Positions 1 to 64,000 are shown, counted from the stretch's first letter. The stretch: 64,000 nucleotides of DNA from Octopus bimaculoides (GCF_001194135.2 NC_068981.1:96431160-96495159); one strand, 5' to 3'. The notes: generated from the letters alone by a model not told the origin. A program made the numbers and translations.

Positions 1-2234
1 TGACCAATATCATTTCATATCTTTTTTCAGCAAATTATTCAGTGGAGCCCTAACCTTATGCATATTTTGGGATGTAATTTTGGTAATTTGCCAGTCCTAA
101 ACATGCTTGTAAGGTCACTCTATTAGTCGGAGGAGGCATATTTTTAATTGCATCTGCCCTTGATGGGTCAGGTCATCATCCATTTCTGTCAATGACTTGT
201 CCTAAATATCTTATTTCCGGTAAGAAAAATTAACACTTTTCTTCACTCAAGGTAAAGCTGTAATACTTGTTTCAAATACATATTTTATGTGCTCGACATG
301 TTGATCCCCAGATTTAATGAGTATATCATCCAGATAAGGAATTCTGACTTCACAGTCCACTAACATTGTATCGATAATCTGGTGAAAAATCGCTGGTGCA
401 ACTTTTAGACCAATTGGTAACTTCTTGTACTTATACAGTCCTTTATGCGTGTTAACTGTTCGGTATTTCAAGCATTCATCATATACTCTAATTTGTAGGT
501 ACACATCAGAGAGATCCAATTTAGAAAGTATCTTTCCACTGTTTAATTCTGCTAAAATATCTTCCGGAGTAGGTAGCGGATAGTGGCACTTTTTAAGACA
601 TTCATTTAACCTAGTGGAAAAATCAGTACTCACTGATTTTATTACTCTTTTTCTTGATATACACAGTTGGGGGCTGCCCATTTAGAATATTCCACTTTTT
701 GGATAACTCCAACTTTTTTCTAGTCTCTCTAGTTCTTCATTGACTTGTTTCATCGCTGCAAAGGGTACCATTCATTTTGGTTTAAATACTGGTATGGCAT
801 TTTCTTTGAAAACATACCCTTGTCTTGGCACAAGGACTTGATTTATCGGACAAAATTTCAGGGAAAAATTTTTTTTACCTTTTCTTTCAATTCATCTGAT
901 GACTTATTTTTACTGGAGGAAAAACCATTTATATTTTTACAGAATAGATTTATGGGGAGGTCCCATAAGTTAAACAATTCCATCCAGTCAATACCAACCA
1001 GTTTGTTGCATTATTTAACAAAAATTTTGCTTTCGAGGTTTTACCCCAAAATGTAACTTGTCATTTCACCCAAAAAATGTAATTTTTTTCCTGAGATACC
1101 TTTAGCAATTTTTAAAGTTTCCATCAATGTGGGCTTTCCTATTTTTTTTTTTCCATGTCTCGGTGTTAATAATTGTAATATCACTGCCTGTATCTGGCTG
1201 TAACTTCGCATTCACGTTATTAATTTTTATGTACACAAACTTTCTTTTTTGAGCCTCACCTAGACTTTATGTGGAGAAAACCTTCCTAGACTTTTTTTCA
1301 TTCCGCCTTTTTTTTTTTTTTACTCTGCAATGTGAGCTTTTTATGTCTGATTTTTTGACAGGTAAAACATTTAAAATTTTTAAACACACTTATTTTTAAA
1401 ATGTAAACCTCTGCACTTGTAGCATGGATTGAGTCTTGTAAGCGATAGTAATGCTTTTCATTGATTTTCTTTGTGTCATGTCGTAGATTAATAATTCTGA
1501 CATTCCTCTGCCACTACCTGCAAAGTCAAATTCTGGTCTTGTTCTTATTTTGTCAATAACCGGCACGTATCTCTGCATCTTTGCTTGCAGTTAACCCGTG
1601 AACAAAAATTATACATTTGAAGATGCCCAGGGTTAATTCTTTTAGTTTAAATTTTTCACATTCTCGATTGGCTACTCCAGCATAGGTAATGATTTTTTTC
1701 TTTTTTTTTCTTACTAGATTCAAACAATCCTGAGTATTGAACAGGGAACTCCTCTCACTGAAAATTTTTAATTTGTTTCATCGAAACAAATTTCCCTTTT
1801 TTTTTTTTTTTTTCCCCCCCCCTGCATAATGTAGTTAGCGCATTTTTCATGTTCGGCAGAGTATAATTTTCTTAAAAGTAGTTGTACCTTTTCATTTGTC
1901 CATCCAATTTTTGCATTCCTCTTTAAAGATTTCTTCATATCTTTGGAAATATGCAGAAAAAGTAATACCATCTTCTCTTCTGTGTTATAACTGAATTCTG
2001 AAATTGCATTTGCTACACCGTCTGGTGAGAACGAACCTGAAGTATTTGAGGACTTCAACATTAATTCCAGCAACTGTTGGTATTGTTGTTATTGCTGCTG
2101 TAACTGTGTTGCTGTTGCAACAGTACCACAAAGGCTAAGTCTTCCATGTAAACTAATTTTTGGGTTTTTGAAATTTTTTTTTATCAGAACAAAATGTTAA
2201 TGTCCAACATAAGCTTCAAATAAACTCGTTGCCA
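1..2234 (-). mobile_element. Decayed Ty3/Gypsy LTR retrotransposon (Mag/K02A2.6-like gag-pol), truncated by window edge
   Basis: RT ORF 247-681 (KLDLSD..YLQI, LPIGLKVAPAIF, YLDD); PFAAMKQVNEELERLE and KWAAP upstream; RT/RNaseH linker PDPSRADAIKNMPPP at 1-240; gag pieces (FKCIIFVHGL, Q-rich start); PBS-like TGGCAACGAG at 2234-2225. Frameshifted. Confidence 0.85.
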
Positions 2235-2329
2235 CTTTTATATCCTTCTATACATTGAATATACAGATTTCACAAAGTGGGGATAGACACAACTGTCATC
2301 ACACGATGTACTTCAGATTACTTCACTAA

Positions 2330-3250
2330 GCACAATACTCCAATAAATACAAACTCTCAACAACTAAGACTTTCATCTCAACTAATACACTACTCGTTAT
2401 AAGAGTTTGGCTAGTCCATTCTTCCAATCCCACAGGGGTGTCAATGACTCTCGCCACAACATATTCACTCATAGCTGTGTGTTTTGCTTCATCCCATGAT
2501 TCAGCTATATTATCCACTGCATCCATAGTGTCAAGCCCTTTCTAGATGTCTCTAACTCCAGTCTTATTCTTCCCAAAAATTTTCTCATATGCTTTGAAGT
2601 TAGCTATTGCTTTGATCCATTGGCTGAGGAAGTTATATTTTTGGGTATGTTATTCCACTCTCACATTATCAGAAATATTAAGTTCACTGGGTAGCTTAGT
2701 GCATTGTCTAAAAGGGTGATGCTTTGTTGGAAATAATTACACCTGGCATTGTACTTGTAAAACAGTTTTGGAAATGCTGGTAGTTATCCAAGCCTTCCTA
2801 TTTGAATGCCAAATTACAGGTAGATTAAACTTAGCATAGTCTTTGGATTTTGGATACTGATACACAAGTAGGAGCTTTAATGTCATATTACCAGCCACAT
2901 TTCTTTCTATAAAAGCCTCAGATGACTTTTGGTGCTTTTTTTTTTAAAGCCTGGTGCTGATTTTTCTTCGTTAGAAACATGTCTTCAGTAATTTTTCTCA
3001 GCTCAAGATAATTAGAGGTAACCTCTGTATCAGCACTGACAGCTTCACCTGTCATTTTTATATTAATTAGGGTGCCATTTAAGATTTTCAAACCAGCCTA
3101 CTAACAAAGAAAAGGTTTTGCATTGAAAGTTGTACTTTTCACTTTCTGAAAATTGTTGTACAAATTTATATTCTTACTTGAATGACCACTGTTTATCAGT
3201 GCATTATATCCAGTCTGATTGCTGATCCCAACACCTAAATGGAACTTGAG
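2330..3250 (-). mobile_element. pogo/Tigger-type DDE transposase remnant
   Basis: Minus-strand pieces NIKMTGEA.SAD, EEKSAPG, LPVIWHSNRKAWITT, DQ..IANFKAY and DAVDNIAESWDE in Tigger order. Confidence 0.75.
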
Positions 3251-3642
3251 CTATTCCATTTTACACATCACTTCAGATTTATGGGGGTGGGGGGGGAGAA
3301 ATTGTCCATTTAATGGAGTAGTTACTCGATTCTTGACCTAATTTACTTTTCTCACATATTGTTCCTACTATACTCATTGTAAGCTTTAATGTTTTAGCAA
3401 ATGGCTGAGTTTTTCTTGCACATCATCATTTTACCATTTACTTTTCCATACTAGCACAAGTCAGATGGAATTTGTTGAAGCAGTTTTTAAACAACTAAAT
3501 ACCTTTCCTATCATAAGTAAGGTAATATTTCTCCTTAGCCAGACATTTCACAGAAGATTGGAAATGAATAACACTGTATGATGGTGATGCTTGCTTAAAA
3601 TATCATCACACATACAAAACGGGTTTCTTTAATTTTCTAAGG

Positions 3643-5058
3643 CAGGGGTGGGCAACCCCTGGCATGCCAATAACTTGTTTCTAGCATGCGAAACCCTCTC
3701 TCTAGTAATTCACCATTTAATGACTTTCAATAGTATATAGTGACTTTTTATTGCTCATATACATTTTACATTACAAATTAGGCCTACCTTTAATGATCTC
3801 CTCCCAGAATCGGCCAGTGTTTGTTGACAAGACAACTGCCTCACCTACTTATTCAAAATTTCTCTCGATGCACGCTACAGCAGTAATGTCATCATTATGC
3901 TGTATTCTTGCAGAATGGGGTAGAATCTGTATATAAAGGACTGAAAATGTACAACAATGTTCGATGGCTTAACCGAGGTTTGGTTCTGAAACGATTTGTT
4001 GAATGCTTAAATGAGATAAAGCTCTTTTTGAATGATCAACATGTTTCTTATCAAGAATTGTCTGACATCTTGTGGGTTTGTAAACTGGTGTTTTTTGCAG
4101 ATTTTTGGGAACATTTGAATGACTTGAATGTTAAATTACAGGGCTCTTGTAAGACACTTGATGTTATGTTTGGTTACATAAAGGCTTTTGAAATGAAACT
4201 AGATTTTAAGAGGGATGTGAACAATGAAATTTAGATACTTCCCAAACCTAGAGGTACATCAATGATCTATCAAAAGGTAACAGAACAGAATGCTAATGCC
4301 TTCAAAAGCTGTTTGTAAACATTGAGTCAAACTGTTGAGCAGTTTTTTTACAAAGTTTGCTGAATTCAGTGAACTGGAAGAGATAGCAAAATTCATGAAG
4401 TTTCCAGACATTAATCAAACTGGGAGAACTAAACTTACAAATGTTTTCATGGATAGACATGGTTGATTTTGAAATGCAGTTGATTGAATTTCAAAGTAGC
4501 TAAATTTGGAAGCAAAAATTTATTGACCTTAGCATAGTCTTAGAAAGTATTGAAAAAAAGTAGAGACAGGAGTACCAGAGAGGAGTGAAGAAAATGAATT
4601 GTAAAGGATTTGGAATGCCATTTCAGAAGATTTTTCCAGTTTAAAAGACTTTGCAACAGCACTAATATCCATGTTTTCATATGCTTGTGAATCCTTGTTC
4701 TCAGTGATGAACTTTAAGTTTTGTAATAGGAGTAACCTGACAGATGAAACTAGGAGTGCATGCATATTTCTGAAGGTTACAAAATATAAACCCCAATACA
4801 AAATCAGTCATCAGTGATGCAGGAGCAGAATTTCCACTAATAATCTGAGTCAGCAAGTTTTCTGTCAAACTGATATTTCATCTGACTGATGTTTTCTTTT
4901 GAAAGTGGCAAAGGTTGTCAGCAAGTTTTCTGCTGGACTGATATTTTATTTGATGCTTTCTTTTGAAAGTGGCAAAGGTTCATTGTTGTTTAGATATAAC
5001 TTTGAAGGTGAATAAATACATTATCCATCATTATATATTGTGTTTTACTACTCTGTGG

Positions 5059-5100
<42 letters not shown>

Positions 5101-5250
5101 CATTTATTAAAAAAGTTCTTAACATACATTTTCTTAAGAAATATCAAGTACCCTGATATGTTCTCAAAAAAAAAATTGGTTGGCACATGGAATTTTGTGT
5201 CAGATTTTGCCAGTTTTGGCATGCACTCTCAAAAAGGTTGCCCACTCCTG
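3643..5250 (+). mobile_element. hAT (Buster-type) element, internally deleted, with TIRs and 8-bp TSD
   Basis: TIRs CAGGGGTGGGCAACC / GGTTGCCCACTCCTG; flanks TTCTAAGG at 3635-3642 and 5251-5258; ORF 3908-4234 (VRWLNRG..LKRF, LNDLNVKLQG) and C-terminal dimerisation-like ACESLFSVMN at about 4680. Confidence 0.92.
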
Positions 5251-5642
5251 TTCTAAGGCTTTGTTCAGCCAGGGACTATAATAGAGAACACTTGCCTAAG
5301 ATGCAATGCAGTAGGATTGAGCACAAAGCCATGTGGTTGGGGACCATTCCTGCACCTATTAAACCTTTATAAAACAGGATTATGTTGGATGACTTTGAAA
5401 TTGCTTTTGATTCATTTTTGCTGTCTTCCAGTTGGTTTCTTTTCAGTCCCCTTGTATAAAGGTAATGTACTATATGCTTCAATTAAATCTAATAGTAACA
5501 GTATAGACAAGAAAACCACACCAAATAGTAAAACATTAGAATCCAAGCAAAGTAGTGATATTCTGCATTGACAAATGTTTTGTTATTGCTTTGGATGCAA
5601 AAATATGAGTAAATGAAACCTGTTGGAGCATGTGCTATTTGA

Positions 5643-5845
5643 TTAGCCCTTCAGTATTTAAACTGGCCATATTCAGCCAAAATATTCTATCTTATATTTA
5701 AACAAACCAGATGTGACCTCTCACACCAACCCCACAATAAGTTAACTCCTCAAAATTGCAAAGCTAAAAGATAATGCATTATTCAAAACAATGTGAATAA
5801 ATAAGCATTACTTTTGACAAAATAATGTGAATGCTAAAGGGTTAA
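5643..5845. mobile_element. piggyBac-like MITE (TTAA..CCC...GGG..TTAA ends)
   Basis: Ends TTAGCCCT / AAAGGGTTAA; related copy at 30948-31148. Confidence 0.55.
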
Positions 5846-7519
5846 AGTTAGTGGCAAGATCAAAGTCAAGGATGGAGTGCTAAGAAGAAAGTAAGCAGAT
5901 ACTGACAAGTATGTTGATCAAAGAATAATCATGTTGGTAGAATTAGTGCATGCTCAGGCAGAATGAGTAAGTGATATTGAGTAGTGAATGTGTTTGGTGA
6001 GATTCAGGAAATTTTTATAATTGCTAAATTTACTTGAGTTTCTGTATGAGTAAGAATTGCAAACTGTACCCTAAAGTTAGTGGTCATATTTTCCAACTTC
6101 TGTTCAGTATGGAATTCCATATATCCAGAGTTTCTGTAACATGGAAAATGATTGTACCAAAAATCTCATCTTTTTTGCACATTTCACTTCTTCCTAAAGA
6201 TTTTTTTGATGAGGCTTTTCTTCTGTGTGTGTCTGTGGTTTCTTAAAATTAGAGAGTTGGTTTGGCAGGATCTTTAGAGTGGTAGACAAAGTGCCTAGTA
6301 GTATTATTTACAGATCTTTACATTCTGGCTCAACTGTACCTTTCATTCTCTTGAGTCAAAGTACCAGTCGAACTACTCAGGGTAGTGCGTCAACTAAACT
6401 TGTCTCTGAAAATTGCTGGTCTTGTGCTTGCTTATATTAGAAATAATTATATCTCGTCAATGGATTAGCAGTCGTTTGAGCATTGGAGAAAATGCTTTGC
6501 AGTATTTGTTCTGGTTCATTGTGTTTATATCCTGCTGAGGTCAACTTGAATCTGTCCAGGGTTGACAATCAACTAAACCACTCCCCCTCAAAATTGCTGG
6601 CTTTGTGCTTAAATTATTACTATATCCATGTCACTGTATTGAGGATAGGGATTTTAATTCTAACCAACAATATACTTTCAGCAGAATTTATGAAATGAAT
6701 TATTATACTGTGATATTTCCAGACCAGTCCTTTAGTTGGTTGTAATAGTCACATTAAAGCCATTGTATTCTCTGGAGCTTTTTTTTTTTTTTTTTAAACA
6801 TCCATTGCAATTAGTAATGTTCTTGGAATTTTAAACTGAATCTTTTGAGCTAACTACAGGTACAGATTATTTACATAGTTATTCCATTGTACATGCTAGG
6901 GATATTCCTATGCTAATTGCCCCACTTTCCCCATTCTACTTGGAGTGTGTGTATAATCATTTAAAACAATTTGATACGGTTCCATGCTACTTAAGGTTTC
7001 ACAGGACTCTAACTGGAACCCGTGTCTTTCAGGCTTTGGATGTGTGTGTGTGTGTGTGTGCGTGTGCGTGCGTGCGTGCGTATATATACACATACATACA
7101 TGCACTAGCACTTTACACTTAATCAGTGCTTTTTTTTTTTATGGTCTTGAGCTTAATGTTATTTTCTTAAAGACTCCAAGATTCCCATCTATTGTTTACT
7201 TTATGCTATGTCTACAGAGTTGGTTATCAGTCCTGCATATGAGCTGATTTTCGAACATCTTCCAGTATTGTCCTCTGCCTATTATCTTGTCCCACCAGTG
7301 TTTTTGACTTTACTTTCCCCCCAACAAACAATCAGCCATGCCTGCTTTCTCTGTCTTCTTATAGATTACAGCTTTATATTCTTGCATTACTTTTAATAGG
7401 AGGCTACTCTCTCTTTTGTATTCTCTGCCACAACTGCAAGAGAATACAGTATTTATACATGATCTCCATTGAAACTTTGTTTGAGAATGATGTCCCTGAA
7501 GATTAGACTTGCTTTTGAA

Positions 7520-7718
7520 TACTGTATTTTCTGGTATACAAGGTGAATATTTCAGACTAAAATTTACAGCCAAAAAAGGTAGGTCAACTTGTACACCAAG
7601 ACATCTTGGAGGACCAAAAATTCCATGTGAATTACAGCAATGATTGTAAAGATTGTATCAGTTTTTCAATGTTTACACTATATACAACGTTGACTTGTAT
7701 ACCAAAAAAAAAATGATA
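7520..7718. mobile_element. Tc1/mariner (Tigger-like) MITE
   Basis: Begins TACTGTATTTTCTGGTATACAAG and ends in a degenerate complement GACTTGTATACCAAAAAA. Confidence 0.4.
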
Positions 7719-8481
7719 CTCTCCTGATGTTGTCTGTGCCATTGATCTTCAGAATGTTCTTTGTCTTTCTAAGACAAATTGTTACTGGTTTGTTTTCTGG
7801 GCATGTGGGGGGAGGGGGTTCCATAATTTGATACAACTATGAGTGACATCTCTCCCAAATAATGCCTCTGTCAGAAAAGATCATGAGTAAGAACTGTATA
7901 ACATGTCATCACTTGCAACTGTGGCAGACAATATAAAGATAAGGGTAGCCACTACCTCACACTAAAAATAATACTAGAGGAACATCATGTCTGTCTATGG
8001 ACAAACAAAAAAAAAATCAGACATCACTGATCATTTGTGGAGGAAAAAAAGGAGTCACCAACTTTTATGGAACAGTCAGTGATATAAAATGCTGGAAGAC
8101 AATTTAAAGTTGCAAATTTTTGTTACAAGGATAACTAATACAAGAATATCTCTGAATGGGAGCAATCTATCTCAATGGCTTGAAGAGAGTTCAGTTCAAA
8201 ATTTTGAAACTCTTACTGCATGCAACAGGCATCTGAATAATGTCGGAGTATAACAGCTGAAACATTGTTACTAATGACTAAGATTGAGATATATCTAAGT
8301 ATAGCAATGAATAATGATAATTCTTTTTAAATTTAGCACACAGCCAGCAACTTTAAGGAAAATAGGAAGCTAATTACATCAATCCTGAAAGGACAAAAGA
8401 CAAAGCCAACTGCAGTGGAATTTGAACTCAAAACATAAAGCTAGAATAAAATGATAATATAGTTTTAACAGATACGGGCAT

Positions 8482-8767
8482 CCCATATGTTCCTGAAAAT
8501 ATGACCGTGAAGAATTCCATGATGCAAAACCTATTTTATCATTGATTTTCATATTGTAAATTGAGATGCATTCCAAAAGAATAAGCAACCACTATTATAT
8601 ATGAAAGTAACAAGTTTCAAACTTGCTCTACAGTATGTACATAAAACATTTAAAGAGAAAGAACTACGTTAGAAATAAATGATACAATAATATAGTAGTA
8701 TGGTACATAGTCACTGGAAATGATATTGCTGTGTGATAGGCCAACCTTTTAGCCACATTCTTTACAG
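8482..8767 (+). repeat. Copy 1 of ~290-bp local direct repeat (empty site)
   Basis: Near-identical to 10309-10762 apart from the insertion in the latter. Confidence 0.9.
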
Positions 8768-8769
8768 CA

Positions 8770-9760
8770 AACTGAAATGGCATTGATAGAGTTTCTATAT
8801 TCTCCTCTTGTTATGCTGCTCACTTTTGTTCTAACATCATCAGCCCCTCATCAAACAAAACTTTCTCTGTGGGATCCTGGCAACTCATTGATGTCTTCAA
8901 TAACTTCTTCAAATCTTACATCATTTTGCCAGCATCATAATAGTGTGCTGAACTTGATGTAGTCTCTGCTGGTGGAAAACCTGTAAAATCATGGGTACAT
9001 TCTGGTCAAAAACACCATTCATAGTTGAATGCTTCCGTAATTTTATCTTCCACCTTTTACTTGTTTCATTCATTGGACTGCTGTCATGCTGGAGCACCAC
9101 TTTGAAGAGTTTAGCCAAACAACTTGACCCCATCATTTATAAGTTACTTTGAAATTAGTTATCCTTCTTCAATCCATTAGATTCCACACTTGCATAATCA
9201 GAAAGGTCATCTGAGTTTACTAGGTAGCTTTGTGCTGTGTCTAAAAGGAACAAAAAAGATGTTTGTAAACCAGTCTTGGAAAAAGCTGGTTGTCATCCAA
9301 GTCTTACTTGAACACTGAATCACATATAGATTAAGCTTAACATAGCCCTTGAAAGCCTTCAGATTTTGAAAATCACTAGCAACATTTCTCCTTTCATTTG
9401 TTAAGTTTTTAGAAGCTGTAAAGTCTATTGCTAATTTTTTCTTCACTTAGCATGATTAATAGCAGCCTAAAATTTGCCTAATTATCAGCTTCCTCTGTCA
9501 TTTTAATGTTGAACCAATTAAGGTGCCTCTTAGATTTTTCAAACTAGCCTTTACTGTAAAAGAAAAGGTCTTGCATCAGAAGTTTCACCTTCCATTTATT
9601 GCAAATTGTCAAATTTTTAATATTAATGAAGTTTGATCATCAATCCACACACTTAAGCTTTTCCATTTTAAGTATCACTTCAAAACCATGACAAAACATT
9701 GTCCAGGTATTTAAGAATGAGTGCTTGAGTGCTCAACCCAATTTTGTCTTTAGTGTTACA
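8770..9760 (-). mobile_element. Second pogo/Tigger-type transposase remnant
   Basis: SKG*FEKSKRHLNWFNIKMTEEA and SSKTWMTTSFFQDWFTNIFFVP (DDE_1-like). Confidence 0.7.
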
Positions 9761-10308
9761 TATGTATTCCCACTGTAGACATTGCTAGTTTTAATGTTTT
9801 TTGGAGGGTGGGGGTTGCTATATGGCTGGTGGGGATTTCCTTTGCATCTTTTTTTTTGTGTAAAATAAAGTTTTAGGAAAGCTAGATGCTGGATTTACAT
9901 TGTAATCTCTTTACACACTATTGCCTTCACATTCATTTGATTTCTTTTCACTCATCTTTAGAAAGGTAATGCACCATACTTGCTGTGTTAGTTAAATCCA
10001 ACAGTAACTGTGAAAGGCAAAAAATCCACATCAAATAGTAAAACAGTAGAACCCAAAGAAAGTGATGTTCTTCTGTGTTAGCAAAAGGTAATTATATTAC
10101 TTCGGATTCAAAAATGAGAAATGTTTGATAAGAGGTAGAGACAAGCCCCAAATCATTGGATTATTACACACAATCAAGATGAGGAGGTGGTGAAGAGTGC
10201 AGGTAGATGTATGTTAAGATCAATGAAAATATTAGTTGGGAATGGGACAAAAGATGGAACACATAGGTATTAAGGAAGTTATATTTTAGATTTCAAAATT
10301 AGAATTTA

Positions 10309-10762
10309 CCCATATGTTCCTGAAAATCTGACTGTGAAGAATTCCATAATGCAAAACCTATTTTATCATTGATTTTCATATTGTAAATTGAGATGCATTC
10401 CAAAAGAAAAAAGCAACCACTATTATATATGAAAGTAACAAGTTTTAAACTTGCTCTACAGTATGTACATATAAAAAAACATTTAAAGAGAAAGAACTAA
10501 TTTAGAAATAAGTAATACAATAATATAGTAGTATGGTGAGAGGTTTGCGTTAGGAAGGGCATCCAGCTGTAGAAACTCTGCCAGATCAGATTGGAGCCTG
10601 GTGCGGCCATCTGGTTCGCCAGTCCTCAGTCAAATTGTCCAACCCATGCTAGCATGGAAAGCAGATGTCAAACGATGATAATGATAGTAGTGGTAGGGTA
10701 CATAGTCACTGGAAATGATACTGCTGTGTGATAGGCCAACCTTTTAGCCATATTCTTTACAG
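10309..10762 (+). repeat. Copy 2 of direct repeat, interrupted by a SINE/LINE-tail insertion at about 10538-10684
   Basis: Same sequence as 8482-8767 with an insertion ending in a GATGATAATGA tail between TAGTAGTATGGT and TAGTAGTGGTAGGGT. Confidence 0.88.
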
Positions 10763-11329
10763 TTTATATTACAAGTTTATATCCTGAAATTTGTATGTCA
10801 TACTTTACAATTTCTGTTTGTAGTTCCATAAACTGAATTACGGAATAATACAATTACTTAGTCTATCAAAATATCATTAAGTTATAAAATTATAGATATT
10901 CTAACTTTCAAAGAATATGAAAAAAGTTTTTTACCATCCCTGTCTCAGATAATCTATTAGCTAATGCATTGAATGTATCTCAAGATGTTTAGCCACAAAT
11001 GATAGCTGTTAGTATTTAAAGAATCAGTCCTCCCCACCTTCATTCAGTTGAATGAATCAACTAACTGAAAAGGCTCAGCTCCTGGCTTTCAAAGAGGTTT
11101 GTATTAGACATCTTGAAAAAACTTTTATTCTAGATACTTTGTTTATTGAAGTAGTTTATAAGATATTTTCAGTTCTAAATTATTACTATTCTCTTGTTGT
11201 TATGGAAAGCATGAATTAGTATCTGCATACTCAGTGTCCATTCTCAGATGGGAAACTTAAGGATTTGTTTGCACTGGCTAAGCAAAAAAACTCTAATTGT
11301 TTTTACACATTGCTTTCCCCACAGAAACC

Positions 11330-12123
11330 CTCATTCCATAATCATTAACTTCTGATGAGATTGGTTAATTACCTTGCATCTTGATTCCACCTGATCTCCA
11401 TGGAGTTTTGGATAACCAGAGAACTCCAGCCACCACAGCTGCAAGCTTTTTCATGAACCTGCCCCCAGACCAATCTCACATCTGTCAAGTCCTCCACAAT
11501 TTGTGACCAGTTCTTGATAGGTTTGCTACATCTCCTATGCTCCCAACTGGCTTCAATTTTAGTGTGGTTGTCACTGGTCTATTCATAGGCATGCATGCCA
11601 TGTACCTGAGCTTACATCTCATGGAATTAGTATCTCGTAGGTTACTTAGCCTGACTCTTTCTATGACTGTAATGTGATCATGGCAAAAAATTCTTAGTAT
11701 AGTCCTAAGGCAATGACTTCAGAAGACATTTGCAGTTTTATAAATCCTACCTTTTCCACCTCTCACAGGGATATGTCACTGTCATCAAAATGATGGATGT
11801 TTATAGAGTTTGGTACTTTCATTAATGTAGGAATTAGGGCATACAGCTTTCAGGTTCTGGAAGACAGCTGGAGCTTTACCAATTCTCTTTTCAACATCAT
11901 CACCTAGGTCTTCATTGTTATTGATGTTACTGCTAAGTATGTGAACAAATCAATGATTTTGCATGTGGACCTCCAACCAGATGTACTGCTATGCCTTACC
12001 AATAACCATCACTTTCATCATTTCATTGCTGAGACTGGCAATCAATTATTGTAGATATGATACTAAGGGGTTGCAGACCTTCAGTCTGTGAATCTCTTTC
12101 TCTCTCTCTTTCTTTCTCTCTTT

Positions 12124-12163
<40 letters not shown>

Positions 12164-12880
12164 GTGATGCTTTACATTGCATCCTCCATGGACTTCCTCA
12201 TAACCAATTTCACCACCAGCAGGGCCAAGAAAGTGGAGCAGTATGCAACCCTGATGCACTCCTGTAATGATCCAAAATCTGTTCCATCTTCTGGTTTTGT
12301 CAGTATTCTTTTCCCTGGTAAAGTGATCGCACAATCTTGGTATAGCACTTGGGTGCTCCATACATCAAGATTCCCTCTGCATTCTGTCAAAGGCCTTTTT
12401 GAAGTTAATGAAGTTGACCACTTGTGACTTGCAGCACATGTTACACAATGTTGGTCTTTGTTCATTGCATGACTTTCCACTCATAAGTCCTGCATGTTCT
12501 TGTAATTATTCAACCTCATGCTTCATGAGGGTGAGTAAGTCACTGCAGAATGCTTTGTCAGGGACAACCAACAGATAACTCACACCAGTTATTGGGCAAT
12601 GCTACAATGACTCCATCATCCACAAACTTCAGTGGCCTCACTGCCACTTGCTTAAACAGTTCTGTAGATCGTTATAGAATGCCTCCTTATCTTCTATTGG
12701 AGCCCCCTATTAGTGTTACATGTATACCAGTCAGCAAAATTTACAGTTTCAGAAAATGAGCTGATAAATACTGAATTTGCAGGGCTCAGCAACCTCATTC
12801 TGGTTGTCTTTCAGGCAGAAATACCCCTTCGTCACAGTGAAAGCACTTAATGCCTTCTTTCTTTTCTTGTGTATTATTGA
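11330..12880 (-). mobile_element. RTE-like LINE reverse-transcriptase remnant with internal (GA)n tract
   Basis: TGVHQGCIL, KRPLTECRG and DDVEKRIGKAPAVFQNL on the minus strand; (TC)n at about 12095-12162. Confidence 0.7.
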
Positions 12881-13637
12881 TACTACTTTCTTTGCCATGA
12901 ACATGAGTATTATTTAGAACAGGTACAGGTCACAACTTCAAACCCTGGAGGACTTGAGAATATGCTTTTCAACCATCCAACCTCAGATATGAGACATCAA
13001 CAGCCTAAGTATTTAGACTTTTTTAAAAAATTTTCTTACCCACTTTTAATTTTAATTCTATTCAGTTTGTGAGTGGAATTAAAATTTATATCGATAAAAG
13101 CTGTACATTATTTTTTAAAGTATTGTACTGGTGCATGTGTATTTTTTGCAGTGATTTACACCCATTTTTGTTTTAAAATGATTATAATATTTTTATACAA
13201 AACTTTCTTTAAAAAGCTGGTGTTATGTTGTAACACATCTAGTGCATTCTTCAGTGAGCTATGGCTTGCAAAATGTTGAAATTTCATATCTATATGTGTG
13301 CAGGATGGTTAATTAGAGCTTTGCTATCATACAAGTCATATGGTAACAAGTACTACTGTTTGAAGAATATCATTTTTGTGTTTCAAAATTGTTTGCTTGT
13401 TCTTTATAGTGAAGAAATAATCTTTGATTGATGTTTCTTCCACCAGTCTACTAGTAAAATGGTTGAATTGCCCCACTGTTGACTAACTTCTCTGGCAGTT
13501 CATCACATCAAGTAGTTACATGATATTATTCAAATGCTGAAAATATATACTTTTAACAAACCTATTTAATCATTTTTGTAATTTGTTCAATAACTGTTAA
13601 ATGAACTTTCCCAAATGTTTTCTTTCTTTTTTTCTAG

Positions 13638-13733
13638 GAACTAGCTGAATTGAAATCTACAAACCACAAAACATATTGTGACATCATTGTTGATACTAAT
13701 AATATACTTATTTGGAACTGCCTATTAATGCCT
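13638..13733 (+). CDS. UBE2L3: UBE2L3 coding exon 2 (96 nt, phase 0-0)
   Basis: tttttctag|GAACTAGCT...ATGCCT|gtaagt; 32 codons aligning without gaps to human ELEEIRKC...WQGLIVP; not in the ORF track. Confidence 0.88.
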
Positions 13734-13771
13734 GTAAGTTGTTTTTCATTCATTTCCTAACCTCTCTTTTC

Positions 13772-13802
<31 letters not shown>

Positions 13803-16800
13803 NNNNNNNNNNNNNNNNNNNNNNNNNNNNNNNNNNNNNNNNNNNNNNNNNNNNNNNNNNNNNNNNNNNNNNNNNNNNNNNNNNNNNNNNNNNNNNNNNN
13901 NNNNNNNNNNNNNNNNNNNNNCCCTCCCTCCCTCTCTGGGCATAATTAGCTATGGGGCTGTAATTTTATTTTGTACCCTGGTTGAACTTTTGGGTAATGT
14001 CTAATTGGTAATTCAAACCTAACACATTGGCCTTTTTCTGAATCTGATCAAGACAGTTTGGGAAATCCTAAAGATAGTGTTTCTTACAATGTGAAAATAT
14101 CAGAATAGGCCATCTTGCTCTGAAAGTGGAATGTTGCTGGCCAAATGTAAATCAGATTTATTATAAAATTTCCTTTGGCTGGGGCCCTAAGTTTTACTGT
14201 CAGGCAAAGCTTAGTCCAAATTGTGTGATGGATCTCCATCATTCAGCAATGAGGATTCAGTAGTTTCATCAACTGGATTACCTGCTCCTAAATTAACATG
14301 TAATTGGCTGAGCAGACATATATTCCCATAACATAATTCTCAGGTAGAATCAATGCAACACATTGTGTGATAAGGTTGTACCTTTTTGAATTACAAGTAC
14401 AATCCACATATCTGACTATAGAAAACAAATTTACTCAAGACACCATGCAGTAGGATCCAATCTGACACTACATTTTCTAAAATATCTTTTCTTAATTTAA
14501 GACGGTTGTGATATTAGGGAAATTTGGTTGCAGTGTCTTGCTGCATTTGGCTCAATGTAAACTTCGTTCTGTAGTTTCAGATCATCCATTAAAAGACTGT
14601 GATGAAAGATGTTTGTGACAATTTCATTTGCATATCAGGAACTATATCATTCAATATAGCCTACTGAGTGGTTTATGAAAGTTTTGGCTGCTATTGTTAG
14701 CAAGTCATGCAACAACTGAATTATTTTGTGTTTTCTAAACCTAATGTGCCTAATGGTAAAAGTGTTTGGTGTTTAATGTTTGTAATAATAATGTCTATTA
14801 TTTTGTGTAAATACATTAATTTCAAATTTAAAACCTGTAAAATTGTTTAAAAACACAACTTTTAATTACTTTTGAATTTGGAATGAGTTTTATTTTTTAT
14901 CCTTTATTTAACCAATATTTTCATTTTGACAGTGAATATATATTACTACAAATTGTTATTTGCATATAGTCAAAATACTTCAGTTGAGTGTTAGAAGTGA
15001 TCTAAAGGTTCCTGGATTCTCGAAATTTCTTTTGTTTGACCTATTTAGAGAGGGTAATATAAAAGGAGTTACATACATAGATACATAATAATCATAATAA
15101 TGAGAATATTAGTCTTGAATAAAGCAGGGTGAAGAAGAATTTGATATTGGGCTTTGATTGGCAATGTGTATTACATTTTTCTCCCTTCTATGTCATTTCT
15201 GACAACTTATTTCTCACTTTTCTTGAAAACGTTTCTAAATTCATCACTGATTGCACAGAAGGCTGCTTACAGCCAGTGAAACATAGCATTTTGCAATAAA
15301 ATAAACATTACTAAATCATAATCCAATAGATACTTTTATGAGTTTGTTACTTTTCGAAAATAACCAACTTTGATTTTTCTTTTATTCAGTTTCTACTTCA
15401 CTAAATATCATACTATTTTTGCATGTTCTTTCCTTCACATCTTTTACTTGTTCAAAAATCTTAATCAAATTCTAATGTATCTAAATTTCTTTGTTACAGT
15501 TGATTTTGAAAGAAAGAAGTTTTATTTTACTGGCTTGTTTTTTATGGATTGCTGTTGTGCTTGGTTAATATTTTATCTGGTATAATTGAATAGTGACTTA
15601 CATCTTTATGTAAAAAGATACACAGAGATCAGTCTAAATGAGATTAATTTTTTTTAATCCCATTGCCAATTTATCAACTGTCATACAATATGGTGAGCTT
15701 CTGCAGTTTCCATCTGTAGTAGGCACATGGCCAAGGTGCTATCCCTGTGGTTACAAAGCAAACTTTTTAACCAACAGCTATATCAGTACCTATATTAGTC
15801 ACTGAAATTATAGTTTTGTTCCCCTCAATTGGTTAAACAATTTCTGTTTTCTGTTGTCTTATTAGTAAATATAATCTTTCAGTTTTCCCTATCTATTAGT
15901 GTCTGTATCATTGCTCCAGAACTTCAAGAGTTTTTAAGAGCTGGCATCTTTGAGAAGGACCGAGCAAGCAATGCTGAGAGAAATGTGTGGGGTAAAGCTG
16001 TTTGATAAGAGGAGGACTGGGGACTTGCTGGGGTTGGAGGAATCAGTGAAACGGCTGGCCAGGGCAAATGGAGTGCAGCGGTATGAGCATGGGATGAGGA
16101 GCATGTTCTGTGGAGGGTGCTTGCGTTTGAGGTAAATGAACCACGAAAGCGAGGTAGACCGAGGAAAAAGTGGAAGGGGATAGGTGGAGGAAGAGATTGG
16201 GAGGGTTGGCTTGAGAACAGAGGATGCCCAAAACCGGGCGGGATGGTGTGAGGGCGGTTGCTATGGCATTGAGGTAGATCCGGCCACCCCCGTTAATGGG
16301 GACAAAACCCGGATTCAAAATACTGGATGATGATGTTTATGGAAACTCCTGTAACAAGACGGGACATTACTGCCATCTAAGAAGTAGCTACACTTGATAT
16401 ATAGAAAAGGTGTTGGTAGGAAATGCATATGGTATACCCAATGTAAACTGGGTACTCGAAAAGTGTAATGGGATTATAAGGTAGGCTGGCAGAGAAGGAA
16501 GATTTCATGTGATGAGCGGCAGAGCTTTGGAGTTGGAACTCAGCAAAATGTATGAACTCATGCTAAATATAAATCATGATATAATTTATTAATTATCAAT
16601 TTCACAAACATTAATGTGGCCTGTTTACAACATTGAAAACGGCGAAATTTGATTTAAGGCCTTCTGTGAAGGATCTGATTGAATTAATTCCGTTTTTTAA
16701 AATGTTAGTCAATTGAGAATTTGTATTTTTGGTTTAATTCTTACTCTATAGATACAAGGTTTCTTCAGTAAATTTTGCAAAGATAATCTTTCATGTTGTT

Positions 16801-19800
16801 GCATTCACCTAAAATTTACATTCAAAATGTTTTAATCTTGAAAAGAAGGATCATGTGTCAAATTAGATTTTTTATTTTTAAAATAGTCATTTGTTAATCA
16901 CTGTAGGTGTTCTGTCTTTTAGTTTTAACTTATTCACTAGTTTGAAAGTCTAAATACAAGTGTTGCAGAGTTTTCTCCTGTGGTTTCTATTATAGCTTTT
17001 GCTAAAACAGCCTCTTTTAATTTGTAAGTTTTCAGACACTTGTTTGTGACTTTAATGTTGGAGTAGGAAAATTGAGTTTATTTTTCCCTAGTACTTGACT
17101 GGTACTTTCTTGATACTGAGAGGATGAAAGGCAAAGTTGAAGCAAATACTGCAAGGCATTCTGTCTAACACTTTGACTATGCCCACTCAGGGCCTTTGTA
17201 ACTTCTTTAATAATATTCAAAATATATAAAAAAAACAATAACAGGGATATAGCCTTTAAACCCAAACTTTAGTGTGTTATTAATTATAAATAGCCTCTTG
17301 ATTAACATTGTGCATATATGTTCTGTGTTTTGAATCAATATGAGAAATATACAATTAGTGTAATTACAAATAAATGAGTAGGATTTAACATAAATTAAGG
17401 AACATTCCGTGTACCTACTCCACAGCCCTGCTTATCAGAATATCAATGAAATATTCTGAAAACTCCATAAAGGTTGATAGCTTTTATTACTAAGAATATG
17501 GTGGAAAAAGTTTTAGAGAGCTATTTCCTCTTCTGATAACAAAGAGATTCTCAGATCAACTAGAGAACTTCTACATTAAGTGCGACCGACCTTTTTCAAG
17601 AAGCAGGCTGCATGAGACATGGCTCATCATCAGGCGGGGTGCACAACTAAAAATATTATTGAAGGTAATTTTTCATTGGGCATACCATTCAGAATGTCCT
17701 GTGGACCACAGGATGCCTATGACTGCTCCACATGGTCACTTAGCCTGTTAAAAATAGCGACCAAATCTCCCTCAGTAAAACTCACATTAGATAATGTTAG
17801 TAAAACATATCTAATGTTTTAGTAAAACTCACATTAGATAATGTTAGTGAAACATATCTGATGTTTTAGTAAAACTCACATTAGATAATGTTGTAAAACT
17901 TAGTAAAACTCACATTAGATAATGTTATCCTGAATTGTCTGGTCGCACCAATATTCTCTCTCTAGGTGAAGGGCACATTTTATGATGGTGTATAAAATGC
18001 AATGTTACCTGTTAACAAGGATATTGGAGGGGAAGGTTGTGTGAAAGTTGGAAAGAAATGAGGTGGCCTGCTCCGTTGGCAGTATAGGACATGAATGAGG
18101 AAGCATAAATAAGTTGAAAGAAAACCTAGCAAAAGAGGAAGACTATTGGTATGGATATGTGAACTGGAGGTTAACAGGTAAAGAAGTACCCAGCAATCTA
18201 AGTGGAATAATCATGCAGAAGAGGAAAATATGGGAAGAAGTGGTAAAAGGTGATCTTGTGAGGCTGAAGATGACAAAAGGATCACAGCAAATGGCATAAA
18301 GCTGTACTGGAGAAGTGTCATCCTGGAAATGTGTTGTCATGGAGCAGAAATGGACCACATCAATTAACAAATGCAGGTCTCATTTTGCTGAAGTGAACAT
18401 ACATTTCTCCCAATGTAATGGTCTGGTTAGATTCTAGAAAGTTGTAATGGACAACACAAATAGCAGACCACCAAACAGTCACTGTAATGTTCTACTGATG
18501 CAACTTTACTTTTGGAAAATGTTTGAGTGCTTCATCATGATCAAGCCATTGACCTAATCGCTTACGATTGTTTTAAGGATCCACTTTTCATCACGAGTCG
18601 CTATTCAATCAATAAATGGATCATTAGTTTTGCAGAGAGAACATTGAACATACTTCAAAACGCCAAAGTCTTTGATTTGCATTGAGGTCATGCAGGACCC
18701 ATTTCTTGAGTTTTTTCACGTGGCTAATTTTCTTCAGGTGATCTGATACTGTTGAAACATTGACACCAAGCATAGACATTTCTCTGACACTTTGTCATAG
18801 GTTTTCTACAACTATTGTTTTCAAATGCTGATCATCAAAGGTGGATGGACTTCCTCAACCTCCTTGATCTTCAAGGCTTTCATCCCCACTATGGAATCTT
18901 TCAAATTATTGTCGTACCGTCCAATCACTAGTGGACCCTTCACCCCATGCTCTGCTGATAGTGGTGGCTGTTTGAGAAGCATTATGTCCAAGCTTAAATT
19001 CATGCAAAGAAAGTAAATGCATTTCTTCATTTTTCATGTTTGAAATTAAGGATTTCTATGCTTCAAAATTATTTTCTGAAAGAAATCAAATGAAAATTTA
19101 TTAAAGAGTATACATCAATTATTAAGCATGTAAAATTTCATCCAAAACACTACAAAAATAACATCTTACATCAAATTTGAAAAAATGTTTTCATAAAATT
19201 ATATACACATCAATATTAATATAGAAGGTTGTAAAGCTTCCCATTCTAAATGATGCTGTCTTGTAGAATGCATATTTGTAAGTTGTTGCAGTTGACCATC
19301 CACTTTCTCTCTGGTGGTAAGCATTGTTTCTTTCCCAAAAGCTCATTTTTGCATTATGAAATCTCAAAATTGGAGGTGTTCACATTGCTTTTGTTTCTCT
19401 CATGGTTTCTTTTATAGGGTTTCAAATTTTGGCTCAGTGCCAGCAGTTTTTGAGAGGATGGGGAAGTTGATAACATCACCCCACTACTTAATGATGAAAG
19501 ATAGAGTTGACCTCAATTGAATATGATCAAAATGTTTAGTGGCATTTTATCCGTCTTTACATTCTGAATCAGTGTGCTATTGATTCTATCAGCTCACCAA
19601 TTGTAATAGCTTATTTGATTGATTCAATCCATGTGATTCATGTACAGGGTGCAAACAATTTTTGTTTACATGAAGACTGTCTCAGGCAAAAAAATAAGTG
19701 TTTTTATTTTTTTGAGATATATTCATCAAATTTGAGTCAGTTTGTCTTCATGACGTGTTCTATCAGTCTCACACAGTGAGCCCTGCCTTTGACCTCAGTG

Positions 19801-22413
19801 ACAGCCTCTAGGCAACCCTGGAATTGGCAACAGGTTTCCATAACTATCTCCCATTTTAGGTCCTGGTAATCCTGGCCCTCAGCTTGTCCTTCATGTTGCA
19901 GCTAGATTTGTTGATCTCTCATTCCACCTTGCCCCACACCAAGAATTCGAGGGGGTTACAGGCAGGTGAATTGAGAAGCTAAATGGCAGGAGCTGTGTGA
20001 TCAAAAAAATTCTCCAACAGCCATGCCTGAATCTTCCAGCTGGTGTGGCAGGGTGTAGTCTTGCTGCTTCACATACAGCTGTCCAGTCAATCCAGGGCTT
20101 CACTGCCTTGCTCAAAACACATGTAGCCATTGGAAGTGGAGTGGCATGATGACACCAAAGACCATGATTATCACTAGAAATTTTATCTGTATGACTCAGG
20201 CGACATCCTTGGGTGAGACATCAAACTGCCTGTTCTGAGAGTTGATTTCTGATCTTGGCAGAAATTCTTGTTGGAGAAGACCAATTGCATATCTGGCTCC
20301 AGCAGATGTTTTAACCTGTTGATCAGCTTCTTGGTGTGTTTAAGTTGTCAGAAATTGTCCCTTCCTCATCTTGTATGTAAAGTAACAAATGTTCCCATGC
20401 ACCACCAGCCTGATGAGCTTTTCATCCCCATCTTTCTCCTTTACAATGGTACTCATCAACTTGCTGGGATCATTGTTGATTATCTAAATTTCATCAAATT
20501 CTGGCATTCTGATGGCATCAGGTTGTTAATCATGGGTTTTTGTCTCCTAGTTGAATCCTGAATCTTGTAGCTTCCTTCTGACCTTTTCCACCATCCTTCT
20601 GCTGACATGGAGGAAATATGAGATCTTGTTTGTCCTTTCAGTTCGGATTCTGAAGACTTCATGCCTCTTCCACAAATCGTTAGGGTTCAAAATTTTTGAT
20701 AGTCAATTATTCTGCAGAAAAATAAGCAAAAAAGACCGACAGCAAAAGTAAAAAAAAATGCATAAAATTAGCAGTTGAAATTTACAAACAAATATCATCC
20801 ACGCCTTATAATTAAGGTTTACAAACTCTTTGCAATTTTCATCCAAATGTAATCTCATGGGAGTCTTTATTTGCTATCATTACATATGTTGCAAGTTTGA
20901 CCTAACTGAAATATTGATCAAAAAGAAAAGTACAGCAAGGGTCCCAACGTTGACATCATCATTTTAATGTCCACTTTTCCGTACTTGCATGAGTTAAACA
21001 GAATTCATTGCAGATTTTCTGCTGCCAGGTGCCCAACCCTTCAAATTTGGAGTTGCTACAACTAATTGTTTCAAGTACAAAAAAAAGTTATAGAAAAAAA
21101 ATACATTGTAGAAAAAATTTTTTTTAGAAAATTGAGAATTAGTTTCATCTCATATCATATATGGTACATCATGTTTAATCTGCACTTTTTAAAGTACTAA
21201 CTAAAATAATCTCGGGGCAAATAAAATTTTTCTAATTAAATAAATACCACCAAACCCTATTTTTGATACCTTGAGATTTACCATTCCAAAAAAGAATTAT
21301 GTACATTTGGATCTTTTGGAAGAAGGCACTTTCTTTCTGCAAGGGAAAGTTTGACATTTGTTTCATCAATATATATAACTTTGTCTTCATCAGAAAATTT
21401 CATCACAAACTCGGCATAATCTTTCTTCAAAAGTTTTCCTAGGTTGTTGGCAGTCTCTGGCTGTAGATGAACTTTTCCAGTGAAATCATCCTTCTATTAT
21501 ATTTTGAATGTAAGCATTTGCAAAGATATTTCTAGTGATAATTGTGGGCATTCATTTAACCACTGAAATGACTCAATATGTTCATTTCTTTTTGTCAGTG
21601 TTACTGACACCTACCTTCACAGTGCAATGTGATGCACACTACCTAATTATATGCTATATTCTTAACATTATGTATTGTAATATTGGATTCCTTAACAGCG
21701 CATACAGTGAGGAAAGCAGGCTTCTTACCCACCAGCATTCTCTTAATACATTGTGAAATACTAGTACTTGTAGCTTAAAACAAGTTGTCATTGCTTTGGG
21801 ACTTTCATTATCCATTAGTAAATGCTGCATTGTAGGTCAAATGATGAAATTAATATGAATTTTAAAAGAATCAGCAGGAGTTCAAACAATTCAGAACATT
21901 AGACATGTACTTTGTTTTATCTAAATATCTAAGTTGCTTCAAAATTATCTTAGTTTGTATTTGAAGATATGTATACACATTATTACACTGACAAATTTTT
22001 GTCAATATTCTCACTCAAGTATGAATTAATAATTACAGGTGCAAGCAAGTAGACTGAAAAGTTTCAGGTGTGATTATGAAAGGGTTAAATAAAAATGAGA
22101 AATACAAAAGGATATTATAGGATTATGCCCCAGGAACCAAATTCAGTGTAACAAAAGAGACACTTGAGCCTGGAATAGTTATTTACTTGATATAAAATAC
22201 AAATACTTTTAAAAATATTGCTTTTGTCTGTTGCAATCTAGCTATTGACTCCTCTCGCAGTTTTTGTCAAACTGTGTGCCTTAGCTCTACACCAAACTGT
22301 TACCCCCCAACCATACTACCTGCCTGAGACGACTTTTATTTCAATGATACAAATATCCAGTTTTAAAGTGATTTAAATTACAACTTTACATAGAAATCTG
22401 TTAATTTCTGTTC

Positions 22414-22454
<41 letters not shown>

Positions 22455-24726
22455 CTTTTACTAATTTATTTTTGTTATTTTCAAAATTACGTAATCAAAC
22501 GCAGTGTGTTTCAACAGAACAAGGGTAAAAAAAGGGTTAATGAGTATGATCTTTCCTTTTATATTTGAAACCTTTAGTCCTGATGTAACTTATATAAATT
22601 TCTAAAGTGTTAGATCAAAATGCATGATAATCAGTGAATTTCAATTTCAGCTTGACTCAGAAAGATATAGCCATGATGATGTTTCACAAGTTAAGTTGTG
22701 AAACATCTTCATGGCTACAAGTATATTAGAGGAATGGGTCTTTGCCTAATCCTTTCACTTGTAAAAATGTGGTTTTGTGTTAATGTAGGAAACTATGGTT
22801 GTTACAGTTGAAATATTCTTTTGCCTTTTAAGCTTTCAGGATTTATGCACCACTTGTTTTGTGAAACCTATTCCCATTTAAAAGATTGATTGACCTTGAT
22901 GCTTTTATATTACAGGACAATCCTCCCTATAATAAAGGAGCATTTAAAATACTGATAGAGTTCCCAGCTGAATATCCTTTCAAGCCACCACGAATTACGT
23001 TCAAAACCAAGATTTATCATCCCAATGTTGATGAGAAAGGACAGGTATGCCTGCCAATTATCAGTGCAGAGAATTGGAAACCAGCTTCAAAAATGGACCA
23101 AGGTAACCTTTTAACAAATTCTAAGCTTTATTGGGAACTGTAGTGTAGTCATTTGACAGTTTATATATTTTATACATATAAATTCTCTAATAAAGATTTA
23201 ATGGGTGACCACAACAGAAATCAGTCTTCCATAGTATTAGTTGTAAAATCCTTTATTACAAGATACAAATAAACTTTCACTTAATCTGTGCCAAAGAGAC
23301 ATTGTTGTGCTTTGATGGTTGAATGAGTTAAAATAATGTGGATTTAACTTTATGCTGGCATTAAAAAACTAAATAAAATCTGGGGAAATTTACCCTGAAG
23401 GTAGATTTATCTACTATAATAATAATACTCGTGTTTTTCTCCATCACAGCATATGAATAAGGAAGGAAGGGGTGATGGCGAACCGGTAGTGGGAGCATTT
23501 CAACTCTGTGTCTGTGTGTAAGTAATGGAAGTGGGATGGTGAACATTCAACACTGAAAAGAGTATATGTGTGTGCGTGTACAAGTATGTGAATGTATGTG
23601 TGAACCAACATTCTTTCAGTAACAAATGGTGATCAATGTCACATATCAAAAGACAACTAGATAACATTGAGAAGTGTCTTAATTTGATTTACCATCCATA
23701 TTTATAGATAAAATGCTACAATTAGCTGTCATGTTTGAAGGCATGGGGCCTGCTAGTTAGTTAATGCTGAGCTCATACACAGAATGTGCTTTTGCTTCCA
23801 GGGTTTTGTTTTTTTTAATCCTATCAACTCTGTGCATTGCCTTCTTGGGGACATAGACTACTGGTCTGAGGATGCTCAATGACATAAATGTTAAGCCTTG
23901 TACGTGGTAGGCCTTTTCTGCAAAATAATTTTATAAAAGTATTGAATGTATTTCAATTCAGTTATCATATAAATATAATTGAGATACTTTTGTGTGAATG
24001 GAAATATATTTACTGATGGTTTTCTTTTATTGATTTTAATGTTTATTAGCCTTTTAAATCTTTTCATGCTGAAATTAATCAAACTTCATAATGGGCTGCT
24101 GGACCTTATTTTGCATAATTATTGAATTATTTTCCCCAAAATTCTCATTCTGTAGATAATATTGACTTTTAGATTTAGCATGTCTCTGCTCCCCAAATAA
24201 GCCACTAAAAGATTTAGCTGTAATAGTGTTACGCACTTCAGTTATTTGGTTCAAAGGTAGCCCCTTGATCAGATGTTCCACACCATCTTTCTTTATATAG
24301 TGTGTCTGGGGGTATTTTATTCAATGTATCTTTCCGTTTTTTTTTTTTAAACTAGTGTTGTTTTGGTTGCTGCTTTATTGGATCAGCAGCTGTAGGATCC
24401 CTTGTTGATTTATGTTCCCCCAATACTATTGGACTGATGAATACCAGTTTGAGTATTCCTTTCACTTAATATTGATTAGTTAACTGAAATAAATGGACAC
24501 CAACATGGCAATGACAAGTTGGAGTCTGGATTTAGATATATAATCTTATGCTTTCTTTTTTTCTCTTGTAGTTATAGACGCATTGTTGGCATTGGTTAAT
24601 GATCCAGAGCCAGAGCACCCTCTAAGAGCTGATTTAGCAGAAGAATTTACTAAAGATAAGAAAAAGTTCTTGAAGAATGCTGAAGAACATACTAAGAAAT
24701 ATGGAGAAAAGAGACCAAGTGACTAA
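13638..24726 (+). CDS. UBE2L3: Ubiquitin-conjugating enzyme E2 L3 (UbcH7-type), spliced gene; coding exons 2-4 in window, exon 1 absent
   Basis: Joining 13638-13733, 22916-23102 and 24572-24726 over GT-AG introns gives [148 protein letters not shown] motif, catalytic Cys and the UBE2L3 C-terminus are present; exon sizes 96 and 187 nt match human UBE2L3 as I recall it. Confidence 0.95.
13803..13921. other. Assembly gap (N run) next to a (CA)n microsatellite
   Basis: N bases. Confidence 1.
15930..16570 (+). mobile_element. RTE-like LINE fragments (3' end with GATGATG tail, plus adjacent RT piece)
   Basis: [15 protein letters not shown]...LARANGV; ends AAATACTGGATGATGATG. Confidence 0.7.
17774..17926. 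repeat. Minisatellite of 47-bp hairpin-forming units (2 full + 2 partial)
   Basis: Unit AGTAAAACTCACATTAGATAATGTTAGTAAAACATATCTAATGTTTT starting at 17774, 17821, 17868 (partial) and 17902 (partial). Confidence 0.9.
17990..18365 (+). mobile_element. Decayed RTE-like LINE 3' end
   Basis: WYGYV...[16 protein letters not shown], matching the RTE C-terminus seen elsewhere in the window. Confidence 0.55.
18520..19050 (-). mobile_element. mariner (DD34D-type) transposase N-terminal remnant
   Basis: [26 protein letters not shown] (WVPHEL motif) and TRDEKWI. Confidence 0.75.
19643..20810 (-). mobile_element. Tc1/mariner maT-like (DD37D) transposase remnant
   Basis: [46 protein letters not shown] and [14 protein letters not shown]; terminus TACAGGGTGC at 19643. 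Confidence 0.75.
21250..21600 (-). mobile_element. Tc1/IS630-like transposase fragment
   Basis: [11 protein letters not shown]...[10 protein letters not shown] (first catalytic Asp motif). Confidence 0.55.
22916..23102 (+). CDS. UBE2L3: UBE2L3 coding exon 3 (187 nt; catalytic core)
   Basis: ttacag|GACAATCC...GACCAAG|gtaacc; encodes YPFKPP, YHPNVD and QVCLP. Confidence 0.97.
24572..24726 (+). CDS. UBE2L3: UBE2L3 terminal coding exon
   Basis: ttctcttgtag|TTATAGAC...GACTAA; completes V codon split from exon 3; [12 protein letters not shown]...KYGEKRPSD*. Confidence 0.96.
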
Positions 24727-24946
24727 CAAGCACTTTCTATTGTATGTGTATCTTTTTCAGACACTAATTACAACGCCATCTTGGATGTCTCCATGAGCGT
24801 GACTTTCTTCTTTGCTTTCAGTGGACTATGTTCACAGGAGCATTGTTTACAAATACACACGCATGCACACACTTACATAAACATGCTTACATTCAAAAAT
24901 ATAGACATGTTTACCTCTTTTGACTGTTATAGTGATAATCAATTTT

Positions 24947-24964
24947 AATAAAACTTAAAATAAA
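24947..24964 (+). terminator. Candidate UBE2L3 polyadenylation signals (AATAAA x2)
   Basis: AATAAA at 24947 and 24959, about 220 nt after the stop; further AATAAA at 25142, 25641, 25649 and 25748, so the used site is undetermined. Confidence 0.4.
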
Positions 24965-27575
24965 ATCATAAACTAGTCTTGCAAATAGAACATTCATGCT
25001 TTTTCCAAATTCTGTCTTTAGAAGCTTTTATTCTGTCTGAGGTTGTGAGGCAGCCCTTCTGTAAATGTGAAATATTCCACAGCTATATTTGCAATAGCTT
25101 GATTCTTTTATCTAACTTTGGAAAACTCATGAAACTAATGAAATAAATGCCAGATTCAGATTAATTCAAGAATTTCCTCTAATTAATTTTTATTCCTTAA
25201 TTTTCCTTAGAGATGTTTATAATTTATTCTCTTCTCAGAAAGGACTGTTCTTACAATTAATAACCTACATTTACAGACTAAATATTCAGTTTTTAATCAG
25301 AAGTCAGTGGCTCACTTCCCTATGAATCTTTACAACCTATTTACATTCAGGTGGAAAACTTTCATGTGTTCAGCTTTTTATTTTAACATCTACATTAACA
25401 TTGTATTGTTAATTTGTTGATACTGTTTGTCTTTTTTCCAGAATCTGTCTGGTTTTTAGGAAATACTTTTTGAAAGGCAATTTCATTCCTGATGTTGTTC
25501 AAGTCGTGTTATATATATATACATATATATCTCCTTACTCTTTGGTGGGGAAAATATATTCTTAATTTCTATCATGTGATAACCTTCACGTTTGCATCCT
25601 CCATAACTCTTCTAGTGTATTAAAAATCTACATCATTCAGAATAAAGAAATAAAAACAATTAGTTGAATTAGACTTTCTATTGGTGTTACACAAATGACT
25701 GCTCTCTTGAATGCTTATTATATCATAGTTTCAAATGTCACATATTCAATAAAATGTTGACAATCTTGCTGTGACTGCAATAAACATGTGCTTGAACTGT
25801 TTCATTAACAAGTTATAAACATGAATGGTTTCTTCTGTACCTAAGTCCATACAATTCACATCTTCAGTGATTTGTAACCAATTTAGTTTTAAATGATTGT
25901 TATAGTGATTTACAGTATATCGGTACTTTGGTTGTTCAGCACTGAAAAGCAGGCAGTTCTCTTGCAATGAAACCTATTTTGTTTCACTGCTACCGATTTG
26001 GTTCTTGAACTGGAAAATTTGTCTCAATCTACATGACTGATTCTATGTACCCTTTATAGAAACTTTAGCAGTAAATAATCTTGAGTTGTAATCTCTATAT
26101 ACAGACATTAAGTGATTTGGAATATTTATAAGCCATAAGGCCTGATGCATCAGTATTCAACTTATGGCACTTCCAGTGTTAAATGAACACTGAAAACTAG
26201 ATTATGATTTCAACCATAATTCATGAAGCTTCATCCAAACATTTTTCATTTTAATATATTTAAAAAAATAAAAAAATCATGTAACAAAACAGATTTTGGG
26301 TGGCACAAAAATTCTGTTCAATTAGTGATGCAAATATTTAAGACATTTCGATGGAACCCCAAAATAGATACTATCATCTGCTGAACCAGTTGTCATAAAA
26401 CTTTTCTCATTAAGAATTTCCTAACGTCTCTACAAAACTGTGACTGGTCAGTTATCCCATTACACCTTGTAATATAAATCCTTTCAACCATGCTACCTAG
26501 AAGTATGGTCAATTTCAAGAAATTCTTCAAGTATGTCCTTTCGATAACTCCATCCCTAAATACAATTGAATCATTGCTCCACTGATTGCTTGAATGATAC
26601 ATTTAATGTTACTATCATACATACAAGATAAAAATTCTTGATATCAATGTTTTATGTTATTAGTACCACTAAATGCAAGTTTTCTGAAAATAAAAAATGG
26701 TGCAGTTATCAGGCTTGTCCAGGTTTTCTACCACAATATATACTCTCCATCCAAATAGGTCATAACTTTGTGGGACCTCACTTAGTTATTGATAAACACT
26801 TTTTAAAAAGCTAATCATACAATTAAAATCATTAAGTGATCAAATAAATTGACATCTAGATGAGAACTGGTACTAGCAATTCTGTCCACAAGAAGTTGAA
26901 TTACAAACTGACAGTAGTTGCCAACTTTAGTGCTGTACTCAAATCCTTTTTATTCCTAGAGTACTCATTACATACATCAATCACTACACAAAATATTGAC
27001 CTACTTCAGGGATGTGCTGCCTAGGTAGGCAATGCCTAACTTGAATAAAATACAATGATTAGCAACATTTTCCTTTTATGGTAAGATATGCACCTAATTC
27101 AATAAAATTATGAAGGTTACTCTGATTACTATGCATAAAATGCAAAATATTTTATTTTGTAGATTAGGTAGGCATAATTCACCCCTGCCTTTCAATCACA
27201 GTATTTAAGCTACACATAGTAATGCTGTAGTACATGTGCTACATACATTCCTACAGTGTCATTTTCTTTACGTGCTATAAAGGCAGAAGTAAATCTGCCT
27301 TTAGCTCAGTCGCGCGCCTGTTTCATTTATTTTTTGTGTGCATTACTACATAAAGGTCACCAACTGCCTGCTCTGAGTAATTACTGACAGCACATGCTTG
27401 ACCTATTTGCTTCATTTATTGACTAAACCACCATTTCTTACCAGGGCCCCAACTCACTAACAAATTGATCTGCTAGTAAGTCATGAATTGTAAACTTCCA
27501 TGGACTCATTTCACTTTTCTAGCCTCCGCTGAAATTATCACTTAAAAACATTGGACAGCAAATCAGGTGGAATAG

Positions 27576-28640
27576 ACAAGAGTTGTGCCAAAAGTAATGT
27601 AAGAGTGGTTATAACTTTAGTAACTGGTAAAGATCAAATTGCATGTGTTGTTAGAGTAATTCTTCCTGTTCTTCATTGCTGACAATGGATTTCAAGCAAT
27701 GTGCTATCATTGAATTCTCTTGATGATGGTGTTGCAGGCCACTCAACATCCACAGAAGACTATATAGGTTCTTTACAGAGATGACACTGCTGATAAGAGC
27801 TATGTTTACAGATGTACGAAGTTTAAAAAAAAAAAAAAAAAGCATTAACAACAAACCATGCAATGGGAGATCATCAACTGTAACTACTAAAAAGAATTGC
27901 CAGCAAGTGGGTGAATTTGTGCAGACAGATGAGTCACAACCTGAGCTTAATGGACTGTAGTTGCATTATATTACAGAAGATGGTAAGGAACTTTGGGGAT
28001 TGGAAAGTATGTGCAAAATAGCAGTCTGGAGGAGAGAAAAGTGGAAGTCTACTTTGATCTGCTGAAAACGTTTGAAAACGTATTCAATTTTGGTGACGAG
28101 ATGAAACATGCCTGTATCTTTATGAGCCAGAAATAAATGTTCAGTCTATGAAAAGGTATCACACCTTCAAGACTTAAGTTCAATAACTATTAACTGGTGC
28201 AGAAAGCTATGGTGATTGCTTTTTCAACATAAAGATGCCATTATCCTTGAATTTTGTTTTTCTGGTGTGTGGCTGTACTGTAAACAGTGAGTGGTACCTT
28301 GAAAGACACTCAAACATCTTAGAAGCTATTAGGAAGAATAGATTGAACAAGAATCTAAAATTGATTCACATTCACCATGATAATGCACAAACTAGGCAAT
28401 TGAGCTGGTCAGTTGCCCCACCATACAACCCATATGTGGTGCCCTCTAACTTCTGTCTGTTTGATCCAACAAAGGACAACATTTTCATAGACGCAGTCAA
28501 GATGAAAGTGAGTACAACAGTATACACCTGAATTTCTTTTCAAAGAGATTGAACAGTTACTCTACCAACATGTGTAATTTGTACTTGTTTCAATAAAAGT
28601 TATGCCCACTTTTGCATTACTTGCAGTAGGATCCCAGTAA
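27576..28640 (+). mobile_element. Near full-length decayed mariner element between the two genes
   Basis: MDFKQCAIIEF, NKPCNGRSSTVTT, HIHHDNA and PPYNPYVVPSNFCLF (YSPDL motif); degenerate TIRs AAAAGTAATGTAAGAGTGG / CCCACTTTTGCATTACTTG. Confidence 0.75.
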
Positions 28641-30315
28641 TTCTAATCACTTATATGATGAAATATCCAATGTTACCTCCAGAGCTGACACTGGCTTCCT
28701 ACAATTACATAAATGTACAAAATAGCTAAGTAATAGAGCTTATTAACTTTGGCAAATGTCCTAAATGTAATCTTATACTAAAGTTAAAATTTATAAGTTT
28801 TAGAGGATTTTCTTGTATTTACAATGTTCTCTAACTATAAAAATGACTAAGTATAATTCTTTGTTTCATGCTGAATGTTTCTCCCACTTTTGGGTTTTGC
28901 TTAAAATTAAGTTTAAAATATAAAACTTGCAATTTATTCACATTAGATGGATTTTCAGAGGAACCATTGCTTGTTAGACATTTTTTTACACCGGTAAACT
29001 AATTTCTTGCATATTGCAAATGCTTAGATACAACAGTTGTTGAAGAGTTTCACCTAAATGCCTGAGCTCAAACTATCACAGCTACATTAAGACAATTCAT
29101 GTACTCTATATGCTTTAGTATGTCTAAGTTTAAAAAAAAAGCTTCTCTAACAATGGCTTGGTTGCCAGTCAACTAAATTTTCATGCACATAACCAAACTA
29201 TACATGCAGTCCATGTTTCTATTTCTCACATTGTGGTGATAACTAGTTTGGCTCTCCACAGACTGCAAAAGTTGGAAATGTTTTAGAGTTTAAATCACGA
29301 TTGGCATTTTTGTTTTTTTTTTCATCTTCCGAAGTTGTCAAAACAGCACCAGCTCCTCTGCAGATCAGTTGAAATGCTTCCAGATGTGCTTCACAAAACT
29401 GGCCTCATTCCGAGAGAAAAGGAATTAGATTTTTCAACCATTAACACTAGTGGGCTGTCTACACCTACTGCTCTAACACTGGTAATGTACTTTTCATCAA
29501 CTGTCAAAAGTAAAGAGGATTAACAAAACAAAGCACCCCATACTATTAACCATTGCTGGATTTATACTTTGTGGTTCCACTATCTGGAGTGCTCAGTGTA
29601 TTAAATCCTCTTAAACAGTGCTGCAAGTCTGCTCTAATAGCTTGCCACATTAAATAAATTCATGTTCAAAGAATGTAATATAATTCATTTAATACAGATT
29701 AAAAAAAAAAAAAAAGCTACTAAAGCATACATCTGAAATAGCACCAAACAATATATAAAACGCTTAGATGATGAGTGCTAGCACAGAATTCACATTCCAA
29801 CATCTCCAATCTTTTCAGATTAATCACAAAGCAATAGAAATAAATCTATGAACTCATCCAAATTTTTTTTTGTGTGTGTGTGTAGGAATTACAGATACAC
29901 AAATTTGCAAAATAAATATTCAATAAGAAGTGTGTATGAATTGTGTTTATATACAGTTAAAACATTAGAAATTTAAATTTCTATGGAATGACAAAAGGAA
30001 TTTTAGGAAAACATAAAAATTCATCTGAGTCTGTGGTTACAAAAGCCTTTGTACTCTGAGTGGAGGACGTTTTGACGTGAAAGACAACTTCCTTCAGTAC
30101 TCGGGTCAACATCCAGGCAAAGTGCACCTTTACACTTTAATTTTGGTCTGCAATAGATAATATTGGTCTGAAGACCTCTTTATAAGAGACATCAAAAATT
30201 ATCAAGCAGCTTTCTGTAGAGGGTGGGGCCAGAAAACAGTCTGCAACTTTTTTCAGGTTATTTCATAATGTGACCATGTTGCTCTTCTTTGCCGTTTCTT
30301 GACCCCGGTTGCTAG

Positions 30316-30411
30316 TCACATAGAACGACGACACATACTGTATTTGCCTTTCTGTAGCTGTGTCAAATAAATGCGCAGCTTACTGTTGTTGTCACAACGC
30401 TTCACCCAGAT
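30316..30411 (-). CDS. SUDS3: SUDS3 exon 9 (terminal coding exon)
   Basis: ttttcag|ATCTGG...ATGTGA; [31 protein letters not shown]. Confidence 0.94.
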   Translation of the reverse strand: MWVKRCDNNSKLRIYLTQLQKGKYSMCRRSM

Positions 30412-33400
30412 CTGAAAATAAATAATATTGTTTTCATTAAAATATTTTGACATAATAATTCAGGTAAATAATAACTGAGACACAATTTCCATGAAAAACA
30501 ATAGTTATAACATATTCAATACAAGGAGCATTAAAAAAAAAAACTAAGGACAAGACAATAATCAATAACTAATATTTTCAATATTCCAGCAAATATGGGA
30601 AAGAGAGACAACTCTGAACATGTTTTGCTCATATTCTAACTTCATCAGCAACACAGCTTTCACTGTAATTGCTCAGGTAATGATGAAAGAATACTAGATA
30701 AATGCACATTAATATGTGAACACTAACCCGAATATTGCTTTTCTTTTGAATGACACCCCTGAATTATTCTATTTTTCTACATCAATCAACCTTGCACATT
30801 TATTCAATGATTCTATCATCACACATTCAGTAAGGATTATGAGGTAAGAATAAGGCCAAAACATGTCAGGAATTGTGTCCCCTCTATTTACCTTAAAATG
30901 AAAATATTCCCCATTCAGTCATTGTTGATACACTGCTGGATATAGCCTTAACCCTTTAACATTTGAACTGGGCATATCTGTGCCAAATATTTTGTTTTAT
31001 GTTCAAACCAACCAGATGTGACCTCACACACCTACCCTTCAAGATTCTAAAAATAAACAATCACATCAAAATCTACAAGATGAATTCAAACCAGTGTGAA
31101 TAAATAAGTATTATATTTGGCAGAATAATCTGGATACTAAAAGGTTAAATATGTTAACACAAACTTAACTAATGGTTTAGCTATTGATTAGCATCTTAAT
31201 ATTCCTTGCATTAAATATGTTGACTATAACTTGATTCAGGTACAATATATATACAATAAAGATGAAGTCAGTGTCTTTATATTAAATTATAATGAAGGTA
31301 CAGCCAGTGTCTATTGTACTGATCCAACAGAAGGTGGAGCTAGTGTCTACTCTATACTGATCTACAGTAATGTTACTTCAACATTTCACTTCCATTTCCA
31401 CAAAAAAACATGCACCTCCACCACAAACAAAGTATACGGTGTGTGTATGTATGTGCGTATATAGATATATTTTTTGTTTCAGTCATTTGACTGCAGCCAT
31501 GCTGAAGCACTGCCTTTAGTTAACCCCAGGACTTATTCTTTGTAAGCTTAGTACTTATTCTATTGGTTTCCTTTGCTGAGCCACTAAGTTACAGGGATGT
31601 AAACATACCAACAAACATATATACACGACAGACTTCTTTCAGTTTCCATCTACCAAATCTACTCACAAGGCTTTGGTCGGCCTGAGGCTATAGTAGAAGA
31701 CACTTGCCCAAGGTGCCATGCAGTGGGACTGAACCTGGAACCATATGGTTGGGAAGCAAGCTTCTTACCACACACCATAAAAAGCATGTGCTGGCATCAT
31801 GTAAGAAGCACCCAGCACACTCTGTAAAGTGGTTGGTATTAGGAAGGGCATCTGACCATAGAAACCAAAGCAAATCAGACTGGAATCTGATTCAGCCCAT
31901 GCCAGCATAGAAAACAGATGTTAAATAATGATTATGACACCTTATCACCACTATTTATCTCCTTGGAGATACCACCAATTCATTTTCACCCCGTCCTAAA
32001 TGTGAGTAGCCAAGTAGCGCCTCTATAAGAATATGCTCTACCCCAACCTCATCTCATACCTTAACCCCATCTAACATAAACACACACTCCCCTCCTCAGA
32101 TTATGTAGACTTGCAAAGGTGGCACAAAAACTAAAAACACCCAGTACACATTATACAGTGGTTGGTGTCAGGAAGGGATTTCAGACACAGAAACCATGCC
32201 AAACCAGACACTGGAACATGATGCAATCTTTGGACACATCAGATCCTGTCAAACCATCCAACTCATGCCAGCATGGAACATGGGCATTAAGTGACAATAA
32301 TGATATATATTCAAAAGAAATTTAAATTAAAAGTTTACTCTAAGTTTTATTTACTTATTTATTTATGCACCATTCTCAAGTAACCCATGCTTCACCTTAG
32401 GAAATACTGGTTTACAATGAAATGGGACTAGTGTCTATGTTTATCTACAATGAATGAGTTATCACTTAATGTCCATTGTCCATGCTAATATGGGTTGGAT
32501 GGTTTGACCAGAGCTGGCAAGCTGCATCTGACTCCAATCTGATTTGGCATGGTTTCTATGGCTGGATGCCCTTCCTAATGCCAACCTGTTTACAGAGTGC
32601 AGTGGGTGCTTTTACATGGACCTGCATGGGCGCTTTTATATGGCACCATACAGACGTTTTTATGTGGCACTGTCACAAGTGCTTGTCATCACCAGAAAGA
32701 CCAATCTTATCACTTCTGTTGCAGAGTACAAGTCTTCTTGTGTACAGCAAGGTGCCAGGCATTTCAAGCCTTTGTCATATTGACAGAAATATTAATCTGT
32801 TAAGGCACAGATATGACTATGTGGTACAAAGTCTGCTTCCTAACCACATGGTCCTGGGTTCAGTCCCATTGCGTGACACCTTAGGCAAGTGTCTTCTACT
32901 ATAGCCCTGAACCAACCAAAACCTTGTGAGTGGATTTAGAAGAAAGAAACTGAAAGAAACCTACCATGTGTATGCATGCTTGTGTGCATGTTGCTGTCTC
33001 CCTGCTTTGATATCTACCACCATCATTCACATCCATTGTCCATGCTGGTATGGGTTAAATGGTTTGACCAGGGCTGGTAAGCCAAGGGGCTGCACCAGAC
33101 GCCAGTCTGATTTGGTATGGTTTCTATGGCTGGATGCCCTACCTAATGCCAACCACTCCAAGGGTATAGTGGGTGCTTTTGCATGCCAGTTGCATAACAC
33201 CAGTATCTGCCACACCTACAATTTCACTTGGCTTGATGGGTCTTCTTCTCAAGTAGAGAATATTGCCAATGGTCTCAGTCATTTGTCATTGCCTGTGATA
33301 GTTATAAACAAGTCATGCAGGTGGTGTCTTTTGTTCTCTATGTTCTACAAGAACATGTCTAGCCAAGGGAAATATTACCTCGTTTGGAAACAAGTAAGGG

Positions 33401-36400
33401 TCGCTAACAGGGAGGGCATCTGATCTTAGAAAATTTGCCTCAAATTCTATCTAGACTGTGCAAGCATGGAAAAGTGGATATTCAAATGATGATGAATGCA
33501 GTTCATAGTCCAAGTCCAAACAAACCAGTCTTGCATCACTTAGAATTTGTAAAATACCAGTAATATATAATTATACCCTCCCTCACAAAAAATATCACTG
33601 TCTACACAAAAGTCATTACTACTTACAACAATACTGATTTGCTACAAAAGATATAACAGAGGTTATAAGAAATTTAGTACCCTTTAATATGAGTAAAAAA
33701 AACTGAGTTAATTTGTGGGAGGTAAATTATAATATAGGCTGTGAATATACCAGATATGAGGAACTTACCTCTTGCGTTCCTATGGTACTGATAATTCCCA
33801 TTATCTTCTCCATATCTTTGGCCTCAATATATACTGGCTGTCCCTTATGGAACCTAAAAATACAGTAGATAATGACAGAATCTGTCTCTTCCAAGATACA
33901 GAATGTCTAGAATAGCTTCAATAATGATACAACACCATTGACTCAGCTATGATTAGTGTGCAAATATGTTATATTTCAGTAGCTACCATACTAACAGTAA
34001 TAGTATCACTATAATTAAAATATCTATACAATTATTCTGGTAGCAATAGCTATGTTTACCATTCTAACAACTCACCACCATCTAGGCAGCAGTTGCATGT
34101 GTACTACTGTTCACACATAGAAGCATTAATGATATTAAATATCATCTTAGCAATACCTTTACTTCCATCTTTACACACTAGTACCAGTAATACTACCCAA
34201 ACTATTGTTATAGCTGCTATAGTAATGAAGACAACTTACAGTTAGTTGTCTAGCTATGTGTTCCCGCCCCAGACTAAACTGTTGCATGATGACTATCACT
34301 ATATAGTTACAGTGGATTACTCAGCACTACTCTCACCAAGCTAGAGAAGATGGCAGGGTCACAGGGTTTCTAAATGAATTGCAACAATTTAAATTCAACT
34401 TCAAAAATGAGTTAAATTCCCCCCCACATCATTCCAAATCATCAAAAAAGACTATGTAAGAAAAGATAACTTAAAAAGCGACAAACCTATCACCATTGTT
34501 TTCCAAAATCAGAAACAGTCAGTCAGTCAGTCAGTATGATACCAGGCTCACTTTTTAATCAGTATGAATTCTACAGCATACATATAAACAGTCTATAAGA
34601 AATTTTCATATTAAAAAACCAAGCATGGGCAACCTTTCTCAAGAGGCCAAACAATATGAGACATGGCTCAGCATCAGGCAGGCTGCACTACTAAAAAAAA
34701 ATTCAAGGTAATGTTTCAATAGGCATGCTTTCAGAGTCTCATGGGCTGCAGTTTGCCCATGACATATCCTTAAAATCAGACAGACTTCAATCAGTCATAC
34801 ACTTAGAGAGAAAATACTGAAATCACTGCATTTCTCTCACCCTTTTTCTGTCTACTGTATTATCATTACTATTCTGCTGTCCTTCATCCTTTCTGCACTA
34901 TTAGTCATCTCCTACTCTCCCTTACCTCCTCCCAATTCATATGTATCATTGATCACCTCACAACCCCTTATCCATCTTTCACTAATCTACCCCCTTAACT
35001 CTACCCAATATCTACAGTTGCCACCTGCTCTTCCTTCCTTATCATATTCACCCTGTCACCTATTCTCAATCTCTAACATCTCTCACTCTTCCATATGCTC
35101 TTGCAATCTCTACTCACCCCCATTCCTTGTTCTCCTGTCCCCACTCCTAGTCACCTTGACAATCCACTGACAATTGACTACCACTGTTTTTATCTTTCCA
35201 GTTCCACCCTGGTTACTCCCACCTCATCTTCTCTAATGCAAATAGCTATGCAGCTCCTCTACAACAAGATGCCTGTTCTGTTCTGGACCCTTCTCTCATA
35301 CTTTAATCCTTCATTTCTTAGCATAAACCTGATCCCCTCTCTTGTAGATTCAGTCATAGAAACCATGCCAAAGCAGACACTGGAGCATGATGCAATCCTT
35401 TTCAGAGCCCCCAAATCTTGTCAAACTGTCTAACTTATGCCAGCTTGGAACATGGACATTAAATGATGATGATAAAAAAAACTTGTACAACCACTCGATC
35501 AGAAACTCTCTTTCCTCTTGAAATACATCACACAAATGTCACACTCATCCTTTAATCCCCAACAGTATCCTCAAATTGTCCCCAAACCAAATTCCAAAAT
35601 ACTAGTCACTTTGACTGCACCTCCACTAACCTTATTTACCTGAAAATCTCTATGCAATGGTAAAACCAGCCATCATCATGTAGGTGACAATTCCTCAAAC
35701 ACCACCTTGATATTCAGAATAATACCCAAGTACTCTTTATACCAGCATAAACTTAACATTTCATCTCCATGGACCACTGCATGCTTTGTGCATCACCTTG
35801 CAACATAGTTCTTTCTGCACCTACAAACATTTTAATTTTAGTACAAAATTGCATACATAGGTATCAACAATGTTGGACCCTAACTGACTGTATTTCCTCT
35901 TTCTTTAACCTCACTTCCAACAGCATTTTATCATTAAGCTCCATTGTCCTTCTTTCAACTATTCGCCCCCTCTTCTGCTCTGCCTAATTCTTTACCACTG
36001 AATCAATCCCTAACTTTACTACCCAATTCTTCCTCTCATTTCCATTTTACCATAGGCCTCCCAAACTAATTCTTTCTACACAGCACTATACTTCATATAA
36101 TAACAGTAGTAGCAACTGATTCTTTCTCTCCCCCCTTTCAACATAAAACAGTTGTAAATGTAGTTTAATAGTGGAGAGTAACTGTTCACTCCTTCAATAA
36201 TGGGCCATGTTCAAATGTCAGGTTTCTCCATTTCCATTATGAACTTTTTCTACAGATGAAATCTTATCTAATGAATTGCTAAAACTGCTGCAGGTAACAG
36301 ATATCAGATAAAATGGCACAAAATCACACGTTTTTATAACATGGTTATGTCTGCTAAAGAGCTGTCCTATCAGAAGCATATTACATCATGTGAAGGAAGC

Positions 36401-39400
36401 CACAAAGACCTAATCTACCACTAATTCTAACCTTTTCCCAAAGCAAGTCACAGAGTACCTGGAGGAAGGTGAAATCCTTGGTAAAGGACAAAATGACATC
36501 AGTAGATCAGGTCAAAAATGCTAGTTACAGGCTGGACAGTATTGTAAGTTTTATACACACATCTGATTTCGATTTCCTCCAGTCACACAATACATACCAT
36601 CTTTTATCATAGTAAAGCCGGCCATCTTCAATTTTAGCCTCCATTGGCAGACTGCTATCTGCACTGTTTGGTGGAGAGACAGGCTTTTTTTGCAGAGGAC
36701 GTCCAGACAATTTATTCAATGCTTTCAGGTCTTCCAGAATCTCACTTTCATCAAGAATGTAATTTAGTTGAGGTGATTAGAATTAAGGAATACAAAATGA
36801 ATTTTTTCTTATTTTTCATTAAACAAACAGTAACATCATGTGAATGAGCAGAAATAAGGAAGAAAGAGTTCTAAAAGAGAGTCAAAAAAGCAATAGTAAA
36901 AGGATATCAGGAGAAGGTTTCCTCCTTTTCTCTGGAAGAGGCATAGGGTCATTAGGTCTCCGTCGTAGCTTCCGGGTCATAACAGGCTTCACTTCCATTG
37001 AGTCTAAAGGAAACACAAAAGTAGAACAGTTATAAAATTCATATCTTTCAGTATAAGGATTATTAAACTGTTTCTGCTGGTTGCCGACTTTGTCTTGAGA
37101 AAGACAATAGGTGAACCCTAACCATGGAATCCCACAAAAAGGGCAAGCAAGGCTGAAAGATTTCAATTTTGCTGAAGGTATTGCCCTAATAGGAGAAGAC
37201 TGGGCTTAAGAATCAGCACAACAAAGATGTAAGTGATGAAGGTGGACAATACCATTGACCAAGAAGCAACTATCAAAGTCAACCAGCACAAGATAGAAGC
37301 AAGCAAATATCACCTATCTGGGCACTGTTTTAAGCAAGCACTGATGATGTGGAATTGAACTAGACTAAAAGACAGGGAAGATGTCAGTAGTGTTCCAGCA
37401 TATGCATTTCATCTGGGTGGCCTCAAACATCAAACTAATGTGAAATTTTGTCTGCCTACAGCAATTTATGCTAGTGAGACTGAGAAGAGGAGAGTAAGGA
37501 CAGATAGAAAACTAAATGTATTCCATAAAAACTGCCTCAGAAAGATCCTGAGATCTAGGTCATGACCACTGCAAAAAAACTGTAGAACACAATTCAGCCT
37601 GAGTGACCACATTCTTCATTTGGCCAATCAACAACACTCAAAAATAACCATGACTTAGATACCACCTTTCAGCAGGTGTAAAAGAGAAAGAGCAAAGATC
37701 ACCTTGTGGAAGACATTTAAAGTTGGCCTGAAGACAGCATTACATGGAATGGATGTGCAAGAGTAGCAGCCAATCAAACACAAAGGAGGGAGCTTGCTGC
37801 TCAATGTGCTGAGCAGTGGAGGAAGACCTAAAGCTAAGAGAAAAAAACATAGCTTTTTAAATACCTTTAAATTCACTCACCTGCAACAACTTGTATAGAA
37901 GGATGCATTACCATCTAAAAATTAACTTAGTATTCCTATCCATCTATCTCCATAATATATAGTAAAGATTACTTACAGAGGTTTAAACCATAAATTTTTT
38001 TTTTAAAGAAAACAATAACAAGAAGCTGTACTTTGATAAAATAGTTCCATCTAAGATCAACCAAATTATAGAGTCAATTAAAGATAAGGATTATTTCACC
38101 TCCATTATCTTACTGATCCTCACCTTAAGAAATCCAGTTAGATGAAAAGCAAAAATCAGTCAGTAGAATTTAAAGTACTAAAATATACTTGGTCTAATAT
38201 GGTATCTTTTTTATCTATGCTAATTTCATTAACCTAACAATGGTAGTTTTTAGAAAAATGAAGCAGTTACAGCACACAACTGTAAACAATGAGAATGTCC
38301 TTCATTGATAAAACCAAACAAGGTTGAAATCATGTGATCTGGTGGTCTCAGCACTGGGGGTAGTAGGGATTTATCTCCCCACTAGCGATATAAACAGTGC
38401 ATTTTGCACTAAAAAGCTAATATGAAAGTTTCTCTCATGGTAACTACTACAGTGTAGCTTGTTCTAATAGAACATCCAAGTTTAAGTGAAGATAAATGAG
38501 AGAATTGTTTTGAAACTTGAACAGCCAGGTTATTTTAGCCAGGAGAAGGTAACAAGAAGCCACACCAGTGTCTAACTTCGAAATGGAGTCTTCGATCATC
38601 TCTTCCAGCAACGAGAAACAGTCTCTGGTTTTCATTTTAAACTATGTATGACTGCTAATTAGTCTACAACAGATCGTCCTACACTGGTATCCATCAGACC
38701 AAAATTTTTAAATCTTCATACTGAAATATTTCAATGATAACAGCTTTAAAATACTTGCTTTAATTGTTCTAATTTCCAGAATCATGGAAAAATGGAACAA
38801 TAATATTTCATTTATAAACGATTAACAACGAACATTTAAAATGCACTTAGAAGACCAATTCAACAAATGAAACTGCAATACTGAAAAAGTTCCTGGCTTT
38901 AAGGGTATTGCAAAAGGCCTAATTGGTGGCCCAACTTTCTGAGTTTTTTTATGGGGCTGAGAAAAACTGACAAAGGATCACTGCAATGAGTGTGTAAATC
39001 TGAGAAGGGAGTATATTGAATAAAATCATAATTAATTGATCCTCTTGTATTTTCATTTACCCAAAGCTAGGAACCTTTCAGTACCCCCTTGTACAGAGCT
39101 ACACTTTTTTAGAAAAAAATTAAGAGCCTCTTAACCATCCATATCATTTTCAAAAAAGGAAGGACATATTCAATAATGTAGTCCCAATTGCACCACGTCT
39201 GAAAATAAGAGGGGATGGTTGCGATAGGAATGTCTTTGATCAAAGGTCCAATGACATGGATCTAAACAGTAACTACATTAACTTACCTCCTGTTAATTCC
39301 ATGGTGCTACGTTCATTCTCAATATGTCTTTTCTTTTCTTCAAACTCAGCAATTAAATTTTCCTTCAACCCAAATTTCTTTTCCTTAAAAAAAGATTAAA

Positions 39401-42400
39401 CAATATATTTTTCTAATATGAAATAAAAGATATTTCCTTCTCAAAGGAAGTTATAACTAAATGCAAATGGAAAAATATAAATAAATGAAAAAGTCTGGCA
39501 GATGATACATTATAGTAGCCTTTCTCTCAAGAATGGATTCAATTTCACCAAGTCCAATTAAGTGCAGAAGAACAAGTGTCAAGCTCAGATCAAGTTCATC
39601 TTGCTCACCTCACCTCTGGCCATAACCATACAGAAATAGACTGAGTAGTAGATAGAATGTAACATACCCAAACTGTTGCTCTGCACTCAATGTGATTCCT
39701 CACCAAATGTCAAAGTGCACAGTATGGTCCTCAGCTCAGCACAGGCATGGTACATCTGGGACAGCTAATCTATGGGTCATGCCCATTTGCTTTGCATATG
39801 CATATGTGAGGTATACTACATTGGTAGATTAAATTCCTTATTGTCTTGGAGCCTGGTGCAGCCTTCTGGCTTGCCAGTCCTCAGTCAAATCATCTAACCC
39901 ATGCTAGCATGGAAAGCAGACGTTAAACGATGATGATGATGAAAGAGAGTGGCAAAAGCGATATGATTTTCACATTCCCCTCACCCCCACAAAAAAATAC
40001 AGTGACTGGACATGAATGTTCATATATACATTCACATGCTGACACACACACCTACATAAACACACAGTCCATTCACAAAGAGACTAACCAGAAAATAAGT
40101 AAATGTTTAATCACTCATCTTTCACAGAATACACCCTGTATACATACATGGACACACACACACATTCTCTCTCACACATTTACTCACAAAATCTACACTA
40201 TAACACACAGGTGCAAACACGTGTATGCACACATACAATAGCTCTACATGAATTTTAAAGTTATACTCTATATCTTAACAGCTACAGTCAAAATTTAGAT
40301 GAATAAATTAAAATCAACGTCAACAAAACCCACCTCAAAGTCCTTCACAGCAGCTTGTTTTTCTTTAATCCATTCTTTCTCAACAACTTCTTGCTACAAA
40401 ATACAATATTCATGACAGTGAAATGCTGTAGACAGCAACACTTTAAGCCAAAAATACAAAATATAGTTTCTCAAATATAAAAGCCAACCAAAAAGTTAAG
40501 TAAAACCAGATAAAACAACCAAATCTTTTTAAAGGGTTTCTAGCACTAGTCACAATGTGGTTGGAAGTGAAGATAAAATCAAGATTAGAAAGCTAATCAA
40601 GATTCAGCTAGATCCAACTAAAAATTTGAAGGTGAGACAATGGCTGAATAGCTGTTGTTTAATCAAAGCTCACCCCTAATTGAATAGACAAATGACTAAA
40701 GACATTCCAGCCATGACTGTCACATTTTTTTTTCAAGTAGTTTAACTGACTACATTACTCAGAATGCCTATTTTAAACAAGTAAAAGTGTGATATGAATA
40801 CGATTTAATTTATTTCTAGTATGCTCAACAATCATAAGAGGCTTGAAGGTAAATTGACAACACATTTAGTGGCTTACAGTTCAAACTATCCAAAGCCCTT
40901 ACAAATCAATAAGCTATGTACTTATACTGAAACTGGGACAATAATTTATTAGGCTACAATGCTGGAATGTTGAGTATCAGACCAGAAATTCAAACATTGC
41001 TTTACAAGCTACTGTAAATAGGAGCTTGAATTATCCAATTGTGAAGACAATTACACCAACAAGCTATTTTCATAAACTCAAATTTGCAAAAACTTTGCCA
41101 TTCACACAAGCATAGAAAACAGTAGGTATTATTTGTGGTTAGTCTTTTAACTATTTATATATTTAACTAAAACTAACTAAAACAAGTCAAAACTTAATAC
41201 CACATTAGTATGTTTGGTTACTTCTATGAGATAGACTTTTGTAAATAGGGTTAACTAAAGCTACTTAATGATATTAACTAAAAGAAAGAGAGAAGTCAGT
41301 CAGTACAGGTATTCTTCATGTTCATTCATATAAAGTTATACAGAATGCAATGACAGAAACAAGAGTTTCATTCAGACTTAAGTAATGGTAAGATCTTAGT
41401 AAGCCAAGTTCAAAACCTGGGTGAGATATTTTACTTCACTTACTATTTGAAACTGTAATTTCTAGCCACGGTTAACAGTCTAAAGAGGGTTGCAGTTTCC
41501 CAAGTTTGATTTTCTCTCCAAACAAAATGATAAAAAAAATATCTTCAGTGGTGACCCAACAACCCACTATGTGTTAAATCTCAAAAATAGATAAGTCTTT
41601 ATATGTGTAATACATTTCTATTACCTCGTAGCCTCTCCAAATCTCATTACTGAGCAGCCGGTCACGGTACTGTTGCTCAATCCGACAGTTTTTCTTCATA
41701 TATTCAGGAAGAACTCCTTCCTGTAATTGCTGTAGTTGCTTCTTTATTTGTAATAGTTTATCCTGGTACATCCTGAAACAAGGAGAAATCTCAGTAATTA
41801 TATGGTTATTAAAACCACTGCAGATAAATTGAACCTATAATTTCAAACCCTGCTTCAGCCATCTAAAACAAAAGCAATTTACTATACTTCTAAATAGTTT
41901 AAAGAATAGATGCCAGTTTGACAGATATAACAAAGAATATTAAAAGACAGTACATCGCAATCTAAAGATTCATTCAACTTACATCAGAACACACAAAAGA
42001 AAAAAAACACTTAAGTTTATTTTCCTTTAAAAAATTTATACCCACTATTATTTCATGCTAATAGTTCTGAAAATCTACACTAAGATACTCTTTCTTGTTA
42101 GAAGAATGCAGCATGGCCCAATCATTAAAATGTTCACTTTGCAAGTATGCGGTCCTGGCCTTGATCCTACTGCATATTATCTTGGGTACATGTCTTTTAC
42201 ACCATAGCCTGAAGTTGACTCAAGCCTTATCAGTGAAACTGGATAGATAATTGAATGAAAGCCCATCAAATGGATTGTACCCGTAATTTAATGGTGTAAC
42301 TTTGTCACACTAATTCTAACAGAGAATTATGTTAAAGCCACACATATCTGTGGAATGTTCAGCAACTTACATGCTAATTAAATGAAAATACAGATGAGTT

Positions 42401-45400
42401 GATTGAACAAGTGAATACTCATCATCCGAACTGATAGTGGTTCATTACTCTTCCCAGTACAAACTACATTAAGTGATAGATAGATTTGTCCAGGTTAAAC
42501 AGTTTATCACCAATCTCTAAACTAAGAGGTAACAGATGTACGTGTCTATTTATGAATGTTCTTTCAAGCATAGATCAAGAAATGAGAGCAATGTCTATAG
42601 CTGAACAGACTTTCCTGTCATCAACATCTATGGAATGACAGTGGTGTCTAAACATAATTAAATAAACAGAAGAAAGATGTGTAATATGATTTGAGATAAT
42701 AAAGAACCAAAGATAAAGCAAAACTCAATACTAACAAACAGTTCAGTTATTGGTCATTAATTTGAAAGAGGGTATCCAAGTGAACAGCATACTAAATAAA
42801 ATATCCAGACAAGCACATTGTATTTCCACAAAACCAAATACTGCATGACAGTGAGTACAGTCTCAACACTCTCAAATATTCATTTAGCTGGCATCAAGTT
42901 TCAATTTGTATCAACTGGACTGACTACTCCATAACACCAACATATCCCAACACTATACAACTACAACAATAGCATGTCAACTTACTGTTCCTTGATTTCC
43001 GTGTACTCCTCTTCTCGCTTGACCATGTCAGTTTCACTGGCATCTTCTGTGTCTATAAATAAAGTAATAAATGGTTTACAAACAATTATACTTGACACAG
43101 TAAATCTGACATAAAAGTATTGTATTTTGCACAACAATAAAATATGCCATTGGCATCTTGAAGTTAATTTTATGAGAAAATATGCATCAAGCCCAACATT
43201 GTGCACTCAGTACAAGCAACGAGTACAAAAATAATAAAGGCGAAAAATCTCTGTGAGAAAAACCAGAAATTTAAATATTGTAGATATACAAGCTGCAAGA
43301 ACATTCATCAAATGAAATTTCATGAACTGCTCAAATGACTCAACAAGGAGTCACATGGTCTCAAAAGAACCATGTGATCCTCTAGTAAACCATACCACAT
43401 TTTTAGGGTCACGTGAAGATAATATACATTCAGAGGCAAGGTGACATGATGCCAAGCATTAAAAATATACTATCAAACTACTAAAATCAAAATACAAGAT
43501 GACCACAAAGAAACTAGCATTTAACAATATCAGAAAAATAAAAGAATGCACTACTGGATGCAGTAAAGTTAGTCCCCAACCACTGTCCATCCAACTTATA
43601 TGTATGATTTTAATGTTTTATTTCCATTTCACCATTGAAGAAGGTAAGTAAGCAATCACTGTGTGTAAAGATTTTTGTGTAGTACCCAGAATCAAGATAT
43701 AGACAGCTGCAATTTCTGACCCTGGTTCCCAACGATATTGAACTGATTGTCTTTCTTCGTATGTTGGATATTTGAGCATTTGTACAGTGATAAGAAAGTT
43801 CAGTTCAGTAATTTGCTAGAGAACAGCATTCCAAATTGAGTGGTGCATCCATCTGGAGGAAATACAACTGATGTTTACATAACAAGAAATCCTCATTGAA
43901 TTACAAAATGATAAAACAATTCAAACAATAATGGAAATGTACTGAAAATGCAAAGAAGTTACCATGCCACGGAAAAGTGAATATAATATTGTTTTCCCCC
44001 ACTTCTTGTTGATTATGGTTTCATCCAGATGACTTACTTGCTATTAAAAGCTTGCAATTGCCTTGATATTGTAAGAAGTGATCTTTATCACTAACATTCA
44101 CTTTTGCATATATACAAACATATGCATATCTGTATAAATGAAGGGAACATGTGCATGAAAATTGCACATATGCACCAGACACAGTTTTACACTCATATAC
44201 ATACATATACACACACATATAAATATATATATACATACACACACACAATTATAAAGGAAAAAGGGAAAAAATGAAAATATATATATAAAAAAATTAAACA
44301 TTAATGGAAGTTAAAACATATGGAAAAGCTTGTGCAGGAACATAGTAGAAATGTGGATTCTAGCCATGATCTTTGGGGGCCCAAAACCATAACAGGTATT
44401 TTGTGACATGTGGACATGATCCAAAAAGTTCAGTTCTTGAATTTAAACATACAGCGAGGTCAAAATATCTATATTTTATTTTTAAAATATCCAAATTGTA
44501 ATGATAATAGAATTTAGAACTGAAAATCTGTCAATCTTGAAGCACTTCAGGGTAAACAATATTCATTGTATAATTTTTTGGTGTCAAAATGAATAAATTG
44601 TCACTACTACCAACTCGCAAGCAAGCTACATAGAGTTAACCATGGGAGAAGCATGTAGTACAGAGATCAAGTCCAACTTTGTTGAGGGACTGACCATGAG
44701 ATTTGTTAATTGAAATACCAAAACTTAGTTTAACTGGAAACTGAAGCATCTTAAATTCAAATAGAACATCTGTAGGTGTGAGAGGAATTTTTGGAATGAA
44801 GACATTTTCTCCTTTGTGACTACCTGTTATGATTGTTGCCTGTAGGACAATTAAGTGAGTTCCATTACACAGGTGAGATGGGTCAAAATTCCTAAGCAGC
44901 ATTATGGGAACACCCAGTTTTGGTGTCAAGTTATGCAGTGGTATCCCAGTCAGCTTAAGTGTGTCCAGAAATTCAACATGGTATTGAACAACTTGATCTT
45001 AATTGACTGTTGTCAACTGATCGAAAAGTTATTTCTAATGTATCTGTTAACTTTTGAAGTCCATGATTGAGTTTATCAACCATTTCATTAGTCGGAGCTA
45101 GTATAGTCTTTGAGATAGCCAGTTTACATCAGTGAAATTGACAGATAAATTAGGAAATACTTTATCCATAAGATCCCTAAGAGAAAGTATCATTTGACTG
45201 CATGTAATTTCATGTAGCTGAAGTCTTAAGTTAAATGTTGATATCCCATTACCAATCTTAAGAAGCTCGTATGATCACCTTGCGGAAGTACTCTGATGTT
45301 CCTTGTAAGATGAAGTTTTTTTACATGTCTCCAAAAGTACAATTTTTTTGAAGCATGCATTGACCTCATCAGCTTTCAATCCTTTGGGGACAACTGGCAA

Positions 45401-48400
45401 CATTTGATGAAAATCTCCTGCAAGAAGAACTGTTACTCCTCTCATGAGCATGCTACTGTTTTATATGTCTTGGAGGGTACAGTCAAGTACCTCTGGAGCT
45501 CCACAATGTGACAGTGCACTCATTCCAAACAATGAGGCAAATTTGTAGGAGAACTGTTGCCATTGCAGAGTTTTTGGAAATGTTGCACAATTGAGATTCT
45601 TTCATTGCAAGGTTTAGAGGGAGCTTGAACATGGAATGAGCAGTTCTTCCCCCATTGAGTGGGGTAGATGCAACACTGGAAGGTTAGATTTTTATTTCCT
45701 CCCATTTAGGATTGCAGGTGAAAGTGACAAAAAGATCTGGTTTTCCATATGTCCTGACATATGTCATAGCCTCTTGTGGTCATTCATGCATATATCATGG
45801 ACCACCTGTGAATGATGATGAGAGGATTATAAGTTGCCTCATGTTTTGAGTATCACCATCTGTCCTCAGAGCATCTTGGAGAAGAACATAATTTTTAGCC
45901 CTTAACTTTTTCTGATTGTTACAAATGTAGAGGAGACGCTCACTCTCAACTTCAGCATACATATCAACCAGCTATTACTGAAATAGATCACATGTGTAAT
46001 TGATTTGATTGTTCTGGTCTTACATCAGTTGGTAAGAATAGAAGTCATTTGACAACACTTTTTCTTTGTAATTGGCTCTCCTATTGCAGGTTCAATCTGT
46101 GGAATATTGAAATGATACCCATCTTGCCCATTCCACAAAATAAGAGGATACTGGAGAGCATCATAAGAGGGATGAATTTCTGAAATATGTTTAAGGTACC
46201 CACAGACATACATTCACGCACACCTCAGGCCTATCTCTGTCCCTCTGTGTGTCTGTCTCTGTCTTTAGAGGCATGCATGTGTGTGTGTGTGTGTGTGTGC
46301 ATGCCAGTTGTCATAAAAATGTATGTATACTGACAGACACACACACACACACATACTTTTCAGTCATTGGCCTAACGTAGGTAACAAACACGCAAACACA
46401 CACAGACAGACACACTCATATAGAAAATGTGTCATCGTCATGGTATAAAATGTTGTTTATAATTGGTGACTTATACAAAGATTATAATGTTAAATTTTTG
46501 TAATGCAAATATGTAAATGAAAATAAAAGTTTATTTACTAGCCAAAAGATTACTGAATTTTTTGATACCTCATACATCAAAATCGGCAACTCAGCTTTTT
46601 AATCCATAAGGAACATACACACACAAACTCTCTTTTATATATTAAGAGATTGGTTTCAAATTTTGGCACAAGGGCAACAATTTTGGGGGATGAGGTAAGT
46701 CAATTACATTAATCCCAGTGACCAACTGAGACTTAATTTTATTGACCCTGAAAGGCTAACCTGACCCTGGCAGTACTTGAACTCAAAATGTAAAGTCAGA
46801 AGAAATGCTGCTGAGCATTTTGTCCAGTGTGGAAATGGTTCTGCCAGATTAATATCCCAAGGACAGTAATTCCATCTTGCCTCACTTTAGAACAAGTGAA
46901 TATTTTGCGAGCATTGAGTTTTATTTATAAAAAATATAGCTGATGGTAGTTGTAACAGAGACGAAAATTAGCGACTGGTTAGAAGTAAGGGTTTGTAAAG
47001 ACACTGGGGTGAGGGGTTGTGGATCTACTAGGAGTGATGGGTGATAAGAGTGCTAAGGATTGTGGGAATAGTGAGTTCATAACTAGCTAAGATTTGTGGT
47101 GTATGTGTATATCATAGAAGCTGGGAGTATGGAAGAATTTTTCTTGGATAGGAATTTTAATCAACAACTAGGTTATTATGCTACCTGTAAAAATATTTGT
47201 CAATCATGCACATACCTTCATAAATAGTTCAAAGTGAAAAATTTCTTTTTTTTAATCTGTGTTGCATTGCCTGTATGTTGAAAGACACAGAAACACACAC
47301 AACCCCCAAAAAAATAATAATAACTATATTACAAATAAAAATATCTTTTTTTGGAAATCTGCATTATATTCTTGTTGACAGACTTGCACTTAAAAATTCT
47401 GTATAAAGATGTACATATAAACAAATATTCTGTTCACATGCCTACACATATATACTTAAAAGATGTGTACATTTGGGTGACATCAACACATGTGCATATA
47501 CATATGTACCCACATATGCACACATACAGATATGTATGCTTACATATACAAATTCACAAACAAAAAACAGAAATACTTATGTGACACCATAGTTTTAACA
47601 TACATTTTTCATGCTTGCACAGACACCCACAAGTATATGTATATACACAGATACAGACACGAATATACACAGACACACACAACTTTGGTCTTTGTTGAGT
47701 TAATTTTAAGACCAGTCAACTCTATGTTTTGCTTCTACACATAGAATTTCTTGTTTTAAGATTCTGTTATAAGAACAAAGTCATCAACATAACATAGTTC
47801 CCGTGGGGAAATAGTCTTAAATTCTTGTTACAATCTGGAAACCTATGATGAATAGGAGGAAATTAAAAACAACCTCAAATCATCATAATCATCATTTTAA
47901 AGTCCACTTTCCCAAGCTTGCATAGGTCAAAGGAGTTTGCTGACAGATTTTCTATGGTCAGATGCTCTTCCCATCACAAATCCTCACTGGTTTCTAAGCA
48001 AGATATTATTTTGCCATGGCCAGACATCTTTTTGCAAAAGATTGAAAATTAACGACATTGCTTGTATGACAGACCTACAGGTATCAAACATATCAATACA
48101 AGGGTCCCACCCCACACACACACACAAATGGGCTTCTTCCAGTTTTCATCTACCAAATCTACTCGTGAGGCTCTGATTTAAGAATATGTATGTATGGCTG
48201 TTTTTCTGAGCCCAAATGAAAGACAATACACAACCTTTTTGTTTGTGTATGCGTTGAACTGTATTACATGTATTTCTCCTCAATTTTCCACCCCACTTGT
48301 TGTCCTTCATGTTGTAAGATTTTCCTTTGTAATGTCAGTGATATTTACAGTAACTTGCACATTCATTTTTGTGACACCAACACCAGTACTTTTAATGAGG

Positions 48401-51400
48401 CACCAACATCGGTATCAATTCTGCTGTGACAGACAGGTCTTCTTGAGTACAGCAGTGCACTAGATCTCTTGATCCTTAGTCATCTCCTTCAAAAAGCTCA
48501 GTGTCTTAAAATCAGCCTTCAATACTTCATCCCATGTCTCCCTCTTCCACAAGTTCCATCCACTTAGACAGACAGACATACATAGAGATACAAAGAGAGA
48601 GCAAAGTGTGTAGCAAATTTTGTGTACAGTTAGATGTTCACCAGGGCTCAGTTCTCAGTTCCCTCTAATTCATCATAGTCCCTCCAAGTCATAACAGAAG
48701 AATTTAAGACCAGTTGCCCTAGGGAACTATTACATACTGATGACCTTGTTCTATTAGCAAAATCTGTAACAGAATTAGAAAAGAAATTCCAGGCATGAGA
48801 GCAAAACCTGCAATCAACCATAAAGTTGGCTTAGCAAAGACCAAACTTCTAGTAAGCAAAAAAAAAACAGACAGGATTCTAATCCTTTCAGAAAAATGGC
48901 CTGCTCAATATGAAGGAAAGATGTAGGTAGAAATTCCAATACAGTGTACCCAGTGCCAGCTATGGACACACAATCTGCAATGGAATCACAGGAAGGCTAA
49001 TGGAGAAAGACTCTGTGCGTAGCTGATGCACAGGAAAAATAAACACTAAGAACACACAAGAAATGAATTTTCTTGAATACCCAAGAGAGGTAAGACAGTT
49101 TTCTGTTACCAAGGTGACATAATTAGTAGTGGAGGAGGATATTCTGAAAGTTCAGTTGCTAGAATAAGAACAAGATGGAGAAAATTCATTGAGCTATTAT
49201 CTCTGTTGGTAATAAAAGGCCCCTCTGAGAGTGAAAGACAAATGCTCCCAATTTCCACCCTTACATGGCACTGACCTGCATTTCTGTCACAGTAGGTCTC
49301 TCTCTCTCTCTCCTTCTCATCCTATCTACTCTTCCAACCCACACAACATCTCCCTGTTTTTCCCCTATCTACAATTTTATTATACTGCTGCTCTCTACCA
49401 TTTGTATTCTGTCAATAACCACCACCTCCCTCCCCCCACTGAATTACTGGTCCATCAACCACAATTTCACTTTTGCTCACCATTATTTATATGCATCTCT
49501 ATAAAATGATTGGCATTAGGAAGAGCACCCAGCCTTACAAACCATGTCAAAATAAACAGTGGAGCTGTTTCCAGTTCGTTGGATCCTGTCAAACTGTCCA
49601 ACCCATGCCAACATGGAAGACAGATGATTTATAGGACAGCTGTCTTCGAAGACTCATATTGTTGTTGATTGCTCGAAATGGGGAGTAGATAGACAGCCGA
49701 CAACTGATGAAGGGTCATTCTTTGTATTACTTGTCCCTTTTTTCACTCGTTATTTGCGTATTTAACTTACTTGTTTTCATATTTCATGTTGTTTACTGTT
49801 GGTGATGTCCTGTACCCATATATGCATATACACCATTTCGAGCATGGCCGTCGCCAGTACTGTCTGACTGGCCCTCGTGCCAGTGGCATGTAAAAGCACC
49901 CACTACACTCTTGGAGTGGTTGGTGTTAATAAGGGCATCCAACTATAGAAACTCTGCCAAATCAGATTGGAGCCTGGTGTCGCCTCCTGGTTCACCAGTC
50001 CTCAGTCAAATCGTCCAACCCATGCTAGCATGGAAAGCGGACGTTAAACGACGACGATGATGATATATATATATTATTCAATTGAATGCCACGCATCCAT
50101 TTCCAAGTAAGTTTATCTTAACCTTTTTAATGCAACTCTTCCCTATCCTCTCTAAGTTTCTAATTCTCCCCTATCCTCTCTAATTCCCTTTTTCTCCCTC
50201 CCACCGTTATCTATCTCTCTGCTCACACGTGACCATTGTCAATCTTTCTTTTCCTCACATAACCATCTTTCTTTCTTACACCTTCACACACACATTCATT
50301 TCATATACACGTACATACATCTTTCACTTTCTGCTCTCACTTGAAAGCAAATGTTGCCTTTTCACTTTCTCCTTTCTTCAAAGCATAAAGAAATAAAAAA
50401 ATTTCTACGGAAATTAACGAACAACTATATGATTGTGTTGACATTTCTTAACAATTTTGCTGCTTCTATCAAAAGAATACCGGGAATATGTATCATATAC
50501 GATGCCTGGATGCCAGGGAAATATGTCCTGTGTATCACATGTGTGTGACACAGGATGGGCAAAGTACTAGGCTTAAAAAATAGGTACTGGGGTCGATTCA
50601 TTTGACTAAAAATACTTCAAGGCGGTGCCCTAGCATGACTGCAGTCTAATGACTGAACAAGATAAAATATTTAAAGACGCCCAGTACTAAGGTTTGGTAA
50701 AGCAAGTTCATACAATCCATTTAATGTTTGTGCCCATAGTGTGGTCGCCTTTGTAAGCTGAATACAATTTATCCACCATCATCACCACCCTGTAGAAACA
50801 AGTTAACTCGATCTGGCAAACATGGTGTTTCAAAAATATATCGTCGACAGGCGCAGGCGTGACTGTGTGTTAGGAAGTTCACTCCCAAACCATATGGTTC
50901 TGGGTTTGAGTCCAGCTGCGTGGCACATTAGGCACATTGTACAATAGCTAAGCGCCAACGAAAGCCTTGTGGGTGGGTTTGGTTGATGGAAACTGAAAAA
51001 AGCCCTGGCTGGTGTGTATGTGTGTTTGTCCTTTACTATCGCTTGATAACTGATGTTGGTTTGTTTATGTCCCCCAAAACTTAGCTGTTCGTCAAAAATG
51101 ACCAACAGAATAAGTACCAGGATTTTAAAAATAAGTACTGGGGTCAATTCATTCAAGATGGTGCTCCAACATGACCGCATTCTAAGACTGATTTCTGCTC
51201 CCCACCCCGACTTTGGATGATCATAACTTTCAGAAAAATGGATATTTTTAAATGACATTTTCTACGAATGTGTATGTATATCATGTAGATTCCGAACATA
51301 CAAAATTGGGGGGGGGTAGGAGGGGGGTGAGGAATTTCGGAAAATTCACCAGAGTCCACTTCAATTCGTCTTAAATTTCAAGAAAATGCATATTTTTTAA

Positions 51401-53092
51401 TGAAATTCTCTACAAATATACCTCGGACTATGTAGATTCCGAGGACATAGGAATTTTGGGGGAAAACAATTGGGGGTTATTTTTGAGAACTGTTCCCCAC
51501 TTGCGGGTGTTTCGGAACAAGTCCATATGTTTCATTTTCTCCGTTTTGTGCGTTTATAGATTTCTACACCTACACGCACACACATATGTAACTAAAAAAG
51601 TTCAAACGGGGAATTATACTATTCAATATCATGTTTATTATAGAGATTATATAACAAATTATACTTTACATTTTTTATATTTAACTGTACATGTATATTC
51701 CTTATTTTTGCTTCTGGTGACTTCTGCCTTTCTATTAGAAACGGTTGCCTTGAAGTGAAAAAAAAATCGTATGCAACAGATAAGTCGTCTTAACATATTT
51801 CTGTATACCAGACCTTTAGCTGTTATTTTTAGCATAACGAGTTTTCTGGTGAGGGCTTCATTTGCCTTCACTGCCCTAACTCAAATAACATTGTTTTGCC
51901 ATAAGATCACACAGACATTTTGAATGATTATAACAAAAGTGACTAGAATATTCAATCAAAACACTAAATATGTTTTAAGTTTAGCAAACATTTTTAATTT
52001 ATTAGCTCGATGTTGAATCTCACAATATTCTTAATATATCATTATATTTAAGTAAATTTGAAATTATTTTCAAAATTCATCTCGATAGTTATTGCTCTTT
52101 AATATCGTCCTAACAAATACTAAATTTACTAACGGATCTAATACTTTGCTTGACACAAGAACTATAGATAATTCCAGGTGGTATATATATTTTAATCCAC
52201 GAGAAATAATTTAGATGAGAAGCGAAAATTACAGTTGAAAATTGAAAGAGTGAAGAGAGTATGAAAGAAAGGAATCAAATTTAAAGGTCAGGAAAACAGG
52301 TCTAAGATGCGAGTGCGGTGCTTCAGCATAAGTCAGATTTATGCGTGCATGTATGTTTAGCCTATGTCAGTCCTGAATGAACCAACTTATGGTTCAAGGT
52401 ATTCTGGCCGTAACAATCCAGAATTACGTGCTACATTATCGCATGATTTAAAACAACAGAAGTTTAGTTTTCTAAAAATATTTTTACACGAGTGAACTGA
52501 GGTAAAACAATGAGAGCCACGCTTGTTTATTACATCCATATAGGAAATATATATGCTCTTGATAACTTCATCATTTCATTCCAACTGCATACAGCTGTAG
52601 AAAATGTTTTTCTCGTGTTTTTTGCTACCTCTAAATTACACAACTCCGTCTGAGAACTATCCATCGACATGAAACGTAATGTAAAGGAATGCTATTCAAA
52701 CTGGGATTATGTAACAAATACATGAAATATTTACTCTGTGTAATGTACTGGGGATTTTCTGCTTAGTTCGTAAAAACAACTGTTTACCTAATAATGCTTG
52801 CACATAAAGAGAAAGAGTACCAAGAGTGTATTTAAATTAAAAACAAAGTACGAGTATACGAATAGGATGTGAAAGTACAAGCATACGAGTAAGATGTGAA
52901 AATAGAAATCTGAAGAGAGATTCCAAAGCGAGAAGTAATGATTCTTTTTTTTTTTTTAATCACTAAATTGAATCTCTTACCTTCGTCTGAGAGATTAGCT
53001 TCAATATCTCGGTCGTCGTCATAGTCCGAACTGACACAGTCATCATAATCGAGGTCATTGTTGTACCGGGGAGACATGTACGATGCCGCCAT
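30316..53092 (-). CDS. SUDS3: Sin3 histone deacetylase corepressor complex component SDS3; complete 9-exon gene, 311 aa
   Basis: Exons of 112+67+148+60+97+96+175+85+96 = 936 nt join in frame with matching phases. Product contains [60 protein letters not shown] and IWV..KLRIYL.QLQKG, all hallmarks of SDS3. Confidence 0.96.
30948..31148. mobile_element. piggyBac-like MITE with TTAA at both ends
   Basis: TTAA-CCCTTT...AAAAGG-TTAA; related to 5643-5845. Confidence 0.6.
31470..33500. mobile_element. Cluster of cephalopod-type SINE pieces (tRNA-like heads, RTE-like tails) in both orientations, SUDS3 intron 8
   Basis: Recurrent GGTTGGYATTAGGAAGGGCATC and GCATGGAA...TGATGATG tails; tRNA-like head GGTTCAGTCCCA at 31691-31770 (-) and 32821-32901 (+). 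Confidence 0.8.
33769..33853 (-). CDS. SUDS3: SUDS3 exon 8
   Basis: tttttag|GTTCCAT...CAAGAG|gtaagt; (W)[28 protein letters not shown]. Confidence 0.94.
34620..34763. mobile_element. Short hAT-like MITE (related copy at about 17578-17725)
   Basis: CATGGGCAA ... TTGCCCATG terminal inversion; shared internal GAGACATGGCTCA..ATCAGGC. Confidence 0.55.
36598..36772 (-). CDS. SUDS3: SUDS3 exon 7
   Basis: taatcac|CTCAACTAAAT...AGATG|gtatgt; (A)[20 protein letters not shown]...[14 protein letters not shown](W). Confidence 0.94.
36773..36907 (-). other. U12-type (minor spliceosome) AT-AC intron, SUDS3 intron 6, 135 nt
   Basis: 5' end ATATCCTTT, branch site TTCCTTAAT at 36790-36782, 3' end CAC; removing it restores ...KPSP-A-QLNYIL... 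Confidence 0.93.
36908..37003 (-). CDS. SUDS3: SUDS3 exon 6 (followed by the U12 donor)
   Basis: cctttag|ACTCAATG...TCTCCTG|atatcctt; [32 protein letters not shown]. Confidence 0.95.
37160..37840 (+). mobile_element. RTE-like LINE RT/3' remnant in SUDS3 intron 5 (antisense)
   Basis: FAEGIAL (FADD motif), ITYLG and typical 3' end. Confidence 0.6.
38879..39093. mobile_element. mariner-type MITE
   Basis: TIRs TACTGAAAAAGTTCCTGGCTTT / AAAGCTAGGAACCTTTCAGTAC. Confidence 0.65.
39287..39383 (-). CDS. SUDS3: SUDS3 exon 5
   Basis: ttttaag|GAAAAG...ACAGGAG|gtaagt; [32 protein letters not shown]. Confidence 0.95.
40334..40393 (-). CDS. SUDS3: SUDS3 exon 4
   Basis: ttgtag|CAAGAA...TTTGAG|gtgggt; [20 protein letters not shown]. 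Confidence 0.93.
41625..41772 (-). CDS. SUDS3: SUDS3 exon 3
   Basis: tttcag|GATG...TACGAG|gtaata; [19 protein letters not shown]...EIWRGYE. Confidence 0.95.
42986..43052 (-). CDS. SUDS3: SUDS3 exon 2
   Basis: tttatag|AC...GAACA|gtaagt; (D)[21 protein letters not shown](Q). Confidence 0.95.
43560..43880 (-). mobile_element. Possible Tc1/mariner (DD41D-like) C-terminal fragment
   Basis: [16 protein letters not shown] and GYYTKIFT loosely match WFQQDG...WPPRSPDL...WGYLKSKVY; heavily decayed. Confidence 0.4.
44360..46649 (-). mobile_element. Internally deleted Helitron with both termini, in SUDS3 intron 1
   Basis: 5' A|TCTCTTAATATATAAAAG at 46649; Rep pieces ([27 protein letters not shown]); PIF1 helicase pieces ([16 protein letters not shown]...[33 protein letters not shown]); 3' TTTGGG-CC-CCCAAA hairpin then CTAG at 44363-44360. 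Confidence 0.88.
48600..49240 (+). mobile_element. RTE-like LINE RT remnant
   Basis: [23 protein letters not shown] and FCYQGD.I. Confidence 0.75.
49835..50063 (+). mobile_element. SINE/RTE-tail repeat, relatively young (CpG retained)
   Basis: ...AAATCGTCCAACCCATGCTAGCATGGAAAGCGGACGTTAAACGACGACGATGATGAT; same family as 10538-10684 and 39840-39940. Confidence 0.8.
50846..51190 (+). mobile_element. tRNA-derived SINE, near full length
   Basis: Head with A/B-box-like TGACTGTGTGTTAGG ... GGTTTGAGTCC followed by the body shared with 31470-31775 (-). Confidence 0.7.
52981..53092 (-). CDS. SUDS3: SUDS3 exon 1 ([10 protein letters not shown]...NLSDE)
   Basis: ATG at 53092 (in-frame upstream ATG at 53107); donor GAAG|gtaaga; CpG-rich, acidic N-terminus ending SDE-D as in SDS3. 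Confidence 0.88.
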
Positions 53093-53650
53093 CCTCCTTC
53101 TCAACATTCAAAATAAATGGTTTTTGAATAGTTAAAAATCTCAACTTCAGAAAAATAAGAAAAAATTATTCTTCTTACTCTCAGCTACTAAAGCTGGTTA
53201 CAAATAAATTTCCTAATATTTTGATTCCCGACTGAAAGCCCCAACGTTCTGTAATAAACAACAGAACGACATTGCTGCTGCAACTCGAACATGCGCAGTT
53301 AGTATTTCCTTTGTAATATACATGGTCCACCTCCCCTACCACGATGTTAGCTGAACTCAAACATAACTATCATTTCTTTCATATTCCCCGCAATTTCGTA
53401 ACTTTAAGGGGAATATTAATTGCTTAAAAAATAATGATAATAGAATATATTTCGAGTGTAATGCTGAAATGGTTACATTTATTTAATGAAAAGAAAACAA
53501 TGTTGAAATTTTCGTTATTGATTGGTCAATAATGCTGGCTGTTGCATAGCAACAAATTTAAAATTGTTATCCATGATATAAATACTATCGCGCGCGGATG
53601 TCATCCAAACAAGTAAAAATAGACTACTACTAGTGTGTGCGATCAATATA
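53093..53650 (-). promoter_or_regulatory. SUDS3 5'UTR/promoter region, locally CpG-enriched
   Basis: Directly upstream of exon 1; NRF1-like CATGCGCA at 53290-53297 and CGCGCGCG at 53589-53596; CpG visibly denser than elsewhere in the window. Confidence 0.55.
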
Positions 53651-54174
53651 TATAATACGCTACGTGTCTTTGTATAAATATACTTTTTGTGTGTGTGAGT
53701 AACACTTTAGCATTTGAAGCAACTGAATTTGTTCCAATTTATAAGATTTACTTTCTAAATCATTCGACACGAGCAGGGGTCGTTTTGTTTATCTTATGCT
53801 TAATGGGATCCCATTGATGAAACTGTGAAGTTTTCTAAGTTATCCAAACGCGTTTCTGCTTCCTTTCGGCTCCAGCATCTCTACTTAATTGTTCTGTTTA
53901 TCTTTGTGATACATATATAATCCAAAACCAGGAGGAAAAAGTGAAAACGAGGAACAAGGAAAAGAAAGAAAAGGAAAAGGAAAAAACATCAATTCAACAC
54001 CAAGTACGGAAAGACTTCCGCCCGTCCCCCATTTTCTCCCAAATTTTTTTTTTTTTTTTTGCCAGAAATCCCCGTTTTTGGATACGGAGGTTCCGGAAAA
54101 TTGCCAAAAATCGGCATTGTTAAATTCCGCCCCCTTTCCCCCAAATTCTTCAATTTTGACTTTTTTTCCCAACA

Positions 54175-54211
54175 CTAACCCTAAAATCCTAACCCTAACT
54201 CTAACCGTAAC
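54175..54211 (+). repeat. Short degenerate telomere-like (CCCTAA)n tract
   Basis: CTAACCCTAAAATCCTAACCCTAACTCTAACCGTAAC. Confidence 0.7.
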
Positions 54212-54277
54212 TACAGATATGTTTTGAAATGTTTGTCCGAATCATAATCTCCGTATTTTTCTGCATCTTTTGAAGAA

Positions 54278-54654
54278 NNNNNNNNNNNNNNNNNNNNNNN
54301 NNNNNNNNNNNNNNNNNNNNNNNNNNNNNNNNNNNNNNNNNNNNNNNNNNNNNNNNNNNNNNNNNNNNNNNNNNNNNNNNNNNNNNNNNNNNNNNNNNNN
54401 NNNNNNNNNNNNNNNNNNNNNNNNNNNNNNNNNNNNNNNNNNNNNNNNNNNNNNNNNNNNNNNNNNNNNNNNNNNNNNNNNNNNNNNNNNNNNNNNNNNN
54501 NNNNNNNNNNNNNNNNNNNNNNNNNNNNNNNNNNNNNNNNNNNNNNNNNNNNNNNNNNNNNNNNNNNNNNNNNNNNNNNNNNNNNNNNNNNNNNNNNNNN
54601 NNNNNNNNNNNNNNNNNNNNNNNNNNNNNNNNNNNNNNNNNNNNNNNNNNNNNN
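54278..54654. other. Assembly gap (N run)
   Basis: N bases. Confidence 1.
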
Positions 54655-55274
54655 AAAAAAAACCCGTCTCAAACGCCACAGGCTAGAAGAAATAGTTCAC
54701 TGACAGGTCCCAATACTTAAGGATTTTGTTCTGTTCAACTACAAAAGCATTGACTCATTTTCCACAGCATCCAGAATGTGGGAGAGAGGAATGGAGTCAG
54801 ACTGTGGTGTCCCAGATGAAGCACCTACCTCTTACTCAGGGACAAAGGGTAAGACCATCTGGTCTCTTCCCATCACTTCTGGATAATCCCACCAACTCCA
54901 GAACTGAGGGGTTATCAACCTGAGCCAGGCCCCACTTAATGATTACGGTTAGCTTGGTGTGAGGAGCAAAACAGCCAGCATTTAGGAGGTTAAAAGTTCA
55001 TGCTGCTTTCTTAAAGTTAAACTAATCTTATCTTTCATATAATAAAATGCAGTCATGCTGGCAGAGGAAAGCTAAACAGAGTGAGAGTGACAGTCAGAGA
55101 TGCTCCATGCAGGCAAACTGTAGTGAGAAGTTTTACTCAGAAGTTGCTGTGCAAATTTTTATCATAAATATTTACTTTAACAATTTCCCATGCAGGAATA
55201 TATAAATATAAATGAAATTACGTATTATACATTTTTGTTTTTAAAATATTGTTAATGTAACATATATATATTAT

Positions 55275-55490
55275 TAAGTTTAGTAAGACTCTAGCTGTAG
55301 AACGAAAGAAAACAGAGCAGGATTTAGTTAGAAAACTAGACAAAGCTCTTAGGACAGGCATTGCAACTGATGTGTTGGCAGCCAGGTTGGCCCTCGACCA
55401 ACACTTTGACACCAAACACGAAGGCTGCATTGTCAGAGCTAAGGCACGTTCGGTCAGCAGAGAGGGGACTAAGGCCGCTCAATAGGCCTA
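55275..55490 (+). mobile_element. L1/Tx1-like LINE ORF2 fragment
   Basis: VERKKTEQDLVRKLDKAL...LALDQHFDTKHEGCIVRAKAR...EGTK resembles the EN-RT linker (EG..RSR...GEK). Confidence 0.45.
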
Positions 55491-55493
55491 GTC

Positions 55494-55523
55494 ATAAAAG
55501 TCAGTGCTAGCACTGACTTTTAT
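55494..55523. repeat. Perfect 30-bp palindrome
   Basis: ATAAAAGTCAGTGCTAGCACTGACTTTTAT equals its own reverse complement. Confidence 0.97.
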
Positions 55524-55934
55524 ACATTTATACTTTCACACTTTATAGTATTGTATTAATTTTTATTGTCCTATTTATAATTTTTGATTTTTAAATTAAT
55601 ATTTTTATGATGAATGTTTCTTTATATATATTATTAAAATTTTAGATTAAAATCTTAGATAAATATTGATATGGTATATGCCTCACAGCATGGTTTTGGA
55701 CGGGTTCTTGGTTGACTGAGTTGTAGAGTGATGGTTCATCTCTAAATTAGTTATATATATATATATTATATATTACGAAACCCAGTGTAATATTATACCG
55801 ATTTTTGCCTGTAAGGTTGAAATAAGTTTTTATTCCCTAATATTATTACTATATATATATATATATATATATTGTTGTACTTGGGGATGGTCATATTGCC
55901 AGTTTAGCCAATAATATAATAAATATATAAACGG

Positions 55935-55947
55935 NNNNNNNNNNNNN
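55935..55947. other. Assembly gap (N run) in (TA)n context
   Basis: N bases. Confidence 1.
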
Positions 55948-55988
<41 letters not shown>

Positions 55989-55989
55989 T

Positions 55990-57098
55990 TATATATACAA
56001 GATGTGCCTGGCATGACCCATTGGGCTACAACCACTTCAAGTTGAAAATGTTGATGCTCAGCAGGAAAGGAAAAAATACTATTTCGAACTTCATCCTTTA
56101 AAATTCTTAAATAACACAGTTCTCCTGCCTTTGGTGTGACAACATAAACACAACCAAGTGTTTCTTCTTTGAAAACATTCAGATGGCCTTCAATATTTTT
56201 TCCTTACTTTCTTCTTTGCCATTCTTTGTTACTACTGTTCCAAGTGAAATACATGGGAACTTCAGCATAAAGTAATGTTTTTGCAAAGTCGTTATTGATG
56301 CACTATGAAAAAAATTCTGTTAATATTATTCTCATATGTCGTTCATTGACAGCCATATATATCCTCATTATTTCTGAACAATATTCTTTATTCATCTTGT
56401 AGATGAACTAGTAGTCTCACTATTGCAGGTGCTCTTTCATGAATTGAAAATTCTAAAATGGATGCAAATGCTTCGGATGGTCCAATATACCTACCCATTC
56501 AATAATGACTAATTTTATTATCATTGTTTATTTGAACAGCAGCTTAGTCATTTCCTTTCGGCATGTACTCGATGACCTACCTAATTTACCTCACTGAGGC
56601 AATGATTTCAATGTTGCAGTGGCATTTGAATGTTCTTAAAAGAGTTTCATTATAAGGCACAACCCATTTGTTGTTTGTTTTTCCATTCTTATGAAATCGA
56701 ACTCCTCCTATTGCAACTGATCTGCATCTATAAAGAGATAATCTCTCTGTTTGTTTTCCTGCCTTTTGATTAAAATGATAAAGATTAATATCTATTTTAA
56801 GAAGAAAAAATCAAGTACCCACAATTCAAAAAAACATCTCATAAAAATATAGGGAGAATTTCTCTTTCAGTCCATGGCACACAAAAGTTGTATAAATGAT
56901 TAAGGGAAGAAAAAAGAAAGTAAGAAAAAACGGATTGATGCCAGTAGTTCCAATGACTCTTTGAAGTATCGACATTTTCAACTTGATTTTTTTTTTCTTG
57001 GAGAGGGAAATGACTATTTTATTTGTAATCTTTATCATCTTGATCAAGTGACAGGAAAACAGACAAACTCTGAGTTTTAGTATAATATAGACAGAGAT
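55990..57098 (-). mobile_element. Second Helitron remnant (Rep region) with inverted 5'-end-like sequences
   Basis: NKWVVPYN..LL..FKCHCNIE, GRYIGPSEA...FSIHER.PAIVRL.VHL and LGCVYVVTPKAGELCYLRIL on the minus strand. Confidence 0.8.
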
Positions 57099-57379
57099 AT
57101 ATATATACAAACTAAAATGAAAGAATATATACCTTAATTTTAGTCTGTTTTTCTATTCTTACTTTTCCTGAACTAACTCTTATTTACTTTTCCAACTTAA
57201 GGGTAACACATTTGCATATACACATACGCACACACATATATGTATGCACATACATTGATGTATATATAAATATGTGTGTGTATGTATGAGTGTGGCTAAG
57301 TTTCTATGTGTTGAAATTCATTGCTTCATGTACCTACTAAAAGCTATACAAGATCGTTTTAGATAACTTTTCATCGTTC

Positions 57380-58800
57380 ACTGTTTCTTAAACTTTAACC
57401 CTGTGCAAATGTTCATTCATGATGGAATCATAAAACTACAAATTGCTAAAACAATTTCCATTGCCAGCACTGTACAACTTTTTAATTTTCTTTTGTTTCA
57501 AATTCACAGCAAAGAAGAAACTCAAAGCTGCAGCATCTTCACTTGCTGCATCAGGTGGACTATTCTCACATTTCCAAATCAGCAATTGTATCAGAGCCCT
57601 AAACACCTTTAAGTTTTCAGAGCAAGTCTATTTTGTGTCAGAGAACTTCTTCAATTTTCAAATATGGAACTTGGCATGGCTGGAGAAGCTAAGTTTGTAT
57701 GATAAGAGCATAGCATTTATTTGACATTGAAATGAAATTACCATTTTAAAGAATAAGGCAATGTATAGCTTGATTTTTCACTTTCTCCAAGCACAAGTTG
57801 TACATAGTTGTGTACATAAGATACTTTTTCATTGTAGAGAAGAATCTTTGACTGAAGCTTTTGGTATGATGCATTCATGTTAGCAGCTCCATCACAATAC
57901 TAATCCCTCATGTTTTCTATCTGTAAATTATTTCATTCTTAAAAAGACAGGTCAATGCCCCAGCTCTTCACTAGCTATAGACTCTATGTCAAATGCTTCA
58001 ATGAAATAGTCTTTTCTTTCATTATTGTGTATGCACATAGAAGCCTGCCCAGTGTAGGAAACATCTGTGATTTCGTCCATGAGAAATAAATATTATGATT
58101 ACTGCCATGATTTCATTTAACATTGATTTTCTTAAACAAGTAGGCAAAGCTTTGATTATGTTACACTGAATACAGTTTGAGAGCATTGACACCTGTAGTT
58201 TCTTCTTAAATGAAGCACACCATAACATCCAGATGGTTGTAGATGACAATTTCGTAATTACAAATAGCTGAACCAGCACAAAGGAGTTTCATCTTTTTAA
58301 ACTTCTTTACATTCCATCTTCACCTCTTAATGGTAGTTCTTGTGAAACTGAATTTAAAATTATGTCTACTAGTCTGGATAATTAACATTTCTTTATTTCT
58401 ATATTTTTATTCTGTGTTTGTGGTTGGTTTTCTTCATCTTCTATTTCAAAAGCTATTTCCAGTGTCTTCTAAAAATTTTCCATGTGGCTCTACTGATCAT
58501 GTGTATGTGCTTCAGATGATGCATGCTTCTCCTGTTTTGACAAGTGTCAAATCTGATACCATTTATCTATTGCAACTGATTTCCATGCTATGTTGATTAT
58601 TACCTTTACCCCACAATTAGTAGACAACTGAAGCAGTACATATAGTTAGTACTCAAGATAAGATATGTTCTTGAACCAGTGCTTCTGAAAAGAATGGCTC
58701 CTTGTATTTTGGAGATAGCTTACTTTTAGCTGATTTGGCCCTACTGAGCAGTATCGTGCTTGGAACTTACCATTCACTTTAATATTAAACTCTAGAAAAA
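57380..58800 (-). mobile_element. hAT (ZMYM1/TTF-zinc-finger type) transposase remnant
   Basis: GPNQ...RSHSFQKHWFKNISYLEY...YCF.C (TTF ZnF), QELPLRGED (DUF4371-like) and MLNEIM. Confidence 0.65.
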
Positions 58801-61027
58801 GCAGCCAAACCTTCCTCAAATAATACCCTACTATCATAAAAGAAGAAAGACATATTAGATGATACTAATTATAGAAATACAACATCTAAAAATTAAACGG
58901 GATTGTTATGGTTGGAACCCCTTTGACATTAGGTTTTTTGGATTGGAATTAATATGAGTTTGAACAATAATGATAATTATGAATTGCTGATAAAATAATG
59001 TCAAACTTTCAGGTTTCTTTTTCGTATAACCAAACACAAACAATTCATATTCCATTAAAATATGTATTTTGATTTTGACTAAAAGTGTACTTTTGTTACA
59101 ATGAAGGAAAAGAGCAGGAGCTTAATCTCCCCACCAAAGCTTAGCCCTCATTTCACCCTCTGTGATCATGTCAAGAACTACTGATCCTTCAACCTATGAG
59201 TCAATTCCTTATTCGGTCAACTATAATTTTTAGTTGTAGTATTACTCAGACATAGCATGGGCATCAGAAATATTTCATCAACAAATAGTTGTTTTACAAA
59301 GTTTAGAAACATTCTCCCCTAAAATTACTACTGCCCCTCAAGCTAATTTGATGCCCTTACCTCTTGCTTATTAACAATGTCTCACTGCTAGATTCTAAAG
59401 TAAATACTCCCATGTCTAGGCCCTCATCTTTCATAAATTCACTCCTTGATTACGTTTTACTACAATCTATAACCTGAAAATATTTCACTGGCCTTGTGTA
59501 ATTATTCCTACTCCGGTTTATGACATTAAAAAGTTATTAACTTTACTTATTGATTAATCCATTCAGTGAAACTTCTCACAGGCAAGTTATAAAATCTTCT
59601 GAGGGGACAACAGCAGCAATATAGTTGGAGTAGGCATATTCCAACTAGCCGGTGTAATAAAATAATTAAGCTTATACTATTTTTTGGATAATATAGCAGT
59701 AACATTCTATCTTTGCATTTGCTCCACACTCTGGCCTGGCAAATAAACAAAAGACCAATTCTATTTAGCCTCCATGCTGACTACCCTGTTAACAACTGAC
59801 AATGGCTTTGTAGTGAGTCAGGAAAACTATTTGTGTTGCCACAGCATAGCACAGTTGTGTTATGGCATACTCCTGCCATACCTTCCCAAGTAGAGAAGTG
59901 GGAATTATTTTGCAGTTGGCGAAAAGACAGCATAGTAGCAACATTTCTTCTTTCAACATGAAACAGTTTTTGTGTGTTCACCACCAACTTCATGCAACTC
60001 ACTTGGAGTTACACTGGCTCTCGACTTGTCACCTCCTGAACAACTTAGTTCATTTATGTTAATGTGGCTCCTTGAAAGTCTGGATGACATCAGCCACAAC
60101 TCTGCCTCATAATGAACTGTATATTTTTGTTTAAGCTAGCTTCATTCCTATTAGCTTACAACAGCTTCCAACAGAATCATTTTGTTCAAAAGTAAGTTAT
60201 AATGCATTACCTGACTCACATACACATATGGAAAACACCCCTTTGTACTTGTTAGCTCTCCTTCCTATTTTAATAAAATTACAATGTTTTGTTTAAAAAC
60301 TACTTTCTGATACTCATTTACACATGCTTCTCAAAAGCACATTTAATCGACTGTTTTCATGAACACTTTCATACTTTAAATTAGTGACCACTCTCACTAA
60401 AACTTCATCATCGTGGCTGGTGACATCAGCTGATATGTTGATAGCACTTTGATAGATTTCATGATGTGCATGGAGTTAATGACTTTGGTTCAAGAAATGA
60501 GGAGGGGTAAAGGTTCCTGGAAATCTGTGAATTTAATGACTTAACATTAACACTAACTTCAAGAAACCAACCAGCCATATGATCTCTTAACAGTCATGTG
60601 AACACTCATGCCAGACAGACTTCATTCTCTCTCGAAAACTGGATAGACAAATAGTTGTGTGTGCTATCATTTTCCAGTGAAAAATGCACCATAAACTAGT
60701 GATTAAAGATTTCAGGGTAAAATCTTGATGCAGTCAGAGACACAAGACAATTTGGAGAAATAAGATATGGAAGCTTAAATAGCTATCAAACAGTCAGAAA
60801 TTCACAGAGATATTATTTGAAGCATTTGACAAAAGGCAGGAGATGGAGACTTATAACACAGAGGACATCTAAACATTCTTACAGGACAAACTATTGCAAG
60901 CCACAAACTAGATCTGTGGCAGAGACAAGGTTCTTGCCAGATAAAAGGTAATATGGTGCAAGAACAGCATTGTAGATAGAGCCATAAGAGATAGACATGG
61001 AAAGACTGGAAGAAAGAAAGCAGCAAT

Positions 61028-61560
61028 ATATATATATATAATTCTGTCTGTCTGTTCTCCATGCATTCTCAAACAGCTCAACCAAATCAAGTCAAATTTT
61101 ACAAGGTATTACACCTCATGAGTGCCAACATGTAATTTCTCTTTTCATTTCAATTAAAACAATATAACATTTTTGAGAGATAATCTTTCTATAGTCATCT
61201 ATACTACAAGACATTTTATACCTTCATGATGACAACATCACATTTTGTATATGAGTGTGTATGTATCTGTGAGTGTATGAATGTATATGTGCCTGTGAGT
61301 GTGTGTGTGTTTCTGCATTACATATGTTATTAAACACACACACATCTACACATACATATACATGTGATTTCTGATATGTGTCCTTTGTTTGTCTGTTCCC
61401 TATGCATTTTCAAACAGCTGGATGACTACGGCGACGTCACATTTTGTATATGAGTGTGTTTGTAAGTGTATGAGTGTGTATGTGGCTGTGAATGTGTGGG
61501 TGTTTCTGCGTTAGAGACATTATTAAACACACACACACACATACATAGACATATGTGACA
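61028..61560 (+). repeat. Helitron/HINE-like non-autonomous repeat pieces with internal tandem duplication
   Basis: TATATAATTCTGTCTGTCTGTT..ATGCATT.TCAAACAGC occurs twice (61049, 61388); 61231-61365 is repeated at 61433-61558. Confidence 0.5.
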
Positions 61561-61666
61561 ACTATGTAATTGAAAAGAAAAATGCATGGAAGAGCTGCTA
61601 CAAGAATCTGTTGAATGAAGAGAATAAATGAGAGTAAGAGGATTTCACTGGATAAACCAATTAGAG

Positions 61667-62005
61667 TAGGGGTTCTCAGCCATTTTTTATCTATGGACCC
61701 CATTGATTACTATTTTATTCTGGTGGACCCCCATAGTCATTCAATATTTAAAAACTAGTTTTATAGAAACTTCTTTCAAAATTCCTATTCTGTTTTTTAC
61801 ACATTAACTTATGTAGGTAGAGCTATGTAAAATGTTAGAGAAAGAAACCTAGCTGTTTCTTGCAATACATACACCTAAAGAAAAATTTTTTCAAGGGCCC
61901 TTAAAATTCTATTGTGGATCCCCAATTTACTATTTTGTTGCATGGACTCTCAAAAATCTTATATGGACCTTCTGGGGCCATATGGACCTCAGTTGAAAAC
62001 CACTG
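61667..62005. mobile_element. hAT (Buster-like) MITE
   Basis: Ends TAGGGGTTCTCAGC / GTTGAAAACCACTG; flanks AATTAGAG / CATTGGAG (6/8 match, TSD-like). Confidence 0.7.
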
Positions 62006-62189
62006 CATTGGAGGAACCAGCCATTCACCACATTGAAAACAGTAAATAGTTAAAAGGATATGAAGGCAAGGGAGGCACCTGGTCTATCAGGAATTACTGT
62101 TGACATGCTTAAAATGCCTGGCTGTATAGGGTTCAGGATAGTCACCTGAATAGTCAGGTAGTACATGAAGATGTTACACTTAATGAGTG

Positions 62190-63540
62190 ATGTCGCAGCA
62201 TCATTGTTTCAACTGCTACTAGAACAATTGAGATTCACTACAGTAAAAAAAAATTACCGGAGTATTAAATTGTTGGACATGTTATGTAAATTATAGAAAG
62301 AGTTATTGCAAAATTGATTAGGATGAGAATTAGTAATGAGATGCATTTCAATTTTGTGCCAGGAAGAAGTTTTACAGGCGTGAACCTCCCAACTACAGGA
62401 TTTAATCAGGAGTGAATTACTGCACCTAGCATTTGTTGACCTGGAGAAGACTTGTGACAGGATGTCTCCTTCTGTCATCTGGTGGTTGCTAAAACAGGAG
62501 TATTGTGAAGACTGTACAAGGCATGTACAAAGATACAATCAGCAATGAATAGAACAATAAATTTAGCAAACAGGCAGGGGCCCATAAGCACTCAGTTCTC
62601 ATCCTTTTTCAATTATCATAGCCTTCCATGCCATAGCAGATAAGCTTCAGATTATCTGTTCCCTATTTGTTGATGACTTCATTCTTACAGCCAAGTCTGT
62701 AGTAAAATTAGAGAAAAAATTCCAAATATGAAAGCAAAATTTGGAGCTGCAAAATCCTGAAGCAAACTTAGCAAAGACTGAAGTAGGTAGATGAAATCCT
62801 GCCTCCATTAGGGAAATGGCCTTGCTTGATATACAGAAAAAGAATAGGTAAATATTCCATGTAGAACACTCATTATAAACTATGGGTATATAAGAAATAT
62901 AGTTGAACAACAGGCAATCTAATAAGGAAGATAATATTTTTATGTAGTAATGGACAGAAACAATAAGCACAATGAACATATGGAAAATAGAGTATATCAA
63001 ATTCCCTGAACGCACCCTGTAGTAGTTAATTTAACTTCTGTCACTACAGTGACCGAATTAGTTGCACAGCAAGTTCAGAGAGTGATTATTTGTGCTGATA
63101 GTAAAGGATTTTGGTCTGAGAGTGACATGCAGATTGTATGATGCTTGTGTACAAACTGCAATGCTGCATGGTTGTGAGATATGGACCCAGAATGCTGAAG
63201 ACTTGTGAAAACTAGGAAGAAAATGAAGCATGCATAATCTGCTAGTTGTGTAATGCATGAATTTCAGAGTACAAATGAGCTGAGAGTAAAATTGGACATA
63301 TGCAGAATCAGATGTTAGGTGTGAGAGAGAAATGTGCACATGTGATAGATACAGAGGATGACAGCTGTATAAAAGAAAAAGTGCCAAGTCCTTAAAGTGA
63401 ATGGAACTTGTGAAAGTGGTAGAAGGACAAAGTGAAGAAAACTAACCACAGAATGTTGCATCTTCCAAATAAGATGATTAAGGACTGTATCACATAGTAC
63501 TGGAAAAGATCTGACACCCATGTTTGTGTAGCAAATCAAA
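62190..63540 (+). mobile_element. RTE-like LINE RT-to-3'-end remnant
   Basis: FNFVPGRS, LAFVDLEK..DR, LFVDDFIL and AMLHGCE.W. Confidence 0.8.
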
Positions 63541-63591
63541 TGTTAAAAATGTTAGTAGTGATGGATGCCAGCTGGTTTATGTTTATATGTC

Positions 63592-63622
<31 letters not shown>

Positions 63623-63625
<3 letters not shown>

Positions 63626-63928
63626 AATGAGAATGTCTGTCTGTGTGTGTGAATCCCTAAAACTCGAGAACTACGCAACTAATTTCATTCAAATTTTACA
63701 GATGCCTTACTTAGGGTTCCAGTTGTGTTTTAGTCAAAAAAAATGTTTAACTTCTTGCAGAGTTCGAGCCCACGGCAACATAATATCTCCTCCACTATTT
63801 AAGTATTACGTGTCAGAAGTGAAACAAAAACACTCATGTCAAATACTTTCACTTTAAAAATGAAACTATTCCACTAACTGAAACAATCACATTTCGATAC
63901 TGTAATGACAGATACTTTCACTTTAATG

Positions 63929-63963
<35 letters not shown>

Positions 63964-64000
63964 AATGAGAATGTCTGTCTGTGTGTGTGAATCCCTAAAA
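63623..64000 (+). repeat. Tandem 338-bp Helitron/HINE-like unit (second copy cut by window edge)
   Basis: ATAAATGAGAATGTCTGTCTGTGTGTGTGAATCCCTAAAA identical at 63623 and 63961, each preceded by (GT)n(AT)n. Confidence 0.8.

What the first reader, a model, noticed from the sequence alone, without database searches (positions are those of the whole stretch)
36773..36907. U12-type AT-AC minor intron in SUDS3
Seen: exon 6 ends ...CCTTCTCCTG|ATATCCTTT, the U12 donor consensus, with no usable GT. TTCCTTAAT (consensus TTCCTTAAC) lies 9 nt before a terminal CAC. Splicing AT to AC restores ...KPSP-A-QLNYIL..., matching human SDS3 KPAPAQLNYLL. Established: AT-AC introns with these motifs need the U11/U12/U4atac/U6atac spliceosome and are rare. 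Inference: the host keeps a working minor spliceosome, and GT-AG-only annotation would break this gene. I recall SUDS3/BRMS1-family genes being listed as minor-intron genes in vertebrates, which would make this position ancient; I could not verify that.
Basis: partly seen in the sequence, partly recalled or inferred. Interest (0 to 1): 0.75.

Follow-up and report, generated by a model that had tools for sequence, protein, structure and literature searches.

The report
Known minor intron in octopus SUDS3
The 135-base AT-AC interval is a genuine minor-spliceosome (U12-type) intron in the Octopus bimaculoides SUDS3 gene, but it matches the well-studied human SUDS3 intron 7 and the public octopus annotation already splices it correctly, so it is real but ordinary.

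Summary
On the minus strand, exon 6 ends at 36908 (…CCTTCTCCTG). It is followed by ATATCCTTT, then TTCCTTAAT 9 nt before the intron end (…CAC, 36773), and exon 7 starts at 36772. Joining 36908 to 36772 gives …[17 protein letters not shown]…. Read-through hits in-frame stops, and any GT-AG alternative deletes at least 36 residues.

The window is Octopus bimaculoides chromosome CM046601.1. RefSeq XP_014778457.1 (SDS3 isoform X1) equals MLRRR plus my 9-exon model, so the annotation already uses this AT-AC junction. The other seven introns are GT-AG.

An AT-AC intron with the U12 boxes sits in the same codon and phase in O. sinensis, an orb-weaver spider, a catfish, a bullfrog and human. In human it is SUDS3 intron 7, typed U12 AT-AC and retained on CENATAC or ZRSR2 depletion (PMC8280824). 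A beetle and a thrips have lost it. Human BRMS1L (AT-AC) and BRMS1 (GT-AG) carry a U12 intron within one codon of the aligned position.

No RNA reads of this species could be examined. Splicing here is inferred from the annotation, from spliced transcripts of another cephalopod and a tick, and from orthology. Verdict: supported, already known, low interest.

The parts
30316..53107 (-). SUDS3 (SDS3) gene, CDS span. Nine coding exons: E1 53107(or 53092)-52981, E2 43052-42986, E3 41772-41625, E4 40393-40334, E5 39383-39287, E6 37003-36908, E7 36772-36598, E8 33853-33769, E9 30411-30316.
   Evidence: Exon model and translation. MLRRR plus the model is identical to RefSeq XP_014778457.1. The annotated gene span in L010 maps to window 53107-30316. 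Pfam Sds3 PF08598.
36908..37003 (-). Exon 6, encoding (D)[31 protein letters not shown] plus the first base (G) of the Ala codon.
36773..36907 (-). Intron 6: a 135-nt U12-type AT-AC intron, phase 1. It contains in-frame stop codons if retained.
   Evidence: Orthologous AT-AC introns in O. sinensis, spider, catfish, frog and human.
36899..36907 (-). 5' splice-site box ATATCCTTT, a 9/9 match to the U12 AT-AC donor consensus.
   Evidence: Identical in O. sinensis, spider, frog and catfish; human has ATATCCATT.
36782..36790 (-). Branch-site box TTCCTTAAT (consensus TTCCTTAAC). The presumed branch A is at 36783, 10 nt from the last intron base.
   Evidence: The spacing from motif end to 3' splice site is 8-9 nt in all six species.
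36773..36775 (-). 3' splice site ...CAC|, with terminal dinucleotide AC.
36598..36772 (-). Exon 7. It starts with the last two bases of the Ala codon, then [21 protein letters not shown], the Sin3-interaction domain (SID), and runs on to ...[11 protein letters not shown].
   Evidence: The SID was identified by a match to PDB 2N2H.

Best explanation
Window 36907-36773 (minus strand) is intron 6 of the Octopus bimaculoides SUDS3 gene. SUDS3 encodes the SDS3 subunit of the Sin3/HDAC corepressor. The intron is a U12-dependent (minor-spliceosome) intron of the AT-AC subtype and is orthologous to human SUDS3 intron 7.

Mechanism, from established knowledge of U12 introns and not tested here: U11 snRNA, and later U6atac, pairs with the ATATCCTTT box. 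U12 snRNA pairs with TTCCTTAAT and bulges the branch adenosine about 10 nt from the 3' end. The two transesterifications then join 36908 to 36772, restoring the Ala codon G|CT and the frame ...KRRKPSPAQLNYIL....

The intron lies immediately upstream of the sequence encoding the Sin3-interaction domain. If it is retained, an in-frame stop truncates the protein before that domain.

Shown here: the sequence anatomy, exact agreement with the annotated protein, and positional and type conservation across Bilateria. Inferred: actual removal in this species and dependence on the minor spliceosome.
For: Anatomy:
- The donor matches 9/9, the branch site 8/9, and 9 nt separate the branch-site motif from the 3' junction.
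- It is the only non-GT-AG intron of the eight in the gene.
- Read-through hits in-frame stops and no GT or AG is nearby.
- The best GT-AG alternative deletes 36 aa.

Annotation:
- The window is identical to GCA_001194135.2 CM046601.1.
- XP_014778457.1 equals MLRRR plus my AT-AC-spliced model.
- The O. sinensis, O. vulgaris and Argonauta hians models carry the same KPSPAQLNY junction.

Transcripts:
- An uninterrupted 936-nt ORF on ~2.9 kb contigs, indexed in 28 blocks of the collection (two contigs read, from different SRA runs), encodes an 86%-identical cephalopod-like SDS3 with KPSPAQLNY.
- An Ixodes transcript contig reads KTSPTQLNF.

Orthology:
- AT-AC introns with the same boxes sit in the same codon and phase in O. 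sinensis (the 5' box and the whole branch-site-to-3'ss stretch are identical, although the gene's aligned DNA, mostly intronic, is only ~92% identical overall).
- The same holds in Trichonephila, Tachysurus and Aquarana.
- Human SUDS3 intron 7 is typed U12 AT-AC.

Experiment in the human orthologue:
- The intron is retained on CENATAC depletion, and the paper ran RT-PCRs of it under ZRSR2 knockdown (PMC8280824).
- It served as the U12 lariat test intron in RBM41 RIP experiments.
Against: No RNA reads from O. bimaculoides could be examined, so use of the junction in this species rests on a 'PREDICTED' RefSeq model whose transcript support I could not inspect. The minor-spliceosome snRNA genes of the host could not be searched; the window has 0 Rfam hits. 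The motifs alone are not statistically rare. Pyrimidine content upstream of the 3' splice site does not distinguish this intron from its GT-AG neighbours (0.70 against 0.55-0.85), so absence of a polypyrimidine tract cannot be used as an argument.
Confidence: 0.94

Rival explanations
1. It is a U2-type (major-spliceosome) AT-AC intron, the rare class spliced by U1/U2/U4/U6 despite AT-AC termini.
For: AT-AC termini alone do not prove U12 dependence. PMC8280824 mentions 85 major AT-AC or related introns in human. The pyrimidine content near the 3' end is as high as in the neighbouring U2 introns.
Against: The donor is the extended U12 box ATATCCTTT (9/9). A TTCCTTAAT box sits 9 nt from the 3' end, and that spacing is conserved in six species. 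The human orthologue is typed U12 and responds to depletion of minor-spliceosome factors, whereas major AT-AC introns did not respond.
Confidence: 0.02
2. The mRNA uses other, GT-AG, splice sites or skips an exon, and the AT-AC join is a predictor's guess.
For: Database models from Astyanax, Strix, bullfrog and Tachysurus do use other junctions around this site. XP_014778457.1 is a predicted model.
Against: There is no GT or AG near the boundaries. All six frame-preserving GT-AG alternatives remove 36-73 conserved residues, including [10 protein letters not shown] and half of the Sin3-interaction domain. Assembled transcripts of another cephalopod and a tick, plus a mammalian retrocopy, carry the full junction peptide. 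The shortened models in other species lack conserved residues, and in the bullfrog and Tachysurus genomes those residues are encoded right up to an ATATCC donor.
Confidence: 0.02
3. It is not an intron. The locus would be a pseudogene or misassembly, and the 135 nt an insertion.
For: There are N runs in the window.
Against: The nearest N run is more than 17 kb away (54278-54654). All nine exons give an intact 311/316-aa ORF. A 136-nt intron sits at the same site in an independent O. sinensis assembly. Orthologous introns exist in arthropod and vertebrate genomes.
Confidence: 0.01

Closest known systems
Human SUDS3 intron 7 (chr12:118400755-118401758, hg38), a U12-type AT-AC 'A-type' minor intron used as an RT-PCR and lariat test intron (PMC8280824; PMC11039992)
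   Same: Same gene, same codon (the Ala after K-P-x-P), same phase 1, and the same AT-AC subtype. The donor box is ATATCC(A/T)TT. A TCCTT(T/A)AAY-type branch box lies 9 nt from the 3' junction. The downstream exon begins with the Sin3-interaction domain.
   Different: Length is 1004 nt in human against 135 nt in octopus. It is numbered intron 7 rather than 6, so the human transcript has one more exon upstream. Human has a one-base difference in the donor box (ATATCCATT) and TCCTTTAAC at the branch site. Minor-spliceosome dependence is shown experimentally in human only.
Human BRMS1L (U12 AT-AC) and BRMS1 (U12 GT-AG) minor introns, in paralogues of the Sds3-like family
   Same: Both are typed U12 in the same dataset and both are phase 1. 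In a BLASTP alignment the split codon (LVS-G-P) falls within one codon of the SDS3 split codon, next to a 3-residue gap and just before the conserved (I/L)xxLxExxILED helix.
   Different: They are paralogues, not orthologues. BRMS1 has switched to the GT-AG subtype. Exact positional identity is uncertain by one codon, and the BRMS1 protein used for the alignment was recalled from memory; only its exon-end codons were checked against the paper.
U12-type introns of molluscs as catalogued in the pan-eukaryotic intronIC survey (Larue and Roy 2023, PMC10639083)
   Same: Molluscs are reported as relatively rich in minor introns, and Octopus sinensis is one of the representative species in the conservation matrix. 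This intron is an ordinary member of that set.
   Different: I could not see the per-intron tables, so I cannot confirm that this particular intron is listed there.

Membership tests
U12-type (minor-spliceosome) intron, AT-AC subtype | Extended 5' splice-site box /(A|G)TATCCTTT at the first intron bases | tested here: met
   ATATCCTTT at 36907-36899, a 9/9 match.
U12-type (minor-spliceosome) intron, AT-AC subtype | Branch-site box TTCCTTRAY close to the 3' end (branch A roughly 10-15 nt from the 3' splice site) | tested here: met
   TTCCTTAAT at 36790-36782. Nine nt lie between the motif and the junction, and the branch A is about 10 nt from the last intron base. The same spacing (8-9 nt) is seen in six species.
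U12-type (minor-spliceosome) intron, AT-AC subtype | Terminal dinucleotides AT...AC at boundaries that restore the reading frame | tested here: met
   The join 36908|36772 gives an open frame identical to RefSeq XP_014778457.1.
U12-type (minor-spliceosome) intron, AT-AC subtype | Actual removal from the mRNA at these boundaries in this organism | tested here: inconclusive
Support is indirect: a predicted RefSeq model, spliced transcripts of another cephalopod and of a tick with the same junction peptide, and a mammalian retrocopy.
U12-type (minor-spliceosome) intron, AT-AC subtype | Splicing depends on U11/U12/U4atac/U6atac snRNPs | not testable with these tools
   For the human orthologue only: the paper's datasets list the intron as retained after CENATAC depletion, and it ran RT-PCRs of the intron under ZRSR2 knockdown. 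It was also a U12 lariat test intron in RBM41 RIP.
U12-type (minor-spliceosome) intron, AT-AC subtype | Host genome encodes the minor-spliceosome snRNAs | not testable with these tools
   Only the 64-kb window could be scanned, with 0 Rfam hits. No eukaryotic genome collection is searchable here. The literature reports minor introns in molluscs, including Octopus.
U12-type (minor-spliceosome) intron, AT-AC subtype | Positional orthology with an established U12 intron | tested here: met
   Same codon and phase as human SUDS3 intron 7 and as the AT-AC introns of frog, catfish, spider and O. sinensis.
SDS3/SUDS3 (Sin3-HDAC corepressor subunit) | Sds3-like domain, Sin3-interaction domain and conserved C-terminal domain; orthology to animal SDS3 | tested here: met
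   Pfam PF08598, 64 bits against a cut-off of 25.4. PDB matches to SDS3 4ZQA, 2N2H (SID) and 7SXI (C-terminal domain). 55-65% identity over the full length to named SDS3 proteins of molluscs, annelids and vertebrates.

The most novel reading that the evidence does not exclude
The minor intron has been kept for more than 550 million years at the exact upstream edge of the Sin3-interaction-domain exon. It is there in SDS3 of vertebrates, chelicerates and cephalopods, and probably in the paralogues BRMS1 and BRMS1L. One reading my evidence does not exclude is that it acts as a switch: when minor-spliceosome activity is low, the intron is retained, an in-frame stop truncates the protein before the SID (or triggers NMD), and assembly of Sin3/HDAC complexes becomes coupled to minor-spliceosome activity. 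The evidence also fits plain neutral persistence of an ancestral intron, which is what the pan-eukaryotic survey favours for most minor introns.
Probability: 0.1. Interest if true: 0.5.

Novelty: already known. Interest (0 to 1): 0.12.

Why it matters
There is little new biology here. SUDS3 is an established minor-intron gene, molluscs are known to keep the minor spliceosome, and RefSeq already models this junction in O. bimaculoides, O. sinensis, O. vulgaris and Argonauta.

The practical value is in quality control. The site is a good sentinel for annotation pipelines, because several public SDS3 models (Astyanax, Strix, bullfrog, Tachysurus) silently drop 4 to 15 conserved residues here, having forced GT-AG sites. 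The comparison also documents that the intron dates back at least to the protostome-deuterostome ancestor, that it was cleanly lost in two insects, and that it probably predates the SDS3/BRMS1 duplication.

Tried and rejected
- **RNA-seq mapping.** I did not try to get round this.
- **A second minor intron in the window.** ATATCCTTT at 22972(+) with TTCCTTAAT at 25193(+) looked like a pair. The 'donor' is in fact the codons E-Y-P-F inside a ubiquitin-conjugating-enzyme exon ([10 protein letters not shown]), so I rejected it as coincidence. The other ATATCCTTT sites (22107-, 62053-) have no coding context.
- **The reindeer hit P0002.** I expected a mammalian intron-containing locus. It is an intronless 154-aa ORF, probably a retrocopy.
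- **Look-up of my 311-aa model by exact sequence.** The 316-aa form matched.
- **Oyster and Lingula loci.** No gene with exactly those products is on record. The Ixodes look-up returned only transcript contigs.
- **'No polypyrimidine tract' as an argument.** Rejected, because pyrimidine content does not discriminate here.
- **Supplementary tables of PMC10639083 for octopus counts.** Nothing is held.
- **PDB search for a BRMS1/BRMS1L chain covering the intron position.** None found, so I used a BRMS1 sequence recalled from memory for the alignment.

Full report
**1. What is in the sequence**

The feature lies on the minus strand.
- Exon 6 is 37003-36908 and ends ...AAA CCT TCT CCT G.
- The next bases are ATATCCTTTTAC.
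- 135 nt later the interval ends ...GTATTCCTTAATTCTAATCAC at 36773.
- Exon 7 is 36772-36598 and begins CT CAA CTA AAT TAC ATT CTT.

Joining 36908 to 36772 gives [53 protein letters not shown]..., in phase 1. Reading through the 135 nt runs into in-frame stops. There is no GT between 36925 and 36880 and no AG between 36800 and 36750. Within exon 6 + intron + exon 7, only six GT-AG combinations keep the frame open, and they delete 36 to 73 conserved residues. One small imprecision: the 9 nt after TTCCTTAAT run to the splice junction, not to the CAC.

**2. Is it more than chance?**

The motifs by themselves are not rare.
- ATATCCTTT occurs 4 times in the window against 1.27 expected.
- TTCCTTAAY occurs 5 times against 2.2 expected.
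- A relaxed donor plus branch-site pair within 500 nt appears in 14% of simulated windows.

One other same-strand pair, 22972/25193 on the plus strand, turned out to be a coincidence. The 'donor' there is the codons E-Y-P-F inside a ubiquitin-conjugating-enzyme exon. What makes the SUDS3 site real is its placement. Both boxes sit exactly at the ends of two conserved coding exons, with the correct spacing and frame, and the arrangement recurs in other genomes (section 4).

**3. The gene and the organism**

Using fragments of SDS3 homologues, plus a human SDS3 probe recalled from memory and used only to locate exons, I mapped nine coding exons on the minus strand between 53107 and 30316. The product is 311 aa from the ATG at 53092, or 316 aa from an in-frame ATG at 53107. 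Seven introns are GT...AG and 950-9928 nt long. Only intron 6 is AT-AC, and it is by far the shortest at 135 nt.

- The protein has the Pfam Sds3 domain.
- It matches PDB entries for three SDS3 regions: 4ZQA, the 2N2H Sin3-interaction domain, and the 7SXI C-terminal domain.
- A full-length search gave Octopus sinensis SDS3 isoform X1 as best hit, 309/311 identical.
- That cluster also contains the O. bimaculoides isoform X1, XP_014778457.1 (316 aa), which is exactly MLRRR plus my model.
- The genomic locus of that protein (GCA_001194135.2, CM046601.1) is an exact substring of the window's minus strand, 54107-29316, and the annotated gene span maps to 53107-30316.

So the window is O. bimaculoides, and the public annotation already splices this AT-AC intron.

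**4. Comparative evidence**

| Species | Source | Intron length | Donor context | Branch site to acceptor |
|---|---|---|---|---|
| O. bimaculoides | window | 135 nt | CTCCTG\|ATATCCTTT | TTCCTTAAT TCTAATCAC\| |
| O. sinensis | L007 | 136 nt | identical | identical |
| Trichonephila (spider) | L004 | 121 nt | ...CCTA\|ATATCCTTT | TTCCTTAAT TTAATTTAC\| |
| Tachysurus (catfish) | L003 | 207 nt | ...CCGG\|ATATCCTTT | ATCTTTAAC TCCTCACAC\| |
| Aquarana (bullfrog) | L002 | 2998 nt | ...CCTG\|ATATCCTTT | TGCCTTAAC CTTCATAC\| |
| Human | PMC8280824 supplement | 1004 nt | CCTGCTCCAG\|ATATCCATTT | TCCTTTAAC TCTCAACAC\|CCCAGC |

- The O. sinensis intron is 131/136 identical to the window's. The 5' box and the whole branch-site-to-acceptor stretch are unchanged, although the gene's aligned DNA, which is mostly intronic, is only about 92% identical overall.
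- All of these introns interrupt the same codon after its first base.
- In human, the CENATAC paper types chr12:118400755-118401758 as 'U12, AT-AC'. Its RT-PCR primers are labelled 'Ex 7 Fwd', which encodes RPNDPV, and 'Ex 8 Rev', whose complement encodes IMEDLRT. Human 'intron 7' is therefore this position.
- The paper's datasets list the intron as retained after CENATAC depletion, and it ran RT-PCRs of the intron under ZRSR2 knock-down. The intron also served as a U12 lariat test in the RBM41 study.
- A beetle (Rhamnusium, L005) and a thrips (Frankliniella, L006) have continuous coding sequence across the site, a clean loss.

Transcript-level support for the junction peptide:
- An uninterrupted 936-nt ORF on ~2.9 kb contigs encodes an 86%-identical cephalopod-like SDS3 with KPSPAQLNY. 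The index lists it in 28 blocks, and the two contigs read come from different SRA runs.
- An Ixodes transcript contig reads KTSPTQLNF.
- An intronless reindeer ORF, probably a retrocopy, carries KPAPAQLNY.

**5. The paralogues**

In the same human dataset, BRMS1L carries a U12 AT-AC intron (GTTGTTTCAG|ATATCCTTT ... GACCTTGAC ... AAC|GTCCAT). BRMS1 carries a U12 GT-AG intron (CTGGTTTCTG|GTATCCTTT ... TTCCTTGAC ... CAG|GCCCAT). Both split a Gly codon after its first base, in ...(L/V)VS-G-P....

In a BLASTP alignment of BRMS1 with octopus SDS3, that codon falls one residue from the SDS3 Ala codon, directly after a 3-residue gap. I recalled the BRMS1 sequence from memory; its LVSGP agrees with the paper's exon ends. 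Within alignment uncertainty the positions coincide. This suggests, but does not prove, that the minor intron predates the SDS3/BRMS1 duplication.

**6. How it most likely works**

This part rests on established knowledge of U12-dependent splicing and was not tested here. The U11/U12 di-snRNP recognises the ATATCCTTT box (U11) and the TTCCTTAAT box (U12, with the branch adenosine bulged) together. U4atac/U6atac.U5 then joins, and U6atac replaces U11 at the 5' splice site. The terminal T of the octopus and spider branch box, where the consensus has C, would still allow a G-U pair with the human-type U12 sequence.

Because the 135 nt carry in-frame stops, retention would truncate SDS3 just before its Sin3-interaction domain, which starts at the first full codon of exon 7. 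Whether that has any regulatory use is speculation.

**7. What could not be done**

- No RNA reads of O. bimaculoides were accessible.
- The host's snRNA genes could not be searched. The window itself contains no Rfam family at gathering threshold.
- That octopus has a working minor spliceosome is therefore an inference. It rests on the conserved U12 boxes under about 8% background divergence and on the literature: molluscs are relatively rich in minor introns, and O. sinensis is used as a representative species (PMC10639083).
- Pyrimidine content near the 3' end does not separate this intron from its neighbours, so I do not use it as an argument.

**8. Annotation consequences**

Database models for Astyanax and Strix read DKRRKP·LNYLL, dropping APAQ. 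Models for bullfrog and Tachysurus read RRRPNDP·LNYLL. Yet the bullfrog and Tachysurus genomes encode the missing residues right up to an ATATCC donor. In octopus the RefSeq models are correct.

**9. Verdict**

The feature is an ordinary, already known minor intron. It is the orthologue of human SUDS3 intron 7 and is correctly annotated in this genome. Interest is low.

Noticed in passing
Proteins P0008 (Astyanax), P0013 (Strix), P0041 (Aquarana, locus L002), P0061 (Tachysurus, locus L003): Public SDS3 models skip 4-15 conserved residues exactly at the AT-AC junction (DKRRKP·LNYLL or RRRPNDP·LNYLL). The bullfrog and Tachysurus genomes encode those residues up to an ATATCC donor. This is typical GT-AG-only mis-annotation of a minor intron.
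   Followed up: partly
L005 2004-2180 (Rhamnusium bicolor) and L006 488-643 (Frankliniella occidentalis): The two insects have continuous coding sequence across the site, a precise loss of the minor intron. In the beetle the gene is also split into two adjacent annotated genes (1240-1876 and 1893-2252).
   Followed up: partly
L001 3001-3465 (Rangifer tarandus, OX459942.2): An intronless 154-aa ORF covers the C-terminal half of SDS3 and has a few substitutions. It is probably a processed retrocopy annotated as a protein.
   Followed up: no
window 44636-44938 (-), within a wider stretch of about 45900-44600, inside SUDS3 intron 1: A remnant of a Pif1-type helicase (Pfam Pif1_2B_dom, E=1e-10), as carried by Helitron-like transposons. 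The frame is interrupted upstream.
   Followed up: partly
window 247-681 (-): A 144-aa ORF with a reverse-transcriptase domain (Pfam RVT_1, E=1e-14), a retrotransposon fragment at the window edge.
   Followed up: partly
window 22916-23044 (+): An exon of a ubiquitin-conjugating enzyme ([43 protein letters not shown]; Pfam UQ_con), UBE2L3-like from memory. It contains a chance ATATCCTTT. The neighbouring gene lies on the opposite strand to SUDS3.
   Followed up: partly
window 53107 vs 53092 (-): The RefSeq O. bimaculoides model starts at an upstream in-frame ATG (MLRRR-MAAS...) in a weak context (TGA ATG T). The O. sinensis, O. vulgaris and Argonauta models start at MAAS/MSAS, whose ATG has a strong context (AGG ATG G). 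The shorter 311-aa start may be the real one.
   Followed up: partly
window 13803-13921, 54278-54654, 55935-55947: Assembly gaps (N runs). The 377-nt gap lies about 1.2 kb upstream of the SUDS3 start codon, in the likely promoter region.
   Followed up: no
P0246 (O. bimaculoides isoform X2, 256 aa) and P0245 (O. sinensis X2, 251 aa): An annotated short isoform ends at ...GRLYYDKR, right at the end of exon 7 (window ~36598). It lacks the conserved C-terminal domain, which implies an alternative 3' end or retention of intron 7 (a GT-AG intron), unrelated to the minor intron.
   Followed up: no
window 12093-12163 and about 46240-46400: Simple repeats: (TC)n at 12093-12163 and (GT)n/(CA)n tracts in SUDS3 intron 1.
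   Followed up: no
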